A stretch of DNA of 64,000 nt from positions 1 through 64,000 of IMG/VR virus record IMGVR_UViG_3300001605_000025; one strand, written 5' to 3'. Each line of letters opens with the position of its first letter. Position 1 is the first letter of the stretch. A program made the position numbers and the translations under genes. The stretch is from a virus. Lineage: Duplodnaviria; Heunggongvirae; Uroviricota; Caudoviricetes. Positions 1 to 64,000 of the stretch are shown in pieces. The notes under the pieces were generated by a model. It worked only from the letters and a program-made list of their open reading frames with translations, was not told where the DNA came from and made no database searches.

Positions 1-88
1 ATACCATCCCAAATCATAAATTCACAATCTGCTTTCCCTTCCCCTCTGCAACATCGGTAAAAAGGTTCCCGCTGCTGTGCGTCGGGGG

Positions 89-253
89 TCATGGGATACC
101 TCTCGGACACTTCTTTAATTGTCTTGCGGTATTACAATGCCCGTATATTGCATCATTGTGTTTACACCTATTCCCTTGATATCCCGCCATAGCATTTTCA
201 TCATGATATTCAATATCTGGACATTCACGTTCCGGCTGCTGTGTGTCAGTCAT
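89..253 (-). CDS. small Cys-rich protein (~54 aa), hypothetical
   Basis: Hand-translated minus ORF (MTDTQQPEREC...). SD GAGGTGG sits upstream and the ATG overlaps the stop of the upstream gene (ATGA). Four Cys. Below the track cutoff, coordinates approximate. Confidence 0.3.
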   Translation of the reverse strand: MTDTQQPERECPDIEYHDENAMAGYQGNRCKHNDAIYGHCNTARQLKKCPRGIP

Positions 254-414
254 CGTTTCCACCTCGGGATAGCACCACGAGATTTATTCAAACATACTCC
301 ATGAAGATTGCAATATTTTTGCAATAGTTCGTCAGGAACCTTTTGCGGTATATCTTTTGGAAGACTTACTGAACATGTCATACTCGGACATAGATTACAT
401 ATAGCATCACTCAT
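250..414 (-). CDS. small Cys-rich protein (~54 aa), hypothetical
   Basis: Internal ATG of track ORF 250..447, overlapping the upstream stop as ATGAGTGA. Contains a CxxC...C pattern. Confidence 0.35.
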   Translation of the reverse strand: MSDAICNLCPSMTCSVSLPKDIPQKVPDELLQKYCNLHGVCLNKSRGAIPRWKR

Positions 415-553
415 TGTTATCTCTCCGTTTCCGTTCTCGATCAACAATTCGTTTCTCAGATTCTGGTAATCCGTTATACCAGTCGTCCCAAAGTTTCTGA
501 CGTTCCTCCTCAGTCATCGGAGGCTTATTGATTAGCTTCTTAAAGTCAACCAT
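407..553 (-). CDS. small hypothetical protein (48 aa)
   Basis: Hand-found ORF MVDFKKLINKPPMTEEERQKLW.... Strong SD GGGAGGTG lies 5 nt before the ATG. It is first in a three-gene coupled set. Confidence 0.4.
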   Translation of the reverse strand: MVDFKKLINKPPMTEEERQKLWDDWYNGLPESEKRIVDRERKRRDNNE

Positions 554-688
554 GAGTCACCTCCCGATTAAAGAAGTCCGGATCCTTCTTAAATATTGGA
601 CACCAGAAGATAACGATTAACCATTCAAAGAACGATAACCGTCCAAACTGCTGGCAACCGTTCACATAGAAGATACATCGTTTACATC

Positions 689-868
689 TCATCGTTTATC
701 ACCATAATCGAAATAACAAAGTGTGCAACCTTCTCCATCCCATGCTCGACAACGATTACCGGGTTCAATATCGAATCGTCTAAACGGTACACCAACTCTA
801 CATACGGTACCGTTTCCAAAGATCCTAAACGGACAGTAAAGTCCACCCTCCCACTTCTCATCAACCAT
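689..868 (-). CDS. small Cys-rich (zinc-ribbon-like) protein
   Basis: Track ORF 689..877 uses a GTG start. The internal ATG at ~868 is preceded by SD AGGTGA. Five Cys including CTLC. An alternative overlapping ORF 682..864 cannot be excluded. Confidence 0.35.
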   Translation of the reverse strand: MVDEKWEGGLYCPFRIFGNGTVCRVGVPFRRFDIEPGNRCRAWDGEGCTLCYFDYGDKR

Positions 869-900
869 CTTAATCACCTAGCTCTTCGTCTTTAAAAAAT

Positions 901-1800
901 TTAGTTGGGTGAGTCTACATTCTTGAACAACGGTAACCCGTTATCGTTCACTGGAATATAGATTGCCTTCGGATTAGTCTTCATCGTTTCCAACCAATAC
1001 CACTGTAAGTACTGTTCAGATAACGATCCGGCGATAATCTTGTTCGCATCAGCGATACCTTGAGCTTCAGCTCTCATACGGTTTGATTCCATCTCCTGGA
1101 CACTAACTTCATTCTGCTTGGTCTTAATCTTAGTCTCCATATTCATCTGATCAGTTCGTGCATTCGTGAATTCAGGTGGAAACTCAATATTCCGTATATA
1201 GAACTGCTCAATCGTTATGGAGTCCTTAACCCCAACGTTGTTAATACGCTCACGTACAGCGTCACCCATTCTCTGTTCAACTAACAGTCTGTCTGCTCCA
1301 CCAGTACTTGCAGAATACAACGTCTTAGCATCATACTGAGACATTACATCCCTCGGCACAGTATGCATAGGGTCCCTAAGTACTGTCGTAATATAATCAG
1401 TTCCTACAGTCTTATAAACCTCTACGGCTTTATTTGGATTCAGATGATAGTTCATTGTGACACCAATCGTAGTCTTTAGGGCTTCATTAGATAGTCCAAC
1501 GATGGTAGCTACATCATTAGTCCCATAGTCTATGTACTTCTGTGTCTGAACGGACATAGGGATTATCCTCGTGAACGGGAACTTCAAGTGAAATCCAGGT
1601 TCAAGAACGTTATCGTTAACAGTTCCGAACGTATCCTGAATTCCAACATGTCCAGCTGGAACAGTTGTTATACAGTTCAATAGTAACGGTAATACTATGA
1701 ACGTCCCTATAACTCCAACAAAGAGTACTCCCAGTACTCTTAACGGTCTCGGTTCTCCATACTTATCTCGAAAGAATGATTGTCTCCGATTGTCTTCCAT
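901..1800 (-). CDS. SPFH/band-7 (prohibitin/stomatin/HflKC-like) membrane protein
   Basis: N-terminal TM helix, then an SPFH-like core and a C-terminal AEAQGIADANKI-type coiled-coil typical of band-7 proteins. Confidence 0.6.
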   Translation of the reverse strand: MEDNRRQSFFRDKYGEPRPLRVLGVLFVGVIGTFIVLPLLLNCITTVPAGHVGIQDTFGTVNDNVLEPGFHLKFPFTRIIPMSVQTQKYIDYGTNDVATIVGLSNEALKTTIGVTMNYHLNPNKAVEVYKTVGTDYITTVLRDPMHTVPRDVMSQYDAKTLYSASTGGADRLLVEQRMGDAVRERINNVGVKDSITIEQFYIRNIEFPPEFTNARTDQMNMETKIKTKQNEVSVQEMESNRMRAEAQGIADANKIIAGSLSEQYLQWYWLETMKTNPKAIYIPVNDNGLPLFKNVDSPN

Positions 1801-1870
1801 GTCTACACCTGGGCTTTCGCCCAGATGTAAAGTGGACTGATAGGTTCGACCCTAATCAGCCCGTAAATAT

Positions 1871-2056
1871 CTAAGATCTCATTATATGACCAAGAAACAT
1901 TGCTGACAGCATGCCAACTCGTGGTCTTGAAGCAGTTTCTAGAATATCTAAACATTGTGACTTTGTTCGAACGTTCGGATCTCTGCATAAGTCAACTAGC
2001 GTTTGACATTCCATCACCTCTTCAGGTGTCATATTATATGCCTCATGAATTTCCAT
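1871..2056 (-). CDS. hypothetical protein
   Basis: 61-aa ORF in the minus gene array. An overlapping alternative is 1803..1988. Confidence 0.3.
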   Translation of the reverse strand: MEIHEAYNMTPEEVMECQTLVDLCRDPNVRTKSQCLDILETASRPRVGMLSAMFLGHIMRS

Positions 2057-2058
2057 GT

Positions 2059-2244
2059 TTAATCCTCCCGAGTGTCCACCATAGTATATGGTTCACCAAG
2101 TTCGTTCAACTTTCGTTTCCAGAGGTCAATCTCCCGATCATCAATCTTAAACTCAAGTTTCGTCTTAGTCATTGTGACTATAATCGTCTCATGTTTTAAT
2201 CGTTCATTGATTGCTTTATCCAGATCAATATACTGCTCCGTCAT
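2059..2244 (-). CDS. hypothetical protein
   Basis: 61-aa ORF, abuts its neighbours. Confidence 0.4.
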   Translation of the reverse strand: MTEQYIDLDKAINERLKHETIIVTMTKTKLEFKIDDREIDLWKRKLNELGEPYTMVDTRED

Positions 2245-2486
2245 TAGAACTCCTCTTGTCTAACTAATTCATATACCTCAATTACCACAGGTACTAGATC
2301 TCGTCCACATTTATTCGATTGTCTATTCAACTCCGTAACAATAGCATATTTTGATCGTCCAGACTGGACCATCTTTAGCACCGTAGTTAGTAACCGTACA
2401 TGAAAAAGTTTTTTTGTATCATCAGTTAGTCCTATCGCAACGATATTATCCTGCAGTACGATCGCAAGATTGTCCCTTTTCGTCAT
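2244..2486 (-). CDS. hypothetical protein
   Basis: 80-aa ORF. Its stop overlaps the next start. Confidence 0.4.
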   Translation of the reverse strand: MTKRDNLAIVLQDNIVAIGLTDDTKKLFHVRLLTTVLKMVQSGRSKYAIVTELNRQSNKCGRDLVPVVIEVYELVRQEEF

Positions 2487-2946
2487 CTAGTAGACTCCCG
2501 AACGTTGTGAATGATTTCACTGCGAACACACTCTGTCCCTTTCGTGAAACAGATTCCGGACTACTGTTCGGAGCAACAAAATTCCACCGTTTAATCAGTG
2601 AAGCTGCAATACCCGATACAATATATATTATATCTTCTCGTATTGGATCCGGTAATCCTTTGAACTCAGGTTTACCAACATACCGTTTAATAACAGTTCC
2701 GTTCGCAACGTATATCACCTGTTCCTTTTGTTTCACACGTAACGGAAAATTTGCAGGTGGATACTCTGCAAGTACCCGCCCGTCAGTTGCGATCCTCCGT
2801 ATAATGTGGGGTGTTTTATTCTCCCAACCGTTTATCTTCATCAGTCCATCTCCGAGCTCTCTCTTTAGCAGCTGGTATACCACCTTCAATGTATCCTTTC
2901 GTCTTGTGTTTACATTCCGAACATAAGTATCCAGTAAATGGATCAA
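2446..2946 (-). CDS. hypothetical protein (weak GIY-YIG-like VIY...YVG segment)
   Basis: 166-aa ORF. The GIY-YIG resemblance is weak and unverified. Confidence 0.35.
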   Translation of the reverse strand: MIHLLDTYVRNVNTRRKDTLKVVYQLLKRELGDGLMKINGWENKTPHIIRRIATDGRVLAEYPPANFPLRVKQKEQVIYVANGTVIKRYVGKPEFKGLPDPIREDIIYIVSGIAASLIKRWNFVAPNSSPESVSRKGQSVFAVKSFTTFGSLLDDEKGQSCDRTAG

Positions 2947-3073
2947 TTAATATCGTTCCATCTTCTTTAGTATGTGTGATCAATCCTTCAACGCATCCGT
3001 TTATCTGACTCTCCCGAATCAACGATCCACAACAGAAGCATACTGCTGTAGCTGGTAGGTAGTCACTTCTCAT
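2816..3073 (-). CDS. Cys-rich small protein
   Basis: 85 aa with CFCCG...C...CSEC. Overlaps 2446..2946, so one of the two starts may be wrong. Confidence 0.3.
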   Translation of the reverse strand: MRSDYLPATAVCFCCGSLIRESQINGCVEGLITHTKEDGTILIDPFTGYLCSECKHKTKGYIEGGIPAAKERARRWTDEDKRLGE

Positions 3074-3075
3074 AG

Positions 3076-3453
3076 TTATTCCTCACTAGTCTTCCGTCTT
3101 GTAATGTACCCAGCTACCACATCGTAGCCCCACGTATTCAACGTTCTTACTGGAATATCAGGGATTCCATATCCTGTCATTCGTAAGGAAGCTAAATTTA
3201 AGCACTGAATAAATACTTGTGCATCCAATCGATCGCTCTCTTTAGATAGTTGTCCATATGCTTCGTTAACCAACCGCCTTAGCTCCACGTTCGTTATGAC
3301 TTTCTTGTGTACACCCCAACACTGGTCTAAGGTGTTACCGTATTCCAGTCCGCATCCAGTACAGTAGCCAACCTTCTGGAGTTTATCTCTGTAGGCTTGT
3401 CGTACCACTGAATGGCAGAATGGACAGTAACCCATGATACGTTCGTTAGACAT
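3076..3453 (-). CDS. zinc-ribbon protein
   Basis: N-terminal CPFC...CTGC motif, 125 aa. Confidence 0.45.
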   Translation of the reverse strand: MSNERIMGYCPFCHSVVRQAYRDKLQKVGYCTGCGLEYGNTLDQCWGVHKKVITNVELRRLVNEAYGQLSKESDRLDAQVFIQCLNLASLRMTGYGIPDIPVRTLNTWGYDVVAGYITRRKTSEE

Positions 3454-3478
3454 AAACGATACCTCTCAGAGGTACCGT

Positions 3479-3832
3479 TTAAGCCTTCCGAACGATGTAT
3501 GCAACGTTTCCTTCCTTGATGATCTCGTAGTCACCCTTTTCTACTGCAGACCGGATAGATGAGTTCTGTACCCTGGTGTCTCCATCTTCAGTCTTCTCGA
3601 GACCAAATTTCAGGTCTACCAGGCGCTTCAATGTCGCAACACTGATCTTGTCTTTTCCAGCTGCAAACAGTTCATCACGGTACTCGCGAATCTGATCGGC
3701 AGATACACTTGCCTGTCCAGACTTCCGGACCTTCCTCTCTGCATCGATCTTGTCGTACAGATCTCCGAGTTCCATTACATCCGCATTTTCGATACTGGGT
3801 GCCGGAGCGCCCTTCTTGCTTGCTTTAGGCAT
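3479..3832 (-). CDS. hypothetical protein (117 aa)
   Basis: Track ORF 3479..3946 trimmed to the ATG (MPKASKK) preceded by SD AGGAGAGA. Confidence 0.45.
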   Translation of the reverse strand: MPKASKKGAPAPSIENADVMELGDLYDKIDAERKVRKSGQASVSADQIREYRDELFAAGKDKISVATLKRLVDLKFGLEKTEDGDTRVQNSSIRSAVEKGDYEIIKEGNVAYIVRKA

Positions 3833-3911
3833 GTTTTCGTCTCTCCTGTTCAGGCCTTTCACCTGTGCTGCCCGGAAATGTTTCCGTTTCCGGGTTTCAG
3901 CCAAATAAAGG

Positions 3912-4196
3912 TTATAAAGTAATAGGTACAGCTCTACCCTGTACAAATTTCATTGGTGGGGTTGCTCCCATTGCCTGGTCTATAGTATTCTTGATTATAA
4001 ATGCATCCTCTCTAGTGTTAGCTTTAAACACTATGTATCCTTCACCTACCACTTGGACTCTCCAATGATCGTAATGACTAACTCCATCATCAGGTGGAAA
4101 GATGATAATGGATTTTATTGCATCCACTCTCATCTGGTTGAAATTATGTCCGTTGTCAAACGCTATCATTCCAGTTGGTAATACTTCGATTTTCAT
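3912..4196 (-). CDS. hypothetical protein
   Basis: 94-aa ORF. Confidence 0.4.
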   Translation of the reverse strand: MKIEVLPTGMIAFDNGHNFNQMRVDAIKSIIIFPPDDGVSHYDHWRVQVVGEGYIVFKANTREDAFIIKNTIDQAMGATPPMKFVQGRAVPITL

Positions 4197-4208
4197 AGAA
4201 CGATCCTC

Positions 4209-4487
4209 TCAGTCATGCTCAAACAGTTTCCTGAGCGTATCCCGTCTCGTTATACGGTCCTGGTCCTTCAATGCTTGCATCACAATGATAACTTCTATCT
4301 TTGTGAAGTTATCGTACAGGAGCTGTGCAAATCCAGACCTGCAGTCAGGGTACAATTTATCTTCGTGCCTAACAAGCCTGTTGTACTTCCTCATGATTTG
4401 TTCGAGACGTTCCTTGGTCATTCCCATAGCAATCGGATAATCATTGCTTTCATGATTCCACACAATCTGTTCGTTTTCTGGTTCCAT
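4209..4487 (-). CDS. hypothetical protein
   Basis: 92-aa ORF. SD AGGTGA before the ATG. Confidence 0.45.
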   Translation of the reverse strand: MEPENEQIVWNHESNDYPIAMGMTKERLEQIMRKYNRLVRHEDKLYPDCRSGFAQLLYDNFTKIEVIIVMQALKDQDRITRRDTLRKLFEHD

Positions 4488-4495
4488 AGTTTCAC

Positions 4496-4660
4496 CTACA
4501 AATTATCTTCATTACAAATATCACATTCTTCAGGATCATTCCCATGAATGCACATATCTGGTAGTTGTTCATCATTCATTACATCTTCAAGTTCATCTTC
4601 AGGAAGACTTCCATCTTCCGTCATCAACGGAACAATTACTGATGCTATCAGTTCGATCAT
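4496..4660 (-). CDS. small acidic protein with C-x8-C-x2-C
   Basis: Hand-found 54-aa ORF (MIELIASVIVPLMTEDG...). It fills the gap between two tracked ORFs. Coordinates approximate. Confidence 0.35.
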   Translation of the reverse strand: MIELIASVIVPLMTEDGSLPEDELEDVMNDEQLPDMCIHGNDPEECDICNEDNL

Positions 4661-4807
4661 CTAGCTCACCGTATCAGACCATAAATGAACATTGTTTAGT
4701 TCTTCAATCACATGATCAAGTGGTTCAGTCTCATCACTATAACTACAGTCTGCTCTGAGGTCCTCAAGATCAAGAATGATCCTTTTCAGTCTTGTGCTTA
4801 GACTCAT
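4661..4807 (-). CDS. hypothetical protein (48 aa)
   Basis: Internal ATG (MSLSTRLK) with SD AAGGAGA, within track ORF 4661..4864. Confidence 0.3.
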   Translation of the reverse strand: MSLSTRLKRIILDLEDLRADCSYSDETEPLDHVIEELNNVHLWSDTVS

Positions 4808-5006
4808 GTTGTCTCCTTTCCTGGTAGATCTCAACCATAGCTTTTGCTCCGTGCATGAATGCACGTTGGAACAACTGCATCTGTTCCGGATCGTTGATTG
4901 ATTCGTTATTAGCTACGGTTAAGCATTTCATCTGTAATCTGATAAATGCAGTTCTCGCTTCATCACTTAATCGTTTTGATTTATCCAAATCATCCATTAC
5001 GATCAC
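4770..5006 (-). CDS. hypothetical protein
   Basis: 78-aa ORF. Confidence 0.35.
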   Translation of the reverse strand: MIVMDDLDKSKRLSDEARTAFIRLQMKCLTVANNESINDPEQMQLFQRAFMHGAKAMVEIYQERRQHESKHKTEKDHS

Positions 5007-6196
5007 TCCATCGGTTCTTTAATCTCTTTGAATGCTTTCAGAATATTCTTCGTTGTTAACGAGTCACCGTAAATAATACAGTTCTCGAACGCAGCGCGGA
5101 TATCTGATCCGCTCGCATCTCTCAGTTCTTTACAGAGCCAATCAACATCAACATCAGCTTCGTAGCGTCCTGCATAAAACGCTACAATCATACGTCTCTT
5201 CTCATCTGTCGGCTTCTGTACTTTAATTGCAGGACCTAAACGTCCCACCCTCAGTAATGCTTCATCCAGATCAGCTGCTCGATTTGTTGTCGCGATGAAC
5301 TTAACATGTCCGATATCTCCAACACCATCGAGAACACGTAACAGCTTGAAGACTTTCTCTCTATCTACAGCTCGTGTAAGTCCGTTCTCATCAATCTCAT
5401 CCGCAACAATCAACGCACTTTTTCCGAGGAATCTCATCAGTTTATCGAGTGCTTTCACGAAGTCCTCCCAGGTATCCGAATCAGACCCTAACGGATAGTG
5501 TATCCAGTCCGGAGTTCTCCGTATGATCTCCTTCACGATCTCACTCTTTCCACAACCTGGGGATCCATGTAGTAAAATGTGTCGGTTGATCAATCTTGGA
5601 TCAGTTGTTGTAATCGTAGCGAGAATCCGTTCAATTGTTTTTTCCTCACCAACCAATTCGATACTACCCTCCTCAAGCGTCATGACTTTGCTGAGTGCTG
5701 CGAATATGATCGTCTTCAACGGTTCGAGAGCTTCCTTGTATCCGCTGATGTATAGCACCGACAGTATGTTTATCATACTCTCGTACTTTGAATCGTTCTC
5801 GAACTCGATATACGTTCCTGGTGGAAACTTCTCACATTGCCTATTCGGATCTCCATATACCCGTGAAGTTGTACTGAACCATCCACCACGTCCACCGATC
5901 TTGGTAGATATGAAAGGTCCACTAATACTAACATTAATGAACGGGTGGCACTTCAGATATTTCAGTGGACTATCGGTACCATCTTCATCATCATCATCAC
6001 TGATGGTCCTCATATTCTTTACTGGAGTTGTTATCCGGAAATATGTACCAATCATAGGTCCGAACATTCCTGGAGACATACCTACATATAGATTCTCCGT
6101 ATCAACGAGCTTCCCGATCACTTTGATCGCATCGTTGATTACTTTCATATTACTCTCCAGCTTTGTGGTTTTACCGGTATACGTTAACTCAGTCAT
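5003..6196 (-). CDS. classical AAA ATPase (FtsH/Cdc48/PAN-type AAA module) with a unique ~200-aa N-domain
   Basis: Walker A GSPGCGKS, Walker B IVADEID and second region of homology ATTNRAADLDEALLRVGRLG. No HEXXH protease motif. Confidence 0.75.
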   Translation of the reverse strand: MTELTYTGKTTKLESNMKVINDAIKVIGKLVDTENLYVGMSPGMFGPMIGTYFRITTPVKNMRTISDDDDEDGTDSPLKYLKCHPFINVSISGPFISTKIGGRGGWFSTTSRVYGDPNRQCEKFPPGTYIEFENDSKYESMINILSVLYISGYKEALEPLKTIIFAALSKVMTLEEGSIELVGEEKTIERILATITTTDPRLINRHILLHGSPGCGKSEIVKEIIRRTPDWIHYPLGSDSDTWEDFVKALDKLMRFLGKSALIVADEIDENGLTRAVDREKVFKLLRVLDGVGDIGHVKFIATTNRAADLDEALLRVGRLGPAIKVQKPTDEKRRMIVAFYAGRYEADVDVDWLCKELRDASGSDIRAAFENCIIYGDSLTTKNILKAFKEIKEPME

Positions 6197-6200
6197 CTTA

Positions 6201-6461
6201 TCACCTTATATGTCCTTTGATCAACACACCTTTCCGTCTTGGAGCCTTCCCGCTAACAAGTTTCCGTCCACATCCAGGTAACGGACACTTGTGATCTAGT
6301 TCCGGATGAGCCGTTAGATGTTGATAGGCCATGAATCCATGATCGTGATGCAAGTAGTAAAACGTAACGTCTATTGGTTTGTCCTCCCAATCAGTCGTTT
6401 CGTATATACGTGTTGTATCACTATCGGACTTCAGTTTCATCTCTTTAATACTGATAGTCAT
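6201..6461 (-). CDS. hypothetical protein with HHDHG...CPLPGCG
   Basis: Track ORF 6201..6470 uses a GTG start. The internal ATG overlaps the upstream stop (ATGA). Confidence 0.4.
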   Translation of the reverse strand: MTISIKEMKLKSDSDTTRIYETTDWEDKPIDVTFYYLHHDHGFMAYQHLTAHPELDHKCPLPGCGRKLVSGKAPRRKGVLIKGHIR

Positions 6462-6625
6462 ACGATACACCCGTGTTTCATCAGTATATTCATCAGTTCA
6501 ACGGCACCTGTATTAAACGCTGCTTCGTACATCAAACGTTCACCGGTAGTTAGTGTGAATCCCAGATCGTTGATTCTAGTTACTCTCGCGGCAATTAGTT
6601 CTTCAGTTATCTGTTTTGCATCCAT
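6458..6625 (-). CDS. hypothetical protein (55 aa)
   Basis: Hand-found ORF (MDAKQITEELIAARV...) with SD GGGAGG. Approximate. Confidence 0.3.
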   Translation of the reverse strand: MDAKQITEELIAARVTRINDLGFTLTTGERLMYEAAFNTGAVELMNILMKHGCIV

Positions 6626-6742
6626 TCATTGCCTCCCGTTCGTGTATCATCTTGTGGGCATCGATCCGACGTAAGCCCACACGTCTCCGTTCATCGGTAG
6701 CGATTAGGATCTTCGCTGTGCATATCGGACAGGTATATATTA

Positions 6743-7144
6743 TCATGGTATGATCCTGAAGTCTGGTAATCTCGTCGTTACCGCGGTAACGATTTTATCA
6801 ATATCCAGGCCTTCGCCATTATTGTTGATCGCGTGGTGAATTGCATGTTCAGTACATCCTTCTAGTTGACCAAGCTGGTAGGCTCTCAGTATTGCTACCA
6901 GTTTACTGAGGTTCTGGTGGCAAACATCAGAGTATAACAACCAGATCTTGTCCTCGTAAATATCGAGTGAGTCCATCATCAAGATGGCTCCGAGTCCACC
7001 CATTGAACGTGGATCGATAACATCACCCTGTTTAATCAGTTCGGCACATACTCGTACCGCTCCTGGGTTCCCGTTGCTCATCTTCATTATGCCATCGAAT
7101 GTTGTCATGTTCAAATCGTTAATTCTTGGGTTGTCGTATGACAT
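6743..7144 (-). CDS. hypothetical protein
   Basis: 133-aa ORF. Confidence 0.45.
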   Translation of the reverse strand: MSYDNPRINDLNMTTFDGIMKMSNGNPGAVRVCAELIKQGDVIDPRSMGGLGAILMMDSLDIYEDKIWLLYSDVCHQNLSKLVAILRAYQLGQLEGCTEHAIHHAINNNGEGLDIDKIVTAVTTRLPDFRIIP

Positions 7145-7155
7145 GTTGTTACCTC

Positions 7156-7353
7156 TTAGTCTAATCGTTTAACTTTTACGATCTCCCTTAGATCTACATC
7201 ATCATGGTAACCACGCGGATCAGTCGCCATGTAGAAACACTCCACTACCATATCTTCAAATGATAGATCTTCTGGATTGATCTCCTGATAGTCAGCGATA
7301 ACAGGTCTCAGTCTCTCCAGTTGGTCGTCTGGTATCTCAACCTGGAAGATCAT
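7156..7353 (-). CDS. hypothetical protein
   Basis: 65 aa, acidic. Confidence 0.4.
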   Translation of the reverse strand: MIFQVEIPDDQLERLRPVIADYQEINPEDLSFEDMVVECFYMATDPRGYHDDVDLREIVKVKRLD

Positions 7354-7577
7354 ATAACTTTCGCTCCTAGAATCTCATACGCACGCTTGACATCGTCAAG
7401 TGTTGGAATTCCTTGGAAGTCGTTCAGTATTCCAGTCTCTGGATCTATAATCCAGTGGAACGTCTCATCGATATCAAGACTATCGATCTCAGTATCGGAC
7501 ATCGTTCCTACATCAGCATACAGTACGTTAGCTATCACTAACGGATTGTATATCCTTGGGTCTTTCATTTCAGTCAC
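7350..7577 (-). CDS. hypothetical protein
   Basis: 75 aa, ATGA overlap with its neighbour. Confidence 0.4.
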   Translation of the reverse strand: MTEMKDPRIYNPLVIANVLYADVGTMSDTEIDSLDIDETFHWIIDPETGILNDFQGIPTLDDVKRAYEILGAKVI

Positions 7578-7580
7578 CGT

Positions 7581-7820
7581 TTACTGGTATTTAGTGCCGT
7601 ACAGTCGTACTGCTGCTACTCTGGTAATCTTATCTTGAACACTACCAACTTCACGTTGTAGTGTCACATATCTTAGTACAGCCATTTCAAATAGTTGATC
7701 CTGTTGTGGAGTTGTTTCACCAAGTATTGATTGTATGGTGTATTGAGCAAGTACGTTCGCTAACGTGATTGAAAGTAGTTCGTCAACTGTAAATTCCATG
7801 CTCACTTCATGATCCCTCAT
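7581..7820 (-). CDS. hypothetical protein
   Basis: Track ORF 7581..7865. The internal ATG (MRDHEV) is preceded by GGAGGGA, so the start is ambiguous. Confidence 0.4.
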   Translation of the reverse strand: MRDHEVSMEFTVDELLSITLANVLAQYTIQSILGETTPQQDQLFEMAVLRYVTLQREVGSVQDKITRVAAVRLYGTKYQ

Positions 7821-7825
7821 ATTGA

Positions 7826-7951
7826 TCAGTCCCTCCGATTCGGGTAATACCGTTCCGTTTTGCAATCCTTACACTGTACATGTTCCCCACCCGTTCTGGT
7901 ATTACGTACCGTCACGTTGGTGGATCCACACTTGTAACACTTGTTATGCAT
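7826..7951 (-). CDS. C4 zinc-ribbon protein (41 aa; TFIIS/RpoM-like CxxC-x18-CxxC)
   Basis: Hand-found ORF MHNKCYKCGSTNVTVRNTRTGGEHVQCKDCKTERYYPNRRD. Approximate. Confidence 0.35.
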   Translation of the reverse strand: MHNKCYKCGSTNVTVRNTRTGGEHVQCKDCKTERYYPNRRD

Positions 7952-7969
7952 TGAAACCTCGTTATATCA

Positions 7970-8119
7970 TTACACTTCGGCTACCATTTTCATTAGTGCT
8001 TTGTCCAACTGTTGGTCATCAAGCTCTCCATTTTTTGCTAACTGCTTCAAGAAGGTTGTAGCACCTTCTTTAGTAGATAGATTGAGTTTCATGAACTCAT
8101 CAAACTGTTTCGCTTCCAT
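7970..8119 (-). CDS. hypothetical protein (49 aa)
   Basis: Hand-found ORF with SD AAGGAG (MEAKQFDEFMKLNLSTKEG...). Confidence 0.35.
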   Translation of the reverse strand: MEAKQFDEFMKLNLSTKEGATTFLKQLAKNGELDDQQLDKALMKMVAEV

Positions 8120-8120
8120 G

Positions 8121-8519
8121 TTACGTCTCCTTTGGTTCCCAATCCCTCGGGTGTATATGCCTCGTTATATCGTGCACAACACCGTCATCGGTGGTATACT
8201 GTGTCAGTAATGTATCGCCAGTCATCCACGTTGTCTTCGAGTCGAGATACTGTGCGTTGAACAGTTCTCCAATTAGATCGTCCATTAGTACACAGATTAA
8301 CGTTGCCTGGTCTTGCTCGACTAGCTTGTTCAGAATCTTGCCGATCTTAGCTTGTGCCTTATAGTACGCTTTTCGATTAGCAAGTGGATACGTTGCATCG
8401 TTCACATCGAACATGTTGTGTTCCCACATGTTGGCTAGCTTCTTTATCTGATCAACGTGTAGTGACCGGTTAACGATTGCCTGGTTGAGCATCGTTTCAG
8501 ACTTCGTATATCCAGTCAT
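8121..8519 (-). CDS. hypothetical protein
   Basis: 132-aa ORF. Confidence 0.45.
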   Translation of the reverse strand: MTGYTKSETMLNQAIVNRSLHVDQIKKLANMWEHNMFDVNDATYPLANRKAYYKAQAKIGKILNKLVEQDQATLICVLMDDLIGELFNAQYLDSKTTWMTGDTLLTQYTTDDGVVHDITRHIHPRDWEPKET

Positions 8520-8809
8520 ACGTTCTCCAGTAGCTTTTTCTTATCGTTGTCAGACACCCAGATCTCGTTATGTCCACACGATCCCTTACACAGATACGGG
8601 TAACAGTGTTTCACTGCATGACAGGACATCTCAGGTACATCTGGACATGTTTCGTTCATTAACGGACATCGAGCGTCATCCCAGAACCTCATTACTTCTT
8701 CGAGGAAATTAATCCTACGTATTGCCCAGTCTGGAACATCATTCCAGTCACCAGACAGATGATCTGCATATCCGTCCGGATACTTTGGCTGTACTTTTTC
8801 ACGGTTCAT
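8516..8809 (-). CDS. Cys-rich hypothetical protein
   Basis: 97 aa with six clustered Cys (CPLMNETCPDVPEMSCHAVKHCYPYLCKGSCGH). Confidence 0.45.
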   Translation of the reverse strand: MNREKVQPKYPDGYADHLSGDWNDVPDWAIRRINFLEEVMRFWDDARCPLMNETCPDVPEMSCHAVKHCYPYLCKGSCGHNEIWVSDNDKKKLLENV

Positions 8810-9068
8810 TTGGTCTCACCGACACTACGTTTGTTTCATACTCCCAGTCATACTGAACATACGTGCAAGGAATTAGTGCATTCTTACACGCTTCAGCAAC
8901 CTTCTCTTGAAGGTTTGCTTGTGTACATCCTTCTATCCGAAGAAGCATTCCCTGGACGAACACTCTAGATGCATCAGTGATTATTGCACCGTAAACTTCT
9001 TCCAGATCACCATCGTGATATTTTGTACCGTCAGATACAAAATATATCGTCATGGTATCGCACCCCAC
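8799..9068 (-). CDS. hypothetical protein
   Basis: 89-aa ORF. Confidence 0.4.
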   Translation of the reverse strand: MGCDTMTIYFVSDGTKYHDGDLEEVYGAIITDASRVFVQGMLLRIEGCTQANLQEKVAEACKNALIPCTYVQYDWEYETNVVSVRPNEP

Positions 9069-9130
9069 ATAGTTCTACGAAACGCATAGTATACGCCTCG
9101 TACCGTCATACTCATAGCTCGAAACATAGT

Positions 9131-9466
9131 TTAGTCCTCTTTACTGTACTTCTCGATCAGTTGATCGAGTTCTACATAGAATTCTTTCGGAAACTGTTTC
9201 TTCGGTGCAGTCGAACGAGCTTCTGGTATTACCTTCGATTCGTCCAAGTATGCACACTCTCTCCAGAGTTCGAATACTCCAACTACTGGTCCGGAATCTT
9301 CCAGTATCTCGATCAGCTCTCCAACGTCAGATGTTACGATCTGGTTGAACCCAGTATCATCACATTCTTCAGGATCGGGCCACTTATATACAAACGTATA
9401 TAATCGACCGTACTTATCAACTAACCGTACACCTAACGGGTCGTTCGTACTATATGTTTCATCCAT
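9131..9466 (-). CDS. hypothetical protein
   Basis: 111-aa acidic ORF. Confidence 0.45.
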   Translation of the reverse strand: MDETYSTNDPLGVRLVDKYGRLYTFVYKWPDPEECDDTGFNQIVTSDVGELIEILEDSGPVVGVFELWRECAYLDESKVIPEARSTAPKKQFPKEFYVELDQLIEKYSKED

Positions 9467-9468
9467 GA

Positions 9469-9978
9469 TTAGTCCTCCAGATTGATAATCTCGTACGTTA
9501 GCCCGTACATTCGCTTCTTTGTTCGTACTTCGCTACTTCTTTCATATGAACCAGTTAGTCCATCGAACCGTTCGAATAGTTCCCACTCATCGGAAATCTG
9601 TTCTTTCAGTCTTCGAACTTTCAGACACATCGTTCTCCATACAACATTATAGATGTAACATTTCGGTTTGAACGGAATACGTTTCCACTCAAACTTCTGT
9701 TCATGACAACGTAGAACTATGTTCGCGATATGTTCTTCGGAACAGTCAAAATTCAGTCTCGTTGTACCCTCATAGTAGAATGTTAGTTCCTCCATCACGT
9801 TCAGTTGAAATGATATGTTCGTCGGTGCGTTCTTATTGAACTCTCTCGTGGCTTCGGGCGACAGTTTATCTTTGGTCTCAGATGATCTAGATGCTCTTGA
9901 CCGTCGTGAACGATCAACATCATCATACAGTTTCTTTATTCTGTTCCATTTTTCTTGATCTGTTTCATCTAGTACCAT
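9469..9978 (-). CDS. hypothetical protein (first gene of the leftward block)
   Basis: 169-aa ORF adjacent to the divergent control region. Confidence 0.5.
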   Translation of the reverse strand: MVLDETDQEKWNRIKKLYDDVDRSRRSRASRSSETKDKLSPEATREFNKNAPTNISFQLNVMEELTFYYEGTTRLNFDCSEEHIANIVLRCHEQKFEWKRIPFKPKCYIYNVVWRTMCLKVRRLKEQISDEWELFERFDGLTGSYERSSEVRTKKRMYGLTYEIINLED

Positions 9979-10116
9979 GTTGACCTCTCGATCATATTCT
10001 CATTCTTATCTATCGTATATATATTAAACTTGTTCTCATATATAAGTATAGGTTCTCGCAATTAACCGTTAAGATGGTTATTACCATTCAGGCTCTCTAT
10101 ACCAACAAAATGTTTA

Positions 10117-10134
10117 TTATATATAGTCCGGTAG
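10117..10134 (+). promoter_or_regulatory. promoter-like motif TTTATTATATATAGTCCGG
   Basis: Resembles the motifs at 12437 and 16044. Points into about 400 nt with no ORF. Confidence 0.3.
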
Positions 10135-10522
10135 TTTGCATGATAACGGTAGTGGCGCAGATGATGGAACTTAACGGTCTGTGAACTGTTGTAGGGAATC
10201 TTTCCTTTTAGAGGGTAGATCGGCTTTTGTCGGTGTGTCTTGCGGTCCTTCGGTCCGGAGCTCCGTAATTTCCCATGGGTATAGCTCTGCGTCGGGGATT
10301 GCATAGCACCCCTCGTAATCCATCTTACGAATCTTAATCTTCGTAATGACCCGTTTAATAGTGTGTTCGCTCCTTCGTCTGCACGCTTGCTCGATAATAA
10401 GGTTGGTCGTCCTTCATCCCCCGCATGCCTCTTCAGTTCGGCGGTAACCAGATTGAACGGTCGGTCGGTCGGGCCTCCTCCTAACGTCAGGAGTACCCCT
10501 TTAACAAAAAAAAATTATGGTG

Positions 10523-10627
10523 TTACTTGCCTGTCATCTTAGCGGCAGATACGCTTTGTTTCCACTCATCCAGGACTTCACACCATTCACTCCACATAGC
10601 GGCTTTGACCGCAGGGTAGTCATGCAT
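10523..10627 (-). CDS. small hypothetical protein (34 aa)
   Basis: SD GAGGT 4 nt before the ATG, directly after the 10637..10945 stop. Approximate. Confidence 0.25.
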   Translation of the reverse strand: MHDYPAVKAAMWSEWCEVLDEWKQSVSAAKMTGK

Positions 10628-10636
10628 ACTACCTCG

Positions 10637-10945
10637 TTACTTCTTTGCGGCCTGGTCCTTCTTCTTTGGAGCCTCGTACCTGAACACGTTGTGCGCTACT
10701 TCTTTGAACCCTGCCTTTCCGTCCATTGCGTACTTAACAGTCATCCAGTTGACCTTCACCTTGGGCTCATCACCAGTCTTGCCTTCATTCAGGCCAGCAT
10801 CAAGCCATGCCCTCAGTTTTGCAACTGTGTAGTCCTGGCCATCCGCCATGATCTCCTTCAAGATCTTGTTGTACCTGGCTACTGATTCAGTCTTCGACCT
10901 TCCGCGCACTTCAACGTTTGCCTTGATTGCATTCCAGTCTGTCAT
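10637..10945 (-). CDS. Lys-rich hypothetical protein
   Basis: 102 aa, SD AAGGAG. The overlapping + ORF 10517..10885 looks like non-coding translation. Confidence 0.5.
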   Translation of the reverse strand: MTDWNAIKANVEVRGRSKTESVARYNKILKEIMADGQDYTVAKLRAWLDAGLNEGKTGDEPKVKVNWMTVKYAMDGKAGFKEVAHNVFRYEAPKKKDQAAKK

Positions 10946-11103
10946 GCTTTACTCCTTGGCACCCTTTTTTGTGCCACATGCTTCACAAATTTCTTCATCG
11001 ATACACACACTTTGATATCATCGGTCGGCTTGCCCAGTGCTAGTTGGCAACGCGTCATCCCCAATCTATCATTCAACAGGTCAGGACATCCATCACACTT
11101 CAT
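10942..11103 (-). CDS. small Cys-containing protein (53 aa)
   Basis: Hand-found ORF (MKCDGCPDLL...). Its stop overlaps the next ATG (ATGA). Approximate. Confidence 0.35.
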   Translation of the reverse strand: MKCDGCPDLLNDRLGMTRCQLALGKPTDDIKVCVSMKKFVKHVAQKRVPRSKA

Positions 11104-11128
11104 CCTTCATCCCCCCTTTTATTTTCAA

Positions 11129-11314
11129 TTAAACAATAATAACAATTTCATGTTCAAGATCCGGTACTAATTCCTTAACAGTAACATACCCTCTTACATC
11201 AGGTAATCGGTCCGCTACAATAACGTTGCCTCGATAATTAACAGTTGCGTAAACTGTGATAGTTCCAAGATCAACTTTGGTCCATAACATATCGTCAACA
11301 CGTATTGGTTCCAC
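11129..11314 (-). CDS. hypothetical protein
   Basis: 61 aa, GTG start with SD AAGGAGGT 6 nt upstream. Confidence 0.45.
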   Translation of the reverse strand: MEPIRVDDMLWTKVDLGTITVYATVNYRGNVIVADRLPDVRGYVTVKELVPDLEHEIVIIV

Positions 11315-11375
11315 TTTTAACCTCCTTTTTGTTTTTCAACAATATAAAAACAACTTCAACAGTTAACCACTATAA

Positions 11376-11401
11376 TCAACCCCAGCTAGGCGGGGGTTGA
11401 T
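11376..11401 (-). terminator. GC-rich hairpin TCAACCCC-AGCTAGGC-GGGGGTTGA
   Basis: Perfect 8-9 bp stem. It lies about 110 nt downstream, in the minus sense, of the last G-free-island gene. There is no strong T-tract, so function is uncertain. Confidence 0.25.
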
Positions 11402-11514
11402 AGGTGTCGGTAACCTTATAACTATAACGCTTAGTTGTGTAACCATATAAGTCACCTTTCATTAAAAAAACTTTAAAATAACTCTCTATTCCACATACAC
11501 CTTATTACTTCTTA

Positions 11515-11706
11515 TCACCACTCCTCAAATTCAAATCCATCTTCATCCACCAACTTCCCTTTCTTTCTATTCAATAAATTATTATAACTATAATCCTCCT
11601 CACTTTCTTTCTCATCAACATTACACATACCTTTAACATTCCATCCACAACTTATTATCTCACACTTTCTCCCTTTCCAACAAATCTTATCTTTACCTTC
11701 AATCAT
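11515..11706 (-). CDS. G-free-island protein 4 (63 aa; lacks A/T/P/H/Q)
   Basis: Track ORF. Codons use only A/G/T. Confidence 0.5.
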   Translation of the reverse strand: MIEGKDKICWKGRKCEIISCGWNVKGMCNVDEKESEEDYSYNNLLNRKKGKLVDEDGFEFEEW

Positions 11707-11845
11707 TATTCTTCATCTCCTTCATATATTCATTAATACCTTTATCATATACTTCTTTACTCACTTCTTTCCACCACTTACATTCAATACAATCATCATA
11801 ACATTCATCAACCTCTTTATTTAAACAAAACCCATATCTACTCAT
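11699..11845 (-). CDS. G-free-island protein 3 (48 aa; C-x7-C-x3-C-x2-C)
   Basis: Hand-found ORF (MSRYGFCLNKEVDECYDDCIECKWW...). The ATG overlaps the upstream stop and the stop overlaps the next ATG. Approximate. Confidence 0.45.
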   Translation of the reverse strand: MSRYGFCLNKEVDECYDDCIECKWWKEVSKEVYDKGINEYMKEMKNND

Positions 11846-12107
11846 TCTTAATCACCACCCAATCTTCAACCTTTAATATATCATCATTCAACATTAACTT
11901 CTCAATAACATACCCCTCTTTATTCAACATATCCTTTATTCTATATATATCCAAACACTTATTCATATATCTACTTAAATCACCAACAATATCCTTTAAT
12001 CTCTTACTCCCACCAATCCTCACACTCATAATAACCATATCACATACATTACTATAATTAACCTTCTCAACCTTACCACATAACATTCTCATACAATATA
12101 CCTCCAT
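11838..12107 (-). CDS. G-free-island protein 2 (89 aa; lacks A/T/P/H/Q)
   Basis: Track ORF. An internal GGAGGT precedes the second Met. Confidence 0.5.
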   Translation of the reverse strand: MEVYCMRMLCGKVEKVNYSNVCDMVIMSVRIGGSKRLKDIVGDLSRYMNKCLDIYRIKDMLNKEGYVIEKLMLNDDILKVEDWVVIKNE

Positions 12108-12127
12108 TATAATTTCACATAAAATAA

Positions 12128-12253
12128 TTAAATTCTCCTCTCACTATACATCATCTTACCCTTCTCATCAAACTCCAACTTCTTCTTAATATCAACAATC
12201 TCCCATTCATTCTTATCCTTATTCCAAACCTTATCCTTCACAATCTCAATCAT
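12128..12253 (-). CDS. G-free-island protein 1 (41 aa)
   Basis: Hand-found ORF (MIEIVKDKVWNKDKNEWEIVDIKKK...). SD AGGAGGT 7 nt before the ATG. Approximate. Confidence 0.45.
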   Translation of the reverse strand: MIEIVKDKVWNKDKNEWEIVDIKKKLEFDEKGKMMYSERRI

Positions 12254-12436
12254 ACTCTTAACCTCCTATATATTTTCATAAACCTTAATAACATTAATAA
12301 AAATTTAACATATAACTATCTATATTCTATATATATGGTCACCGTACATCATTACCACTAGTTGCAATGTTTTGCACAAGCTAGCACCGGAAATACTTAA
12401 GGAGTAGCCCGTTAGTCCGTCTACTCGAACGTTCCG

Positions 12437-12448
12437 TTTAAATATAGG
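12437..12448 (+). promoter_or_regulatory. promoter-like motif TTTAAATATAGG, about 41 nt upstream of the TerS ATG
   Basis: The motif recurs with the same spacing before the 16086 gene. Confidence 0.35.
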
Positions 12449-12478
12449 CACGTCCCAAAAACTTTACCGGAGATACCA

Positions 12479-13006
12479 ATGGATAGTGAACAACCTTGTC
12501 CTGTGTGTCGTGCTGGTAGTCTTGGAGCTACCATGATGCGGGACTGCCACCTTGGACGAAAGACTACATTTCAAGTTGCCGCCGAACTAGACACAACTAA
12601 CGAACTTGTGATGAAGCATATCAATGAGTCCCACGAACTAACGTTTGATGAGGACGGAGCGTTACGGTCACAAGATAGACTGATGGATGACTTACTGAAA
12701 ACGTTAAAGACACTGAAAACGTGGACGGATTATGTTGTAAATACAGTTAAGGATCCAAACCAGATCGACCGTGCTAAAGTTGATATGTTAGTCCGGTTAT
12801 CACAGGAAGCTAGAAAGACAATCGAATCGGTAGCTACTTTGCAGGGAAGAAAGGGCCCGGGAGACACACATATCCAAATGCAGATCCTGAACGGTAAGGT
12901 CGTTCTGTTGACTAATACGATTATCGATGTAGCATGTCCAGACTGTAAGATGAAGATTCTAGATGCAATTGAAGGCCAACCATTGCTTATGGAGGCTCCT
13001 AAATGA
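12479..13006 (+). CDS. terminase small subunit candidate (zinc-ribbon + HTH-like)
   Basis: Sits immediately upstream of TerL. Contains CPVC...C and CPDC motifs. Confidence 0.4.
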   Translation: MDSEQPCPVCRAGSLGATMMRDCHLGRKTTFQVAAELDTTNELVMKHINESHELTFDEDGALRSQDRLMDDLLKTLKTLKTWTDYVVNTVKDPNQIDRAKVDMLVRLSQEARKTIESVATLQGRKGPGDTHIQMQILNGKVVLLTNTIIDVACPDCKMKILDAIEGQPLLMEAPK

Positions 13007-14478
13007 TTGAGACAGAGTGTCAGCTGTCAAGTCACGAGACGCTAGATGGAAAGGATTACGTTCAGTACATGAGAACTGTTCTAAAAGGTAAATCAGATCC
13101 AGTTTGGTGGATAAAAGAGTATCTAGGTGTTAAATTTGAACCACACCATATAGAACAAGAGCTCGTTCTACGTCAGTGGTATCGACATCGTTACAATCCA
13201 ACACTGATACCTTATAAGAATATGTACGTATTGGCGGGAATGAGGTCTGGAAAGACAGCACTTGATAGCATGATTACATGTTATGAACTGTTTGATGTTG
13301 TGACATTACCGAAGATTCCGTGGGAGTACTATAGCTTAATACGGAATCAGTTAGTAACGTTATCGATTCTATCGATTAGTCGTGACCAGTCAGATGACGG
13401 TCTATGGGGTAACGTCCAGCAGTTCCTCGACAAGAATGCGTGGTTCGACCAGTGGACTGACCTAACTCTGAAGTCAGAAAGTGCTGATATAGCGTCTAAA
13501 CGTGTTGGAATACGTGTTCTATCATCATCTAGCAGTACAATTGTAGGACGATCTAACAGATTCGTGGGACTAGATGAGTTAGATAGTTTTGAAAATACAG
13601 AAGGGAAGCGCGGAGCATGGAAAGTATTCACGAAAATGCAAAACTCAACACAGACATTCGGCCAAGATGGCCGACTTGCTGCAATATCATCATCGAACGA
13701 CGACCCGAATTCTATTATGAATACGTTAATCAGGCAGTCAGAAGGGAAGCAGAACGTTTTAGCAATTATGAAGCCTACTTGGATTATGAATACAGCGATT
13801 TCGGAAGCGGAGCTGAGGGAGGAGTACAAGGACAATCTAGCAGGGTTCTACAGAGACTTCGCATGTATGCCAGGTATGTACACTGGAATGGAGTTCCCAG
13901 ATGGTATAAAACTAGCTGATATACCGAATGTTTTCCTGACGAAACGTTCAGACGTTCCGTATGGTCGTGTCATTGCGATAGATCCTGCAGCTAAGAATGA
14001 TGCATTTGGTGTTGCTACTGGATATCGTGCGTTCGGTCGTGTGATTGTTGATGGGGTATGTCGGTTTCAGAAAACTGGAGATGAAGTCTTTATTAATCCA
14101 GAGGATATTGACAAGTTTCTAGAAGAATGTTATAAGTATATGAACATAAGAGCTCTTGTATTTGATACATGGATGTATCCGAACATTATTCATAAGGCAG
14201 AACATGATCACGGTCTTATGTGTGTCAAACATATTGTACGGAAAGCAGAATACGATGCAGTTAAAGGTATGATTAAACAGGGAACTTTGGATGTAGTAGC
14301 AGATCCAGTGCTAAAGCGTGAGTGTGAAGGATTAAAGATTATTAACGATTTACGGGTAGATCACCCGTTACAAGGGAGTAAAGACATGGCAGATTGTGTA
14401 GCAAACGTTGTATGGTACTTAACAGAATGTGAGGTTGAACCTCAGAAGCCGAGAATCTTATTAGCGAAGGTGTTCTAA
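13003..14478 (+). CDS. terL: terminase large subunit
   Basis: Walker A AGMRSGKT and a C-terminal RNase-H-like nuclease region (IAIDPAAKNDAFG). 491 aa, positioned before the portal. Confidence 0.85.
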   Translation: MIETECQLSSHETLDGKDYVQYMRTVLKGKSDPVWWIKEYLGVKFEPHHIEQELVLRQWYRHRYNPTLIPYKNMYVLAGMRSGKTALDSMITCYELFDVVTLPKIPWEYYSLIRNQLVTLSILSISRDQSDDGLWGNVQQFLDKNAWFDQWTDLTLKSESADIASKRVGIRVLSSSSSTIVGRSNRFVGLDELDSFENTEGKRGAWKVFTKMQNSTQTFGQDGRLAAISSSNDDPNSIMNTLIRQSEGKQNVLAIMKPTWIMNTAISEAELREEYKDNLAGFYRDFACMPGMYTGMEFPDGIKLADIPNVFLTKRSDVPYGRVIAIDPAAKNDAFGVATGYRAFGRVIVDGVCRFQKTGDEVFINPEDIDKFLEECYKYMNIRALVFDTWMYPNIIHKAEHDHGLMCVKHIVRKAEYDAVKGMIKQGTLDVVADPVLKRECEGLKIINDLRVDHPLQGSKDMADCVANVVWYLTECEVEPQKPRILLAKVF

Positions 14479-15978
14479 ATGGGACTAATTAAGGATACAG
14501 TAGGTAAGTTATTTGGATATCCAGTTACAAACACACGGTCCGTTCAGCAGATCAGTAACCCTGTAACTCGGACAATGGCTGGAAAGAAGATCACTGTAAA
14601 ACTGGTAGAATTTCTACAGAACATCTCTGACTTTAGCAACATGCAGGATGAAGAGATGCAAGAACAGATGTTTATCTGGGAACCTGAAGTTGGAGGTGCG
14701 TTAGATAGGTTGTCTACTTTAGTCGCGGAGTGTTATCAGGGACCAATTCTGATGGATACCGATAAGGCAACATCTGAGATTGAAGAGACTATGCTTAAAG
14801 AAGCGAAACGTATATCGGATCGTATACAAATGGCGAATCAGTTTGAGATGTATGGAGAACTGTTACCGTTGTTTGGTGATGTTTACGTTGATGTACGTGA
14901 CCCACTAACGTATCGTATTATACCTAATAAGTACGTTACGATAGTTGAGAGTAAGGATCAGATTAACCAAATGATACCAAACGTTCTAATGACTAACGGG
15001 AACTATCTAGTATTTAACGAGACATTCCAGACTAATATGTTTATACTAGAGCCAAGTCAGTGGATTCATCTTAAGTATAAAGATACTCCAATCTTTGCAG
15101 TAGATAAGAAAGGAAGACAGACATATGGTATCTATTCTGTTAGTCCTGTTCAGCGAGCCATCATCGCGACATGGCAGAAGCGTCAAACGTCTATCATTGA
15201 CATATTATATCGCTGGAGAATCATTCCACGTGAGATCCACTCTGTTGACAGTACGATCTTTGCATTGGACCAGTTTTCCGGTAGTCAGATGGATCGTCTC
15301 GACGCTTCAAAAACGAAAGCTGATCAGTATATAAGCGAGTATAACAAAAGTATTGAAAACCAGACACCTGATCAAGGATATACAGTACTTGATACAATTG
15401 ACATCAAGATGTTGGAAACGAAAGCTAATTCGTACATGCGAACTAACGAGTTGATAGATCAGCTAGATGCAAAAGTTTGGACTGCATTAAATATGCCAAA
15501 GTCAGTTGTAACAGGCGAGGGTGCCGGATCGTATGCATCAGAACTTATTATTAGTAATTACGTTAGTCAGAAAGCGTTACAGATCGCTAAGAAGATACGA
15601 CCGTTACTGCTGACTAATCTTCGTGCTAGACTTCTGATGATTAATCCGGAATTTCCAGTCGAGAAGATAGATCTAAAATTAGAGCTAGAAATGGCAGCTA
15701 CACGGTTAGAAACGTTCCGTGAAATGGCTATTATGGCATCACTCGGATGTTTCACGCAGACCGAAATCCGTTCAATGATACCTGGATACGCTCCACTGAC
15801 TGAGGAACAGAAATCTGAAGTCGTAACGGGTGGACGGACAGTTCAGGCTGCTCTTGACCAGTTTGATTCCTTACAGGCGAAGTACCCAGATACTCCACAA
15901 AGTGATAGTCAGCATAAACAAGATTCCGGTCAGCAAGCAGTAACTAAGACTCAAAAGTCTGCTGTTACTCCACAATAA
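14479..15978 (+). CDS. portal protein
   Basis: 499 aa immediately after TerL. Assigned by synteny. Confidence 0.6.
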   Translation: MGLIKDTVGKLFGYPVTNTRSVQQISNPVTRTMAGKKITVKLVEFLQNISDFSNMQDEEMQEQMFIWEPEVGGALDRLSTLVAECYQGPILMDTDKATSEIEETMLKEAKRISDRIQMANQFEMYGELLPLFGDVYVDVRDPLTYRIIPNKYVTIVESKDQINQMIPNVLMTNGNYLVFNETFQTNMFILEPSQWIHLKYKDTPIFAVDKKGRQTYGIYSVSPVQRAIIATWQKRQTSIIDILYRWRIIPREIHSVDSTIFALDQFSGSQMDRLDASKTKADQYISEYNKSIENQTPDQGYTVLDTIDIKMLETKANSYMRTNELIDQLDAKVWTALNMPKSVVTGEGAGSYASELIISNYVSQKALQIAKKIRPLLLTNLRARLLMINPEFPVEKIDLKLELEMAATRLETFREMAIMASLGCFTQTEIRSMIPGYAPLTEEQKSEVVTGGRTVQAALDQFDSLQAKYPDTPQSDSQHKQDSGQQAVTKTQKSAVTPQ

Positions 15979-16043
15979 CTTCTTTTTAACTGTTGGTTGA
16001 ACAACCTCTCTCCGTGAACAACCCTCTTCATCTCTTGTCCCTC

Positions 16044-16056
16044 TTTTATATATAGG
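16044..16056 (+). promoter_or_regulatory. promoter-like motif TTTTATATATAGG, about 42 nt upstream of the ATG at 16086
   Basis: Same motif and spacing as at 12437. Confidence 0.35.
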
Positions 16057-16085
16057 TTCGGATATACCAGTTCGTGGAGGTTCTA

Positions 16086-17138
16086 ATGAGTGATAACATT
16101 GAGTGGCGGTCGCTCGACGTAACGGCTGCCGAAGGTATGTCCCTACGCGTTGGAACTTTCCTAGCATCGGACGGTGAACCAGTTGAGTTTACACAAGATG
16201 TTCTTAAGAAGGTGTTTTCTAAAGTAACTAAGCCTGTTCCAATGTACCTCACGCACAAAGATGCGGGAACTGGTAAGGATCGTGTCATACTTGGACATGC
16301 TGTAAAACTTGGCATAACTCCACAGTATGATAGTATTCATTTTAAAGCACTAATGATGGATCCAACGTTTAAGCTTATGTATGCATCGGGTTACGATGAC
16401 ACTAGCGCAGAGATTACTCCTATCCGGGATGAAGCCACTGGACGAATAGTCGATGGTGTGCTGACTGGCTTTGCGGTAGTGCCAAATCCGGCAATAAGTG
16501 GGACAGAGATGAAAGTATCTGCGATAGCCTTTTCGACTGGAGGAACGACAGGATCTTATGTACCAACAGTTCCTGTAGTTCCAAAGATTGAATTGGATTC
16601 GGCAAAGGATATCGTTAAACCGAATAACGGAGGGATTAAGTTGACAGGAAAAACGGTCATTGAACGCACACTGCTCGAGAGTGGGGTACCAGCTGATAAA
16701 CTGGACGCTACCGTCGACGCTCTCGGTCAGGCGTTCAGTAAGAAGTTCGAGCAGGCGGGTCTTCAGAAGAAATTCGAAGATGCCCAGGAAGCTATTAAGC
16801 TTGCTTGTTCCGAACGTGATGAGATGAAGAAGAAATTTGAGGACTTAAATAACGAGTACAACACTATGCTTTCGGATAAGGTTGCAGCACTGTCGTCTGA
16901 GATTAAGACGATTGGATTTGCAAATGCTGAAGCTATTGTTGAAGGACTCGATGTTCGTCAGAAAATTGCAACATTAAGTAAGATGAAGGAAGGTCTTGCT
17001 ACTAGCAAGCCTATGACTGCTGGCGCACAGTTCCAGACACAGGTACCACCTGCAGCTAGTTCTGCTAAAGCATTCCAGGATAATCTGACTGAACTTGGTG
17101 TTGCTGACCTTTGGAACAAATATCATAAGGGGGCCTAA
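16086..17138 (+). CDS. scaffolding protein (possible protease-scaffold fusion)
   Basis: SD GGAGG before the ATG. The C-terminal half is a long charged coiled-coil. The N-terminal ~170 aa is globular. Confidence 0.5.
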   Translation: MSDNIEWRSLDVTAAEGMSLRVGTFLASDGEPVEFTQDVLKKVFSKVTKPVPMYLTHKDAGTGKDRVILGHAVKLGITPQYDSIHFKALMMDPTFKLMYASGYDDTSAEITPIRDEATGRIVDGVLTGFAVVPNPAISGTEMKVSAIAFSTGGTTGSYVPTVPVVPKIELDSAKDIVKPNNGGIKLTGKTVIERTLLESGVPADKLDATVDALGQAFSKKFEQAGLQKKFEDAQEAIKLACSERDEMKKKFEDLNNEYNTMLSDKVAALSSEIKTIGFANAEAIVEGLDVRQKIATLSKMKEGLATSKPMTAGAQFQTQVPPAASSAKAFQDNLTELGVADLWNKYHKGA

Positions 17139-17140
17139 CC

Positions 17141-17644
17141 ATGGCAGGCGCAACCGAAGCAACTATTATAAGTTATGGACTGGAGAATCCAGCACAAGCA
17201 ATCGCGTATACAATTCTCGAAGCCTACGCTACACCTGGTTACGTTGTGAAAGTTCACACAGTATCAGGTCAGATGACTGGAACAAACGCAATTACGGATA
17301 TCCCGGACGGTTACATCATTAAGAGTACTGTTCCTGCTACAATGCAAGCAATAGTTAACTCTGTAGAAGGTGATGCACAGACATTACAGTTTATCGGTGT
17401 TCAGGCACTTATTCCTGGACAAATCGCGTATCTGCAGCTTGCAGCCGCAACTGTAGCTGTAGCGATTGGCGACTTGCTTGGACCTACTGTAACACAAGGT
17501 TGTGTATCACCACGTTCAGCTACTGGTGTTAGAGGTGCTGGAATTGCAATTGCGAAGGCTCTTGAGGCTAAGGATGCAGCAGCTGGCGGAACGATTCGTT
17601 GTCGTATTATCCCGACTATGTACTTTGGAGCTGGATTACCATGA
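17141..17644 (+). CDS. head decoration-like protein
   Basis: 167 aa, Ala/Gly-rich, between the scaffold and the major capsid protein. Confidence 0.35.
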   Translation: MAGATEATIISYGLENPAQAIAYTILEAYATPGYVVKVHTVSGQMTGTNAITDIPDGYIIKSTVPATMQAIVNSVEGDAQTLQFIGVQALIPGQIAYLQLAAATVAVAIGDLLGPTVTQGCVSPRSATGVRGAGIAIAKALEAKDAAAGGTIRCRIIPTMYFGAGLP

Positions 17645-18513
17645 TCAGCAAGTACTTTAGTTCTGGTTATTCAGATCGTCCGATGGAGAAGAAGGATATC
17701 ATACGGGAGCTTGTGTATCTCCAGGCTGATGAGATGCTGCCAATGAAACAGGCAGTTGTTCAGAAGCCTATTGGAGTTCTTGACTTTAAGTACGATATTC
17801 CTAAGATCACTAGGATCGCATCTCAGAAGATTGAGGAAGGGACTCGTTCTGATAGGAAACGCATGGAGTTCTGGCAGAAAGCTGTTAGCCTGGATAAGTA
17901 TCAGACAACCGTAACGATTACGGATGAAGCGAAGGTTCGACAGCTCGGTAACACCCAGACCTCGATGACTATCGATGCGGTAGCTCGTGGTATGGCTTAC
18001 GATATTGATACTGAGATTATGAATGCTCTTATTGCAGCGACTCCAACTGCAACTGCAGCAACTGCATCAGCGAAATGGAATCTATCGTCAGCATCTCCAG
18101 GGTACGATATTGCAAGCGTTCTATCGAAAATCTTCGATAACACGAACATTATGGAACAGGACCTTTCGAATGTTCAGGTGTATGTTCCGGCAAGTGTCTG
18201 GCCGTTCCTGAAATTCCCGAAGGATGTCGGATTGCTGTACACTTCCGTTAAGGACTTTATCGAGAAACAACAGGCTGTGACAATGTATCTGAGTAGAAAG
18301 TTGACTAATGGAGCTCTCGTAGTTCTTCCAGGTCAGCAGACTGCACATCACTTGACGTATAACGGAACCGAAGTCCCGACTGCTGAGAATCAGCGTGAGA
18401 TTGGTGTTGGTGAAGAGTACGTCATTACTAGGTACTACAAGACTGTTGTCATTCCGGATACTGTTTACGGAACAACTACTTCTCGGCTTGGTTGGATTTC
18501 CGTTGTTGCATAA
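17641..18513 (+). CDS. major capsid protein (HK97-like, inferred)
   Basis: Track ORF 17599 trimmed to the ATG that overlaps the upstream stop (ATGA). About 290 aa, in the expected position. Confidence 0.5.
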   Translation: MISKYFSSGYSDRPMEKKDIIRELVYLQADEMLPMKQAVVQKPIGVLDFKYDIPKITRIASQKIEEGTRSDRKRMEFWQKAVSLDKYQTTVTITDEAKVRQLGNTQTSMTIDAVARGMAYDIDTEIMNALIAATPTATAATASAKWNLSSASPGYDIASVLSKIFDNTNIMEQDLSNVQVYVPASVWPFLKFPKDVGLLYTSVKDFIEKQQAVTMYLSRKLTNGALVVLPGQQTAHHLTYNGTEVPTAENQREIGVGEEYVITRYYKTVVIPDTVYGTTTSRLGWISVVA

Positions 18514-18522
18514 GGTGTTCAG

Positions 18523-18939
18523 ATGACTGTCAACTTATCTGCACTTCTTTTTAGAGTGCGATCGATGGTAGCGGAGATCGACATCCGTAATATGGATGAT
18601 CTCGAGATGTTCCGTGAAGTCCAGAAAGCGTACTACTTTATAGAGAAGATTAAAAGTTCGACAGTTACTGATACTGATCTGGAGGTACCAATTATTTGTT
18701 TAGCAGCGTACTACAGTCATGTGAACTATACGTTACTAAACGCCAGACAGATTGGAACGATCGACGAGACTGTTATTATCAGACAGCAAGAGCTAAAAAA
18801 GATAGCTCGTGCAATGCTTCAAACGATCACTGAGAATGTAATCGCTGAAGACTTAAGTATTGATAACAGTAGATATGCTGAAGTTGGTGGTATAGGCTTC
18901 TCGTTAACACGAGGTGTACTTGATGATACACGTTTCTGA
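18523..18939 (+). CDS. head-tail connector/adaptor
   Basis: Synteny. Confidence 0.35.
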   Translation: MTVNLSALLFRVRSMVAEIDIRNMDDLEMFREVQKAYYFIEKIKSSTVTDTDLEVPIICLAAYYSHVNYTLLNARQIGTIDETVIIRQQELKKIARAMLQTITENVIAEDLSIDNSRYAEVGGIGFSLTRGVLDDTRF

Positions 18940-19366
18940 GTTCTGGACTAGTAAGTACGGTCAGGCAGCACTTGATGGTATCCAGTCTAGAGGATCTCAG
19001 TACTGGGCTAACAATATTTACCGGTATTATAAACAGGATACTGGTAAGTTAGGCCAGGCTTGTGATATCACTGTCGAGGATGGTATAGTTATCATCGGTA
19101 TGAAGCCTATATACGGTATTCAGCGCGATGGAACGATTCATGAATACGGTCAGGATATAATGAACGGTATTAGACCTGGACCCGGAAAGTATAATCCGGT
19201 AAGGGGTGTTCGTATCAAGACTGGGTACTATCCAGGTGTTTCCGTTACTAAGTTTTGGGAACCGTGGTTAGCTGAATTCGAACCAGCTATGCTGGAGATT
19301 GTTCGAGAGGAAGTGTCATCAAATTTGAGAGACTTCATAACTGAACAATTCAAACAGGGTGCTTAA
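18923..19366 (+). CDS. head closure / tail completion protein
   Basis: ATG preceded by SD GAGGTG. Assigned by synteny. Confidence 0.35.
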   Translation: MIHVSEFWTSKYGQAALDGIQSRGSQYWANNIYRYYKQDTGKLGQACDITVEDGIVIIGMKPIYGIQRDGTIHEYGQDIMNGIRPGPGKYNPVRGVRIKTGYYPGVSVTKFWEPWLAEFEPAMLEIVREEVSSNLRDFITEQFKQGA

Positions 19367-19367
19367 T

Positions 19368-19727
19368 ATGGTTACATCGTTCAACGAACTGTACGATAAA
19401 GTTGTTTCGTATGGATACGATGTTTCGAGAGAGATCGAGGAACATCTAGATATTGGTACGATTTGGATGGAGTTCACAAATTGTGATCTGAAAGTTGAAT
19501 CTATCGATAATTCTTCATACATATCGACTAACGTTGTAACGTTCTACTGGATTGAACGTGATCCAGGAGTGATTGTAACTAATATTGCTGCATTTCTGAC
19601 TAAACTAGGTACAGACAAATGGTCAGAGAACCGATTCGTGTTTAAACGATCAGGTTGTAAGCGAGTCGGTCAAACCTATCGTGTGTTTGTACCAGTTGAA
19701 TGGGTAGAAGTAATTACTCTACCATAG
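19368..19727 (+). CDS. tail completion/neck protein
   Basis: Synteny. Confidence 0.35.
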   Translation: MVTSFNELYDKVVSYGYDVSREIEEHLDIGTIWMEFTNCDLKVESIDNSSYISTNVVTFYWIERDPGVIVTNIAAFLTKLGTDKWSENRFVFKRSGCKRVGQTYRVFVPVEWVEVITLP

Positions 19728-19738
19728 GAGGAATTTAA

Positions 19739-20713
19739 ATGGGACGATATGTAAAAATCTCAACTGAGACTGAATCAACATTTGGTAACGGCACTGCAAT
19801 GCTTGCTGTTGCTAAGTTCACACCAATTCGTGTGAAGAGTATATCGAACCCTGTTGATCGTGGTCTTCTGATTGAAGAGAACATTGAAGGGTATATCCCT
19901 ACTGCTGCATATGGTGGTGCTCTGAAACTTTCCGGAACACTGGAAGGTAATCTTAGACCTAAGCAGATGGAGAACTTGATTTACTCGTTAATGGGTGCAT
20001 CGGCGGCAACGGCTGCTGGGATCCTGACGGGTATAGTCTATACGATGGCGAATCCGTTAAGTATTCAGATGAAAATTGGTGAGTCAACCACAGCAGCGAC
20101 TACCGATCTGGAACTTGGCTACATGGGTGCTGCCGTTAAGACGTTCAACATGAATGTTGCTGCGAAGGAATTCGTAACTGCACGTTTCGACTGGTTCGCT
20201 AAGAACTATACAGCTGCAAGTCCGTATAGTCCTCCAGCTTCGGGAGACTATTCAGATGAAGAACCAATTGTGTTCTATAATGCTAGTGTATCATTCGATG
20301 GTGTCGACACGAGTGCTAAGATTAAGAACATGACGATAAACATCGACCGGAAAGTTGATGAGGAACGGTATGTTATCGGAGACTACACGTTGACTGAAAT
20401 TGGTATCAACGGTATGAATGAGGTTACAGGAGACATCACGTTTACAGAACATGAGTACGGTATCTTTAGACAGGCGTTATTCGGTGCAACCACTGCATCG
20501 ACACTTGGTTGCGATGATGCTGTCGGAACAGCAGCATTCTTAGCACAATTTACGGATATTGCAGTGTGTGGTGCTGAAGCAGTTAAGATGTATGTTGAGT
20601 TCGGATCGATTAAATTCGCATCTACCGACACTACAATTAATGGTCAGAACGAGATTGAGAAGAAAGTTTCATACCGTGCCGTTGGGTACTTCGGTATCGG
20701 TGTTGCTACCTAA
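19739..20713 (+). CDS. major tail (tube) protein
   Basis: SD AGGAGG. 324 aa, located before the chaperone and tape measure genes. Confidence 0.5.
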   Translation: MGRYVKISTETESTFGNGTAMLAVAKFTPIRVKSISNPVDRGLLIEENIEGYIPTAAYGGALKLSGTLEGNLRPKQMENLIYSLMGASAATAAGILTGIVYTMANPLSIQMKIGESTTAATTDLELGYMGAAVKTFNMNVAAKEFVTARFDWFAKNYTAASPYSPPASGDYSDEEPIVFYNASVSFDGVDTSAKIKNMTINIDRKVDEERYVIGDYTLTEIGINGMNEVTGDITFTEHEYGIFRQALFGATTASTLGCDDAVGTAAFLAQFTDIAVCGAEAVKMYVEFGSIKFASTDTTINGQNEIEKKVSYRAVGYFGIGVAT

Positions 20714-20734
20714 GATGGTTAGTGGTGATGGACG

Positions 20735-21109
20735 ATGACAACGTTAAATATTAAAACTGCAAATGGAATCTATGAGGTTCGGAAACCAGCTGGAAAGCTT
20801 GGTGCTAGAAATATGATCATCCTGTCGAAGCTGGCGAATGTTCAGCCGATAAAAGTGAATGTGGAGAATGAAGATCCAGCTTTTGTTGAAAAAGTTCGAC
20901 AGATGAATAACGCTAAACAGATGGAAGCCTTCGGGAATGTCTTCGAAGAGTGGTCTGATAAGATCTTACCAACGATTGTTGTTAAGGGACCCTTTACGTA
21001 CGAAGAGATGCCTGGAGAGGACCAGCTGGCTATATTCCTTGCGTTGACACAAGAGACTCAGGTGACGGAAGAATTCTTTCAGATCTTGCCCGCCGAGCCT
21101 AGTGTATAA
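20735..21109 (+). CDS. tail assembly chaperone
   Basis: 124 aa, acidic, between the tail tube and tape measure genes. Confidence 0.4.
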   Translation: MTTLNIKTANGIYEVRKPAGKLGARNMIILSKLANVQPIKVNVENEDPAFVEKVRQMNNAKQMEAFGNVFEEWSDKILPTIVVKGPFTYEEMPGEDQLAIFLALTQETQVTEEFFQILPAEPSV

Positions 21110-21264
21110 CCTTGGAACATTAGCGTTCTTTACTGGGTCCCGACCCTCCGCTTTTTTCGAGTGGAACGATCCAGACGACTGGGCCGAACGACTAACGTTT
21201 GATAGTTTAGTAATGAACACTGCAATGCCAGAGCTAATAAATAAAATTATTGGAGGGGATTCCA

Positions 21265-24200
21265 ATGGCAGATCGTGAAATTATTGAGTACGAAATAGTA
21301 ATGGATGATACCCAACTAGTAGAGACGGAACGGAGAGTGAAGGAACTTCGTGGAATGCTTGAAGATGTCCGGAAAGGTGTTACTGTTAATATGACTGTAC
21401 CGGATATCGAGAAGGAACTGAAAGCTCGTGTTGCTGCTATAAATAGCTATATTAAGGGTAGTATTAAAATCGACGATATGTTCGATAGACGATTTGACAG
21501 AAATGCTGCTCGTTCTGTAGGTGATGATGTTGGTAAGCAAGTTGCAAAAGGAATGACTGAAGCAATACGAAGTGCCTTAAATAAATTCACACCTGATACT
21601 GATGTTAATCTCGAGAAGCATATTGCTGATCCCCTCCAGCAAAAGACTATTCGTGAAACGTTAACACCTAGTAAAACAAAGACATCACAACTTGTAGCAT
21701 CGAAACGTGAATCGTTAGCTAACATTAAACAGTCTATTACTGCCCTACAAAATCTAACCGCTGAACAGAAATCAGAGCTATCAAAGCGAAATAAAGAGAT
21801 CGACAGACTGTATAGTGATGAGGAACGGGCTGATAACGAGTTTATTGATCAGTTAACTGATGCTGAAGAGCGTCATGATCAAGTTATTAAAGACTTATCA
21901 GTTCAGATGAAAAAGCCACGGTCTGAACTGAAAGATGAAGGCTTCTATATTAAAGGGAAGTTCGTAAAGACTGGATTCGGATCACATAGGGACGTATTGG
22001 AACCCACACCATTAGTTACTCCAGCTAGTAAAGAGTATGGAAAAGGCATCGGAGCTCAACAGAAGATACCAGAACCAGGTCCTGTTCCGTCTAGATTACC
22101 GTCTCGTGACAGGTTTAAGACGAATGAAGAGTTTCTACTGGCGTTAAGAAAGGCCCGTGAGTTTTATATTACTCAGACGTTTAAGGAGATCTTTGGACGT
22201 GGAGCGATAGATACTAAGGCTTTAAGTAGGATGACAAAGGAGCAGCTAGCAATTACGACTAATGAGAATGCACCACGGAAGCCGAGATTAGATAAACAGA
22301 TCGAAACTGAGTTAAAGTTACTGTTTAACGATCCGAAGTATACTGTTAAGTTAAATGAGATATTAAAACAAGCTGAGACGAATGAACTTGGTGCTATACA
22401 AGAAATTAGATCTATTATAGAGTATGAACGTGGTAAAGTTGACGATATAATGCCCTATAATAGGATTAAACAGTGGAAGGATAGACTAAAGTCTACTGAA
22501 CCGGAGGATACTGGAAAACGTGAATATCATCAGGTAGTTCCGAGACATCAGGCGTATGATCCATTGTGGCACAAAAGGGCAGGACGGACAGTAGAACGTA
22601 CTGTATCAGCTGAACCGGTTGATCAGTTGACTGATAAGTTTGTGCGACAGAAAGACGTTAAGTATGATACGATATCTAAGATACAACGGAGGATGCGTGG
22701 TATTAATAAACTAGCTGATCAGTTGTATACTGTAATTCAGGACGCACAGACGTTATCACCTAAGTTTTATGCTGCACTAAATACTAGACAGCCTAAACCG
22801 ATTAGTAAGCATGCTTTATCACCAAAATTGGAAGCTATGCTAGAGGTAGAAGCTGAAAGACAGTTAGCTCCACAACGAGAAGTTCAGAGAGCTCCCGCTA
22901 CATTAGTTGCGTTTACTGGACATCGTCCAAATAAACTTGGTGGATATGATGAGACAACACAACCAGTTAGAGATATTAAAGCCGGACTAGTAGACTCTAT
23001 ACGGACTGCTATTGCCAGTGGAACGAAACATTTCATATCAGGAATGGCACTTGGTGCTGATATGTGGGCTGCAGAGGCAGTACTCGAACTTAAAAAGGAG
23101 TTCCCTGATATTAAGTTAACAGCAGCTGTTCCATTTAAAGGTCAAGAACGTCAGTGGCCTAAACCAGTACAAGAACGTTATAGTAAAATATTAAGTCAGG
23201 CTGATACTGTTAAGTATATCTCAGATGAAAAGTCAAAACTAAGTATATCTCAGATGATGCAGAAGCGTAACCAGTGGATGGTTGATCAAGCCGACAAGAT
23301 GATTGCCGTATTTAGCGGATCTGCTGGAGGAACTGCAAACACTATCAGAGCTGCTAAGAAACGTGGAATACCGGTAGAAAATGTGCTTGAAAATTTGAAA
23401 CAACCTGAACAAGCGAGAACAGAGACAGTTCGGGAGGCTAAGAAGACGTTAGGTCCTCAGTATGTTCCACCTGTTGTACCAACGACTATTGAGCAGACTG
23501 AGAAAGTTGTTAAGCCTGTCGAGAAAGCGATTCAGAAGCCGGTAACTGAAAAGCAGGTGGGTCCAGATGCGTTCGCTAAAATAGCTGATGCGATTAATAA
23601 TCAGTTGACGATCCAATCTGGACCCGGACTTACTCCTGAACAGTTAACTAAGCATATAGACTGGATGGGACTTGGAAAGGAAATTGGTACTGGGTTTGAA
23701 CCAAATCCTATTAATCTGAAACCGATTCAGGAAGCTATGGAACGGGTACTAAACGCTGAACCGCCAAAATTATTAACAGCAGGTAAACCAACTGAAGTGC
23801 CTGATAAGGTAACATTGTATCGTGGGGGAGCACGTAAGAAAGAAGATAGTGATATAGAATCTACAAGTAATTGGTTCACAGATGAGCTGGAACGTGCACG
23901 CGGATACGCAGCTATGCGGACTATGGCGTCTGAAGGAGAAAATAAAGTTCCAGCGATTAAAACAATTAGTGTTCCATCTAGTTTACTAAAAACGTTAAAA
24001 GATGTTGGGTCACATAGTCCGGGACATGAATTCCAGTTACCACCGGAAATTGCTAAACGTGCAGAAACTGCCCCAGACTTACTGAAAGGTCCGATCACTA
24101 TATATGGTAAGACACCAACAGTTAAAATGCAACAGGCTTACGATTCGTTAGTTGATAAGGTAATTCAACCAATAAAGACTGGGATTGATACATTTAATAA

Positions 24201-27200
24201 TCGATCAACTGAGATACCAGCTGAATCGGGAACGAAGTATTTCAAGAATGCCCCAAAGAGTCAACGATTTGAAGACTCATTAAGTGGACTAGATCGTAAA
24301 GAGTATATGCAAGAATCTCAAGAAGGACTTGATGCGTTACATAATGAAATGAATAATATGACCTGGGAGCAGAGTGGTGAAGTAAATAAAGTAAAAGATG
24401 TACAGAAGAAACGTCAGGACTTAATTGATTTTGTTAAGAATGCTGGTGTAAAAATTGGTCTCGATATCGATGAAACGATTCAAAGTATGAACGTGTTCTC
24501 GATTATGTTTGGTGAAGAGAGCAAGGGATTCTTAGATCCTGAATATATGAATAAGAATTACGAACAGTGGTTTGAGAAGCTAAATAAACTAAGCCCGATA
24601 TATAGTGATATACAAAAGTTCCTCGGGAATAAATCCGTACTGATAACAGCTAGACCAAATCTAGTGGGACTTCACGATAAAGCACAACAAATCGGTAAGC
24701 AGTTCGGAGCTATAGCAACGTTCGCAGTTGAGAATACGAAAGAGAAGGCTAAACTGATTAAGGAACTAGGACTAGAAACGTATTACGATGAGGATACGTT
24801 ACAAGTTACCAAATTACAGAAGGAGCTTGATGCAATAGGTGCAACGACTAAAGTTATGCAGTCTGATTTTGGTGTTGCAAGAGAGAAAGGTGAACTACCA
24901 AATGTTAAGCGTATGGCTGAACAAGCTACAGCTAAACCGGTAACTAGTCCTGTTAAGACTGAATTACCAACAGCTCCGGCACAGAAACCAACTAGGAATA
25001 CGATAGCTGATACGTTAAAGGGAATGGTAATAAACGGTGGTGCGTTAGGTGGTGCTGGACTTGGATTCCTTGGTGGGATGACACTTGGACCGTTACCTGC
25101 AGTCTTTACAGGTTGGTTAGGTGCTAACATTGGGATGTGGGTTGACCGGGTAATCAAGAGTGGTCAACTGAAACAGTCGATTGCGAATCTGTTCAATAAG
25201 ACACCAGTTGTTGAGATTCCACCTACTGTTGTTGAGAAGACAACTCAGGTTGCTACTGGAATTAGTGACGCAATGGCTGGGATGTTAGAACGTTCGACGT
25301 TCCAGGCACAGAAAGTTATACGTGATAAGTTTGCATCTGTTGATAAGAACGGCGGAACGTTAACGATTGAAGAGGCTCCTGGTGCAGAACCTGCTTATCC
25401 TGGTGCAGCTGTTCCAAATGTTCCGTATGTGAATCCTGCTCTCGTTACTAGAGTTGAAGGAAGCGTAACGGGTATAGTTACAGCAATGACTACAGCATCG
25501 AGAGATATAGCGACCGCTGGTGGAAAGGTAGCTGGACAGATACAAGTTCTTGGGATGGAGGACTTCGGAAGTCTTGGTGGTAGTATAAAGGAAGCTGCAC
25601 AGAAAGGTGTTCAAGCTGTTCAGGAGAAAATGCCACGATTAGGATCGTCTGAACGTCCATATACCGGTGGTATTCGTTGGCAGAAGTTCTTAGACGGAAC
25701 GTTGTTTACGGATCAGAAAGCTTATGAGGAAGCAGTTGCAGCGAAGATTGATGAGTCAATTAAGTTCCAGGTTGACACGCTACGTGAGATGACTGGACTA
25801 TCGTTAGAAGCAGCAACAACGTTACGAAAGGATCTAGCTGCTATAATTAAGCCATCTCGTATGAAGATGTCTACGTTAATTGGTAGAGCTAAGGCGTATA
25901 TCGAGACTAAAGGGGCAACTGGAACTACTCCTGAGGCACTGAAGGAGTTTGCAACTGGTGAGGAGAAGATATTTGAACGATCTCATCCTGCAATGAAGAA
26001 TCTAGTTCCTGAGGACGTTACACCGTATCAGAGAATGTTTGGACAGGACTACACAATTAAACTGTCATTCCTAGATTATGATGAGTTCATGGCTGCAGCT
26101 GAGACTGTAAGACAGTTACCTGGATGGACTAGTACCGCGACTAAGGAATTCGAACGGTATGGTCAGCTCGGAACTAATGTTCTACATACGATGAAAGTTA
26201 CCGGACATATACCTGGTGGAAAGGAGATTGGGGGACGGATTGAACAGGTACGGACAGCTACCGAAACGTTAGCAACTGGACCATCGGCTATAACTGAAAG
26301 AAGTCAGTTAGAGATTGGAGATAAACGACTGAACTTACAGGAACGGATGAACTTAGCTGCGATGTATCTGGATAAACTGAACTGGAAGCTTGTACGCGGA
26401 CAGATGGCTCTATTAGGTATCGCATTCTCGATGATGGGTGCAATCAAGATGATCCAGAAGGCCTGGTCGACTGTAACAACTAGTATGTCGAATCTACCTG
26501 ATATATTTAAGAATATCGGTATGGCGATGGCATTCGGACCAGCTAACGCACAGGGATTCCTACGGACTATGCTTGGATCGAGTAACCAGATTGTTGGATC
26601 CTGGAAGAAGTTCACCGGTTATACAGCAACGTTAAACTCGATGCTTGCGTACTTTGCATTCCGTTTACTACAGGATACACGTGTAATCTTTGCGATCGAT
26701 CGATTGGTAGAGAAGATTATAGGACTACTGTCCGATCAGGCATTCTTAGATAAGATCTTCGGATTAATAGCTAACATTATCGATGCGTTACCTGGTGCAG
26801 TTGATTGGATCGTTAGTATGGTAACATGGTTAATGGGAATTTTAGAGACTCCAGGGATGAAGGATGTTCTAAAATGGGCTCTCGCTATGGGATTAGCAGC
26901 TCAGTTCCTGATGACCCCGTTAGCATTGTTAGGTGGTGCCGTACAGTTCTTGGGTTGGGCAGTTAGTGCACTAGCAGCTATACTAGCAACTGTACAAGCA
27001 GGATGGACTCTACTATTGGGACAGTTAATGGGAGCGCCAGCTGCATTAACTCAGGTTGTTGCCGGAATAGCTGGTGGAATCGTTCTTGGACTAGCTGCAG
27101 TCTGGTTACTCGTTAAGATGGGAATCATCGATGCAGTAGTTAAGATCGGTGAAGAGTTCCAGAAGAACTTCCCTGATATAATGGCTATACTGAGGATAGT

Positions 27201-28389
27201 TCTATCTCCGTTAGCGTTACTTGGTGGAATAATTCTTGAACTCGTTACAACAGGAGTTCAAGTATTCTGGGATACCTTACGTATTCTATTTGATAGAGGA
27301 GCAATAGATGCTGGAATATATCTGTTACAGGGTTTACTCTATTTAGTCGGTAGGATTGCTAACGTGATAGCGACAGTTCTAGTTGGTGTCATATCATCGG
27401 TTATGCAACTAGTAGTTAAAGCTATTATCAGTAACATAGGATTGATTCCGGGTGTTGGATCATTCCTATCAGCTATGGGATGGGATGCTAAAACTATCAA
27501 TGCTGAAATTGGTAAGGTAGCTACATCATTAACGGGTGGTATTGGATCGTTAGTAGATCAGTTCTTGAGACCTGCTAGTTATGGGATCAGCTCATTACCT
27601 GGAAGAGCTAGAGGCGGAAAGGTAGTTGCTGGAACACCCGTTATCGTTGGTGAAGAAGGACCTGAGGTGTTTGTACCAAGTGGATCTGGAGATATAATTC
27701 CGAATCATATGACTGGATATGCCGACGGTACAGTTGATGCTATAAGTCTTGAGGCGTCAGCAGAGAAGATCGAGAAAGGAGGATCTGATATTGTATACGG
27801 AGCCGAGGCATATAAACGTATAATGGAAGAACACCGTTCTAAGAATTTCGATATGATGAATCGGTTAATTGGTAATGTCGATCGGATATTCTGGGATGTA
27901 TCAACGGGAACGAATCAACAGATCGGAATGACGAACCCGAACGTACCTGTTACCGGTGATAAGGATTATACACGACATAGAGAACAATTCCTAAGTGCTA
28001 GAACACAGGAAGAAGTTCGTGCTATGCCAAGTGGATTCAGCGGACGATATACTGAACTTGTTCAACCTATTGCTAGTGCTGTGACTAGTATAGCAACCGG
28101 GATACATCAATCATACAGTAGTCTAGAAGAAGTTCTAAGATTACGCAAGTCGTTATCATCTATGGGACCGTTAGCGACTCCAGTGTATCCACATCTAGCA
28201 TCTGGTGGGTTTGTTATGCAGACTGGTGCTGCGGTTGTACATAAAGGAGAACGTATAATACCTGCTGAAGAAGCTTCAGTACAATCCGTTCAGGTTACTA
28301 ACTACGTTACGGCTACCGTCAATAATAAGACTGATGAGAAGTATCTGTTAGAGTTAATGGGTAGAAAGTATTACAGTGGAGCGTATTAA
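21265..28389 (+). CDS. tape measure protein (2374 aa) with embedded YpsA/SLOG(DUF1273)-like domain
   Basis: Coiled-coil N-terminal half, hydrophobic glycine-zipper segments, and the C-terminal VIVGEEGPEVFVP motif typical of tape measure proteins. Track ORF 21250 uses TTG; the ATG at 21265 follows SD GGAGGGG. Confidence 0.85.
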   Translation: MADREIIEYEIVMDDTQLVETERRVKELRGMLEDVRKGVTVNMTVPDIEKELKARVAAINSYIKGSIKIDDMFDRRFDRNAARSVGDDVGKQVAKGMTEAIRSALNKFTPDTDVNLEKHIADPLQQKTIRETLTPSKTKTSQLVASKRESLANIKQSITALQNLTAEQKSELSKRNKEIDRLYSDEERADNEFIDQLTDAEERHDQVIKDLSVQMKKPRSELKDEGFYIKGKFVKTGFGSHRDVLEPTPLVTPASKEYGKGIGAQQKIPEPGPVPSRLPSRDRFKTNEEFLLALRKAREFYITQTFKEIFGRGAIDTKALSRMTKEQLAITTNENAPRKPRLDKQIETELKLLFNDPKYTVKLNEILKQAETNELGAIQEIRSIIEYERGKVDDIMPYNRIKQWKDRLKSTEPEDTGKREYHQVVPRHQAYDPLWHKRAGRTVERTVSAEPVDQLTDKFVRQKDVKYDTISKIQRRMRGINKLADQLYTVIQDAQTLSPKFYAALNTRQPKPISKHALSPKLEAMLEVEAERQLAPQREVQRAPATLVAFTGHRPNKLGGYDETTQPVRDIKAGLVDSIRTAIASGTKHFISGMALGADMWAAEAVLELKKEFPDIKLTAAVPFKGQERQWPKPVQERYSKILSQADTVKYISDEKSKLSISQMMQKRNQWMVDQADKMIAVFSGSAGGTANTIRAAKKRGIPVENVLENLKQPEQARTETVREAKKTLGPQYVPPVVPTTIEQTEKVVKPVEKAIQKPVTEKQVGPDAFAKIADAINNQLTIQSGPGLTPEQLTKHIDWMGLGKEIGTGFEPNPINLKPIQEAMERVLNAEPPKLLTAGKPTEVPDKVTLYRGGARKKEDSDIESTSNWFTDELERARGYAAMRTMASEGENKVPAIKTISVPSSLLKTLKDVGSHSPGHEFQLPPEIAKRAETAPDLLKGPITIYGKTPTVKMQQAYDSLVDKVIQPIKTGIDTFNNRSTEIPAESGTKYFKNAPKSQRFEDSLSGLDRKEYMQESQEGLDALHNEMNNMTWEQSGEVNKVKDVQKKRQDLIDFVKNAGVKIGLDIDETIQSMNVFSIMFGEESKGFLDPEYMNKNYEQWFEKLNKLSPIYSDIQKFLGNKSVLITARPNLVGLHDKAQQIGKQFGAIATFAVENTKEKAKLIKELGLETYYDEDTLQVTKLQKELDAIGATTKVMQSDFGVAREKGELPNVKRMAEQATAKPVTSPVKTELPTAPAQKPTRNTIADTLKGMVINGGALGGAGLGFLGGMTLGPLPAVFTGWLGANIGMWVDRVIKSGQLKQSIANLFNKTPVVEIPPTVVEKTTQVATGISDAMAGMLERSTFQAQKVIRDKFASVDKNGGTLTIEEAPGAEPAYPGAAVPNVPYVNPALVTRVEGSVTGIVTAMTTASRDIATAGGKVAGQIQVLGMEDFGSLGGSIKEAAQKGVQAVQEKMPRLGSSERPYTGGIRWQKFLDGTLFTDQKAYEEAVAAKIDESIKFQVDTLREMTGLSLEAATTLRKDLAAIIKPSRMKMSTLIGRAKAYIETKGATGTTPEALKEFATGEEKIFERSHPAMKNLVPEDVTPYQRMFGQDYTIKLSFLDYDEFMAAAETVRQLPGWTSTATKEFERYGQLGTNVLHTMKVTGHIPGGKEIGGRIEQVRTATETLATGPSAITERSQLEIGDKRLNLQERMNLAAMYLDKLNWKLVRGQMALLGIAFSMMGAIKMIQKAWSTVTTSMSNLPDIFKNIGMAMAFGPANAQGFLRTMLGSSNQIVGSWKKFTGYTATLNSMLAYFAFRLLQDTRVIFAIDRLVEKIIGLLSDQAFLDKIFGLIANIIDALPGAVDWIVSMVTWLMGILETPGMKDVLKWALAMGLAAQFLMTPLALLGGAVQFLGWAVSALAAILATVQAGWTLLLGQLMGAPAALTQVVAGIAGGIVLGLAAVWLLVKMGIIDAVVKIGEEFQKNFPDIMAILRIVLSPLALLGGIILELVTTGVQVFWDTLRILFDRGAIDAGIYLLQGLLYLVGRIANVIATVLVGVISSVMQLVVKAIISNIGLIPGVGSFLSAMGWDAKTINAEIGKVATSLTGGIGSLVDQFLRPASYGISSLPGRARGGKVVAGTPVIVGEEGPEVFVPSGSGDIIPNHMTGYADGTVDAISLEASAEKIEKGGSDIVYGAEAYKRIMEEHRSKNFDMMNRLIGNVDRIFWDVSTGTNQQIGMTNPNVPVTGDKDYTRHREQFLSARTQEEVRAMPSGFSGRYTELVQPIASAVTSIATGIHQSYSSLEEVLRLRKSLSSMGPLATPVYPHLASGGFVMQTGAAVVHKGERIIPAEEASVQSVQVTNYVTATVNNKTDEKYLLELMGRKYYSGAY

Positions 28390-28391
28390 TC

Positions 28392-29333
28392 ATGCCTCTA
28401 GCGATAACAAGAAGGATTAAGACTGGTGGATCGTTAGTAGATGCTGATCTAGTAGCTGCAACGTTTGATCCGAAACGGGTAACGTTGATACGTAAGATGA
28501 ATTCGGTCTTGACACCAATTCCTGGTGAGCAACATTTCGGGATGCCTATGGGTCCGGAAGCAGTAGAGTTTAGTGTTAATTTTTTGTGGGATCAATCTAA
28601 CTGCCCATGTCCCGGAAGAACATTTGCACAATCATTGAAACAGTGGACCTGTAATTCGATATATGCCGCTACACCATACGGTTCGTTAGTTAATGATATT
28701 GCGACCGCCCACTATATAGCTAAAACGATTACGTATGATCGAAAAGCTCCAGGTGTGAAAGGAGTTAAGAATGGTAGCTGTACGCTGTATCCGGTTTGGA
28801 ATGTAACAATGAACTTAATGAAATTGAGAGATTCAGATGTTACGGACTGTCCAACGTTTACCGATTATACGATTAGTAATTCGTACAGTGGGTCGAGTCT
28901 TACACCGTTCCTTGAAATGACTAATGTACTGGATGATTCTGATATTACTGTACAACCGTCAACAATAAAAGTTGCACATACTGGACAGCCTCAAGCTTTT
29001 GCGTTATATGATGAGGAAGCACTAAGTATATTACCACCGTTAGGTAACGTAGGACCGGTTATCGATATTGAGTTCCGAGCTAGTAATGCTGATTTTGAAC
29101 TTATAAAAGGATGGGCTGCCACACGAACAACTGTTGTATCAACTGATCAATGTCAGTATGACGAATTTGATATTGATAACGCTCCGTCTTACTATAGTAG
29201 ATGGATAGTAAGTGGTTATAGTTGGGATCGTGATGTTGGATCGGGAGGTCAGTATACAGCTACTGGTAAAGTGACTAGGCGTATAGCGATGTCGCTAACA
29301 CGTTATTGGGGATATGAATTACTGGAGGTGTAA
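28392..29333 (+). CDS. distal tail protein (Dit-like)
   Basis: Follows the tape measure gene. Confidence 0.4.
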   Translation: MPLAITRRIKTGGSLVDADLVAATFDPKRVTLIRKMNSVLTPIPGEQHFGMPMGPEAVEFSVNFLWDQSNCPCPGRTFAQSLKQWTCNSIYAATPYGSLVNDIATAHYIAKTITYDRKAPGVKGVKNGSCTLYPVWNVTMNLMKLRDSDVTDCPTFTDYTISNSYSGSSLTPFLEMTNVLDDSDITVQPSTIKVAHTGQPQAFALYDEEALSILPPLGNVGPVIDIEFRASNADFELIKGWAATRTTVVSTDQCQYDEFDIDNAPSYYSRWIVSGYSWDRDVGSGGQYTATGKVTRRIAMSLTRYWGYELLEV

Positions 29334-29336
29334 AAT

Positions 29337-31298
29337 ATGCCGTGGATACTATATGAAGTACTTGCTGCTGCTACGCATAATGTGATAGATTCATCAAGAG
29401 CAATAGTATCATGTGATTTACAGAAACTGAATGAAGCAAGAGTGATTTGTTCACACTCTAACGTTAGTGGTCCAGTTGATAATGATACTGAAGTTCAGAT
29501 TATTGATCAAGTTGTTGATCCGGTAACTAAGTTGGTTACCGAGGAGCATGTACTGATACATGGATATGTAGAAAAGTATGCTCAGATGACTAAAGGAGCT
29601 ATTAATAGTACATACGAGTATACGATAAAGGAACTTGCTGGTGAACTAGAGAAGTATCGTGTACACGTAACGGGAACGTCTAACTATATCGTAACGTGTC
29701 CTGCTCAGAATACTAGTGCTTATGCAGCATCCATTTTAGTTGAAACAACGTGGAGTGCTGCGACAGCTATGACCAATTATTTAGTTGATGCATTACAGTT
29801 TCGTTACATGACTGCTTTAGCTGGACTTAATAAAATAGTCTCACAACTATCTGCGGCGACGGCTGCGACACCACTTTATATGTGGTTTGATAGTGATCTA
29901 AAGACGGTCGGCTGGGGGACCTCTAGGAACGATAGGACGTCTGTGAACTTTATCAAAGGACTGTATTACGATTATAAGGAAGAAAAGACAATCCGTAACC
30001 AGGTAAATGGTGTTGTTATATTTGGTGCTAATAGCGCGTATAGTGGCCAGTATCCAGCTGTTCCGACTGGACACAATCTAGCGGTATATCAGTATGACGA
30101 TGCGAATACTGATGCGGAATGTGAACAGATAGCAACTGCTGTATACTTGACGTGGTGTAATGATCCGAAACGACGTATCCAATTTAAGGTAAGACCTATA
30201 GATACGAAAGTTGCTGGAAGCTACGTATTAGAGGGTGATCGTATACAGGTCGATGGTGTTAACTATACGGTTATCGACATGACGTATACACCGAAAGATA
30301 TACTGATAGGTGTAAATGCTGGAGAGGACTCTGTTCTGTATAGTCTTGGTGATAAACTGAAACCAGTAGCCGGAACAGCTAGTGGAGCACTTAATCAGAG
30401 TTGGGATCCAGGAACACAGAATGTTAGTAGTGACGGAACTACTAAGACAGTCTTTACGTATCAGCTAGCTGATAATACGAAGCTTGGAGATGATTGGTTA
30501 CTAGACTGTACAATTGGAACGTATAAGGCTCAGTCCTATCAGGTTACGGCAGCTGTTGCTAATGAGTTGTTAAGTAATGTACTAGTTCCGTCTAGTTTCG
30601 ATGGACTTAGCTATCCAGGTGATCTGTGGAATGCAGCGACTACCTACTTACCATTCACATCTGGTACTCCTGAACTAGTTGCTGGTTCTGAGATCGAGAA
30701 CGGATTTGAATATGCATTCGCAACTGTATCGTTTACGACTGAACCTATATTAGCAACTGTTGATATTGGATACTTATATGTAACATGTGAATATAATTAT
30801 ACAGGAGCCACTACTGGATGGTTTGAAGGAACGTTCCAGCAGAAATGGAGAATCCCAACTGGTCCAGATGGAGAACGTACATTCTGTACGAATACGTATT
30901 TGATCCCTGGAACTGCGAATACGTGTCAGCCGCATGTTAGATGGAAGTGTCTAGCTGAGATTGGTGTTAATGATGTTGCTGCTGGTGTACATTATTATTT
31001 ACGGAATATTAGTTGTATGTTAGATGTTATACCGAGACATACTCATGACTGGCAACAGACTGGTGTGACGAATGCGAATGAACTGTTAGCTCCACAGACT
31101 GATGATGTTACTGAAGTGGAGACCACACCACCAGCATCGGTAACTGTGTACGTTAATGGAACAAATTTAGGATCGTTAACACCCGGAGTACCGAAGGATA
31201 TTAAATCATATCTAATTGATGGGATTAATGATATATCGTTTACATCGGATACTGTATGTACCGTCACACCATCTGGTAAGTTTATAATGTACGGGTGA
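29337..31298 (+). CDS. tail-associated/baseplate hub protein (Tal-like)
   Basis: 653 aa in the second position after the tape measure gene. Confidence 0.4.
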   Translation: MPWILYEVLAAATHNVIDSSRAIVSCDLQKLNEARVICSHSNVSGPVDNDTEVQIIDQVVDPVTKLVTEEHVLIHGYVEKYAQMTKGAINSTYEYTIKELAGELEKYRVHVTGTSNYIVTCPAQNTSAYAASILVETTWSAATAMTNYLVDALQFRYMTALAGLNKIVSQLSAATAATPLYMWFDSDLKTVGWGTSRNDRTSVNFIKGLYYDYKEEKTIRNQVNGVVIFGANSAYSGQYPAVPTGHNLAVYQYDDANTDAECEQIATAVYLTWCNDPKRRIQFKVRPIDTKVAGSYVLEGDRIQVDGVNYTVIDMTYTPKDILIGVNAGEDSVLYSLGDKLKPVAGTASGALNQSWDPGTQNVSSDGTTKTVFTYQLADNTKLGDDWLLDCTIGTYKAQSYQVTAAVANELLSNVLVPSSFDGLSYPGDLWNAATTYLPFTSGTPELVAGSEIENGFEYAFATVSFTTEPILATVDIGYLYVTCEYNYTGATTGWFEGTFQQKWRIPTGPDGERTFCTNTYLIPGTANTCQPHVRWKCLAEIGVNDVAAGVHYYLRNISCMLDVIPRHTHDWQQTGVTNANELLAPQTDDVTEVETTPPASVTVYVNGTNLGSLTPGVPKDIKSYLIDGINDISFTSDTVCTVTPSGKFIMYG

Positions 31299-31762
31299 TA
31301 GTAATGACGTTTCAGAATGGTGATTTTGAAACTGGAGATCTGACGGGATGGACAGATAATAGTTCTGGTGCAGGATCAGCTTCTGTGACAACTGGAGCTA
31401 AATATAGTGGAACGTATGGATGTAGTTTGTTAATGTCATCTAATAGTGAAGGAACGATGGATGGTCAGGCATCGATTAGTCAAGACTTTGATACCAACTT
31501 CATCAGTATTAGTATGAAACATAAAGTGGCACAATTCGATGAAAGTCCAGGGATGGTTGGGTTTCGTGTGTATGTATCTGTACACGATGCTTCACATGCT
31601 GTAACGAATCTCTGGATATATGGGGGTTGGATATGGAGTACGTCGGACTGGGAAACGATGTCGTTCACGAAAGCTGAAATCGAGGCGATGTTTCCGTCCG
31701 GGTACCACTGGAACGAAAGTGGAGTGTCAACACTGATGATTAACCAGTTCGTGCTAGCTTAA
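31295..31762 (+). CDS. tail structural protein
   Basis: Synteny. Confidence 0.3.
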   Translation: MIVMTFQNGDFETGDLTGWTDNSSGAGSASVTTGAKYSGTYGCSLLMSSNSEGTMDGQASISQDFDTNFISISMKHKVAQFDESPGMVGFRVYVSVHDASHAVTNLWIYGGWIWSTSDWETMSFTKAEIEAMFPSGYHWNESGVSTLMINQFVLA

Positions 31763-31777
31763 TAAGAGGTAGGATAC

Positions 31778-33175
31778 ATGACAATCTATTATAACGAGAG
31801 TTACGTCGATGATATAGAGATTGAGTATCCGTTATCACCTATTATAGAGGTTAGCTTAACGTATCGTGTTAAACGAACTGGTTTAATAACAACAGATCTC
31901 AGGTACGACATATGTCATGTTATCCAGAAAACTTTAGAGTATCGTTTTACACGAACAGTAACACTTAGCCGACCGTTAGTAGAGTGGATACCATCATCTG
32001 CGACTATTAACTATAACGATCAGGGAACATATACAGTTAACAATCTGTATGGTAGTAATAATAATGCGTATGCAAAGTTTAACGTTAATACGGTACCAAG
32101 TAGAACGTTACCGTGGACACTCCAGTATGATTACGGGTATGGTGGACAGAAGCAGGTAACCCGATATGTGATGCACTATCCGAATGGATTCACTGGTAGT
32201 GATATATTTCCGAAGTCGTGGGTATTTGAAGGATCTTTAAACGGAACAACTTGGACAGCGTTAGATACGCAGACTAGTCAGACATTTAGTGTGACACGCA
32301 CTATTGATTTCGTAAACAATAAGGCCTACCGTTACTATCGTCTGAGAGTTACCGAACATTGGAGTCCAGCGTCACCTAAAGATCTATATATAGGTAGAGT
32401 AAAGCTTTACGATCAAGGTAGTACGTTACTTGAATATGCTATATATACGGCATCACTAGAAGCAGATACGTATGCTGGAGTTGCTCCAATAAACGTTACG
32501 TTTACCATTACGGATGAAAGTTTACCAAGTCTACCTAGATATCATTGGGATTTCGGAGATGGAACATCTGGATATAGTACAACACCAACAGCACGGAAAC
32601 AATACCTAAATGCTGGTACGTTTACGGTATCTGTTAGTGTCCCTAATCTAGAGTATCTACCTGTCGCATCGGTAGTAGTAACAATTACTGAAAGGCCAGC
32701 TGGACCACATGCAATGTTCTTTGCAAATCCAGTTATGGGAATCGCACCGTTGAATGTTCAGTTTGAGAACATTAGTGTGTATACTGGAGCCGTAACATGG
32801 GACTGGAATTTCGGAGACGGAACAGATCATTCAGCAGAAAAGAATCCGTTACATACGTATACTGGAGGTGCCACATACAACGTATCGTTAACGGTTACAG
32901 ATAGTGATGGGAATGATACGTTAACTCGGGTAAATTATATACATGGATCAGTTGTTCCGCCATCTGCTAACTTCGAGATTGCTAGTGGAAATGCAACGGT
33001 AACATATGGTGAGGGAATATGGGTGGAACTTAAGGTAACCGATAGTTTAGGGAATACCAGTTCTATCACTATGAACGTACTTCTAGATGATGAAGAAGAT
33101 AGATTCATAGAGTTTAGAAATACATCTACTGGTGATATAGTAGAGTGTAGATGGACATATGGTGATCTATCGTGA
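31778..33175 (+). CDS. tail adhesin with discoidin-like domain and two PKD domains
   Basis: HWDFGDGT...TFTVSVSV and WDWNFGDGT...HTYTGGATYNVSLTVTDSDGN PKD signatures, plus an N-terminal F5/8-type-C-like region. Confidence 0.55.
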   Translation: MTIYYNESYVDDIEIEYPLSPIIEVSLTYRVKRTGLITTDLRYDICHVIQKTLEYRFTRTVTLSRPLVEWIPSSATINYNDQGTYTVNNLYGSNNNAYAKFNVNTVPSRTLPWTLQYDYGYGGQKQVTRYVMHYPNGFTGSDIFPKSWVFEGSLNGTTWTALDTQTSQTFSVTRTIDFVNNKAYRYYRLRVTEHWSPASPKDLYIGRVKLYDQGSTLLEYAIYTASLEADTYAGVAPINVTFTITDESLPSLPRYHWDFGDGTSGYSTTPTARKQYLNAGTFTVSVSVPNLEYLPVASVVVTITERPAGPHAMFFANPVMGIAPLNVQFENISVYTGAVTWDWNFGDGTDHSAEKNPLHTYTGGATYNVSLTVTDSDGNDTLTRVNYIHGSVVPPSANFEIASGNATVTYGEGIWVELKVTDSLGNTSSITMNVLLDDEEDRFIEFRNTSTGDIVECRWTYGDLS

Positions 33176-33600
33176 CAGTATATACACATAAGAAGTCTGT
33201 GCTGTATCATCCGACACATCTTTTTGGGACACCAGATATTTGGGGGAAGCCATTTGACTCATCGGTATATCCACAAGATACTCCGATTGTAAGTCAAGGT
33301 ACAACTGGCTTCGACTGGGATGGTACGGGAATAGTATACGTTACACAGTCGTATGAAGGTACGTTATTGTATGGACTAATCGTTGATGATAATGTACGGA
33401 TAGAGACAGCCTTGGATACGTTTGAGACTGTTGGTGGATCTGGGCTTAAACCAGCACTAGATATTACAGCTGGGCTAAACGTTGGATTTAATGCCATTAC
33501 GTTAACAGTTCTTAATACAGGTTTGTTATCAATTGCGTTAGGATGGAATGATGAATACGAATATTATTTATGGACACGTATTGTTCAGGTTTCCGGTTGA
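33172..33600 (+). CDS. tail protein
   Basis: Synteny. Confidence 0.3.
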   Translation: MTVYTHKKSVLYHPTHLFGTPDIWGKPFDSSVYPQDTPIVSQGTTGFDWDGTGIVYVTQSYEGTLLYGLIVDDNVRIETALDTFETVGGSGLKPALDITAGLNVGFNAITLTVLNTGLLSIALGWNDEYEYYLWTRIVQVSG

Positions 33601-33701
33601 TTTCGTGAATGGATCCAACATTTCTAATTAATCTCATTCTTTATATTGAGGGAATAAGATATAATCGTTTCAGGTGATAGGTATCACCATGGAGACTTTT
33701 A

Positions 33702-34229
33702 ATGTCAGCTACTGTAACTATTGCCGAGAAAAACGGCGCGGGTGGAACGCAAACTGATAGCATTACGAATACTAATATGGGTAGTACTGATGCTGTGAAT
33801 CTTGTTGCAGCCTCGTTTCCGATAACTGCTGGAGCGAACAGCTATGAGAAGATTCAGCACTTTAGAGTTTCGGCAGCTGGTGGATCATCACAGATTAAAC
33901 AGCCGAAGGTTTGGGCGTCTGCAGTATTAGCATCTGGTGCGACACTGTACACTAATGCGAATGTGACGCCTGCTAATTATAAGAATGTTGGGACGTACTG
34001 GCAACCTGTTACAACTGCAAGTACTGCTGCGACTTATAACATGCCAACAGCAACTCCTGCAACTGCTAATCTTGGAATTGGTGGAGTGTTACTCGATTCG
34101 GCGTATATCGATCTGGCAGGAACACTTCCAGCATCGACTGATTATCTAGTCACGCAGATCAAGACAAGTTCAAATGCAACAGCCGGAACTACGGTTACTA
34201 TGAATTATCAGTATGATGAGATAGCCTAG
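33702..34229 (+). CDS. Thr/Ala-rich structural protein
   Basis: Composition and position. Confidence 0.35.
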   Translation: MSATVTIAEKNGAGGTQTDSITNTNMGSTDAVNLVAASFPITAGANSYEKIQHFRVSAAGGSSQIKQPKVWASAVLASGATLYTNANVTPANYKNVGTYWQPVTTASTAATYNMPTATPATANLGIGGVLLDSAYIDLAGTLPASTDYLVTQIKTSSNATAGTTVTMNYQYDEIA

Positions 34230-34253
34230 AAAACGATATGGAGAATCAATACA

Positions 34254-34667
34254 ATGATTCCAGTTTGGAAGTTCTACCCGGAACAGTCGGGAGCTGAGAC
34301 ACAAGAAGTGTCACCTGAGCGATGGGCTTGGGTGGCACTCTATTCTGACTGTACAATTCTTGAGCAATTCGGATCAGATGGACGATTCCATCAACTGAAA
34401 GAGATCGACGTAACAAAACTTATCGGGTTCCAGATGGTTAACCTGTTAGGCGTCCAGCAGCCTATTTTGATACACTGGAAACCAGGATGGAAGCTTATAC
34501 ACTTCTATCGTAATATTCGACTGCATGTTGGGACACCTGAAGAGGTAGCTATACGTTTATATTGTTTCGGTTACGAAGCGAATAAGCAAAAGGTTATCAT
34601 CGTAATTATGCCAACTGACCAGATTCGGATTGTTGAAGATGTGAACGAAATATCAATAGAGGGATAG
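34254..34667 (+). CDS. hypothetical protein
   Basis: 137 aa. Confidence 0.35.
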   Translation: MIPVWKFYPEQSGAETQEVSPERWAWVALYSDCTILEQFGSDGRFHQLKEIDVTKLIGFQMVNLLGVQQPILIHWKPGWKLIHFYRNIRLHVGTPEEVAIRLYCFGYEANKQKVIIVIMPTDQIRIVEDVNEISIEG

Positions 34668-34668
34668 T

Positions 34669-34953
34669 ATGGCATTAGATACGTCAGCTGTTAAGATCAC
34701 ACCTGCTGAAGTGAAATCGTTAGTAGCGTCTTATATGTTAGCAGAAACTAAGACACCTACACAGATGAAAGAGTTGATCAGTTCGTATGAAGTTAAGTGT
34801 GAACGGATTGATAGTATGATTAATGATCCAATGATACCAGCAGAACTTAAAAAAGATCTAAAGGATAAGAAGCTTCGGATACTTAAGAAGTATATGGTAC
34901 TACAAGAACATGATAAAAACATATCTATTAAGCCCGTAGAAGAGGTTAAGTAA
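34669..34953 (+). CDS. hypothetical protein
   Basis: 94 aa. Confidence 0.35.
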   Translation: MALDTSAVKITPAEVKSLVASYMLAETKTPTQMKELISSYEVKCERIDSMINDPMIPAELKKDLKDKKLRILKKYMVLQEHDKNISIKPVEEVK

Positions 34954-36437
34954 TGGCATATTACTACGTAGACTATACGAATGGTTCGGACTCTCGTACC
35001 GGATTACGTATACCTGCGGGTGACCATGATTCGGTATCTTATTATACAATCGATTCTACTGCAGATACGACACATTTTGTTGATTCAGCGTTAACTGGAG
35101 CAAACGACTACATTAACGGTGGGTACGTCTATAATGTTACACGGTCGATTGGAGCTGTAGTATCTGATTTTGATGCTGCAACTGATACGGTTACGCTAGC
35201 AACGGCAATTGCTGGAATGACTGCTGGTGACTCCTATTATATACTGAACTCGTTTAAGAATATCTCACAGTTTACAACTGCTGGATCAGCTAGAAGTCCA
35301 GGTGATAAATGTTACGTTAGAGCGAATCAGACACACAATCTAGCTTCTACATCACTAGGATTTGATGAGGATGGATCAGTAAGTGCGTTTATTTATCTGA
35401 TAGGTTGTAACGCGACTCAAGGTGTTGATCCGTATCATGATGGATCTGATGTTAGGCCGACGTTAGACTTTGGTGCTACAACAGCATACGTGCAGATATC
35501 AGGAGATTACTGGTGGTATATCCAGAATCTAGATGTTAGGGGATCAACTAGTTCTAATGGTAATATATCTCTTACTGCTGCAATTGGGACTGTTATTGAT
35601 AACTGTATGTCTAGAGATGGTGGAGCGAGCACAACTGGAATTAGAACTAGTATGACTAGAGGTATTTGGTTGATGAATTGTGTTGTCGCGAAGTGCCCGT
35701 ACTATGGAATGTATCTAATGGAGTCATATGTAGTTGTAACTAGATGTGTAATAGATGCAAATGCATCTGGGTCTTCGTATGGTATAGCTACACGTGGATC
35801 AGAAGTAATAGTTAATAATTGTATAATTGGAGCATCAACACCGTTTCTTACTGATATACACTTTAGTTATTCACATGTACTAGTTGGTAATTCTACATTA
35901 AGTAGTTCAGTTAAACTAGTTACGTTACCTGATTACGTGTTTGGTACAGGATCAACTGAGGATTATCTCGGAGTATATGGAAGTTTCTATCGCAAAGTTA
36001 GTTGTCTTGGGGTAACTAATTCAACAGCAGTTACTAGACCAGGTGGAGCATCATCAACTGTTGTTATGCAACCGTATATAACAATGTGGTATAAGAGTCC
36101 GATTAGTATAAACAATTCGATAATAAATCCAGATTTCCGTGTGTGGTCATCTGCTAACGAAAGAACGATTACCGTTTACATACGTGGGTTTAATTGGGCG
36201 TCGTTTCCGACTGCTGAACAACTATATATAAAAGCGGAATATATTTCAGCTGCTAGCCCACTAACATATAGTTCTGCTGTATCGACACAAGTACTAACAG
36301 ATAATACAACATGGGTAGCCTTTCGGGTTACTGTTACACCAGTTGTTGCGTCATTCATTAATATATGGGTTCAACTTGGACAGTTCGAAGATACATCAAC
36401 TGGTATATACGTTGATCCGAAGTTGGTGGTATCATGA
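34953..36437 (+). CDS. tail fibre/tailspike, right-handed beta-helix-like (paralogue A)
   Basis: Shares MxYYxDYxNG, GDSYY, CYxRANQTH, YIYLIGCN and C-terminal blocks with 36434..37900. Confidence 0.5.
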   Translation: MAYYYVDYTNGSDSRTGLRIPAGDHDSVSYYTIDSTADTTHFVDSALTGANDYINGGYVYNVTRSIGAVVSDFDAATDTVTLATAIAGMTAGDSYYILNSFKNISQFTTAGSARSPGDKCYVRANQTHNLASTSLGFDEDGSVSAFIYLIGCNATQGVDPYHDGSDVRPTLDFGATTAYVQISGDYWWYIQNLDVRGSTSSNGNISLTAAIGTVIDNCMSRDGGASTTGIRTSMTRGIWLMNCVVAKCPYYGMYLMESYVVVTRCVIDANASGSSYGIATRGSEVIVNNCIIGASTPFLTDIHFSYSHVLVGNSTLSSSVKLVTLPDYVFGTGSTEDYLGVYGSFYRKVSCLGVTNSTAVTRPGGASSTVVMQPYITMWYKSPISINNSIINPDFRVWSSANERTITVYIRGFNWASFPTAEQLYIKAEYISAASPLTYSSAVSTQVLTDNTTWVAFRVTVTPVVASFINIWVQLGQFEDTSTGIYVDPKLVVS

Positions 36438-37900
36438 CCGATTACTATATTGATTACGTTAACGGACTAAATACGAATACCGGATTACAATATAATCCGT
36501 TAACAGTTGATTCGACAGCTGATACGACACACTTAACAGATGCAGCACTCACCGGTATGACTATTGGAAACGGATCATTTGTTTGGAATGTAACACGAGG
36601 AGCTGGTGCTACAACACTAGCGTGGGATGATGGAACTGATACGTTAACACTTGGAACTGCGATTGCTGGTATGGCTGCGGGAGATTCATATTATCTGATT
36701 ACACCGTATAAAACGATATCTCAGTTCACGACAGCTGGTGGTGTACGATCTGCGGGTGATAAGTGTTATATTAGAGCAAACCAGACTCATGACTGTTCAG
36801 CTGCTAATATAGAGTTTGATGAAGATGGATCGTCTGTTGATTATATTTATCTAATTGGTTGTAACGTAAGTCAGGGTATTGATCCATGGCATGATAATTC
36901 TGATGTTAGACCCATAATAGATTTTAAGAATAGCTCAACATACTATATGTATTTGTATACTGATTATTGGTGGTATATTAAGAATTTAGACTTTACATCA
37001 ATCTATAGATCGTCTGCTGAAGCTGGAATATTATCAACTTGGGTAGTTCTTGGATTATATATTGACAATTGTCAGTTCCATAATGCTACAGGAACAGCAG
37101 CATATGCATTAAATCTAGCACGAGCAGGATGTGTTACTGTACATAATTGTGGGTTTTATTCTAATACAGGACCTGGATTATTTACAAATGAAAGTTGGGG
37201 AATTATAGAAGGATGCACATTCTCTAGTAGTGGTACTGGAACAGGTACTGGAGCAGCTTTCCGAGGAAGTGAATATATTGTAAAAGATTCAGTTTTTGGA
37301 TCACCAACTACATTTGCATATGATATACAGTCTGGGTACGGAGCGAATGTAATTCTGAGAAACTGTACAGTTAACTATAGTAAGTTTACCATTCCTGCAT
37401 TTTCATGGGGATCAATAGCAGTTGAAGATTATAATGGTGTATACGGAGATAAGTATCTAAAGACAGCTCGGGCAGTAATTACTAGTTCGACTGCTGTTAT
37501 ACGGGAAGGTGGATCACCAGAGTCTGCTTATTTAGTAGCAACATCATCTGATGTTGGTCAATATGATGCAGTAGGACTACATGATTCTATCGAACCAGAT
37601 TTTAAGATTTGGTGTACTGATACTACAACAGTTACTATTTATATGAGAGGAGCGGGATGGAGTTCCTTCCCAGTGACAACATACGACCTGTATATTACAG
37701 CTGAATATATATCTGCGACTAATCCATTAGATTATGAGTATGAGTATTCATCACAGGAATTATCTGATAATACTACATGGGTAGGTTATCAAGTTACGTT
37801 TACACCTGCTACTCCCTCGTACGTAGGAATATATGTATGTTTAGCACGGTACGTAGCTAGCACAGGTGTCTATATAGATATAGAACCAGTTATAACTTGA
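36434..37900 (+). CDS. tail fibre/tailspike (paralogue B)
   Basis: Paralogue of 34953..36437. Confidence 0.5.
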   Translation: MTDYYIDYVNGLNTNTGLQYNPLTVDSTADTTHLTDAALTGMTIGNGSFVWNVTRGAGATTLAWDDGTDTLTLGTAIAGMAAGDSYYLITPYKTISQFTTAGGVRSAGDKCYIRANQTHDCSAANIEFDEDGSSVDYIYLIGCNVSQGIDPWHDNSDVRPIIDFKNSSTYYMYLYTDYWWYIKNLDFTSIYRSSAEAGILSTWVVLGLYIDNCQFHNATGTAAYALNLARAGCVTVHNCGFYSNTGPGLFTNESWGIIEGCTFSSSGTGTGTGAAFRGSEYIVKDSVFGSPTTFAYDIQSGYGANVILRNCTVNYSKFTIPAFSWGSIAVEDYNGVYGDKYLKTARAVITSSTAVIREGGSPESAYLVATSSDVGQYDAVGLHDSIEPDFKIWCTDTTTVTIYMRGAGWSSFPVTTYDLYITAEYISATNPLDYEYEYSSQELSDNTTWVGYQVTFTPATPSYVGIYVCLARYVASTGVYIDIEPVIT

Positions 37901-37907
37901 GGGTATC

Positions 37908-39599
37908 ATGATAACAAGGTGGTCTAACGGTAAATTAGTTAGTACGACTGGATCAATATATGAGTGGGTTAGCGGTAGACCTGTAGTAGTTGTAATGTTG
38001 GAGCGGACAACTGTACAGAAGACATTAGTTTATGCGGTTCGTAGCACACCATCGATTACTAAAACGTTAACGTATACTATTAAGAAGTCGGTAAGCGTTC
38101 AGAAATCATTAGCATATGAGATTAGAAATACACAACCATTCATTGTAGAGAAGACATTAACGTATACTATCAGGACTATATTAACTGTACAGAAGACATT
38201 ATCTTATGCTATTAAAAAGTTGGTAAGTATACAAGACACGTTAGCTTATGTTATTAAGAATGTATATACTATCCAGAAGCCATTATCTTATGTAATCGGG
38301 ACTGTAGTTAGTATAACTAAAACGTTAAACTATTCAATTAAAAGTAACTCCAGTAAAACAGCTAGTTTAACATATGTTATTAGTAAAGTATCAACACTAA
38401 CAGAACCGTTAACATACTGTATTACTAGCAGACAAACTATTCAGATATCGTTAACGTACAATGTTCAGGTACCTTCCAGTCTAACAAAACTATTAACGTA
38501 TAGTATACTACGATCAGAAAGTATAACGAGAACATTAAGCTATACTGTTAAGTTTGTATCTAGTAAAACAATCAGTTTGACATATAGTATTACTGGAGGG
38601 TCGGCATTATCAGTTCCGTTAACGTACTACATTGCTACCGAGCAGGTTATTCAACTACCGTTAACGTATAGTATACAGTTTATTTCTAGTATAGTAGACA
38701 CGTTATCGTATAGTATAAAACGGGTAGAAGATATAACTAAGTCGTTAACCTATTCAATTACAGGTATTCCTACTAGGATACTAAGCTTAACGTATAGTAT
38801 CCACAGAGTATCAACGTTAACACACATACTAACGTATAACGTTCAGTTTACTGGCAGTAAGAATCTTGGATTAACATATATCATCGGTAACGTTCCAGTT
38901 ATACAGAAGACGTTAACATATGCTATCGGACTAACAAGTAGTCTGACAAAACAGTTAGATTATAGGATTAGAACGGTAGTGTTGAAAACACTTGAACAAG
39001 CCTATAGTATTAAATTTGTTCAATCTGTATCTAAGACCCTAACGTATGCTATTGAACGTTCAGAATCGTTGAGCATTTCATTAACCTATCGCATCAACGT
39101 TCCAACTAGTATCGCGAAATCATTAGACTACGTTATATTATCGATTACAAGTCCAACCATACAGAAGACGTTAACATACTATATTAAGAGTAGTAAGGTT
39201 GTACAGAAAACATTAACATACTGTATACCATTCAGTGTTCAGAAAACGTTAACGTTAGCGTATAGTATTGGAGTAGGTACAACAATAACTAAGTCACTGG
39301 ATTACATTATACAATCCAGTGTGGATATTCAGAGGACGTTAAGTTACGTGATTAGGGCAGCATTATCTAAAACGCTATCGTTGACATATTCTGTTCTCGG
39401 ATATGTTCCGTGGTATGAAGATATAACGTTAACGTCTTATATTATATTAGAACAAACATTTACATCTAGTATAGATATAACATATAGTATTGAATCGGAT
39501 GTCGATACCGAGTATCTGTTAGACTCTCAGATTACTAGTCTAGAGATATCACTGGAATCGATAGTAGCTATTGAATTAGAGACAGGAGGAACTATATGA
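37908..39599 (+). CDS. fibrous repeat protein (~34 x 15-aa repeats x-S/T-L-T/S-Y-x-I...)
   Basis: Visible periodic repetition of xTLTYxI throughout the protein. Confidence 0.5.
   Translation: MITRWSNGKLVSTTGSIYEWVSGRPVVVVMLERTTVQKTLVYAVRSTPSITKTLTYTIKKSVSVQKSLAYEIRNTQPFIVEKTLTYTIRTILTVQKTLSYAIKKLVSIQDTLAYVIKNVYTIQKPLSYVIGTVVSITKTLNYSIKSNSSKTASLTYVISKVSTLTEPLTYCITSRQTIQISLTYNVQVPSSLTKLLTYSILRSESITRTLSYTVKFVSSKTISLTYSITGGSALSVPLTYYIATEQVIQLPLTYSIQFISSIVDTLSYSIKRVEDITKSLTYSITGIPTRILSLTYSIHRVSTLTHILTYNVQFTGSKNLGLTYIIGNVPVIQKTLTYAIGLTSSLTKQLDYRIRTVVLKTLEQAYSIKFVQSVSKTLTYAIERSESLSISLTYRINVPTSIAKSLDYVILSITSPTIQKTLTYYIKSSKVVQKTLTYCIPFSVQKTLTLAYSIGVGTTITKSLDYIIQSSVDIQRTLSYVIRAALSKTLSLTYSVLGYVPWYEDITLTSYIILEQTFTSSIDITYSIESDVDTEYLLDSQITSLEISLESIVAIELETGGTI
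37980..39500 (+). repeat. 45-bp periodic coding tandem repeat
   Basis: Degenerate repeats such as aagacattaacgtatactat... Confidence 0.6.
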
Positions 39600-39892
39600 C
39601 CGATGAAAGAATTTACGAAGGAGATGTTGGAGTTCGATTCTTGGTATCAACTGGAATTGATCTCACGACTACAACTGTTACTCAGTTGAAAGTAACGAAA
39701 GGTGACTTATCAACAGCAACTTGGAATGCATCCGTTAACATTGACGATAATACAGTTATGGAGTATATATCTGTTGATGGTGATTTAGATGTTTCAGGAA
39801 AGTACAAGTTATACGCTTACGTAGAATTTACTACCGACTCGAAACATTCGGGACGTGTTGCAACATTCACCGTGTACGATGTATTTAAATAG
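39596..39892 (+). CDS. hypothetical protein
   Basis: 98 aa. Confidence 0.35.
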   Translation: MTDERIYEGDVGVRFLVSTGIDLTTTTVTQLKVTKGDLSTATWNASVNIDDNTVMEYISVDGDLDVSGKYKLYAYVEFTTDSKHSGRVATFTVYDVFK

Positions 39893-39924
39893 TTTCAGGG
39901 TGATGATCTGAACGGTGTTCAGTG

Positions 39925-39938
39925 AACCTATGCGCATA
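39925..39938. promoter_or_regulatory. perfect 14-bp palindrome CCTATGCGCATAGG
   Basis: Located 20 nt upstream of the 39958 gene. Confidence 0.25.
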
Positions 39939-39957
39939 GGACTAAAGGAGAATATGT

Positions 39958-40908
39958 ATGGATGTATCTTTGATTCAACCAATGGTGATGCCGATTGTAG
40001 TCGCTGCGTTCGGTATCTTTGCCGGTTTCATGTTCATATACCGGAATATGACTACGGGAGATCAGTTTTCGTTTGAGAAGTTCCTCCCTACTATGGGAGT
40101 TGGTGCTATCGCAGCACTTTTCCTGTATGCGACAGGTGGAGTATTTCCGGGTATCGATGAAGTGTTCGCTGAACTGATTATTCTTGCACCTGGTGGTGTA
40201 CCAGCAGTTGCTGCTATCTTTGCAGCTGTACTCGCGATACTGAATGGATTCGCATCGACTAAGCCTATTGTTACTGGGAAGGCTACTGTAAAACAGTCTC
40301 TGGTGGGTGTTAGGCCACTTATGTCAACCCCGACAACTGTTCCAGCTAGTAACGTTGATAGTGGTGGTATTGTAGGTACCCGCATTAAGATGGGTGACGG
40401 ACGGTATGCAATCGTTAACGGTGATGGAACGTTCACATTTGATGATGGATCGATTATCAAGTGTGACGGTACTATTGTTAAGCCTGCTGATCCTGTTCCC
40501 GTTCCGGTTCCAGATCCGACAACTGCCCCTGGGTATACGGAAGTTGGTAGTGATAATATGCCTGACAATTACGTTCCGTGGTCAGCACCCGGATTTACGG
40601 TAATGCCACCCTTTAATAAGATTAAGTCTGGTGAGACTGTTAATCTTCAGGTGTACGTCGGAATGAATAAGGATAAGAAGACTTATCCAGCACTCCAGGT
40701 ACTTTGGGGAGACGGAACTGCATTGCAGGTTGTTCCAGTTGTGAACGGACTTGCTACTGCTTCACACAGTTATACGTATGTTAAGGGAGCAGCAAAGTAT
40801 TCAGGTCGGTCGTTCTATCCTACATTTATCGTGATAGAGAACGATGGAACGGTAACGAACTTTAACACAGTACGAAAGTGTTGTGAAGTTGAAGTTCAAT
40901 CTATCTAA
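39958..40908 (+). CDS. membrane protein with PVPVPVPDP linker and PKD-like C-domain
   Basis: Three N-terminal hydrophobic helices and a WGDGT...HSYTY segment. Confidence 0.45.
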   Translation: MDVSLIQPMVMPIVVAAFGIFAGFMFIYRNMTTGDQFSFEKFLPTMGVGAIAALFLYATGGVFPGIDEVFAELIILAPGGVPAVAAIFAAVLAILNGFASTKPIVTGKATVKQSLVGVRPLMSTPTTVPASNVDSGGIVGTRIKMGDGRYAIVNGDGTFTFDDGSIIKCDGTIVKPADPVPVPVPDPTTAPGYTEVGSDNMPDNYVPWSAPGFTVMPPFNKIKSGETVNLQVYVGMNKDKKTYPALQVLWGDGTALQVVPVVNGLATASHSYTYVKGAAKYSGRSFYPTFIVIENDGTVTNFNTVRKCCEVEVQSI

Positions 40909-40975
40909 ACCTTTTTTAGATCCAGTTCTTTATAACAGGGAAAGGCAAACCCTTTTATAAAGGAGAGAATTCTGA

Positions 40976-41293
40976 ATGCAGACCATTAGAGTGGCACAAA
41001 ATGATGTCTATAACATTAGTTATACGTTAACTAATCCAACGATTAACTTGTGGACCGCTGCTACACCTGCGACACCAAGTGTTGATCTAGACATTATTGA
41101 TATAGATACGAAAGAAGTATTGACAACGATTCCGTGTACGGTTACTGCACCGACAACTGGAGTTATTCGGTTTAGTACTGAGGACTTTGCATCACTGGAT
41201 AAAAAGATGTATCTTGCACAGTTCCGGATAATGATAGGAACGACATTACAGTCGATACCTAAGGATTCCGAACAAGCAGTGTGGGTTTACTAA
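40976..41293 (+). CDS. hypothetical protein
   Basis: 105 aa. Confidence 0.35.
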   Translation: MQTIRVAQNDVYNISYTLTNPTINLWTAATPATPSVDLDIIDIDTKEVLTTIPCTVTAPTTGVIRFSTEDFASLDKKMYLAQFRIMIGTTLQSIPKDSEQAVWVY

Positions 41294-41649
41294 GGGTGGT
41301 CGAAATTGATAACGAAGATCAACATGGAGTGGTAGATTATAGGAATCGATGTATTGACGATCATGAAATGCGTCTACGTCATCTTGAGGCGAATAATAAA
41401 GAACAGGCGAAACTATTCGTCATGTCTGAAAAACTTGAAAACCAAATTCAAGCACTTGATGATAAAACCGATGTTCGATTTAAGAACTTAGAGAAGTGGA
41501 TGGATTCACAAATTGCTATTATTGCAGTTGAACGTGCTACTCAGAAAGAACGTGTAGAGGAAGTTAAAGATACTAAAAAAGATCTGTTTGGGATTATAGC
41601 ACTTGTTATATCATGTATCGTGCTTATACTAAACATACTGAAGGGTTGA
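41281..41649 (+). CDS. coiled-coil protein with C-terminal TM anchor
   Basis: C-terminus LFGIIALVISCIVLILNIL. Confidence 0.35.
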   Translation: MGLLRVVEIDNEDQHGVVDYRNRCIDDHEMRLRHLEANNKEQAKLFVMSEKLENQIQALDDKTDVRFKNLEKWMDSQIAIIAVERATQKERVEEVKDTKKDLFGIIALVISCIVLILNILKG

Positions 41650-42023
41650 TGCCTACTATGGTTGCACACAACGAGAACAATGGTATTGTTACCCATTGTA
41701 AACAGGAAACTACTATTGATAGACTAGTAGCGAAACAAGATAAGTATGAAGAACTAATAGCACAACTGATCACTAATGGAAGTAAAATAGATATGTTATC
41801 AGAGAGTATAGGTGAACTGAAAGATTCATTTAGTGTGATAACAAAGTGTTTACACACAATACAAATAACACAAGCTACATTACCATCGCAAACTGAAATT
41901 TCAACAATGAAGGAGGATTTGGTCCGGCATCGGACATGGTTTCAAATCCTTGGGGCTGCTACTGGGATCTTGGCTACACTTACTATTGCGTTGATAATGT
42001 TTATAGTAAATAAGATACTCTAG
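41649..42023 (+). CDS. coiled-coil protein with C-terminal TM anchor
   Basis: The ATG overlaps the upstream stop. C-terminus ILGAATGILATLTIALIMFIV. Confidence 0.35.
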   Translation: MPTMVAHNENNGIVTHCKQETTIDRLVAKQDKYEELIAQLITNGSKIDMLSESIGELKDSFSVITKCLHTIQITQATLPSQTEISTMKEDLVRHRTWFQILGAATGILATLTIALIMFIVNKIL

Positions 42024-42508
42024 CGGTTCATTTCTTTACGGAAATTAGTGATGTGGACATCGAGCTGGAACATTGGGTTGATTGTAACAATTTTCTCTAC
42101 AACCTCCTTCGCTGACTCTCTAACCGTTATCAAATCGTATTGTGCAGCTATAATTGCTAAATTCAGTTGATACATATATCTCGATAACATTACTGTCTTT
42201 TTAGTAACCTCATATTCATTTAGTATATCGGTACGTTTTGCAATTGAATTTTCTAATCGTTGTCTCAAATACGTCAGTCGAGTCTCCAGTCGTAAGATCT
42301 CTTCACGTGTTGTATTAATCACATCATCATTTATCTTTAGCCGCATCTCAACAGCGATATCTGCAAACTCATCTGAATCAATAATATCTAACGCTTTAGT
42401 AGTAATATTAGATAGATCTAGTCCCATATTCTTAATTCGTTCAACTTTCTCTCTATCAACATATACCGATGTTGTTCCCTTTCGCACCATTAGAATCCTC
42501 CTCAACAA
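42020..42508 (-). CDS. hypothetical protein (possible RHH-like N-terminus + coiled-coil)
   Basis: 162 aa. Confidence 0.35.
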   Translation of the reverse strand: MLRRILMVRKGTTSVYVDREKVERIKNMGLDLSNITTKALDIIDSDEFADIAVEMRLKINDDVINTTREEILRLETRLTYLRQRLENSIAKRTDILNEYEVTKKTVMLSRYMYQLNLAIIAAQYDLITVRESAKEVVEKIVTINPMFQLDVHITNFRKEMNR

Positions 42509-42592
42509 TGACTACCATAGCACAATAGCTGCTCCGAATCATCCAGATATGTGTTCACAGCGTGTATTCGATAGCACCTACCGTAATACGTC

Positions 42593-43699
42593 CTACTTCA
42601 ACTTAACCAGATCACCGGCTAGTGTTTCTATCAGTCTATACTTAATCATATCAGCTAACTTCTCGTATACCTGTTTAGCATTCCAACCTACCATTGAACA
42701 TTCCTTAACGATATCACGTCTTGCACATGTTCCGCCGTGTAACGTAACGATGCGTCTAATCTGAACAAAGTCTAGGTTATTCGCTATGTCATCTCTCCAC
42801 ATCTTTTCATTTTGTAACAACGTTACTAGATCTGGATCCGTAACATCAAGATGCATAACAGGTTCGATCTCACGTTTCATCAGATGGTATCCAAGAATTA
42901 ACCGATTGAAGTAACTCGATTCAAAACTATATATATCCATCTCATGGTACAACTTCAGTATTGAGTCGTCAAATTCGATCTTGTTAATCGTATCCATCTG
43001 GTGTACTTGATCGTCGATGTTACTCCACAACACAGACATAGCTTGTGGATTCGGTCTTACATTTTGTGTCCGATGCATGATATCCATCAACGCTATATTA
43101 TCAGCATACGTAGGTAGGAATACCATAAAGATCAGTCTACGCCCTAACCCAGAACTAAGATCATAACTTCCAGGCTGAATTCCAGCCCACATCGATAGAT
43201 TCGTCTGATAGGCTATAGCTCCAGACGATAATCGTTTGAACACTCGTCCGTGATCTAACGCTGCTAACAGTTGTGTTTCCATCTGACTATTCATCTGATT
43301 CTTTAAGGCATCAGATATCGCTTTAAACTCATCAATTAACAACAGTCCATCTTTATTCAGTTCTGCAGCTCCAGGATTATTAATGCCTAAACCGTTAACC
43401 GACACGACAGTTCCAACAAAACCGGCTTCAGTCATTGACTGTTCACTAGCAATCTGGATCTCCGTCCCGTGAAAGATACCATGTGGATCAGCAGCCATAG
43501 TCTGGAGATAGTAAGTCTTCATAAACCCAGGTGGAGCTACAAATAGTAAGTGGCATCGCATATTCGGTAACTGCTTACCAGCATAGTATATCTCCCGTTT
43601 CTGGTTCATCAGATTGAACGCATGAACAGCATAGCTACAGGTAAAGTATGGAGCGTAGATCTCCCGTTTGTAAGCTTGCCGATCAGCAAGTTCACTCAT
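42593..43699 (-). CDS. AAA+ ATPase, clamp-loader(RFC/gp44)-like with degenerate P-loop
   Basis: LLFVAPPGFMKT in place of GPPGxGKT, and Walker B LLLIDEF. Confidence 0.4.
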   Translation of the reverse strand: MSELADRQAYKREIYAPYFTCSYAVHAFNLMNQKREIYYAGKQLPNMRCHLLFVAPPGFMKTYYLQTMAADPHGIFHGTEIQIASEQSMTEAGFVGTVVSVNGLGINNPGAAELNKDGLLLIDEFKAISDALKNQMNSQMETQLLAALDHGRVFKRLSSGAIAYQTNLSMWAGIQPGSYDLSSGLGRRLIFMVFLPTYADNIALMDIMHRTQNVRPNPQAMSVLWSNIDDQVHQMDTINKIEFDDSILKLYHEMDIYSFESSYFNRLILGYHLMKREIEPVMHLDVTDPDLVTLLQNEKMWRDDIANNLDFVQIRRIVTLHGGTCARRDIVKECSMVGWNAKQVYEKLADMIKYRLIETLAGDLVKLK

Positions 43700-43722
43700 G
43701 ATCTGATCGTAAATTGATTTCG

Positions 43723-44355
43723 TTAGAATCTCTCCTTTAACGTTCTTCTTATCTGAATTGATTTCGCTGGACCAATTCCACGAACTCTCTGTAAATCTTT
43801 ATCTGGAACGTTTGCGATATTTGTTAAACAATTATGAGTCATCATTAATTGTGTCAGTTGTGCTGTTGAGATTCCAAGTAAACGTGCTGCCAGTATCGTG
43901 CGATCTCTTCTAACGGGAACATTATACTTTCCCTCATCAACTTTCTTCATGAACTTAACTAACGTGATCATACCTTCCCATTCGTTCTCTACCCATAACG
44001 GTTGAATACCGTACCGGCAGGCTATCGATGCGATCTCTCCGAAGAGAATATCTGGATCGATTGTTATCCCGATATCTCGCATATTCTTAACGTAAGGTGC
44101 TATAGCGCCTGTGATAAGCAGAATCTGGACTTTATCTTGGTGGACAGATATTCGTTCAATCTGATCGTGTATTCTACGATTAGGGCCTGTGATACTTCCA
44201 TACAAGTCTGCAATTGTCTTACGTTCAGCCAAACACCGTTCCGATTGGTAATCTCCTTCGTCTAGTTTAATCCTCCTGAACTTCATTTCCGGGAACTTCT
44301 TAGTTAAAAAGTCATAGTACTTTGGTGGCTCTCTTGTATCTACGTCGACTGGCAT
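43723..44355 (-). CDS. ERCC4/XPF-Mus81-Hef-type nuclease with C-terminal HhH2
   Basis: DTRE...GDYQSERCLAERKTIADL ERCC4 motif and GIGPAKSIQI HhH. Confidence 0.6.
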   Translation of the reverse strand: MPVDVDTREPPKYYDFLTKKFPEMKFRRIKLDEGDYQSERCLAERKTIADLYGSITGPNRRIHDQIERISVHQDKVQILLITGAIAPYVKNMRDIGITIDPDILFGEIASIACRYGIQPLWVENEWEGMITLVKFMKKVDEGKYNVPVRRDRTILAARLLGISTAQLTQLMMTHNCLTNIANVPDKDLQRVRGIGPAKSIQIRRTLKERF

Positions 44356-44594
44356 GGTATCGTTCCGCCTATCATTAGTTCCTCGTCACACCGTTTACAT
44401 CTACAGAGTACCTCGTAACGTACGGCTCCAACAATAACCTTCTTTAAAACAAAATCTGTAGGGTCCTCAGACCATATGCTAATTGGTTTCTCCATTATAT
44501 CACGATGAACTGTAACATCTAGAACGACCAGTTGATCAGCTGGATGTTTACAGTTTACTGCAGGATCTATTCCAACTATACTAGTTTCAGGCAC
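44340..44594 (-). CDS. Cys-containing hypothetical protein
   Basis: 84 aa. Confidence 0.35.
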   Translation of the reverse strand: MPETSIVGIDPAVNCKHPADQLVVLDVTVHRDIMEKPISIWSEDPTDFVLKKVIVGAVRYEVLCRCKRCDEELMIGGTIPCQST

Positions 44595-44595
44595 G

Positions 44596-44811
44596 TTATC
44601 CCTCTCGGAAAACTTTTCGTTCTATCATCATTCGAATAGCTTCTAGTGCTGGAGATATCTCTACCCAGTCTCCAGAAAAATAGCTGGTTGGTAAGTTTGC
44701 TTTATCGCAATATGAATCAAACAGTTCAGACTTCTGCATCCATTCATGTTCTGTGTCCAGAAGCTCTAAAAATTGGACTAACGTTAGATTAGTTTCTTTC
44801 CCTTCCGACAT
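44596..44811 (-). CDS. hypothetical protein
   Basis: 71 aa. Confidence 0.35.
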   Translation of the reverse strand: MSEGKETNLTLVQFLELLDTEHEWMQKSELFDSYCDKANLPTSYFSGDWVEISPALEAIRMMIERKVFREG

Positions 44812-45563
44812 ACCGACACCACGTCATGCTGATGAATTGATTCCTGATGTGTACAGACGACTACCCAATCTTCCATCCATCCATCGATCGTTGCACCGAT
44901 CACTCTTGAAGCATCCTCGACAAACAGATTCGTTCGGGCGGCTCGCTGACACCAATCTAGTTCGTCCGGTCTCTTCATCAACGGTATAGGAACAATGTCT
45001 ACCACTTCGATGATCCGTGCTACAATTGATGTCATTAGATCGTCCAGGTCCTCCTTCGGCGATAACAATCCAGTTACCTGTGCTAAAGCTCGCTGCATAT
45101 GAGGAACCCCTCCTTCTTGTTTCACCATTCTCATGGCACATGGGCACACACTCGCATACGGAACTTTCATAGTCAGATACCAATCTTCTTTATCGGGTAC
45201 ACGGACACCTTCTAACATACTATCTATAAAGATCAATTGTTCGTTCTCCATCTCATATGCTGCTGTCCAATTACATTCCCAGTAACTGTTAGTCGTTTCA
45301 TGTCCTTCAGCTAACGTTTCTAATAATTCTGAGTTCATATAAATCGGATCGTCCTCGTAATCTGTTAACGCATCAACTAATCGTGACATATGAACACCAG
45401 TCCGATCGATCAGATCAACATAAGCAGACTGACTTGTTAACGTTCGTCGTCCGCTAAAGTCTTGCATAAACTGTTTGAATCCTTTAATACCAACTTTCTC
45501 TAGTGGCATACCACCAGACGGACCTTCAGCATAGTCAGGTAACAATCGTACACATGAATCCAT
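44784..45563 (-). CDS. folE2: GTP cyclohydrolase FolE2/MptA-like
   Basis: N-terminal LPDYAEGPSGGMPLEKVGIKGFK resembles the FolE2 LPDVQ...VGIKxL block. The start was trimmed to the ATG with SD AAGGAG. Confidence 0.5.
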   Translation of the reverse strand: MDSCVRLLPDYAEGPSGGMPLEKVGIKGFKQFMQDFSGRRTLTSQSAYVDLIDRTGVHMSRLVDALTDYEDDPIYMNSELLETLAEGHETTNSYWECNWTAAYEMENEQLIFIDSMLEGVRVPDKEDWYLTMKVPYASVCPCAMRMVKQEGGVPHMQRALAQVTGLLSPKEDLDDLMTSIVARIIEVVDIVPIPLMKRPDELDWCQRAARTNLFVEDASRVIGATIDGWMEDWVVVCTHQESIHQHDVVSVCRKGKKLI

Positions 45564-45564
45564 A

Positions 45565-45738
45565 CTACTGCTCCTTTGGGTTCTTCCAGTTACCAAATAC
45601 AGTCTCAAGAACAGCTGCTGAATATGGATGTGTATTACATGAATTATGAAGTAGCTGTTGGTCACAGCTTATAGCTCGTAACGCCTCTCCAATTGCATCT
45701 ACTTTCTGTTCAAGTCTTTTAAAGTCTTTAGTAGTCAT
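45565..45738 (-). CDS. small hypothetical protein (57 aa)
   Basis: The ATG overlaps the QueE stop (TAATG). Approximate. Confidence 0.3.
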   Translation of the reverse strand: MTTKDFKRLEQKVDAIGEALRAISCDQQLLHNSCNTHPYSAAVLETVFGNWKNPKEQ

Positions 45739-46385
45739 TATCTCACCTTATACAGTACATGAAGTCTCGGGCTTACGGCTCCGTTAACTCCATATTCATC
45801 CATCATACGAATAATCTCACGAACCATTCTATTATGTTCCGTTATCATCGTATCGTCCTGGGGAGTCATCGGCATAAAGTACATTCTCACTTCAGAGTGT
45901 TCAGTTGCCCATTTCATCCACCATCTAATATTCTCATACCTAATAACTGGTTTAATAACTACATCTACTTCACAAATGTTAGTCCACAACGTTAATAGAT
46001 CGGTCAGTCCAGAAGTAGGTAGTTCACTATCTTTCGGACTAACAACTACCAGATCGAACGCAGCAACACCAAACGGTATCGTTCCATTCGTTTCGATAGC
46101 ATGTGTCATACCTAACGATTCAACTGAAGCGATCGTATCCTTTATCTCATCAACCTGGAGTCCAGGTTCTCCACCAGTCCAGACAACGTTCCTCACTCCT
46201 TTCTTATATGCTTTAGTAATCAGGCTTTTTAGTTCAGTCCGACTAACATTAATATACAGTGTTGCGTATTTCGTATCACAAAAAGGACAATGAAGATTAC
46301 AGCCCGATAGTCTTATAAACAACGACCGTACTCCAGCTTGTGGACCTTCACCCTGAATCGATATAAACGTTTCGTTTAGTCTCAT
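45738..46385 (-). CDS. queE: 7-carboxy-7-deazaguanine synthase (radical SAM)
   Basis: FISIQGEGPQAGVRSLFIRLSGCNLHCPFCDTKY. Confidence 0.8.
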   Translation of the reverse strand: MRLNETFISIQGEGPQAGVRSLFIRLSGCNLHCPFCDTKYATLYINVSRTELKSLITKAYKKGVRNVVWTGGEPGLQVDEIKDTIASVESLGMTHAIETNGTIPFGVAAFDLVVVSPKDSELPTSGLTDLLTLWTNICEVDVVIKPVIRYENIRWWMKWATEHSEVRMYFMPMTPQDDTMITEHNRMVREIIRMMDEYGVNGAVSPRLHVLYKVR

Positions 46386-46816
46386 TGTAACCCTCTCTCA
46401 GGAGTCCACGTGACGGTAGCCTTACTAACATCATTCTCCCATACCGTCACACTAACCATTGTTAGTGGTCCAAGTTTCCAGTTGTACACATCCATCACAC
46501 TATTACAAAGTAACGTTGCAATATTTTCGCATGTTGGATTCTCTCTCGTTGGATATACTAGTTGATTACACGATCTAAGTATCTGAACTAACGGATCAGA
46601 TTCTTTCAGTATCACTTTATGATCCATACCATCCGTTAGTCTTTTAAGTACCGTAAAGTTCTCGAGGTACCCAACAGAGTTAACTTTGTCACCCTGTAAG
46701 ACAAAATCTACTTTCCAATTATGCCCATGTAAGAATCCACATTTCGAATCATCACCATACTGTCTATGTGCAGCTTCAAAATCGACAGACGTCTGTATCG
46801 TAACCATGATGTTCAC
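46382..46816 (-). CDS. queD: 6-carboxy-5,6,7,8-tetrahydropterin synthase
   Basis: CGFLHGHNWKV motif, 144 aa, ATGA overlap with queE. Confidence 0.75.
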   Translation of the reverse strand: MNIMVTIQTSVDFEAAHRQYGDDSKCGFLHGHNWKVDFVLQGDKVNSVGYLENFTVLKRLTDGMDHKVILKESDPLVQILRSCNQLVYPTRENPTCENIATLLCNSVMDVYNWKLGPLTMVSVTVWENDVSKATVTWTPERGLQ

Positions 46817-46825
46817 CTAAAAATT

Positions 46826-46992
46826 TAGTGCCTGGTAACTACAGGTACTTGTTCACACTGTCTAACGATAGTCCCATTAGTTCCAGTTTTCTTATAATCA
46901 GTGCAATACATTTGAGGTCCATGTAACACTTTGAGTGCTGCTGGACATTTTCTAGCTCTCGATACGTTGACACATTTAACAATTTCTTTCAT
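46826..46992 (-). CDS. small Cys-rich protein
   Basis: Hand-found ORF (MKEIVKCVNVSRARKCPAALKVLHGPQMYCTDYKK...). Approximate. Confidence 0.25.
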
Positions 46993-47219
46993 TTGACCGC
47001 CCTTAATAACGCTGATTCAGTCGATAACTGTTCATCATCAGGATATAGTTCCTCAAACATTGCTAACGATTCTTCAAATTGTTCCGTTGACATCTCTTTA
47101 TGATGTTTCACGTTCTGTTCTATCGTACCACAAATCTTTCGTGCAGCAATATCAGACTTTCCACGTTTCCGTTGTGCCGTCACACATGCTGCAAAATCTG
47201 GATATGGACCGATTGGCAT
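46989..47219 (-). CDS. hypothetical protein
   Basis: 76 aa. Confidence 0.35.
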   Translation of the reverse strand: MPIGPYPDFAACVTAQRKRGKSDIAARKICGTIEQNVKHHKEMSTEQFEESLAMFEELYPDDEQLSTESALLRAVK

Positions 47220-47336
47220 AACTAATCATCTTCCTGTAGTTCTCTTTTGATCACAGTACATGCTGCGGTAATTGCACTACAGTAGACCTTACTCTCGGTT
47301 CTGTTCGATCCACCGTACCTACATTCATCTTTAATC

Positions 47337-47606
47337 TTAGCAATAAGTTCCTTTGCTGATAACATACTCATCTCCTTGGCCTAACGTTGATAGTGCTTTA
47401 GCTGATAACTGATAGATATTATTATACTGTTCTTGCGCTATCGTAATCAGCCAACCATCTTTAGATGCTCGTGTGATTGATGTCGCAACGTCATCACCAA
47501 GATACTTTCGAACCTTAGTTCTCGTAAATGATGTTTGCTTAAATCTATCGTACAGGAGAACAATTAGTTCTCGTGGTGGTATCTTGCCTACTTTCCGTCT
47601 AGTCAT
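47337..47606 (-). CDS. hypothetical (possible winged-helix) protein
   Basis: 89 aa. Confidence 0.35.
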   Translation of the reverse strand: MTRRKVGKIPPRELIVLLYDRFKQTSFTRTKVRKYLGDDVATSITRASKDGWLITIAQEQYNNIYQLSAKALSTLGQGDEYVISKGTYC

Positions 47607-47608
47607 CT

Positions 47609-47827
47609 CTAACTCTCATCCTCCAGTTCCTTAGTTAAATCATCTCTCATATCATTAAGTTCAGCTCTTATATCAACCAACTGACTGTCTAGATCAGAAA
47701 TATTTAGTACTACTGTCTCAATATCAAGCTCGTCGGTACTACATAGCTTATGTACAGCATCAAGTTGGTTAATTGCTTCATTCATCATATACCTAATACT
47801 AGCTAAGTACTCAGGTATGTCGTTCAC
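47609..47827 (-). CDS. hypothetical coiled-coil protein
   Basis: 72 aa. Confidence 0.35.
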   Translation of the reverse strand: MNDIPEYLASIRYMMNEAINQLDAVHKLCSTDELDIETVVLNISDLDSQLVDIRAELNDMRDDLTKELEDES

Positions 47828-48231
47828 TTTATCTCCCTCGCGATTACAACTCGATTCAAGTGGTCAGCTGTCTGAATATAAATGTTCGTTCTTGGAGTCC
47901 ATTTAATAGTAACACGAACATTCCGTTCACGAATAACAGTTAGAACAGTTGTACAGAGTTCAGCTAACCGTTTATTCGTAGTCTGGTACTGTTTGTTCAA
48001 CTGTTTAACAACAAGTTCACTATCCGAATACAGTGTTATGTCATCGTATCCCTCTCCTATACAATAGTTTAATGCGTTCAACAGTCCAGTATACTCAGCA
48101 ACGTTATTCGTTACACCTGTAAGTATATCAGTTCGTTGATACACTACTATATTGTTCTTCACTATTAAAAAGGAGGCTGCACCTATCCCGTTGCTATTCT
48201 TACCGGATCCATCACTGTAAGCTACAATCAT
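47824..48231 (-). CDS. rnhA: ribonuclease H
   Basis: YSDGS, NNVAEYTGLLNAL, YSDSELVV and ADHLN catalytic blocks. Confidence 0.75.
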   Translation of the reverse strand: MIVAYSDGSGKNSNGIGAASFLIVKNNIVVYQRTDILTGVTNNVAEYTGLLNALNYCIGEGYDDITLYSDSELVVKQLNKQYQTTNKRLAELCTTVLTVIRERNVRVTIKWTPRTNIYIQTADHLNRVVIAREIK

Positions 48232-48323
48232 AACGTATCACCCTAAATACTGAACTAAGAAATGATGGACAACAATCGCTACTGTAACTCCTATTAGTAC
48301 TACTATAACCATCATTAAGTCTA

Positions 48324-48527
48324 TCATTTAGTGGTCACCTTTGGACGTTCCTCAATAACAAACGATATAATCAACGATAAGTGAGTAATGATAGCTTCAC
48401 ATTCTTCTAGTGATAGTTCTAATCGTTGTCCGACATCCCCACGATAAGACTGGTCACTCATCTGGCCACACATATATTTCCATTCTTGTTCTCTTATCGG
48501 TATAACTAATCGATTACCTCTAATCAT
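48324..48527 (-). CDS. hypothetical protein
   Basis: 67 aa. Confidence 0.35.
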   Translation of the reverse strand: MIRGNRLVIPIREQEWKYMCGQMSDQSYRGDVGQRLELSLEECEAIITHLSLIISFVIEERPKVTTK

Positions 48528-48529
48528 CG

Positions 48530-48775
48530 TTATCCTCCCATAGCAATTGCATACAGTAGTTGACGTTCATCAGAACAAACTATCTCATCTTCACCTTGTT
48601 CAGCAATCTTATCCTCGAACATTTTAATCATTTTCGGACCACCGATAACCTTGGCAATTCCGTACCAAGTTTTCAGATTACTCGGTTCTCCAGTTGAGAT
48701 TATCAGATCTCCAGGTTTCCACGGATGAGGTGATGTTACACCCTCCACCCACGCTCCGTTAACAAACTTACCACT
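48530..48775 (-). CDS. hypothetical protein
   Basis: Track ORF 48530..48820, start ambiguous. Confidence 0.35.
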   Translation of the reverse strand, partial: SGKFVNGAWVEGVTSPHPWKPGDLIISTGEPSNLKTWYGIAKVIGGPKMIKMFEDKIAEQGEDEIVCSDERQLLYAIAMGG

Positions 48776-48893
48776 CATCATCACCACTCTCATCTTCTCC
48801 AGGGCAGTAATCGTTACCACTTAAATATCGCTGACAGATTCCCATACTTCCCATGTTATCACATTCCAGTTCTGGATACTCACAGTCTGTCAT
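48768..48893 (-). CDS. small acidic Cys-rich protein (41 aa)
   Basis: SD AGGTGG (MTDCEYPELECDNMGSMGICQRY...). Approximate. Confidence 0.3.
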   Translation of the reverse strand: MTDCEYPELECDNMGSMGICQRYLSGNDYCPGEDESGDDEW

Positions 48894-49030
48894 AGTTTAC
48901 CACCTAACCACATGTAACATTATACTGTCTGCTCGATTATCATTCTTCCAGTCTCTAGCAGCAAACGGATCGTTAAACTCCTTAAGATGGAGTCCTTTAG
49001 TATCCTTCCAAAGAACAATCCAGTCTTCAG

Positions 49031-50950
49031 TTATGAACATCCAGACCACCCGCATGTCATACACGTTCCGCTTCTACAACCCGAACCGAAACTAAGTACC
49101 GTCCCACATTGTGGACACTTATTCGTTACAATTTCAGATTCTGTAAACCAGAATGCATTCATTCGTTTCGCAAGAATATCCGGACAACTCTTTCCAGCAG
49201 AGTTTGGATTCTTCATTGCGGTAGTACACTCAACTTTCGATAGCGTCGATATGATCCGTTTAATCGTTGTCTTCTCATCACCATAGAGTCTCGGGTCATG
49301 TATATACTTGGAAATAACCTTCCCCATTCCTTCCATGTTAGCCTTACATCCGCCTTGCGTGAGAACATAAGCTTCGTATGGGTGATCGTCGGCGATGTTG
49401 TTATTGGTAGTAACGTGTATCTCGCCACACCCTGTGGGGAAGTCCAACGTTCTACCGTATCGTTCAACTCTGTCTCCTTTAGAGCTCGGTTGGCCTCTTC
49501 CTGGAATCGGTCCAGTAGGTCGAACAGATGTAAGTACCTGTTTATCTTTTGAACCATCTCGATACACCGTTATCCCTTTGCATTTCAGTTTCCAAGCTAA
49601 ATGTATCGCATCCTCAATATCCTGTACTGTAGCACTTGATGATAGATTAATCGTTTTTGATACAGCGTTATCAACATGGTTCTGCCAGGCAGCCATATGT
49701 TTCAACTGCCACTCTACAGATATATGCTTAGCTGTATCTTCTAGTAATCCATGTTGTCTTGCGAGATCGGTCAGTGGATGTTCGAGTGTTACAATTCCAG
49801 CTTCTGACTCTCGTGTGTACGTCCAGTCAAATACTGGTTCGATACCTGACGAACAATCTGCAAGGAAGGATAATGTTCCAGTTGGAGCAATCGTCATAAC
49901 TGTTTCGTTGTTATAGGTCCGTCCTGGAACTTCTCTCGTTGCAACATCATAGTACCTAGATCCAATCTTATCGATCAACTGAATCGCTTCTGTTGATTGA
50001 TAGCTGATACCCATTTTAATCAGTAAGTCAGCCCAACCCATAACACCGGATCCAATCTTTCTAGACAGTAATGTAGCCTCTCGTATCTCTGGTATCGGGA
50101 ACGTATTCAAATCAATAACATCGTTTAACGCTCGTACCGACAATCTTACCGTATCGTCAAGCATCCCGTAATCAAACGTCTCTCCTTCCGGTATCAGTTT
50201 ACTTAGATTGATAGACGCTAAATTGCACGACTCATACGGTCGTAACGGCTGTTCGCCACAAGGGTTCGTACAATCGATAACACCTCTCTCAGGAAACCGA
50301 TTCGTCTCGTTGAGTCTATCCAAAAATACGACACCGGGGTCTCCCGTTCTCCAGGCATGCTCTGCAATAGTGTGAACCAGTCCGTTATCGCTTTGCATAT
50401 CTGAGTCCTTGATCCCGACGCTAATATTGAAATGTGATAGTCCGGATCCACTATCTTTACAGTGTATAAACTCTTGGATGTCTGGATGATCAGCGTTAAG
50501 TATCCCCATATTGGCACCCTCGCGTTTACCTCCTTGGGATACCACACCGGCTGACTCGTTAAGCAATTCCATGACTTTAACAGGACCACATGCTTTCCCT
50601 TTAGTTGATTGTATAAGTGAGCCACGTGGTCTAAGTCTAGAGAAGTTGAAACCGGTTCCACCAAAGTACTTATGCACACGGGCGGCGTGCCAAACCGTTC
50701 TATATATTCCATCCAGTGAATCTTCCACTGGTAAGACGTAACACGCTGATAATCCTCCAGCTCCCGGTACGCCTGCATTAACAAGCGTCGGAGTGTTTGG
50801 CAACCAGATTCCGTGAGACATAGCATTGAGCAATGTTTCCGTGTACTTGCGATCCTCTCGTCCGATAAACTTTGCAACTCTCTCATATACATCACGTTCT
50901 GTTCTCTCTCCAGGTTGTAAATAACGATCCTTTAGTAGTTTCTCTTTCAT
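49031..50950 (-). CDS. ribonucleotide reductase catalytic subunit (probably class II, B12-dependent) with C-terminal Cys-rich tail
   Basis: NPCGEQPL...CNLASINL active-site block. 639 aa single chain, C-terminus CPQCG...CMTCGWSGC. Confidence 0.75.
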   Translation of the reverse strand: MKEKLLKDRYLQPGERTERDVYERVAKFIGREDRKYTETLLNAMSHGIWLPNTPTLVNAGVPGAGGLSACYVLPVEDSLDGIYRTVWHAARVHKYFGGTGFNFSRLRPRGSLIQSTKGKACGPVKVMELLNESAGVVSQGGKREGANMGILNADHPDIQEFIHCKDSGSGLSHFNISVGIKDSDMQSDNGLVHTIAEHAWRTGDPGVVFLDRLNETNRFPERGVIDCTNPCGEQPLRPYESCNLASINLSKLIPEGETFDYGMLDDTVRLSVRALNDVIDLNTFPIPEIREATLLSRKIGSGVMGWADLLIKMGISYQSTEAIQLIDKIGSRYYDVATREVPGRTYNNETVMTIAPTGTLSFLADCSSGIEPVFDWTYTRESEAGIVTLEHPLTDLARQHGLLEDTAKHISVEWQLKHMAAWQNHVDNAVSKTINLSSSATVQDIEDAIHLAWKLKCKGITVYRDGSKDKQVLTSVRPTGPIPGRGQPSSKGDRVERYGRTLDFPTGCGEIHVTTNNNIADDHPYEAYVLTQGGCKANMEGMGKVISKYIHDPRLYGDEKTTIKRIISTLSKVECTTAMKNPNSAGKSCPDILAKRMNAFWFTESEIVTNKCPQCGTVLSFGSGCRSGTCMTCGWSGCS

Positions 50951-51603
50951 AGTCTCATCACGTTACCGATGTAATCTTCGTCACGCTTTAAGTACAGATG
51001 TGGACAGAAACAAATATGTGTATACGTTCCAACCGGTAGTCCTACAGCTAACGATATATGTTTCTGTAACTCCGTTAGTCCATACATATTTGGACCTAGT
51101 CCCAGTGTCATATCCTCCGACCGGAATACAACTTTCATATTTAAACGTCCTTCTCTTACATCACAATGTATCAACTGTAAGCACGGAACGTCTTCACGAG
51201 TCGTATCCAATTTCGGATTCCATGTTATCGCTTGAGCTCGTCTAGTAGATGGTGACCCAATAAGTTTCTGTTCAATATACGTTATCTGGTTGATCCCAAA
51301 GTGATGCGTTAATCGATCGTGGTAATCGTAGACAAAGTCAGCAGACGTTCCCGCAATCAGATCGTTAGCATACTGATCCATATACTTCTGACTGAACGGT
51401 AGTGTGGGAGGTTTAATAAATCGTGGTTCCACAAACGGAGTTCTAATAAACAATGCTAGTTCTTTAGCCTCAATAGTATCCTGTTTGTTCTCTCCAGGAT
51501 ATACAATCGGGCATTCAGTCTCATCTTTATAACAATGGTTCATGATATACCGTATAACGATCTCATGACCTTTCGCTAAGTTAGGTGCTTGTAACAACTT
51601 CAT
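50947..51603 (-). CDS. thymidylate-synthase-family enzyme (ThyA / dCMP- or dUMP-hydroxymethylase-like)
   Basis: PCLQLIHCDV...RSEDMTLGLGPNMYGLTELQKHISLAVGLPVGTYTHICFCPHLY matches the ThyA fold blocks. Short at 218 aa. Confidence 0.55.
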   Translation of the reverse strand: MKLLQAPNLAKGHEIVIRYIMNHCYKDETECPIVYPGENKQDTIEAKELALFIRTPFVEPRFIKPPTLPFSQKYMDQYANDLIAGTSADFVYDYHDRLTHHFGINQITYIEQKLIGSPSTRRAQAITWNPKLDTTREDVPCLQLIHCDVREGRLNMKVVFRSEDMTLGLGPNMYGLTELQKHISLAVGLPVGTYTHICFCPHLYLKRDEDYIGNVMRL

Positions 51604-51760
51604 CCTTCACTTCCTTACGTTTCTTTTTAGCCGATAGTCTAGCAGATTCACGTGAACATGTTTTACATACATAAGTTCGTCCTCTTTTCTCATGCCAGTA
51701 ATTAGTTGTAACGTAGAACTGATCTTCTGGTAGATCTTGTTTACAGTGAGAACATATCAT
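51581..51760 (-). CDS. zinc-ribbon protein (59 aa, CSHC...CKTC)
   Basis: Hand-found ORF overlapping the ThyA-like start. Approximate. Confidence 0.3.
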   Translation of the reverse strand: MICSHCKQDLPEDQFYVTTNYWHEKRGRTYVCKTCSRESARLSAKKKRKEVKDEVVTST

Positions 51761-51825
51761 TTTAAATCCTCGTTTAAATTATGTATTGTTCACCAAAAAT
51801 AACGTATTGTGCAAAGATATTTATT

Positions 51826-51845
51826 ATTTCCTATATATGAATCGT
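51826..51845 (-). promoter_or_regulatory. promoter-like motif (minus strand TTCATATATAGGAAA)
   Basis: Same TATATAGG core as the + strand motifs. Upstream of the ThyA/RNR block. Confidence 0.3.
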
Positions 51846-52136
51846 GTGGAGTTGAACAATAAGTTATCTATGATATCTACTCACAATGCTATCCAATATC
51901 TTATTTACTTTCAGTGCGTATTCCTTACATCCACCTTGCATCTCTACAGCTACTGCAATCTCCCATAACTCAGTATCAGTAATGCAGTACTTTCGTGCAG
52001 GTGGACGTTCAATCACGATATCACCTACTTCTTATCGAACGTAATAACAACACGCTCAACTGGTAATATAGTAGCCTTAAGTTCAAGTTTCACATACGAC
52101 ACCCCGTAGAACATTAAGTCACGATTCACTCGTTCC

Positions 52137-52442
52137 TCACTTCTCCGGCCATGGTCGTCTATTAGCATGAAACATATACCCAACTCGTTGTAACGATCCA
52201 TCTAGTAGTCTAATACAAACTATCTCCGCATGATATCCAGCAGCTTCTAATGGAGCTACTTCATTACATATGATATCATTACATTCAGTAGTTAACCTAT
52301 TTGCTTGATCACCAAACTCAGTAACTGTTATCAATCCTGCTTTTAGGTCAAACCATAGATCATCTTTCCGTTTAGCTAATATCTGTAATCGATCGTGAGC
52401 ATCTTTTAATTCTTGAAGCTTCTGATCAGTCATAAATATCAC
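52137..52442 (-). CDS. hypothetical protein
   Basis: 101 aa. Confidence 0.4.
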   Translation of the reverse strand: MIFMTDQKLQELKDAHDRLQILAKRKDDLWFDLKAGLITVTEFGDQANRLTTECNDIICNEVAPLEAAGYHAEIVCIRLLDGSLQRVGYMFHANRRPWPEK

Positions 52443-53184
52443 TAAACTTCTTTAGTCCATCATCTGGAAACAACCTCGGTAACTCCTCTAACGTACACAT
52501 ACGACAGGCTGCAAACTTTCCGTCCGAACAACGATACGGGAAGTCATTCTTATCTATTGCAGCACGTAGTTTAGCAATCCGTGTCAAAGCTAACCGTCTC
52601 ATATCATCTGTTAACTGTTCAGTATATATGGCTTGCAATCTTGGATTAATCAATCGAAGTTCGGTTATAGTTCCTGGGTTACCTGATAACTCCCAAAGTA
52701 CCGCATAGAAAGCTAATTGTCGTATAGCAGATTCCGTATTCATCTTACTACCGGTCTTATACTCTATCAGTCGTACAGTATTATATAGTTTGTCAACCCA
52801 CTCTGCACCATCTAACGTTGACTTTATCTGTATACGATCACATTGCATAAACAGTTCACGATACAGTGGACAGAACTCGTTCTCACGTTCCTCATTCCTT
52901 AGTTTGTCAAGTCGTTTCCGTTGATACGATAGGAACCATTCATACATTGATAGTTCTTCTTCATTCAACCAGTCTGCGGGTATTAGTTCCGACCAATCAT
53001 CAGGATCAATAGTTAGTGCATAGTCGAAGAATCGTTCAGCAAACTCATGAAACCTAGTCCCGATCAGCATCTTCTGGTTAACGGGTTTATTAACCAGTTC
53101 GACGTATTGGTGGTAAAATTGTCTCGGACAGAAGTCATAACTTTCTAGCATCGACTTTCGTATATGTTTATCGTTCATATACAT
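52426..53184 (-). CDS. Cas4/RecB-family PD-(D/E)xK nuclease with Fe-S-type Cys cluster
   Basis: N-terminal CPRQFYHQY, IEYKTG (ExK) and C-terminal CSDGKFAACRMC. Confidence 0.6.
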   Translation of the reverse strand: MYMNDKHIRKSMLESYDFCPRQFYHQYVELVNKPVNQKMLIGTRFHEFAERFFDYALTIDPDDWSELIPADWLNEEELSMYEWFLSYQRKRLDKLRNEERENEFCPLYRELFMQCDRIQIKSTLDGAEWVDKLYNTVRLIEYKTGSKMNTESAIRQLAFYAVLWELSGNPGTITELRLINPRLQAIYTEQLTDDMRRLALTRIAKLRAAIDKNDFPYRCSDGKFAACRMCTLEELPRLFPDDGLKKFSDIYD

Positions 53185-53260
53185 CCTCCGTGAAGAATCA
53201 CCAACGCAATCGCTATTATGAATCCCAATAGGACACCCAGTACAACATCTTGATTTACGT

Positions 53261-53962
53261 TCATATGTCTAACCTGTTTGATATAATCCATCCACAACCT
53301 ATTCCAGCAGCATTACCACTAATCGTTAGCGGCATATCTTGACCGATACCAATTATACACTCCTGTAGTCTACCGATTATCGGCTGTATCTGTTTCAAAT
53401 AATCAGTAGCTACAAGTACTGTAACTTTAGGTGCTTCCTCCTTTCGTATCGTAATCTCATCACGTTTATACGTAACGTCAACAAGTTCAGCTAACTTATC
53501 TTCAAAAACGATACCATCTGGTCCATACGTTATTTTCATAGCAGCACTACTGTCTTTCTTATCATAAGCGTCAGTAATTGTTTGTATCCCAAACTTCAGA
53601 TCGTTAGGTGTCATTGTAAAAACATTAGTCCATGGAATCTTCGGACTCGGTCCAGGTTTTACACCAGTCAATCTTTTCAGTTTATAGTTTGCACGTCCTG
53701 AATGAACAACTACCGGATTATCCAGTTCAATTGTAACGTCCCCAACCATCGTAGATGGAAAGTCATCAAACCTAAGTGCTAGATTAGTTGCATCAGTAGA
53801 CGTACAAGCAACTTTACATTCTACGAATCCTACCAACGCAATATCAGTCGCAGACATGAATAGATGATCCAGTTGAACGTTGATGTTACTTTCAGGAACA
53901 AACGATCTCATAATCGCTAACGCTAATGTTAATCGTTCTCCAGTTATCGTAATACTAGTCAT
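53261..53962 (-). CDS. DNA polymerase sliding clamp (PCNA/gp45-like)
   Basis: 233 aa, of clamp size, located in the replication module. The assignment is tentative. Confidence 0.45.
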   Translation of the reverse strand: MTSITITGERLTLALAIMRSFVPESNINVQLDHLFMSATDIALVGFVECKVACTSTDATNLALRFDDFPSTMVGDVTIELDNPVVVHSGRANYKLKRLTGVKPGPSPKIPWTNVFTMTPNDLKFGIQTITDAYDKKDSSAAMKITYGPDGIVFEDKLAELVDVTYKRDEITIRKEEAPKVTVLVATDYLKQIQPIIGRLQECIIGIGQDMPLTISGNAAGIGCGWIISNRLDI

Positions 53963-54109
53963 GGGTACTCTCCAGTCAGTTTACCTTTATAATTTCGTCT
54001 CCGTTTGATAATTTCTGTCCTACCTTTGGTTTAATTTTCATTACCGTTGTACTCAGTTTACCTTCTGGACTTCTAACAGATACAATCCATTTCGTCTGAG
54101 GTTTCCGTG

Positions 54110-54670
54110 TCATGGTGTATTCTCGAAATAACGAGATCCCGTGGCTCCAGTCTGATCATGATATTTTGCGTCATGTTTCGAATAATACGGAACATTAGCG
54201 TGGTGTGTCTTATAAAAAACTAATTGAGCGATAGGCATCCCAGCTGTCAGAATGATAGAGCGCATATTCTCGTTCGTCATCTCTAAGGTAATTGTACCCC
54301 GGAATCCGCAATCCACCCATCCGCCAGTTTGATGTACAGTAATCCCTAATCTCGCTAACGAGCTTTTGCCTTCGATCGTCGCACATACTTCATCACTTAA
54401 CTCAATCCGTTCCATCGTTTCAGCTAGTAAGAATGAATTCTTCTCTAATGTTATCCGTTCAGCTGTAAAATGATGTAGACCAAGTTCTACTGATTCTTTA
54501 TCATATGGATCAATCGGATAGTTAAATGACTGGATATCATACACAGCAAAGTTATTACCTAGTCTAACATCAATACTATTCGACTGAATACCATTCTTAT
54601 ATAGTGGCAGTATCTTTATATCTCCACTTTCCAATAATCCGTTCAGTTGCCAATCAACCATTACGCTCAT
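54110..54670 (-). CDS. dCTP deaminase/dUTPase-superfamily enzyme
   Basis: N-terminal MxxxDxQLxxL...GDIKI and a VDCGFRGTITLEM block. Confidence 0.55.
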   Translation of the reverse strand: MSVMVDWQLNGLLESGDIKILPLYKNGIQSNSIDVRLGNNFAVYDIQSFNYPIDPYDKESVELGLHHFTAERITLEKNSFLLAETMERIELSDEVCATIEGKSSLARLGITVHQTGGWVDCGFRGTITLEMTNENMRSIILTAGMPIAQLVFYKTHHANVPYYSKHDAKYHDQTGATGSRYFENTP

Positions 54671-55161
54671 TTATTATCATCCACCTTCGTTAACGTTGTA
54701 GTTATCGGGTTCTTTATTTCATTCGCTAACGCCCATTGTCTTGGATCATTCCACGGTTCGGGTTGGAATCCAACACCTGTTTCTTTCTTAAACTGATTAT
54801 CAGTAACGTATACAATTAAGAACCAGAGCATCCATCCTATACGTGCACGAAGTTCAGGAATTGCAACATACATCCATACGAAGTGATCAATTATAGGTCC
54901 AAAGATACTCTTTAACGTCTCATCAGTTTCATGTGACATGTAGTATTGTCTAAACATAAGCATTACGTGGTTGTTGGAGTTCCGCCAAATTGGATTACTA
55001 GGATTCCAGAGTTCAGGATCCAATTCCAGACTACCGATCACAATTGACATTCCTCTTAGTCTATCCAAAATAATAGGATCTATCGTCAACTTTCCATCTC
55101 CGTGTATCTGATATTCATTCTTATCTGTTACAGTTGCAGTCGCACTACCTTGTTGTTTCAT
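54667..55161 (-). CDS. hypothetical protein
   Basis: 164 aa. Confidence 0.4.
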   Translation of the reverse strand: MKQQGSATATVTDKNEYQIHGDGKLTIDPIILDRLRGMSIVIGSLELDPELWNPSNPIWRNSNNHVMLMFRQYYMSHETDETLKSIFGPIIDHFVWMYVAIPELRARIGWMLWFLIVYVTDNQFKKETGVGFQPEPWNDPRQWALANEIKNPITTTLTKVDDNK

Positions 55162-55835
55162 CCTTTACCACCATGCATCATATCCCATAATTGACCACGA
55201 CCTGCAGGATACCAATGTTCTGGATAGAATGCCTTCAGTCCTAGACGTGATAACTCATCTCTTTTATACATATCTTTATGAACGTTCAGTCTCTCAATAA
55301 CAAAATTAACAGATCGTTCAATACCTTCATCAGTTTCGTACATATGAATTCCATAGTCCCAGAACTTGGTAATATATTCGATACGATCCATTCGTTTCTC
55401 ATGTGTCAGATATAGTGCACGTTCCTCCTTAAGTATCGTTAAACGTTTAGACTTATCGGTAGTACTCCATTCAGTATACCGTTCTATCAGTCTCCACATT
55501 AGATATCCGAATCGTTCATAGTACATATCATCATTTCGATGAAGAACCACTAGAAATGCTCCTAACCGGTGTATTGCAAGTCTATTCAACCACGAACATC
55601 CTTTTAACAATTTGGGTATCTCACGAACATACTCATCAAATAGTACCATGGTTAACTTCATACTGTCAGTTATAAACTCACCACTATCAACTCGTAACCA
55701 CTCAGGTCTTAATATCAATCCTTTCAGTAGATTAATATTATTACCGTTCATGATCACATCAAGAATCAGTGGTTTGTCTTTCGCATGGAACTCGGCTCCA
55801 TGTCCATCATCATACCATAAACTAGGAACTCTCAT
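55158..55835 (-). CDS. hypothetical protein
   Basis: 225 aa. Confidence 0.4.
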   Translation of the reverse strand: MRVPSLWYDDGHGAEFHAKDKPLILDVIMNGNNINLLKGLILRPEWLRVDSGEFITDSMKLTMVLFDEYVREIPKLLKGCSWLNRLAIHRLGAFLVVLHRNDDMYYERFGYLMWRLIERYTEWSTTDKSKRLTILKEERALYLTHEKRMDRIEYITKFWDYGIHMYETDEGIERSVNFVIERLNVHKDMYKRDELSRLGLKAFYPEHWYPAGRGQLWDMMHGGKG

Positions 55836-56340
55836 TGAACACCTGTGTCTGTACTCTTTCTAGTGGAATTGTACCAATATCTTTAACACCATATTCAACC
55901 GACGTAGCTGTAAGTGCCTGTCGGTTACCATACGAAAAATATACATAGTATAGTCCGATAGAGGATCCTTTAGGAAGTGTCACACTGAATGATCCATCAC
56001 CGGTTGTACTAGTATTGGCGACATCTTTAGAACTTTCATTTTTCACGGTAACTACTATAGCTGCTTGTGGAAGACCATCTACTGTGGCCTTACCTTGAAT
56101 TTTAATATAGTCAGGAGTCGGAGTTGGTGTAGGTGTTGGTACAATAACCAATACTAGGAGTATAGCCACGAGTATCATGACTGTCCATACTATCTGTTTC
56201 AGATCCATTTGATCACATCCAATTAGAACCATTTTGTTAGTCCGGTTTGTCCATTGATTTCTGTATCCCAATTCAATCCGATAGATTCCATTAAAGACTC
56301 CATCTTCATCTGAACTGTCTTCAGTCCCATTTTTTGCCAA
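55822..56340 (-). CDS. membrane protein with PTPTPTP linker
   Basis: One TM helix followed by a Thr-Pro linker. Confidence 0.4.
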   Translation of the reverse strand: MAKNGTEDSSDEDGVFNGIYRIELGYRNQWTNRTNKMVLIGCDQMDLKQIVWTVMILVAILLVLVIVPTPTPTPTPDYIKIQGKATVDGLPQAAIVVTVKNESSKDVANTSTTGDGSFSVTLPKGSSIGLYYVYFSYGNRQALTATSVEYGVKDIGTIPLERVQTQVFNESS

Positions 56341-58508
56341 TCAACCGTAACACGAGATAATAGATCAGCGTCAGGATAATCAGTATCGATACATATAACG
56401 TCAACGGGACTAATGCAATATAATAACTTAGGCTTCTTGTCTGCCCTGAACTTAATTCCAAGAAGTTTCCGTCCATTCTCTTTACCTCGAATCCAAGGGC
56501 TTGAACCTCTCTCTTCGTGTGAACGATTCTTTGTAATACCCTTAGGTATCGCTACAAGTTGACAACCAACTCTACCGTTCAATATATTATAGTAAGTTTC
56601 TCTTATTAAACGTACTGCTGTTTCGGGATCATTGTTAACGAGAACGTTCTCGAAGAATTGTTTCATCAACGTTCTCGATATCTCGGCAGTATCCGATCGT
56701 TTGACTTCAAGCCCAGTATAGTTAACCTTTGGTGGTAGTTTTGTAAGGTCTTGTCCATCCTTCCAAATAAGAACACCGGCATAACGTTTCTTCGCAGCGA
56801 CGTCCTTGTCCGACCGTTTCTTAAACATAAGTGTGCGGTATATCTTCTCCAGTTTAAGCGTAGGAGCAAGATGGTCGGCGATATTGACGGATCGTGCCCA
56901 ATCCAAGAGATAAGTATTGAGTTCCGTCTGGATGCGCAAACCTTCTTCTGGTGTCTTAACTGGCTTGATAAACGTACTGTCCGTATCCCCATAGACGATA
57001 GTATAACCCAACTCTCTGATGCGTTTATGTAGTTCTCTGGAGATCTCGCGACCCTTTCCAGTAATAAACGCTGCGATTTCGGGTTTATGGAGTCTGGCTC
57101 CAGAAAAAGCCAAATATCCGTAGAACGCGTTGATGACATATTTCAAACTCTGTTCACTAGTTAACATAGCCTTTGAGGCTTTACCTTCCATTTTCAATCG
57201 TCTCATCACATCTCTAGCTTCCATCAATTCAACGATGATCTTAGGTATCATCTTAAGTCTGTCCGGACTCAGATTAAACGCTAAGATAATTGATGGGTAT
57301 AGAGCTTTCAAATCAGTAGTACCAACGTTCTCGTGAACACCAAACTCCGGTTGTAAGACTAACGCTCCTTCATAATCAACCGATACCACATCATGTCGCT
57401 TAGTCGGTAGAGGCATAACCTCACCAGCTAATACGACCTTATGCATGATATAGTATTCGATAATCTTTGCACGTTGATAGCAATCGGTAATCTTGATACC
57501 GACCATCCTACGGAGAGACTCGTAGAACTCTATAAGTCCAGTTTCAGCATCGATCTTCTGTAACGCAATAACATCATTCTTTCCGTACTGTATAAGTTCC
57601 TTCCAACGCTTCTCTTGGATCAAGGTACGGATATGATCTCCGTGGTCTTCGTACGTGAACTGTGCCTCGTGCCGTGCCACAAACTTTAAGTCGTAAGTTG
57701 GTAAACCACCCTTTGGCTTGCTCCAGTCCTTGTAGAATTTCAGCATATCGAAGAGTTCCCGTCCTTGCCATCTCTCCTCGTCTGGGTACGTCGTAGGCCA
57801 CCTCGATAACTTCGAAACATTGACCTTGAGCATCCTTGCTCTTCTTATGATATACGGAATATCGAACTTTTCGCTGTACCAACCGCACATCAGATCCGGA
57901 TCTGTTCTCCAAACGAACTCTACAAATGCTGTGAGTAATTCCTGTTCCGTATCGAACGACTCTTGGTCTGGGTCGATCAACTCTCCGTTCAGTGTAAACA
58001 CTTTGCACTCTGATGTGTAAGAATCTAGGACCTGTATCTGACAGATTGGCCATTTGCATTCCTCCGGTAGTGGCATTTCATCAACTGGACTATCAACTTC
58101 AATATCGAAAAAGCAGCATCTCGGTTTCAACATCGGAACGTCTATTGGGTGTCCCAGTTCATCGAACCCATACATGATTCCGTGATCGATTAGGTAACGC
58201 ATATCGTAAACGATATCCGCTTCGCACGTAAACGGAAAGAGATCACGTACCTTCGGAACGTCACTCGGTAATCTTGTGAAACATCGTGTAACGTTTCGCC
58301 CAAAAGCATCAATGTAACCAGGTTCCGTTCTAGTGATAAAAGGAGTTGACGGAATGTACGACCCTCCTCCGTAAAAGTAAGGTTCTTGATTTCCAAACCC
58401 CATAACTTTGACTTCTTCCGGTTTATCATAATTCCGACCTATCAATACCGTTATTGGTTTCCCGTTATGCATTGTCCAGAACGATTGTTCCCAAACGTAC
58501 CGACTCAT
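56223..58508 (-). CDS. family B DNA polymerase
   Basis: Exo I FDIEVD, motif A DLKALYPSI and motif C YGDTDS. Confidence 0.9.
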   Translation of the reverse strand: MSRYVWEQSFWTMHNGKPITVLIGRNYDKPEEVKVMGFGNQEPYFYGGGSYIPSTPFITRTEPGYIDAFGRNVTRCFTRLPSDVPKVRDLFPFTCEADIVYDMRYLIDHGIMYGFDELGHPIDVPMLKPRCCFFDIEVDSPVDEMPLPEECKWPICQIQVLDSYTSECKVFTLNGELIDPDQESFDTEQELLTAFVEFVWRTDPDLMCGWYSEKFDIPYIIRRARMLKVNVSKLSRWPTTYPDEERWQGRELFDMLKFYKDWSKPKGGLPTYDLKFVARHEAQFTYEDHGDHIRTLIQEKRWKELIQYGKNDVIALQKIDAETGLIEFYESLRRMVGIKITDCYQRAKIIEYYIMHKVVLAGEVMPLPTKRHDVVSVDYEGALVLQPEFGVHENVGTTDLKALYPSIILAFNLSPDRLKMIPKIIVELMEARDVMRRLKMEGKASKAMLTSEQSLKYVINAFYGYLAFSGARLHKPEIAAFITGKGREISRELHKRIRELGYTIVYGDTDSTFIKPVKTPEEGLRIQTELNTYLLDWARSVNIADHLAPTLKLEKIYRTLMFKKRSDKDVAAKKRYAGVLIWKDGQDLTKLPPKVNYTGLEVKRSDTAEISRTLMKQFFENVLVNNDPETAVRLIRETYYNILNGRVGCQLVAIPKGITKNRSHEERGSSPWIRGKENGRKLLGIKFRADKKPKLLYCISPVDVICIDTDYPDADLLSRVTVDWQKMGLKTVQMKMESLMESIGLNWDTEINGQTGLTKWF

Positions 58509-58511
58509 AGT

Positions 58512-59105
58512 TTATCCTCTGTGTAACCATCCTGGAAGTCCACCATGCACATTGAACCGATTAGATGCAATCACATCAGACCAGTCACCTGGATGCATAA
58601 TGATACAACCTCTCGGTGCAGACGCATGTACAAGTACACGTATACTTTGTCTACCATCATCTAAACCTAGATCCCAACTCATTGAATGTGTTTCAGGTAC
58701 AGAATCAACTTGCTGACCATATAGATGTAACCGATCGATAAGTAGATATACTGCTCGTCCAACGGCACACCTTATCATATCGAATCTCGAATTTTTAATT
58801 GTATCGTTATCTATAGCAAGCTGAACCCCAACAGGTAAGTATAACGTTACGACGACACGTAAATGATTATCTGAGTACGCACGAATCTTTAGATGTTCCA
58901 TAATACGTTCTACACGTGGACTAGTCCTAGCTAGTTTAACTAACTCTTCATAAACTGCACATTCTACATCTGGTTTTCTTGAACCGTTCTTTAGTTGCTT
59001 AAACGTAAGCGTAAGATGTGCTAAAGCTTCAAGTACGTCAGTAGGATTCTCATCTCTAAACAATGCAAATATCCTATCAGCTATATACTGCTGTCTAGTG
59101 TTCAT
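58512..59105 (-). CDS. hypothetical protein
   Basis: 197 aa. Confidence 0.4.
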   Translation of the reverse strand: MNTRQQYIADRIFALFRDENPTDVLEALAHLTLTFKQLKNGSRKPDVECAVYEELVKLARTSPRVERIMEHLKIRAYSDNHLRVVVTLYLPVGVQLAIDNDTIKNSRFDMIRCAVGRAVYLLIDRLHLYGQQVDSVPETHSMSWDLGLDDGRQSIRVLVHASAPRGCIIMHPGDWSDVIASNRFNVHGGLPGWLHRG

Positions 59106-59108
59106 AAA

Positions 59109-59303
59109 TCACCACAAACCTTGAGTATACAGTTGTTCGTAAATCTCGTTAATCCGATCTCCAATTTCATCCCAACGTGCACACTCATTATCAGACAGTA
59201 CACATCCACTAGCTTCCATTGCTTGAAACCTATTCCACTGGACAACAAGTTTAGCTTGTTCAGCTTTCATAGCTTTAGCTTGTTCCCTAGTAATGTTTAC
59301 CAT
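59109..59303 (-). CDS. hypothetical protein
   Basis: 64 aa. Confidence 0.35.
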   Translation of the reverse strand: MVNITREQAKAMKAEQAKLVVQWNRFQAMEASGCVLSDNECARWDEIGDRINEIYEQLYTQGLW

Positions 59304-59305
59304 AT

Positions 59306-59569
59306 CTAGCTCCGTACGTAGAATCCAGGATCATTCTCTACAATGTACAATCTTCGTTCATGCTTCAATGGAACATGTGTCGGTCTCATAATTATAGTCC
59401 CATCTTCTTTCAGATAGTAATAATCATTCTCCGAAACAGGTCTCATATGTACAGCCCTACATTTTTTACATCCATAGTGTGATACAAGAATCCATCCATA
59501 GCTAGAACGTTCCGTATACCAGACACCTAAAAATGTTATGTCATCAGATCCACACGTTGGACATTTCAT
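59306..59569 (-). CDS. zinc-ribbon protein
   Basis: CPTCG...CKKC. Confidence 0.4.
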   Translation of the reverse strand: MKCPTCGSDDITFLGVWYTERSSYGWILVSHYGCKKCRAVHMRPVSENDYYYLKEDGTIIMRPTHVPLKHERRLYIVENDPGFYVRS

Positions 59570-59657
59570 ACTTTCACCTTTTGTTTACGTTCCTTATTTG
59601 CCCTTCGTTTCGCATCCTTCTTATCATGCGACCGTCCTCGTGGTAACATTCTAACCA

Positions 59658-60494
59658 TTAGTCCACCATTGATCGCTTTGGTAGTTCAGACTCAGCAAAG
59701 ATCATCTGACCGTCAGCTTGTGTAAACGCATCCAGGAACTGAATATTCTTCACGATATCGTACATCATCACCTTATCATCAAGTCCAGAGTTATCAGATC
59801 CATCCCAACTAATCGGTAACCGTGATGTAACTTTCCGTCCGTCCATCTTAACGTTCCGTGTTATCTGCCACTGCTGTTTCAAATCGACTTCGTTAATAGC
59901 AGCACTAACACACAAGCTACTATCAATACTATTAAACCGACCAGCCATATTATATATTTCAAGCAGGTTATCCCATCCAAACGCGTGGACGTAACGATCT
60001 TGAGGAAGGTCCAAAAACTTATGCAAGCTACCACGATCGAAACCAAGACGGTAACTAAAGATACTGATTCCGAGAGCGACATCTCTATACTTCCGTATCA
60101 TATTCCACTGTTCTAGCATCTCGTTAGGTCTTTCGTGAAGAATACACATCAGATTAATATTATCATCCAGAAGACCTTCAGACTGGTACTCCTCCAGAAT
60201 ATCAATAGTCATCCGACCAGTTTCAATTCCATCCGTCAGTTTCTCAGGTCCAACAACGAACACCTGATCGGCATCAAGTTGTCTAGCCATGACCATCATA
60301 TGTTCAAAATCAGTAGCCTTTACATCTTCATATAATGCATTATCTAGAACTACGGTATCCCATTTCCGTCCGAGATAGAAGTCTCGATAGGCTTTAATCT
60401 TCCAGTACTGTGATAGAATAAAAACATTAGTTGTTCCTGCAACATCTAACGTCTCCAGGTATCCAATCGGAACGATCGGCATATAGTTAACCAT
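59658..60494 (-). CDS. hypothetical protein (tested and not confirmed as DpdA/TGT-like)
   Basis: 278 aa. No diagnostic motif recognised. Confidence 0.4.
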   Translation of the reverse strand: MVNYMPIVPIGYLETLDVAGTTNVFILSQYWKIKAYRDFYLGRKWDTVVLDNALYEDVKATDFEHMMVMARQLDADQVFVVGPEKLTDGIETGRMTIDILEEYQSEGLLDDNINLMCILHERPNEMLEQWNMIRKYRDVALGISIFSYRLGFDRGSLHKFLDLPQDRYVHAFGWDNLLEIYNMAGRFNSIDSSLCVSAAINEVDLKQQWQITRNVKMDGRKVTSRLPISWDGSDNSGLDDKVMMYDIVKNIQFLDAFTQADGQMIFAESELPKRSMVD

Positions 60495-60897
60495 TCAGTT
60501 CATCTCCTTTAACAATAATAGTAGATGATGTTCCCGTTAACGCTGTTCGTTTCTTTGGACTAATCGGTTGTAAGCTAGTTACATGATCCGATAACATTGA
60601 TATGTCCGAATCCGTACCGATTACCGGAGCATGTTCCACTGATGGTTGTGTAGCATCATCCAGTAACGATAATGCTAGTGCGCAATAATTCGCAGTATCG
60701 ATCAGTTCATCACGAAGCTTAGAACTCGATACAGAGTACCGCGCTCGTGTAGCCTTAATCGTGATCTGGACTAACCAATCTTCAAGTCCATGTAATGCAA
60801 TAACATCAGTCGTATATCCAGGACCAGCAGACGTAAGTCTGTCAATCATATGTTCTAACTGTTTAATAGCTTTCTTCGTTCTTTCATCAGCAGTCAT
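60487..60897 (-). CDS. hypothetical protein
   Basis: 136 aa. Confidence 0.4.
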   Translation of the reverse strand: MTADERTKKAIKQLEHMIDRLTSAGPGYTTDVIALHGLEDWLVQITIKATRARYSVSSSKLRDELIDTANYCALALSLLDDATQPSVEHAPVIGTDSDISMLSDHVTSLQPISPKKRTALTGTSSTIIVKGDELNG

Positions 60898-60991
60898 TCA
60901 CTTACCTCGTTTTACACATTCACAGATAACACGTTTCATATCTCCGTACTTCGGACTATGAAGTTCAACTCTCACTCCAGTTCCTCCGCAT

Positions 60992-61189
60992 TTAGGACAA
61001 ATCCATTTTCTCATCATCATACCTTACAGGCATAAACATTGCTTTGGCTCCGTCGAAGATAATACACTTCTGTCGTTGAGCAACACCGATATCCATGTAT
61101 CTCTCATTCGACCTATCAATTATGATAGTACATGCGTACTCCTCACACTCTGTACAAATGTATGCAGTCTTAACGTTCTCGGATTTCAT
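60992..61189 (-). CDS. Cys-rich small protein
   Basis: CTECEEYAC. Confidence 0.35.
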   Translation of the reverse strand: MKSENVKTAYICTECEEYACTIIIDRSNERYMDIGVAQRQKCIIFDGAKAMFMPVRYDDEKMDLS

Positions 61190-61969
61190 TCAGTTCACCT
61201 TAATCTTAGATGTGTCACGGAGATGCTTAACGATCGAATCCCATGTTGGATTCGTCAGTGGTGTGTGAGTCCCGCCAAACCGATCACCCTTAAAGATCAC
61301 TTGTCTAGTCAGTCCGTCATACTTCATTTCCAGTATAACATCAAACCAGTAGTCAGTTTTCTTCTGCCACTTAGCCTTATCGTATCCAAGATCAGCACCA
61401 CGGTCACCAACAGCAGCCTCTGCACGGAAACACCCGATAACATTCCACTGGGAGTGAAGCATCATCATGATAAACTCGTTATACCGTTTATTGGCGTGTC
61501 CCCAAGCTAACCGTCCAGGATCTGTAAAGTTCGATTCGTCCTTCCATGTTCCTAACCAATCCCATATATCAGATCCACTATCGATCACGATAGTTCCGAT
61601 TGGACCCTTATAGTCAGCGATAAAGTCAGTCAGAACATCCATCGCCTCATATGCAGCGTCTAAGCTCTTTACAACGTCAACTTTATGGAGCTTCTTATCA
61701 GCTTCATAAAGTACCTGGGCAACGTGAATCTGTTCCTGAACATCTTTTGGAAACTGTAAACGATTCAGTGACCAAGATCCTTCAGTATCTATCCCATAGA
61801 TAGGTTTAGGAGCTGTCATCGCTAGATGTGTCTTCCCGACTTTCGCACGTCCCCAACACGCTATCTTGAGACCCGAAACGTGTTCTAGTTCCACAGAAGG
61901 CTTAAAGATCTCCTTAATATTCCGTGGAACACGTTCTGGTTCGTCCTTAATCTTCTTTCCGAGTGCCAT
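61190..61969 (-). CDS. RecA-fold ATPase (Sak4/AAA_24-like)
   Basis: Walker A GRAKVGKT near the N-terminus, 259 aa. Confidence 0.45.
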   Translation of the reverse strand: MALGKKIKDEPERVPRNIKEIFKPSVELEHVSGLKIACWGRAKVGKTHLAMTAPKPIYGIDTEGSWSLNRLQFPKDVQEQIHVAQVLYEADKKLHKVDVVKSLDAAYEAMDVLTDFIADYKGPIGTIVIDSGSDIWDWLGTWKDESNFTDPGRLAWGHANKRYNEFIMMMLHSQWNVIGCFRAEAAVGDRGADLGYDKAKWQKKTDYWFDVILEMKYDGLTRQVIFKGDRFGGTHTPLTNPTWDSIVKHLRDTSKIKVN

Positions 61970-61972
61970 ATG

Positions 61973-63496
61973 TTACCCCGTTAAAAAAGTATAGTGTTCA
62001 ATATCCTTTAACATTGTTCCACGATCAGCTTCAAACATTGGAACAAACTTGAATACTGCATCGCTGTATCCACTAATCGGACATGTTAACGGATCCGACT
62101 CTGGAATCTTAAGTAGTCCGTAAGACGATACATCGAAACTATACAGTCTACAGTTCGGATTGACTTTCATCCTGTACTGTTTAAGCACATCCTGAACGTC
62201 ACTACCGTACCCGTAGCTATTATAGCACTGCATATCGGAGAACAAGAAGATCCGATCGTAGAACTGGTTCTTCGATAATATATCAGTTATTGCTAACCAA
62301 GCATTAGTAGAATGACCAACGTCAGTAGTAGCAACTTTCTGCATATTAGTAAGAATGCTGTCACGTTTAGATAACGGTACAGTCTTGTAAGTTTGTCCGA
62401 ACGCACCAACTGTTGCCTCCTCACATACATGTAACGAGATTGCACTGAACAGTGATGCGATATCAATGCACTGAACAGTACTCTTATCGGAAACGTCTGA
62501 ATGCATCGATCCACTGTTATCAGACGCAATAAATGTCTTGCCTGATATCCGTGGAACATTCTCAACGGATATAGTCATTGCATCGTTTATCGCATCCAGA
62601 ACTTTTGTAGGTCCACCTACCTCACGGTAAGCACTGAAGAACCTATAGGGGAACTGTTTACTTTTCCGTACAGCAACAGGATCCGTTAACCGCTTCAGAT
62701 AAAGATTCATATCAACATCATGCTTCTGGAAGTTTCTTAAGTTCCTCAGTAGCGCCATGTAGCCCATCTTTGGAATTACTTCCTCCCATGTCCTCTTAGA
62801 AGCACCGTTCTTCGAAATGTGAGTCTCCCAAGTAAACGGAGTCTCCAATGTTCCGTTGATAATCTTATCATACAGTACCTGTTGTTCTGCAGATTTCGGT
62901 TTCGGATGTGTCAGGAAGATAACATCTTTCAGTGTTACCTTTCCTTCACGATTATACTTCGCCAGCTGGTATTCATCAAACTGGTTTAACGCATCACTAA
63001 TACCCTTCTTTAGCATTCCAGGTATCGGAGCGAATGTCTTCGGTACATACTTCTTACCTTGAGCTTCAAGTGAGGCTTTCCGTTTCGCTTCTACTTCTGG
63101 GTTAATAGGTGACGACGCTAAAAAGTATGCTATCGCTTCTGCGGGTTCGTCAGCTCTCCGAAGAATACTTGAAACATATTTATACGCACCTTCCAGTTTA
63201 GTTCCAGCCTTAGCATACTCAACTAATAGAAACACAGGAACAGTTCTCAAGTACATTTCGTTCCGTGCATATGCCGCCAACTTCGGTACGTACTCAGGAT
63301 CGTTTACACTGATCCGTTTAACAAGATTCAGTATAGCATCGCTAGTCTGTTTCTCCTTCGTATAGTATGAGTCTCCAGACATCATAAACGACATCGTGTG
63401 GAGCATCAATGCTAACTTGTCAGAAGGCTTATACGCTTCCGCCCCCTCATAGTTAACGGGTTTCGTTCCGTTTGGTTTTGCATTAAATCTCGCCAT
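61973..63496 (-). CDS. rsr: Ro60 orthologue (TROVE domain + vWA/MIDAS)
   Basis: MALLRNLRNF, FPYRFF, IASDNSGSM (MIDAS DxSxS) and FLFSD blocks align with human Ro60. SD GGAGAAG before the ATG. Confidence 0.7.
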   Translation of the reverse strand: MARFNAKPNGTKPVNYEGAEAYKPSDKLALMLHTMSFMMSGDSYYTKEKQTSDAILNLVKRISVNDPEYVPKLAAYARNEMYLRTVPVFLLVEYAKAGTKLEGAYKYVSSILRRADEPAEAIAYFLASSPINPEVEAKRKASLEAQGKKYVPKTFAPIPGMLKKGISDALNQFDEYQLAKYNREGKVTLKDVIFLTHPKPKSAEQQVLYDKIINGTLETPFTWETHISKNGASKRTWEEVIPKMGYMALLRNLRNFQKHDVDMNLYLKRLTDPVAVRKSKQFPYRFFSAYREVGGPTKVLDAINDAMTISVENVPRISGKTFIASDNSGSMHSDVSDKSTVQCIDIASLFSAISLHVCEEATVGAFGQTYKTVPLSKRDSILTNMQKVATTDVGHSTNAWLAITDILSKNQFYDRIFLFSDMQCYNSYGYGSDVQDVLKQYRMKVNPNCRLYSFDVSSYGLLKIPESDPLTCPISGYSDAVFKFVPMFEADRGTMLKDIEHYTFLTG

Positions 63497-63538
63497 AACA
63501 CTTCTCCAGTATTAGGTATTCGGACTTCGGTACTTAAC

Positions 63539-63619
63539 GGTAACGGGTGGGAGTTGAACCCACACTGACTATCATCGTACTTGTCAGCTCCACCATGTAC
63601 GACAGGGCAATTCCGTTAC
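63539..63619 (-). tRNA. tRNA-like element 1 (possibly a Y-RNA module or atypical tRNA)
   Basis: Minus strand: perfect 7-bp acceptor GTAACGG/CCGTTAC and a T-arm GTGGG-TTCAACT-CCCAC. The interior (49 nt) does not fold into a canonical D/anticodon layout by eye. Confidence 0.4.
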
Positions 63620-63621
63620 CA

Positions 63622-63694
63622 ATGTGACTGCTGGGATTTGAACCCAGGTCGCTCGCGTGGAAGGCGAAGTAACTGTCAACTACGCCACTCTCTT
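63622..63694 (-). tRNA. tRNA-like element 2 (Gly-like TCC anticodon loop; acceptor mispaired)
   Basis: T-arm CTGGG-TTCAAAT-CCCAG, anticodon arm TTCGC-CTTCCAC-GCGAG and D-arm GTAG-TTGACAG-TTAC. The 5' and 3' acceptor strands do not pair. Confidence 0.35.
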
Positions 63695-63952
63695 AAGGGT
63701 ACAACCGTTTACAGCTATGTTAAGCATGATGAACCGTACTACACTACAGTCACTACATTAATTGTATGACAGGTGGGGGGGTTATATCCTCTCCGCTTAC
63801 AGATGGAAGCGTCTTTTACCGAGGTGCTTTACCTCTGACCATCGTACCTGTCACTAGTAATGATTGGAGGAACAATCGTTAACGGTGTTATTCCGGTAAG
63901 TCTGAAGTAACCGTTAACTTTACCATCCAATCTCTAACATATCGTTAGATAG

Positions 63953-64000
63953 TGAGTCTGTCCGGATTTGAACCGGAACCTCTTCATCCACAGTGAAGTA
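63953..64000 (-). tRNA. tRNA-His (GTG), 3' portion; 5' part lies beyond the window end
   Basis: T-arm TCCGG-TTCAAAT-CCGGA and anticodon arm CTTCA-CTGTGGA-TGAAG with GTG at positions 34-36. Confidence 0.65.

What the first reader, a model, noticed from the sequence alone, without database searches (positions are those of the whole stretch)
44784..46816. 7-deazaguanine precursor cluster (FolE2-QueE-QueD) without recognisable QueC or DpdA in the window
queD and queE carry textbook motifs, and the upstream gene matches FolE2/MptA. Together they make 7-carboxy-7-deazaguanine. No PP-loop QueC (SGGxDS) and no clear TGT-like DpdA were found among 64 kb of ORFs (59658..60494 was examined and not confirmed). 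The virus may use host QueC, install a CDG-derived base, or encode the missing steps outside the window. A genome with deazaguanine-modified G makes the G-free island at 11452-12336 more intriguing.
Basis: partly seen in the sequence, partly recalled or inferred. Interest (0 to 1): 0.6.

Follow-up and report, generated by a model that had tools for sequence, protein, structure and literature searches.

The report
Viral 7-deazaguanine DNA modification gene set
The three genes belong to a known type of viral system that probably replaces guanine in the virus's own DNA with 7-deazaguanine; the "missing" insertion enzyme is in the window after all, and the missing chemistry step lies just outside it.

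Summary
Window 44784-46816 (minus strand) encodes FolE2, QueE and QueD, the route from GTP to 7-carboxy-7-deazaguanine (CDG). QueC is absent from the window and from the whole 74.8-kb genome, which I rebuilt from public contigs.

The claim of no DpdA is wrong. It has a confident TGT-type fold. A profile comparison with the DpdA3 subfamily gives 96.9% probability, against less than 1% for the other phage DpdA proteins tested (DpdA1 and a mycobacteriophage DpdA).

About 2.9 kb past the window end, the same genome encodes a DpdL. This is the QueD paralogue with the LxxxHRHxF signature, proposed to be a CDG decarboxylase.

FolE + QueD + QueE + DpdL + DpdA3 without QueC is the published gene set of Cellulophaga phage phiST, whose guanine is fully replaced by 7-deazaguanine (dDG). 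Related viral contigs keep DpdL, DpdA and PolB in the same order; the one relative whose QueD-QueE-FolE2 region was recovered keeps that cassette, and no locus fetched has QueC.

Verdict: a new member of a known system, in an uncultured and probably archaeal virus. It uses FolE2 instead of FolE and a very divergent DpdA3. The modified base is inferred, not shown.

The parts
44784..45563 (-). FolE2-type GTP cyclohydrolase I (GCYH-IB), 259 aa. First step: GTP to dihydroneopterin triphosphate.
   Evidence: PF02649 E 4e-32, 112 bits against a cut-off of 25. NF010200 FolE2 E 1.2e-29, MptA only 6e-12. PDB FolE2 chains 2r5r, 8g6c and 3d2o match at 7e-10 to 1.5e-6 over about residues 17-257, with conserved motifs. 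The public gene call starts at 45563.
45565..45738 (-). 57-aa ORF of unknown function between QueE and FolE2.
   Evidence: Called as a gene in the public contigs, with no family hit. Absent at this position in relative L030, so probably not essential to the pathway.
45738..46385 (-). QueE, radical-SAM 7-carboxy-7-deazaguanine synthase, 215 aa.
   Evidence: PF04055 E 1.8e-13. QueE TIGRFAMs TIGR03963, TIGR04349 and TIGR04508 at 7e-23 to 3e-20. phrog_2076 'QueE-like' E 3.3e-33. CxxxCxxC cluster present as CNLHCPFC.
46382..46807 (-). QueD, 6-carboxytetrahydropterin synthase, 141 aa. An alternative GTG start at 46816 gives 144 aa.
   Evidence: PF01242 E 2e-21. TIGR03367 QueD E 6.6e-17. phrog_2389 E 7e-25. 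Catalytic signature CxxxHGH present as CGFLHGH.
59658..60494 (-). DpdA3-like DNA guanine transglycosylase, 278 aa. It is predicted to swap G in DNA for the 7-deazaguanine base. It lies 12.8 kb upstream of QueD in the same transcription direction and about 1.1 kb upstream of the PolB gene.
   Evidence: AF2 model pLDDT 91.5, pTM 0.90. The 50 best Foldseek PDB matches listed are all tRNA-guanine transglycosylases, E about 3e-8, prob 1.0. BFVD: phiST M4SLA5 (259 aa, the size of DpdA3) at E 1e-8, TM 0.64/0.68, the highest identity among the hits at E <= 1e-3. hhalign against three cultured-phage DpdA3 proteins: 96.9%, E 1.5e-10, 233 columns. Against DpdA1 of phage 9g 0.8%, against mycobacteriophage DpdA 0.4%. 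7 of 32 family members weakly hit PF01702 TGT. The DpdA3 HMM hits only this ORF in the six-frame genome, E 3e-6. Invariant residues: D51-N52, H170-x-x-G173, S189-x-D191-x-S193.
60487..60897 (-). 136-aa ORF of unknown function that overlaps the DpdA start by 8 nt. It is a possible partner, but its role is unknown.
   Evidence: No family hit. Homologues lie upstream of DpdA (directly abutting it in L022 and L032) in relatives L020, L022, L031 and L032.

Best explanation
The three genes are the base-synthesis arm of a phiST-type 7-deazaguanine DNA modification system. Its parts are spread over three places in one long minus-strand replication and nucleotide-metabolism module of a 74.8-kb tailed-virus genome.

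Proposed route:
1. FolE2 converts GTP to H2NTP.
2. QueD makes CPH4.
3. QueE makes CDG.
4. There is no QueC, so preQ0 is not made. Instead DpdL removes the carboxyl group to give 7-deazaguanine. DpdL is a QueD paralogue in which the catalytic Cys is Leu and HGH is HRH (LREPHRHKF). It lies outside the window at extrapolated coordinates 66900-67283 on the minus strand (L009 10001-10384, L001 3212-3595, P0038).
5. The DpdA3-like transglycosylase (59658-60494) exchanges guanine in the viral DNA for this base after replication, giving dDG. The modified DNA should resist host restriction enzymes and other DNA-targeting defences.

Shown here: the identity of all five proteins by profile, motif or fold; the absence of QueC from the whole genome; and conservation of the gene set in relatives.

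Inferred: DpdL chemistry (unproven even for the founding member), DpdA substrate and efficiency, and the final base.
For: - FolE2, QueE and QueD are identified.
- DpdA3-like protein: fold and profiles as listed in 'parts'.
- DpdL: signature LxxxHRHxF found by motif scan. BLASTP against Cellulophaga phi19:2 gp040, which I take to be DpdL from its position, size and LSLNHRHLF motif, gives E 2e-6. tblastn against cultured phages gives Xanthomonas BUDD 8e-15 and an Acidovorax ACP17 ORF next to QueE 1e-9; ACP17 is named as DpdL-bearing in PMC10516641. AF2 predicts a T-fold (pLDDT 82) whose best PDB match is E. coli QueD 4ntk. The three His and two Glu shared with QueD are invariant, as the paper describes.
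- The genome closes to 74,840 bp and has no QueC, Gat-QueC, SGGxDS or ArcS motif. Positive controls work.
- Relatives: DpdL sits 4-6 kb upstream of DpdA, followed by PolB, in L017, L019, L028, L029 and L031. L032 has DpdL and DpdA but ends before PolB. L030 keeps RNR, RNase H, QueD, QueE, FolE2 and ERCC4 in order. It is probably the same virus as L031: its QueE protein (P0076) and the L031 DpdA (P0015) are each recorded on a 70,639-bp contig. None of these loci has QueC.
- Literature: phiST encodes FolE, QueD, QueE, DpdA3 and DpdL, lacks QueC, and has 100% dDG. DpdA3 viruses are fully modified (PMC10516641).
Against: - There are no chemical data on this virus's DNA.
- DpdL decarboxylase activity has never been demonstrated. 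The authors who proposed it could not reconstitute dDG in E. coli.
- The DpdA is only about 20% identical to phiST DpdA3 and is invisible to BLAST in either direction. Its substrate could differ.
- DpdA3 phages of Campylobacter carry dADG, not dDG.
- The five genes are not adjacent. DpdL to DpdA is 6.4 kb and DpdA to QueD is 12.8 kb, so joint function rests on co-occurrence.
- Whether every relative with DpdA and DpdL also has QueD, QueE and FolE2 was checked for one lineage only.
Confidence: 0.6

Rival explanations
1. This is the same DNA-modification system with a different final base. DpdA inserts CDG itself, giving dCDG. Or CDG is amidated to give dADG, as in Campylobacter phage CP220. DpdL would then do something other than decarboxylation.
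For: DpdA3 substrate specificity is unknown, and DpdA3 phages of Campylobacter carry dADG although their pathway stops at CDG. dCDG exists in nature, in STSV-2. DpdL activity is unproven.
Against: A clear DpdL with the full LxxxHRHxF signature is conserved next to DpdA in every relative with enough flank. [quoted passage not shown] No amidotransferase or QueC-like protein is in the genome.
Confidence: 0.2
2. The virus supplies CDG, and host QueC (plus other host enzymes) finishes preQ0 or a later base. The DpdA then inserts it, giving dPreQ0, dPreQ1 or dG+.
For: QueC is absent from the virus. Many archaea and bacteria encode QueC for archaeosine or queuosine (general knowledge).
Against: It leaves the conserved DpdL without a role. 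The protein matches DpdA3 and not the two other phage DpdA proteins tested. DpdA3 was judged unlikely to insert preQ0. The host is unknown, so host QueC cannot be checked.
Confidence: 0.1
3. The genes are auxiliary metabolic genes. They boost host tRNA queuosine or archaeosine, or pterin and folate supply, and viral DNA is not modified.
For: FolE2 and QueD-like enzymes also serve folate and pterin pathways.
Against: QueE commits the pathway to 7-deazapurines. QueD has the CxxxHGH signature that PMC10516641 gives for QueD. The genome also carries a DpdA-family transglycosylase and a DpdL; PMC10516641 treats a DpdA as the signature of DNA modification. The DpdA model is a single 278-residue TGT-like barrel with no additional domain predicted, so there is no PUA or other tRNA-binding domain. 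All five genes sit in the DNA replication module.
Confidence: 0.05

Closest known systems
Cellulophaga phage phiST / phi19:2 / phi13:1 dDG system (FolE, QueD, QueE, DpdL, DpdA3; Cui, Hutinet et al. 2023, PMC10516641)
   Same: Same component list and same absence of QueC. DpdL carries the same LxxxHRHxF signature. The DpdA is of the DpdA3 type with the shared LDN...H-x-x-G...S-x-DS pattern. DpdA lies just upstream of the replicative polymerase gene.
   Different: GTP cyclohydrolase is FolE2 (PF02649) here and FolE type I there. The polymerase is PolB here and Pol III alpha there. The genes are dispersed over about 22 kb here and clustered within about 4 kb there. No MazG-like NTP pyrophosphohydrolase was found here. 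DpdA identity is only about 20% and DpdL 25%. The host is probably archaeal rather than Flavobacteriia.
Campylobacter phage CP220-type system (FolE, QueD, QueE, DpdA3; dADG, complete replacement)
   Same: The pathway stops at CDG, there is no QueC, and the transglycosylase is DpdA3-type.
   Different: The product there is dADG. I did not fetch CP220 sequences, so no direct comparison was made.
DpdL-bearing phages such as Acidovorax ACP17, Xanthomonas BUDD/X1, Burkholderia BCSR5 and Pseudomonas PA5oct
   Same: The DpdL homologues are closest in sequence, at 33-40% identity and E 1e-7 to 8e-15. In ACP17 the gene lies next to QueE, with QueD and FolE nearby.
   Different: These are large bacterial myoviruses or jumbo phages. 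The ACP17 ORF next to DpdL (ASD50404) shows no similarity to the DpdA here.
DpdA4 / DUF6610 systems of haloarchaeal tailed viruses (HVTV-1, dPreQ1)
   Same: They are archaeal tailed viruses. PolB is the closest cultured relative of the PolB here, at 25-28% identity. They carry out 7-deazaguanine DNA modification.
   Different: The DpdA here shows no DUF6610 hit. Those viruses make preQ1 through QueC and QueF, and this one has neither.

Membership tests
phiST-type dDG (7-deazaguanine) DNA modification system | A GTP cyclohydrolase I, QueD (CxxxHGH) and QueE are all encoded by the virus. | tested here: met
   The cyclohydrolase is the non-orthologous FolE2 type.
phiST-type dDG (7-deazaguanine) DNA modification system | QueC and Gat-QueC are absent from the genome. 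| tested here: met
   Searched over the whole 74,840-bp genome in six frames. The best E is 1, while controls score 1e-50 to 1e-123. No SGGxDS motif.
phiST-type dDG (7-deazaguanine) DNA modification system | dDG is present in virion DNA in place of dG. | not testable with these tools
   Needs LC-MS/MS of virion DNA. The virus is known only from metagenome contigs.
DpdA3 subfamily of DNA guanine transglycosylases | TGT-like TIM-barrel fold. | tested here: met
   AF2 pLDDT 91.5. The 50 best Foldseek PDB matches listed are all TGT, prob 1.0, TM about 0.63.
DpdA3 subfamily of DNA guanine transglycosylases | Sequence-profile homology to DpdA3 specifically, rather than to other DpdA subfamilies. | tested here: met
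   hhalign gives 96.9%, E 1.5e-10 against the DpdA3 alignment, 0.8% against DpdA1 (9g) and 0.4% against mycobacteriophage DpdA. There is no DUF6610 (DpdA4) hit. No phylogeny was made, so sister-group status cannot be excluded.
DpdA3 subfamily of DNA guanine transglycosylases | Conserved acidic residues at the positions of the TGT substrate-binding and nucleophile aspartates. | tested here: inconclusive
   D51-N52 and S189-x-D191-x-S193 are invariant in 32 homologues. They align with LDN and STDS of DpdA3 and with the H-x-F-G...DSS of DpdA1. Equivalence to TGT Asp102 and Asp280 is my inference from motif position, not from a residue-level structural superposition.
DpdA3 subfamily of DNA guanine transglycosylases | Base-exchange activity on DNA. 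| not testable with these tools
   Needs a biochemical assay. Even known DpdA3 proteins were not active in E. coli tests.
DpdL (proposed CDG decarboxylase, QueD paralogue) | Signature LxxxHRHxF replaces the QueD signature CxxxHGH. | tested here: met
   LREPHRHKF in P0038, and HRHxF in all eight homologues and in relatives L017, L019, L028, L029, L031 and L032. The gene is outside the window.
DpdL (proposed CDG decarboxylase, QueD paralogue) | T-fold similar to QueD, with three His and two Glu shared with QueD. | tested here: met
   The AF2 model has beta-beta-alpha-alpha-beta-beta topology, pLDDT 82, and its best PDB match is E. coli QueD 4ntk, TM 0.66-0.70. H19, H35, H37, E81 and E106 are invariant across DpdL and QueD.
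DpdL (proposed CDG decarboxylase, QueD paralogue) | Sequence homology to DpdL of phages named in the literature. | tested here: met
   phi19:2 gp040 E 2e-6. An ACP17 ORF adjacent to QueE E 1e-9. Relatives' DpdL against phi19:2 DpdL 7e-9.
DpdL (proposed CDG decarboxylase, QueD paralogue) | CDG decarboxylase activity. | not testable with these tools
   Unproven for any member of the family.
FolE2 / GCYH-IB | Matches the family model above the curated threshold. | tested here: met
   Pfam PF02649 scores 112 bits against a cut-off of 25. The NCBIfam equivalog NF010200 scores only 103.7 bits against a cut-off of 215, so it is a divergent member. Alignment to PDB FolE2 keeps the CPC, HxQR, KRPDE, FVED and ESIHxH segments.
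QueC (7-cyano-7-deazaguanine synthase) | PP-loop ATPase with SGGxDS. | tested here: not met
   No such protein or motif occurs anywhere in the genome.

The most novel reading that the evidence does not exclude
This is a lineage of uncultured tailed viruses of methanogenic or other archaea. They fully replace guanine by 7-deazaguanine using a previously unrecognised, BLAST-invisible branch of DpdA (sister to DpdA3), together with DpdL and a FolE2-type cyclohydrolase. That would be the first dDG system outside Flavobacteriia phages. It would also be the first DpdA3/DpdL pair in archaeal viruses, which so far are known only with DpdA4 or with DpdA plus ArcS.
Probability: 0.3. Interest if true: 0.55.

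Novelty: new member of a known kind. Interest (0 to 1): 0.4.

Why it matters
- It removes an apparent puzzle. A CDG pathway with no way onward and no way into DNA turns out to be a complete, published type of anti-restriction DNA hypermodification system.
- DpdA3-like and DpdL proteins escape Pfam, PHROG, NCBIfam and BLAST, so such systems are probably under-counted in metagenomic viruses.
- If the archaeal host and the dDG product are confirmed, the known range of complete G-to-7-deazaguanine replacement widens. It would also give a second, very divergent DpdA3/DpdL pair for the biochemistry that failed with the phiST and ACP17 proteins.
- Fully 7-deaza-substituted DNA is of practical interest for restriction resistance and for sequencing and PCR chemistry.

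Tried and rejected
- Megablast of 44000-48000 against 50,697 phage records: no match.
- PDB sequence search with the DpdA candidate: only noise-level ThsA hits.
- tblastn of the DpdA candidate against phages: only noise, E >= 0.5.
- Pfam, PHROG and NCBIfam on the DpdA and DpdL candidates: no hits. The known phi19:2 DpdA3 and its DpdL-like gp040 also give no meaningful Pfam hit, so this is not evidence against them.
- ACP17 ASD50404, next to DpdL, tested as a possible DpdA relative: no similarity.
- Single-protein QueE scan of IMG/VR: found only unrelated viruses that carry QueC. I used these as positive controls.
- Look-up of P0013 returned short contigs that do not reach the Que genes.
- Look-up of the 2379-aa tail protein: not on record.
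- GTDB genome scan with the DpdA profile: one contig, in a Planctomycetales MAG bin, which does not settle the host. Cluster names gave only one Fervidobacterium MAG.
- No tRNA in the window by ARAGORN.
- Supplementary tables of PMC10516641 are not held.
- Full-text searches for DpdL and DpdA3 found no relevant paper other than that one.
- A DpdA4/DUF6610 assignment was rejected because no Pfam hit appears in any of 32 family members.
- ArcS was rejected because the genome has no PC-x3-KPY motif.
Full report
**1. What is at the coordinates**

The minus strand of 44784-46816 carries three tightly packed genes, with a 57-aa ORF (45565-45738) between the second and third.

- QueD, 46382-46807. 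PF01242 E 2e-21, TIGR03367 E 7e-17, phrog_2389 E 7e-25. It has the catalytic signature CxxxHGH as CGFLHGH.
- QueE, 45738-46385. Radical SAM PF04055 E 2e-13. Five QueE TIGRFAMs score 1e-16 to 7e-23. phrog_2076 E 3e-33. The cluster motif is CNLHCPFC.
- FolE2, 44784-45563. PF02649 E 4e-32, 112 bits against a cut-off of 25. NF010200 FolE2 scores 1e-29, against 6e-12 for MptA.

Public gene calls on identical contigs agree. They place the FolE2 start at the ATG at 45563 (259 aa), not the upstream GTG. FolE2 aligns over nearly its whole length to solved FolE2 structures and keeps the CPC, HxQR, KRPDE, FVED and ESIHxH segments.

**2. The genome**

The window is part of a virus known only from metagenomes. 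The sample labels include MLSBCLC and SRR943323/SRR943327. Two 74,870-bp contigs with different start points let me close the sequence. The window plus the reverse complement of L009 2444-13283 gives a 74,840-bp circular assembly, and both junctions match exactly. The window therefore lacks 10.8 kb, all of which I could read.

**3. QueC is absent**

- Pfam and NCBIfam scans of every sizeable replication-module ORF found no QueC.
- Precomputed Pfam on the called genes covers about 0-16 kb and 36-75 kb of the genome and lists none.
- Six-frame phmmer with a phage QueC and a Gat-QueC, and a 4-sequence QueC HMM, give nothing better than E = 1 over the whole genome.
- There is no SGGxDS motif and no ArcS PC-x3-KPY motif.
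- The same queries find QueC at 1e-50 to 1e-123 in unrelated viral loci, so the search works.

**4. A DpdA is present in the window**

ORF 59658-60494 (278 aa) has no Pfam, PHROG or NCBIfam hit and no BLAST hit in cultured phages. Other evidence identifies it.

- It has 37 metagenomic homologue clusters. Invariant residues are D51-N52, H170-x-x-G173 and S189-x-D191-x-S193.
- Seven of 32 homologues weakly hit PF01702 TGT.
- The AlphaFold model is confident (pLDDT 91.5, pTM 0.90). The 50 best Foldseek PDB matches listed are all tRNA-guanine transglycosylases (E about 3e-8, prob 1.0).
- In the viral structure library, a 259-aa uncharacterised phiST protein (M4SLA5), the size of DpdA3, ranks third at E 1e-8 and has the highest identity among the hits at E <= 1e-3.
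- hhalign against Cellulophaga phi19:2 gp042 gives 83.5%, E 8e-6. gp042 is 100% identical to its phiST counterpart, the DpdA3 founder.
- hhalign against an alignment of three cultured-phage DpdA3 proteins (phi19:2, Chryseobacterium MA9V-3, Bacillus BSP7) gives 96.9%, E 1.5e-10 over 233 columns.
- DpdA1 of phage 9g gives 0.8% and a mycobacteriophage DpdA gives 0.4%.
- The DpdA3 HMM hits this ORF alone in the six-frame genome.

As in phiST and BSP7, the gene lies just upstream of the replicative polymerase gene.

**5. The missing chemistry is outside the window**

A motif and phmmer scan picked out a 127-aa ORF 2.9 kb past the window end. Its coordinates are L001 3212-3595, L009 10001-10384, and extrapolated 66900-67283 on the minus strand. 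It carries LREPHRHKF. LxxxHRHxF is the published signature of DpdL, the QueD paralogue proposed to decarboxylate CDG to 7-deazaguanine (PMC10516641).

- It matches phi19:2 gp040 at E 2e-6. I take gp040 to be DpdL from its position, size and LSLNHRHLF motif.
- It matches ORFs in Xanthomonas, Burkholderia, Acidovorax ACP17 and PA5oct-like phages at 8e-15 to 1e-7. The ACP17 ORF lies next to QueE.
- Its model is a T-fold whose best solved match is E. coli QueD.
- The three His and two Glu shared with QueD are invariant.

**6. Conservation**

DpdL lies 4-6 kb upstream of DpdA, followed by PolB, in L017, L019, L028, L029 and L031. L032 has DpdL and DpdA but ends before PolB. A distant relative keeps the order RNR, RNase H, QueD, QueE, FolE2, ERCC4 (L030). 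Its QueE is 38% identical to the window's. The same protein (P0076) and the DpdA of L031 (P0015, GCA_040961665.1) are each recorded on a 70,639-bp contig, so L030 and L031 probably represent one virus. It also lacks QueC.

**7. Mechanism and comparison**

FolE + QueD + QueE + DpdL + DpdA3 without QueC is the gene set of Cellulophaga phage phiST. In phiST, dG is undetectable and is replaced by 2'-deoxy-7-deazaguanosine. DpdA3 viruses are the ones with complete replacement. The best explanation is therefore GTP to CDG (FolE2, QueD, QueE), then CDG to 7-deazaguanine (DpdL), then insertion into DNA by DpdA.

Differences from phiST:
- FolE2 instead of FolE.
- Genes dispersed over about 22 kb of one co-oriented replication module, rather than clustered.
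- No MazG-like gene found.
- Very low identity: about 20% for DpdA and 25% for DpdL.

The weak points are that DpdL chemistry is unproven anywhere, that DpdA3 substrate range is unknown and Campylobacter phages give dADG, and that no DNA chemistry exists for this virus. I put dDG at about 0.6, another 7-deazaguanine in DNA at about 0.3, and no DNA modification at about 0.05.

**8. Host**

The host is not established. Several features point to an archaeal, possibly methanogen, virus.
- Thymidylate synthase best fits the methanogen-type model TIGR03283 (E 7e-48).
- The terminase carries PF27249 MJ0330_N.
- PolB is nearest to haloarchaeal tailed viruses.
- ERCC4, an MCM-like ATPase and a PCNA-like protein are present.

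The MAG bin names attached to homologues (Planctomycetales, Fervidobacterium) disagree, but bins are unreliable for viral contigs.

**9. Verdict**

This is an ordinary though divergent new member of a published system. Interest is moderate (0.4). It rests on the probable archaeal host, the FolE2 swap, and the fact that standard annotation misses both key proteins.

Noticed in passing
window 11452-12336: This is an 885-nt stretch with no G at all on the + strand. The next longest G-free run in the 74.8-kb genome is 66 nt. The minus strand there carries four small ORFs of 41, 89, 48 and 63 aa, three of them with a clear Shine-Dalgarno-like sequence upstream, written only in C-free codons, so they contain no Ala, Pro, Thr, His or Gln. 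Public gene callers call them too. Relatives with 70-89% identical terminase have only 91-142-nt G-free runs at the same place. If the DNA is fully dDG-substituted, the template strand of this operon would carry no modified base. That link is speculative.
   Followed up: partly
window 61973-63496 (Ro60/TROVE + vWA gene); tRNA-like elements at window 63539-63620 and 63953-64015 (L009 13664-13745 and 13269-13331), minus strand: The virus encodes a Ro60 orthologue. The 1.1-kb gene-free stretch just upstream holds two imperfect tRNA-like elements. One scores 30.9 bits against Rfam tRNA (gathering score 29). The other is tRNA-Sec-like at 29.4 bits, below its gathering score. ARAGORN calls neither. 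This resembles the tRNA-like modules of YrlA-type Y RNAs that accompany bacterial Rsr (my recollection, not tested).
   Followed up: partly
window 50947-51603, 54110-54670, 49031-50950: These are a methanogen-type thymidylate synthase (TIGR03283 E 7e-48, just under its cut-off), a dCTP deaminase (TIGR02274 E 1e-48) and a class II-like RNR with a TSCPD domain. I did not examine whether the ThyA-like enzyme makes dTMP or a modified pyrimidine.
   Followed up: partly
window 60487-60897; L028 4276-4920: A 136-aa ORF of unknown function overlaps the DpdA start by 8 nt. Homologues lie upstream of DpdA in four relatives. In another relative, a protein with a PEP-utilizers (phosphohistidine swivel) domain occupies that position instead.
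   Followed up: no
window 13003-14478 and 56223-58508: The large terminase carries the Pfam domain MJ0330_N, named after a Methanocaldococcus protein. PolB is closest to haloarchaeal tailed-virus PolB at 25-28% identity. The terminase's nearest cultured relatives are Microcystis phages at 22%. The replication and packaging modules therefore give mixed signals about ancestry.
   Followed up: partly
L030 2817-5678: In a distant relative, the RNR gene is interrupted by an intein with an HNH/LAGLIDADG-type endonuclease, and a free-standing LAGLIDADG gene follows it. The window's RNR has no intein.
   Followed up: no

Follow-up and report, generated by a model that had tools for sequence, protein, structure and literature searches.

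A tRNA-Gly-shaped gene with an inserted Ro module, a probable Y-RNA-like partner of Ro60, upstream of a viral Ro60 gene

The viral DNA IMGVR_UViG_3300001605_000025:1-64000 (the window, meaning the whole 64,000-nt stretch that was analysed) carries a complete tRNA-Gly(UCC) cloverleaf with a 57-nt hairpin inserted into it, a short distance upstream of a Ro60 gene. This gene, element A, looks like a rearranged, tRNA-ended form of the known Ro60 partner RNA. It is probably a Y-RNA-like partner of Ro60, and element B, which lies between A and the Ro60 gene, is probably a tRNA-like companion or a processing element. We infer the binding of A to Ro60 from genomic linkage and from motif homology.

The window contains the tailed-virus genes for terminase, tail tube, ribonucleotide reductase, thymidylate synthase and dCTP deaminase. 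It also encodes FolE2 together with a radical-SAM enzyme, an ERCC4 nuclease, an MCM-like protein and a family-B polymerase (PolB), which has its best deposited matches in haloarchaeal tailed viruses at 25-28% identity. An MCM gene adjoins the same Ro60 locus in close relatives. The host is likely archaeal, judging from these sequences. The two Pfam domains of the Ro60 protein are TROVE (E = 2e-30) and vWA_Ro60 (E = 3e-10), and the nearest deposited virus protein is that of Halogranum virus HGTV-1 at 32.6% identity. A Ro60 protein identical to this one is encoded on the 74.9-kb contig L002, which extends the locus beyond the window end. Close relatives were gathered by exact-protein look-up. 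The single Ro60 protein, used as query against IMG/VR, gave no match, and a metagenome scan with a Ro60 alignment gave one close relative, L006, among the matches listed. The RNA region had no match by blastn to deposited phages.

Upstream of Ro60 is a gene-free stretch of about 1.1 kb (L002 4900-6000) with at least nine small structured RNA genes on the Ro60 strand. The window takes in the Ro60-proximal end of this array, in its last ~500 bases, and all of the RNA elements there are, like Ro60, on the minus strand (Table 1). The first-pass annotation had placed two abutting elements directly upstream of the Ro60 gene on the same strand, both with canonical T arms, and this is correct for A and B. 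The leader between the array and the Ro60 start codon is conserved, since its segment AGAAGUC(C/A)GAAUACCU is also found 5' of Ro60 in nine other loci (L086, L087, L088, L090, L092, L093, L094, L335 and L336).

Table 1. Features of the Ro60 locus at the end of the window, in window coordinates.
Feature	Position	Strand	Description
Ro60 gene	61973..63496	-	ORF, 507 aa; TROVE and Ro60 vWA domains
Leader, RNA array to Ro60 start codon	63497..63538	-	contains conserved GAAGUCCGAAUACCUAAU
Element B, tRNA-like cloverleaf	63539..63620	-	82 nt; MFE fold z = -2.4
Element A, tRNA-Gly(UCC)-shaped gene with Ro module	63623..63753	-	131 nt; insert at position 26/27
A T arm CUGGG-UUCAAAU-CCCAG	63631..63647	-	canonical
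A anticodon arm UUCGC-CUUCCAC-GCGAG	63652..63668	-	5-bp stem; U33, A37
A insert (Ro module)	63669..63725	-	57 nt, between D arm and anticodon stem
A D arm GUGU AGUACGGUUCA UCAU	63726..63744	-	contains G18 G19; from ARAGORN drawing
A 5' acceptor strand GUGACUG	63747..63753	-	7/7 Watson-Crick with CAGUCAC at 63624-63630
Element X, structured spacer	63766..63856	-	closed by GUGACAGGU/ACCUGUCAU; fold z = -1.5
U7, simple Y-RNA-like hairpin	63861..63934	-	fold z = -3.96; module score 16/16
tRNA-His(GUG) + Ro-module chimera, 3' part	63953..64000	-	cut off by window end

The order of parts in A is acceptor 5' strand, D arm, Ro hairpin, anticodon arm, T arm and acceptor 3' strand. The acceptor strands are paired across 116 nt, and the 5' strand is followed by UA and then by the D arm. 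If the insert is ignored, A is a cloverleaf with a 7-bp acceptor, U8, G18G19, U33, R37 and a T loop. The anticodon UCC is at 63659-63661, and the 3' end of A is 126 nt upstream of the Ro60 start codon on the same strand. The insert begins with an A/U-rich linker, the 3' strand of stem2 (CUGUAAAC), GGUUGUA and CC. These are followed by the stem1 hairpin CUU-AAGA-GAG (3 bp with an AAGA tetraloop), a bulged U, GG and CGUA, and the insert ends with the 5' strand of stem2 (GUUGACAG) and UUAC (63669-63672). It therefore bears UGGCGUAG-N7-UUACUUCG as well as the GGUUGUA-CC strand that pairs with it; the internal loop is CGUA/GAUUGUU and stem2 has 8 bp.

ARAGORN found zero tRNAs in the 64-kb window and likewise none in L002, and native A was neither an ARAGORN gene nor an Rfam tRNA match. 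Deletion of the 57-nt insert in silico results in a call of tRNA-Gly(tcc) with a perfect acceptor. The earlier statement that the two elements do not fold as canonical tRNAs does not hold for A, whose cloverleaf is complete once the distant 5' half is included and the insert is set aside. The TCC element had been described with good D, anticodon and T arms and a mispaired acceptor. Its anticodon, 5-bp anticodon stem and T arm stand; the supposed D arm is part of the inserted hairpin (GUAG UUGACAG UUAC), namely the 5' strand of the module, and the true D arm is the one in Table 1. The mispairing was a boundary error: CAGUCAC had been matched to a 5' sequence that is not its partner, and its true partner strand and the D arm are located about 60 nt further upstream, beyond the interval first assigned to the pair of elements. 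Folding of A as a single sequence gives the acceptor and T arm only and prefers a different interior (MFE of -37.0 kcal/mol vs -27.0 for the comparative structure; z = -1.07).

The structure of A is carried by comparison with relatives. A-type genes occur in every close relative (Ro60 50-67% identical), and in each of these the 3' acceptor strand following the T arm pairs 7/7 with a strand ~100-120 nt upstream. The covariation set consisted of 18 tRNA-plus-module precursors aligned with MAFFT. From this alignment RNAalifold, run unguided, recovered the acceptor, the D stem, the bulged module hairpin and the T stem. The full structure is 90.7% paired across the 18 precursors, vs 69.9% for shuffled sequences and ~40% when the partners were slid, and 24 pairs are changed on both sides. 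Pairing is 100% in the acceptor columns, where 7/7 pairs have both-side changes, 100% in the T-stem columns, 92.6% in the D-stem columns and 98.9% in the module helix of CC/GG and stem1. Stem2 is 75% paired in the MAFFT alignment, a low value that is partly due to misalignment. The covariance model R1 was built from the 18-precursor alignment and scores A, which is one of its seeds, at 104.9 bits. Full-length members from outside the seed, in unrelated Ro60 loci, score 62-87 bits (L016, L017, L018, L068, L043, L073 and L077), and further members in the IMG/VR contigs L223, L275, L233 and L297 all have 7/7 acceptors. R1 also matches the annotated 'tRNA-Asp + intron' of HGTV-1 at 51.8 bits.

The conserved tRNA features may also be read another way. 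A and the His element could be working decoding tRNAs that permanently carry a Ro60-binding arm and are processed, CCA-tailed and charged; in that case the virus's own tRNAs would be what Ro60 acts on, protects or delivers, and the identity of the anticodon would count. Removal of the insert leaves textbook features, including a 7-bp acceptor, U8, G18G19, C32, U33, a purine at 37, a class-I variable loop of 4-5 nt, a T loop and a 7-nt anticodon loop. C32 and U33 are invariant and the anticodon loop has 7 nt in 18/18 aligned relatives, and together with the perfect acceptors this fits decoders as well as mimics. Nine relatives share the anticodon UGU on one scaffold, ARAGORN detects no other tRNA of the virus (window, L002), and the YrlA of M. 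smegmatis is cleaved by RNase P and then gains CCA (PMC4201824). However, a His-like scaffold with similar acceptors and D arm has the anticodon GUG, UUG, GCA or UCA depending on the relative, and the scaffold of A has UCC here but UUG in L006 on an identical acceptor. Since the anticodon varies on like scaffolds, it looks unconstrained. A proper anticodon arm is absent in two members (L223 3953-4075 and that of HGTV-1), and a 57-nt helix at 26/27 would probably clash with contacts to the ribosome and the synthetase. A decoding role is considered unlikely.

The Y-RNA-like reading of A is carried by the module and its linkage to Ro60. Of 148 fetched loci with a Ro60 gene, 71 have the module signature beside it, including that of Caulobacter phage CcrColossus. 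The architecture, shared by Y-RNA-like units next to Ro60 in numerous viruses and bacteria, is a stem1 of 4-6 bp, a bulged U, GG/CC, CGUA opposite GAUUGUU, an 8-bp stem2 and WUAC, and in aligned occurrences a hairpin beginning UUCG comes directly after WUAC. The motif ACRGWTACTTC has eight copies on the Ro60 strand of the L002 array and three in the window (0.19 expected), two of them within the last 400 bases. Of the 20 fetched loci containing it, 18 have it on the Ro60 strand, and it also occurs beside Ro60 proteins that are only 34-43% identical. A scan of IMG/VR for GGCGTAG-N7-WTACTTCG placed 66 of 142 viral matches in a Ro60-bearing locus, with 66/66 on the Ro60 strand. The same scan of cellular genome contigs found Ro60 in 8 of 120 loci; these matches are mostly due to chance, so the scan says little about host range. 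An HMM of the module 5' half, trained without this virus, has its best match in the 64-kb window at 63669-63690 (E = 0.0036), which is in the insert of A.

A pairing score of at least 15/16 was reached by 129 of 186 non-redundant units beside Ro60, vs 17 in the mismatched control. For a set of 137 units the 3' halves were picked by maximal pairing, which inflates the pair counts; in this set each stem column has four to six pair types, with 104 units having G-C and 32 having A-U at the first GG/CC pair. The U, A and C of the WUAC consensus are fully or nearly invariant across the 137 units. GGCGUAG is the commonest form beside Ro60, with U in 94 and A in 25 of the 137. The proposal that the two elements are YrlA-like Ro60 partners is thus favored for A, which has the signature common to Ro60-adjacent Y-RNA-like units. 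It was not supported for B, which has no statistically detectable signature.

The same module also occurs in RNAs of a different topology. L011 has at least eight units in canonical YrlA order, which is Ro stem, V hairpin, T arm, closed acceptor stem-loop, D arm and Ro stem. U4 and U5, from the same array in L002, are in YrlA order as well. CcrColossus has an array with UGGCGUAG-N7-UUACUUCG upstream of its Ro60 in the closed-acceptor topology, and its annotated 'tRNA-Gln' falls inside a Y-type unit. This phage is cited as having Y RNA-like ncRNAs (PMC12135203).

These arrays bear on the reading of the insert as an intron, in which an archaeal virus would have A and its relatives as split tRNA genes and the hairpin would be cut out, maybe as a small free Y RNA. 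The replication genes are archaeal-virus-like (PolB, ERCC4, MCM-like), relatives carry MCM, the HGTV-1 homologue is annotated in GenBank as 'tRNA Asp (gtc) + Intron', and the Rfam tRNA model tolerates the insert in L086, L087 and L012. An archaeal intron was nevertheless rejected by a bulge-helix-bulge scan of 16 precursors, which found no such motif at a consistent position and none at all in 5/16. In addition, the same module forms the RNA ends in the closed-acceptor topology (this array, L011 and CcrColossus), and YrlA, which has that topology, is a stable Ro60-bound RNA in bacteria and not an intron (PMC4201824). The insert is therefore read as a retained arm, and excision as an intron seems quite improbable. 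That these are decaying tRNA genes or pseudogenes, sharing a promoter or processing signal unrelated to Ro60, is very hard to credit: tRNA detectors do fail on the native sequence and the single-sequence folding z-scores of A are unremarkable, but compensatory changes keep every helix across relatives with Ro60 50-67% identical, the motif pairs with a conserved partner strand, and the signature and Ro60 are on the same strand in 66/66 viral co-occurrences.

At the gathering threshold the sole match of the Rfam tRNA model in the window is the cut-off element at 63953-64000. At E <= 10 no Y-RNA family matched the region, and the matches obtained were T-arm fragments together with sub-threshold matches to mascRNA, tRNA-Sec and the tmRNA T arm. 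A itself matches mascRNA at 19.3 bits and a tmRNA T arm, all below the gathering scores of the families. The Rfam Y-RNA models gave no match at the gathering threshold on L011 either, despite its canonical-topology array. The Rfam library therefore seems blind to this Y-RNA group, and the Y-RNA covariance search proposed as a check in the first-pass annotation says nothing either way.

The His element, at the end of the window, had been taken for a normal tRNA-His. The complete gene in contig L002 is a chimera with the same kind of insert as A (5421-5544, which would be window 63953-64076). Its 3' part in the window scores 34.5 bits with the Rfam tRNA model, and R1 scores the element at 98.4 bits. 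Deletion of the insert in silico leads ARAGORN to call tRNA-His(gtg) with a perfect acceptor. Between A and the His element are U7 and the spacer X. U7 has the order stem1 GAUUGGA/UCCAAUC, bulged U, GG/CC, a UAAA/GAUUGUU loop and a 9-bp stem2, with a terminal loop of 21 nt that opens with the motif UUACUUCA; 0/200 shuffles fold as well. In element X, the segment CAGAGGUAAAG(N)ACCUC recurs in L088.

Element B is the element that had been described with a perfect acceptor stem and an over-long interior, and both were found, as 8 bp (GGUAACGG/CCGUUACC) and 49 nt. The interior consists of H1, a bulged hairpin GCC-C-UGU-CGU-ACA-U-GGU, and H2, which has 6 bp and a 13-nt loop AAGUACGAUGAUA, with no variable loop. 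The 13-nt loop is not an anticodon loop. The T arm is GUGGG-UUCAACU-CCCAC at 63547-63563, the acceptor is stacked on it, and the 3' end of B is 42 nt upstream of the Ro60 start codon on the same strand. A homologue in L094 (2448-2529) is 85% identical. It differs from B almost only by compensatory changes, in which nine pairs are changed on both sides (four in the acceptor, three in H2 and two in the T stem), and H1 and all loops are invariant between the two. A possible alternative 8-bp pairing of UGUCGUAC with GUACGAUG is also conserved. As judged from this comparison, B is a real, lineage-specific conserved tRNA-like RNA.

The covariance model R2 for the B type, run on 93 loci, found only this virus and L094, and an IMG/VR pattern scan gave no further homologues. 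In other relatives this site is occupied by a different tRNA-like element or by an ordinary tRNA. L086, L092 and L087 have B-type elements that look unlike B, and no convincing alignment with them was obtained. A tRNA-Sec identity was rejected, since B scores 29.4 bits on Rfam tRNA-Sec (RF01852) vs a gathering score of 47 and has neither a UCA anticodon loop nor a long variable arm. A Ro module in B, suggested by the by-eye resemblance of ACA-U-GG-UGGAG and AAUUGCC, was unsupported, as the HMM of the module 5' half, searched over the 64-kb window, did not match B. The link of B to Ro60 therefore comes from its position. This position, before the conserved Ro60 leader, suggests a role in precursor processing or a further Ro60 partner.

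A possible mechanism follows from the YrlA literature, from which co-transcription and cleavage at tRNA-like ends are inferred. The array and Ro60 would be co-transcribed, and RNase P and the 3' tRNA-processing nuclease would cut at the tRNA-like acceptor stems, which would release the RNAs and the Ro60 mRNA. The bulged helix of the hairpin and the UGGCGUAG strand may bind the viral Ro60 ring, as has been proposed for the GNCGAAG of YrlA. The tRNA body could serve as an effector module that recruits an exoribonuclease or enzymes that bind tRNA, and CCA may be added to it. A bolder version, which we doubt, is that these are chargeable tRNAs with a built-in Ro60 arm, or Y RNAs that get CCA, are aminoacylated and perhaps take part in translation, or that they are the source of YrlA. 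If this were true, the viral Ro60 ring would be physically coupled to specific tRNAs.

Bacterial Y RNAs mimic tRNA, and the characterised YrlA has neither a free acceptor end nor an anticodon loop. An RNA that is naturally encoded with an open acceptor and a canonical anticodon arm makes the purpose of the tRNA-like part directly testable. Many Ro60 loci share the tRNA-plus-module form, and it is present in at least one virus in culture, HGTV-1. No description of a tRNA-ended Ro-module form was found in the literature searched, and the A-type topology appears to be undescribed. For viruses with archaeal-type replication genes, Ro60 has been reported in that literature and no report of a Y RNA was found; the present locus would extend Y-RNA-type partners to such viruses. 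The results also flag two probable misannotations, the 'tRNA-Asp + intron' of HGTV-1 and the 'tRNA-Gln' of CcrColossus. An earlier proposal is that YrlA was derived from dimeric tRNA transcripts (bioRxiv 10.1101/312249). A tandem array of A-type genes, read from module loop to module loop, gives the YrlA order, which fits this origin and offers a concrete route for it from tandem tRNA transcripts.

Among other RNAs with an acceptor-T-arm minihelix and a non-standard interior, B resembles mascRNA, tmRNA and tRNA-Sec. A is like archaeal tRNA genes with non-canonical introns in that the interruption is outside the anticodon loop and the virus has archaeal-type replication genes; unlike these, A is without a bulge-helix-bulge, and what interrupts it is a conserved Ro-type module and not just any intron. 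Yrn1 of D. radiodurans, another Y RNA, also has a T arm and an anticodon-like arm in an arrangement unlike that of YrlA. In Yrn1 the Ro-binding stem replaces the acceptor, whereas A keeps its acceptor and has the Ro stem as an additional arm at 26/27.

The closest known system is YrlA, for which a structure has been published (bioRxiv 10.1101/312249). YrlA genes are same-strand neighbours of Ro60, no more than a few hundred bases away, and often in arrays. A and B are similarly close, and both are encoded on the Ro60 strand within ~4 kb of the gene, as is expected of a YrlA-type RNA. The proposed Ro60 contact of YrlA is GNCGAAN0-1G near the 5' end (PMC4201824); A has GGCGUAG, with U replacing the first A, as in CcrColossus. 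YrlA also has a conserved YUAY (PMC4201824) with a UA kink (PMC4201824; bioRxiv 10.1101/312249), and A has UUAC right after the stem. The T arm, D arm, acceptor helix and the hairpin upstream of the T arm are all present in A. The main differences are that YrlA has a loop-closed acceptor stem and both of its RNA ends in the Ro-binding stem, whereas the Ro stem of A is a closed hairpin (AAGA), its acceptor is open and its order is that of a normal tRNA gene. YrlA of S. Typhimurium has no anticodon loop and no free CCA end, while A has a canonical UCC anticodon arm. The YrlA of M. smegmatis and the Yrn2-tRNA(Asp)-Yrn1 precursor of D. radiodurans are cut at their tRNA-like ends (PMC4201824). The cleaved YrlA-type form has a CCA-tailed free acceptor, is tRNA-like and is still bound to Ro60, and A likewise has an open acceptor. 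Cutting of the acceptor loop makes that form a two-piece RNA, whereas A is encoded as one piece. Since A is a complete tRNA-Gly once the distant 5' half is included, its topology is not that of YrlA; by its predicted structure, A is YrlA circularly permuted, with the ends of a native tRNA and a genuine anticodon arm.

The element at the window end, which the first-pass annotation had called a normal tRNA-His, is a truncated tRNA-His with a Ro module, the YrlA-type hairpin. The full copy in L002, a longer contig with the same Ro60, bears a 58-nt Ro-module insert, in which a GAAA tetraloop closes stem1. Where a G(-1) would precede the acceptor there is a U; the discriminator base is A. The anticodon on this His-like scaffold varies across relatives between GUG, UUG, GCA and UCA (L335 935-1061; L334 1637-1785; L087, L092, L093, L006), and the acceptor stems and D arm are similar despite the differing anticodons. 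The L335 version, with UCA, would decode the UGA stop codon. The scaffold of element A, a tRNA-Gly(UCC) cloverleaf with a Ro-module insert, carries UCC in this virus versus UUG in L006, and the acceptor is identical.

Coordinates of the tRNA-like, Y-RNA-like and leader features
Feature	Position	Strand	Description
tRNA-His + Ro module	63953-64000 (truncated by window end); full gene L002 5421-5544	-	From full-contig sequence
U7	63861-63934	-	Simple Y-RNA-like hairpin; complete Ro-module stem; fold z-score -3.96
X	63766-63856	-	Structured spacer; 9-bp closing stem GUGACAGGU/ACCUGUCAU
Conserved leader	63497-63538	-	Last RNA gene to Ro60 start codon; AGAAGUC(C/A)GAAUACCU
HGTV-1 'tRNA Asp (gtc) + Intron'	L001 983-1114 = NC_021328.1 70440-70571		Full-length match to R1 (covariance model of the tRNA + Ro-module form), 51.8 bits
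CcrColossus RefSeq 'tRNA-Gln'	L337 1628-1695 = NC_019406.1 109217-109284		Spans V hairpin (between Ro stem and T arm) and T arm of a YrlA-type unit
YrlA-type units, at least 8	L011 4690-6110 (358-kb metagenome contig)		Canonical topology; downstream of Ro60

The HGTV-1 gene annotated as 'tRNA Asp (gtc) + Intron' is located 3 kb upstream of the HGTV-1 Ro60, contains GGAGCGAUUGGAAGCGUUACUUCG and has a poor anticodon arm. It is probably a Ro-module chimera and not an intron-bearing tRNA-Asp. The CcrColossus 'tRNA-Gln' lies within one of about eight arrayed Ro-module units upstream of Ro60, and the RefSeq annotation is probably wrong. Several of the YrlA-type units in L011 have anticodon-like V hairpins; one of these, CUUCGCCUUCCAUGCGAG, is nearly the same as element A's anticodon arm.

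The elements immediately upstream of Ro60 in L086 (2866-2957) and L092 (~477-583) have GUGAGAUGGUGGACGCACCA and a hairpin with a 4-nt loop in common. The L086 element also has a CUUCAGU loop, which includes UCA. No alignment of these two elements with element B, the tRNA-like cloverleaf nearest Ro60 in this virus, was obtained and no family assignment was reached.

The leader motif occurs at the equivalent site in L086, L087, L088, L090, L092-L094, L335 and L336, and the Ro60 proteins of relatives sharing it are just 50-67% identical. The leader may have a regulatory function, perhaps in autoregulation by Ro60.

Elsewhere in the window, a third exact match to the Ro-module motif ACRGWTACTTC (28338-28348, minus strand) occurs at the 3' end of a 2379-aa ORF on the opposite strand. 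The upstream GGCG motif is absent at this site, and the match looks like chance. Separately, a GTP cyclohydrolase FolE2 gene lies close to a radical-SAM (QueE-like) gene (44784-46385, minus strand), suggesting that the virus has a pathway for 7-deazaguanine nucleotide modification.

Spacer X includes a run of seven C, and its CAGAGGUAAAG(N)ACCUC is found again in L088, where it is embedded in a longer stretch (about 350 nt) with a T arm at its end. The terminal loop of U7 is only 21 nt, and this combination of a full Ro-module stem with a short loop is reminiscent of YrlB and Yrn2, second Y RNAs of the 'long hairpin' type.
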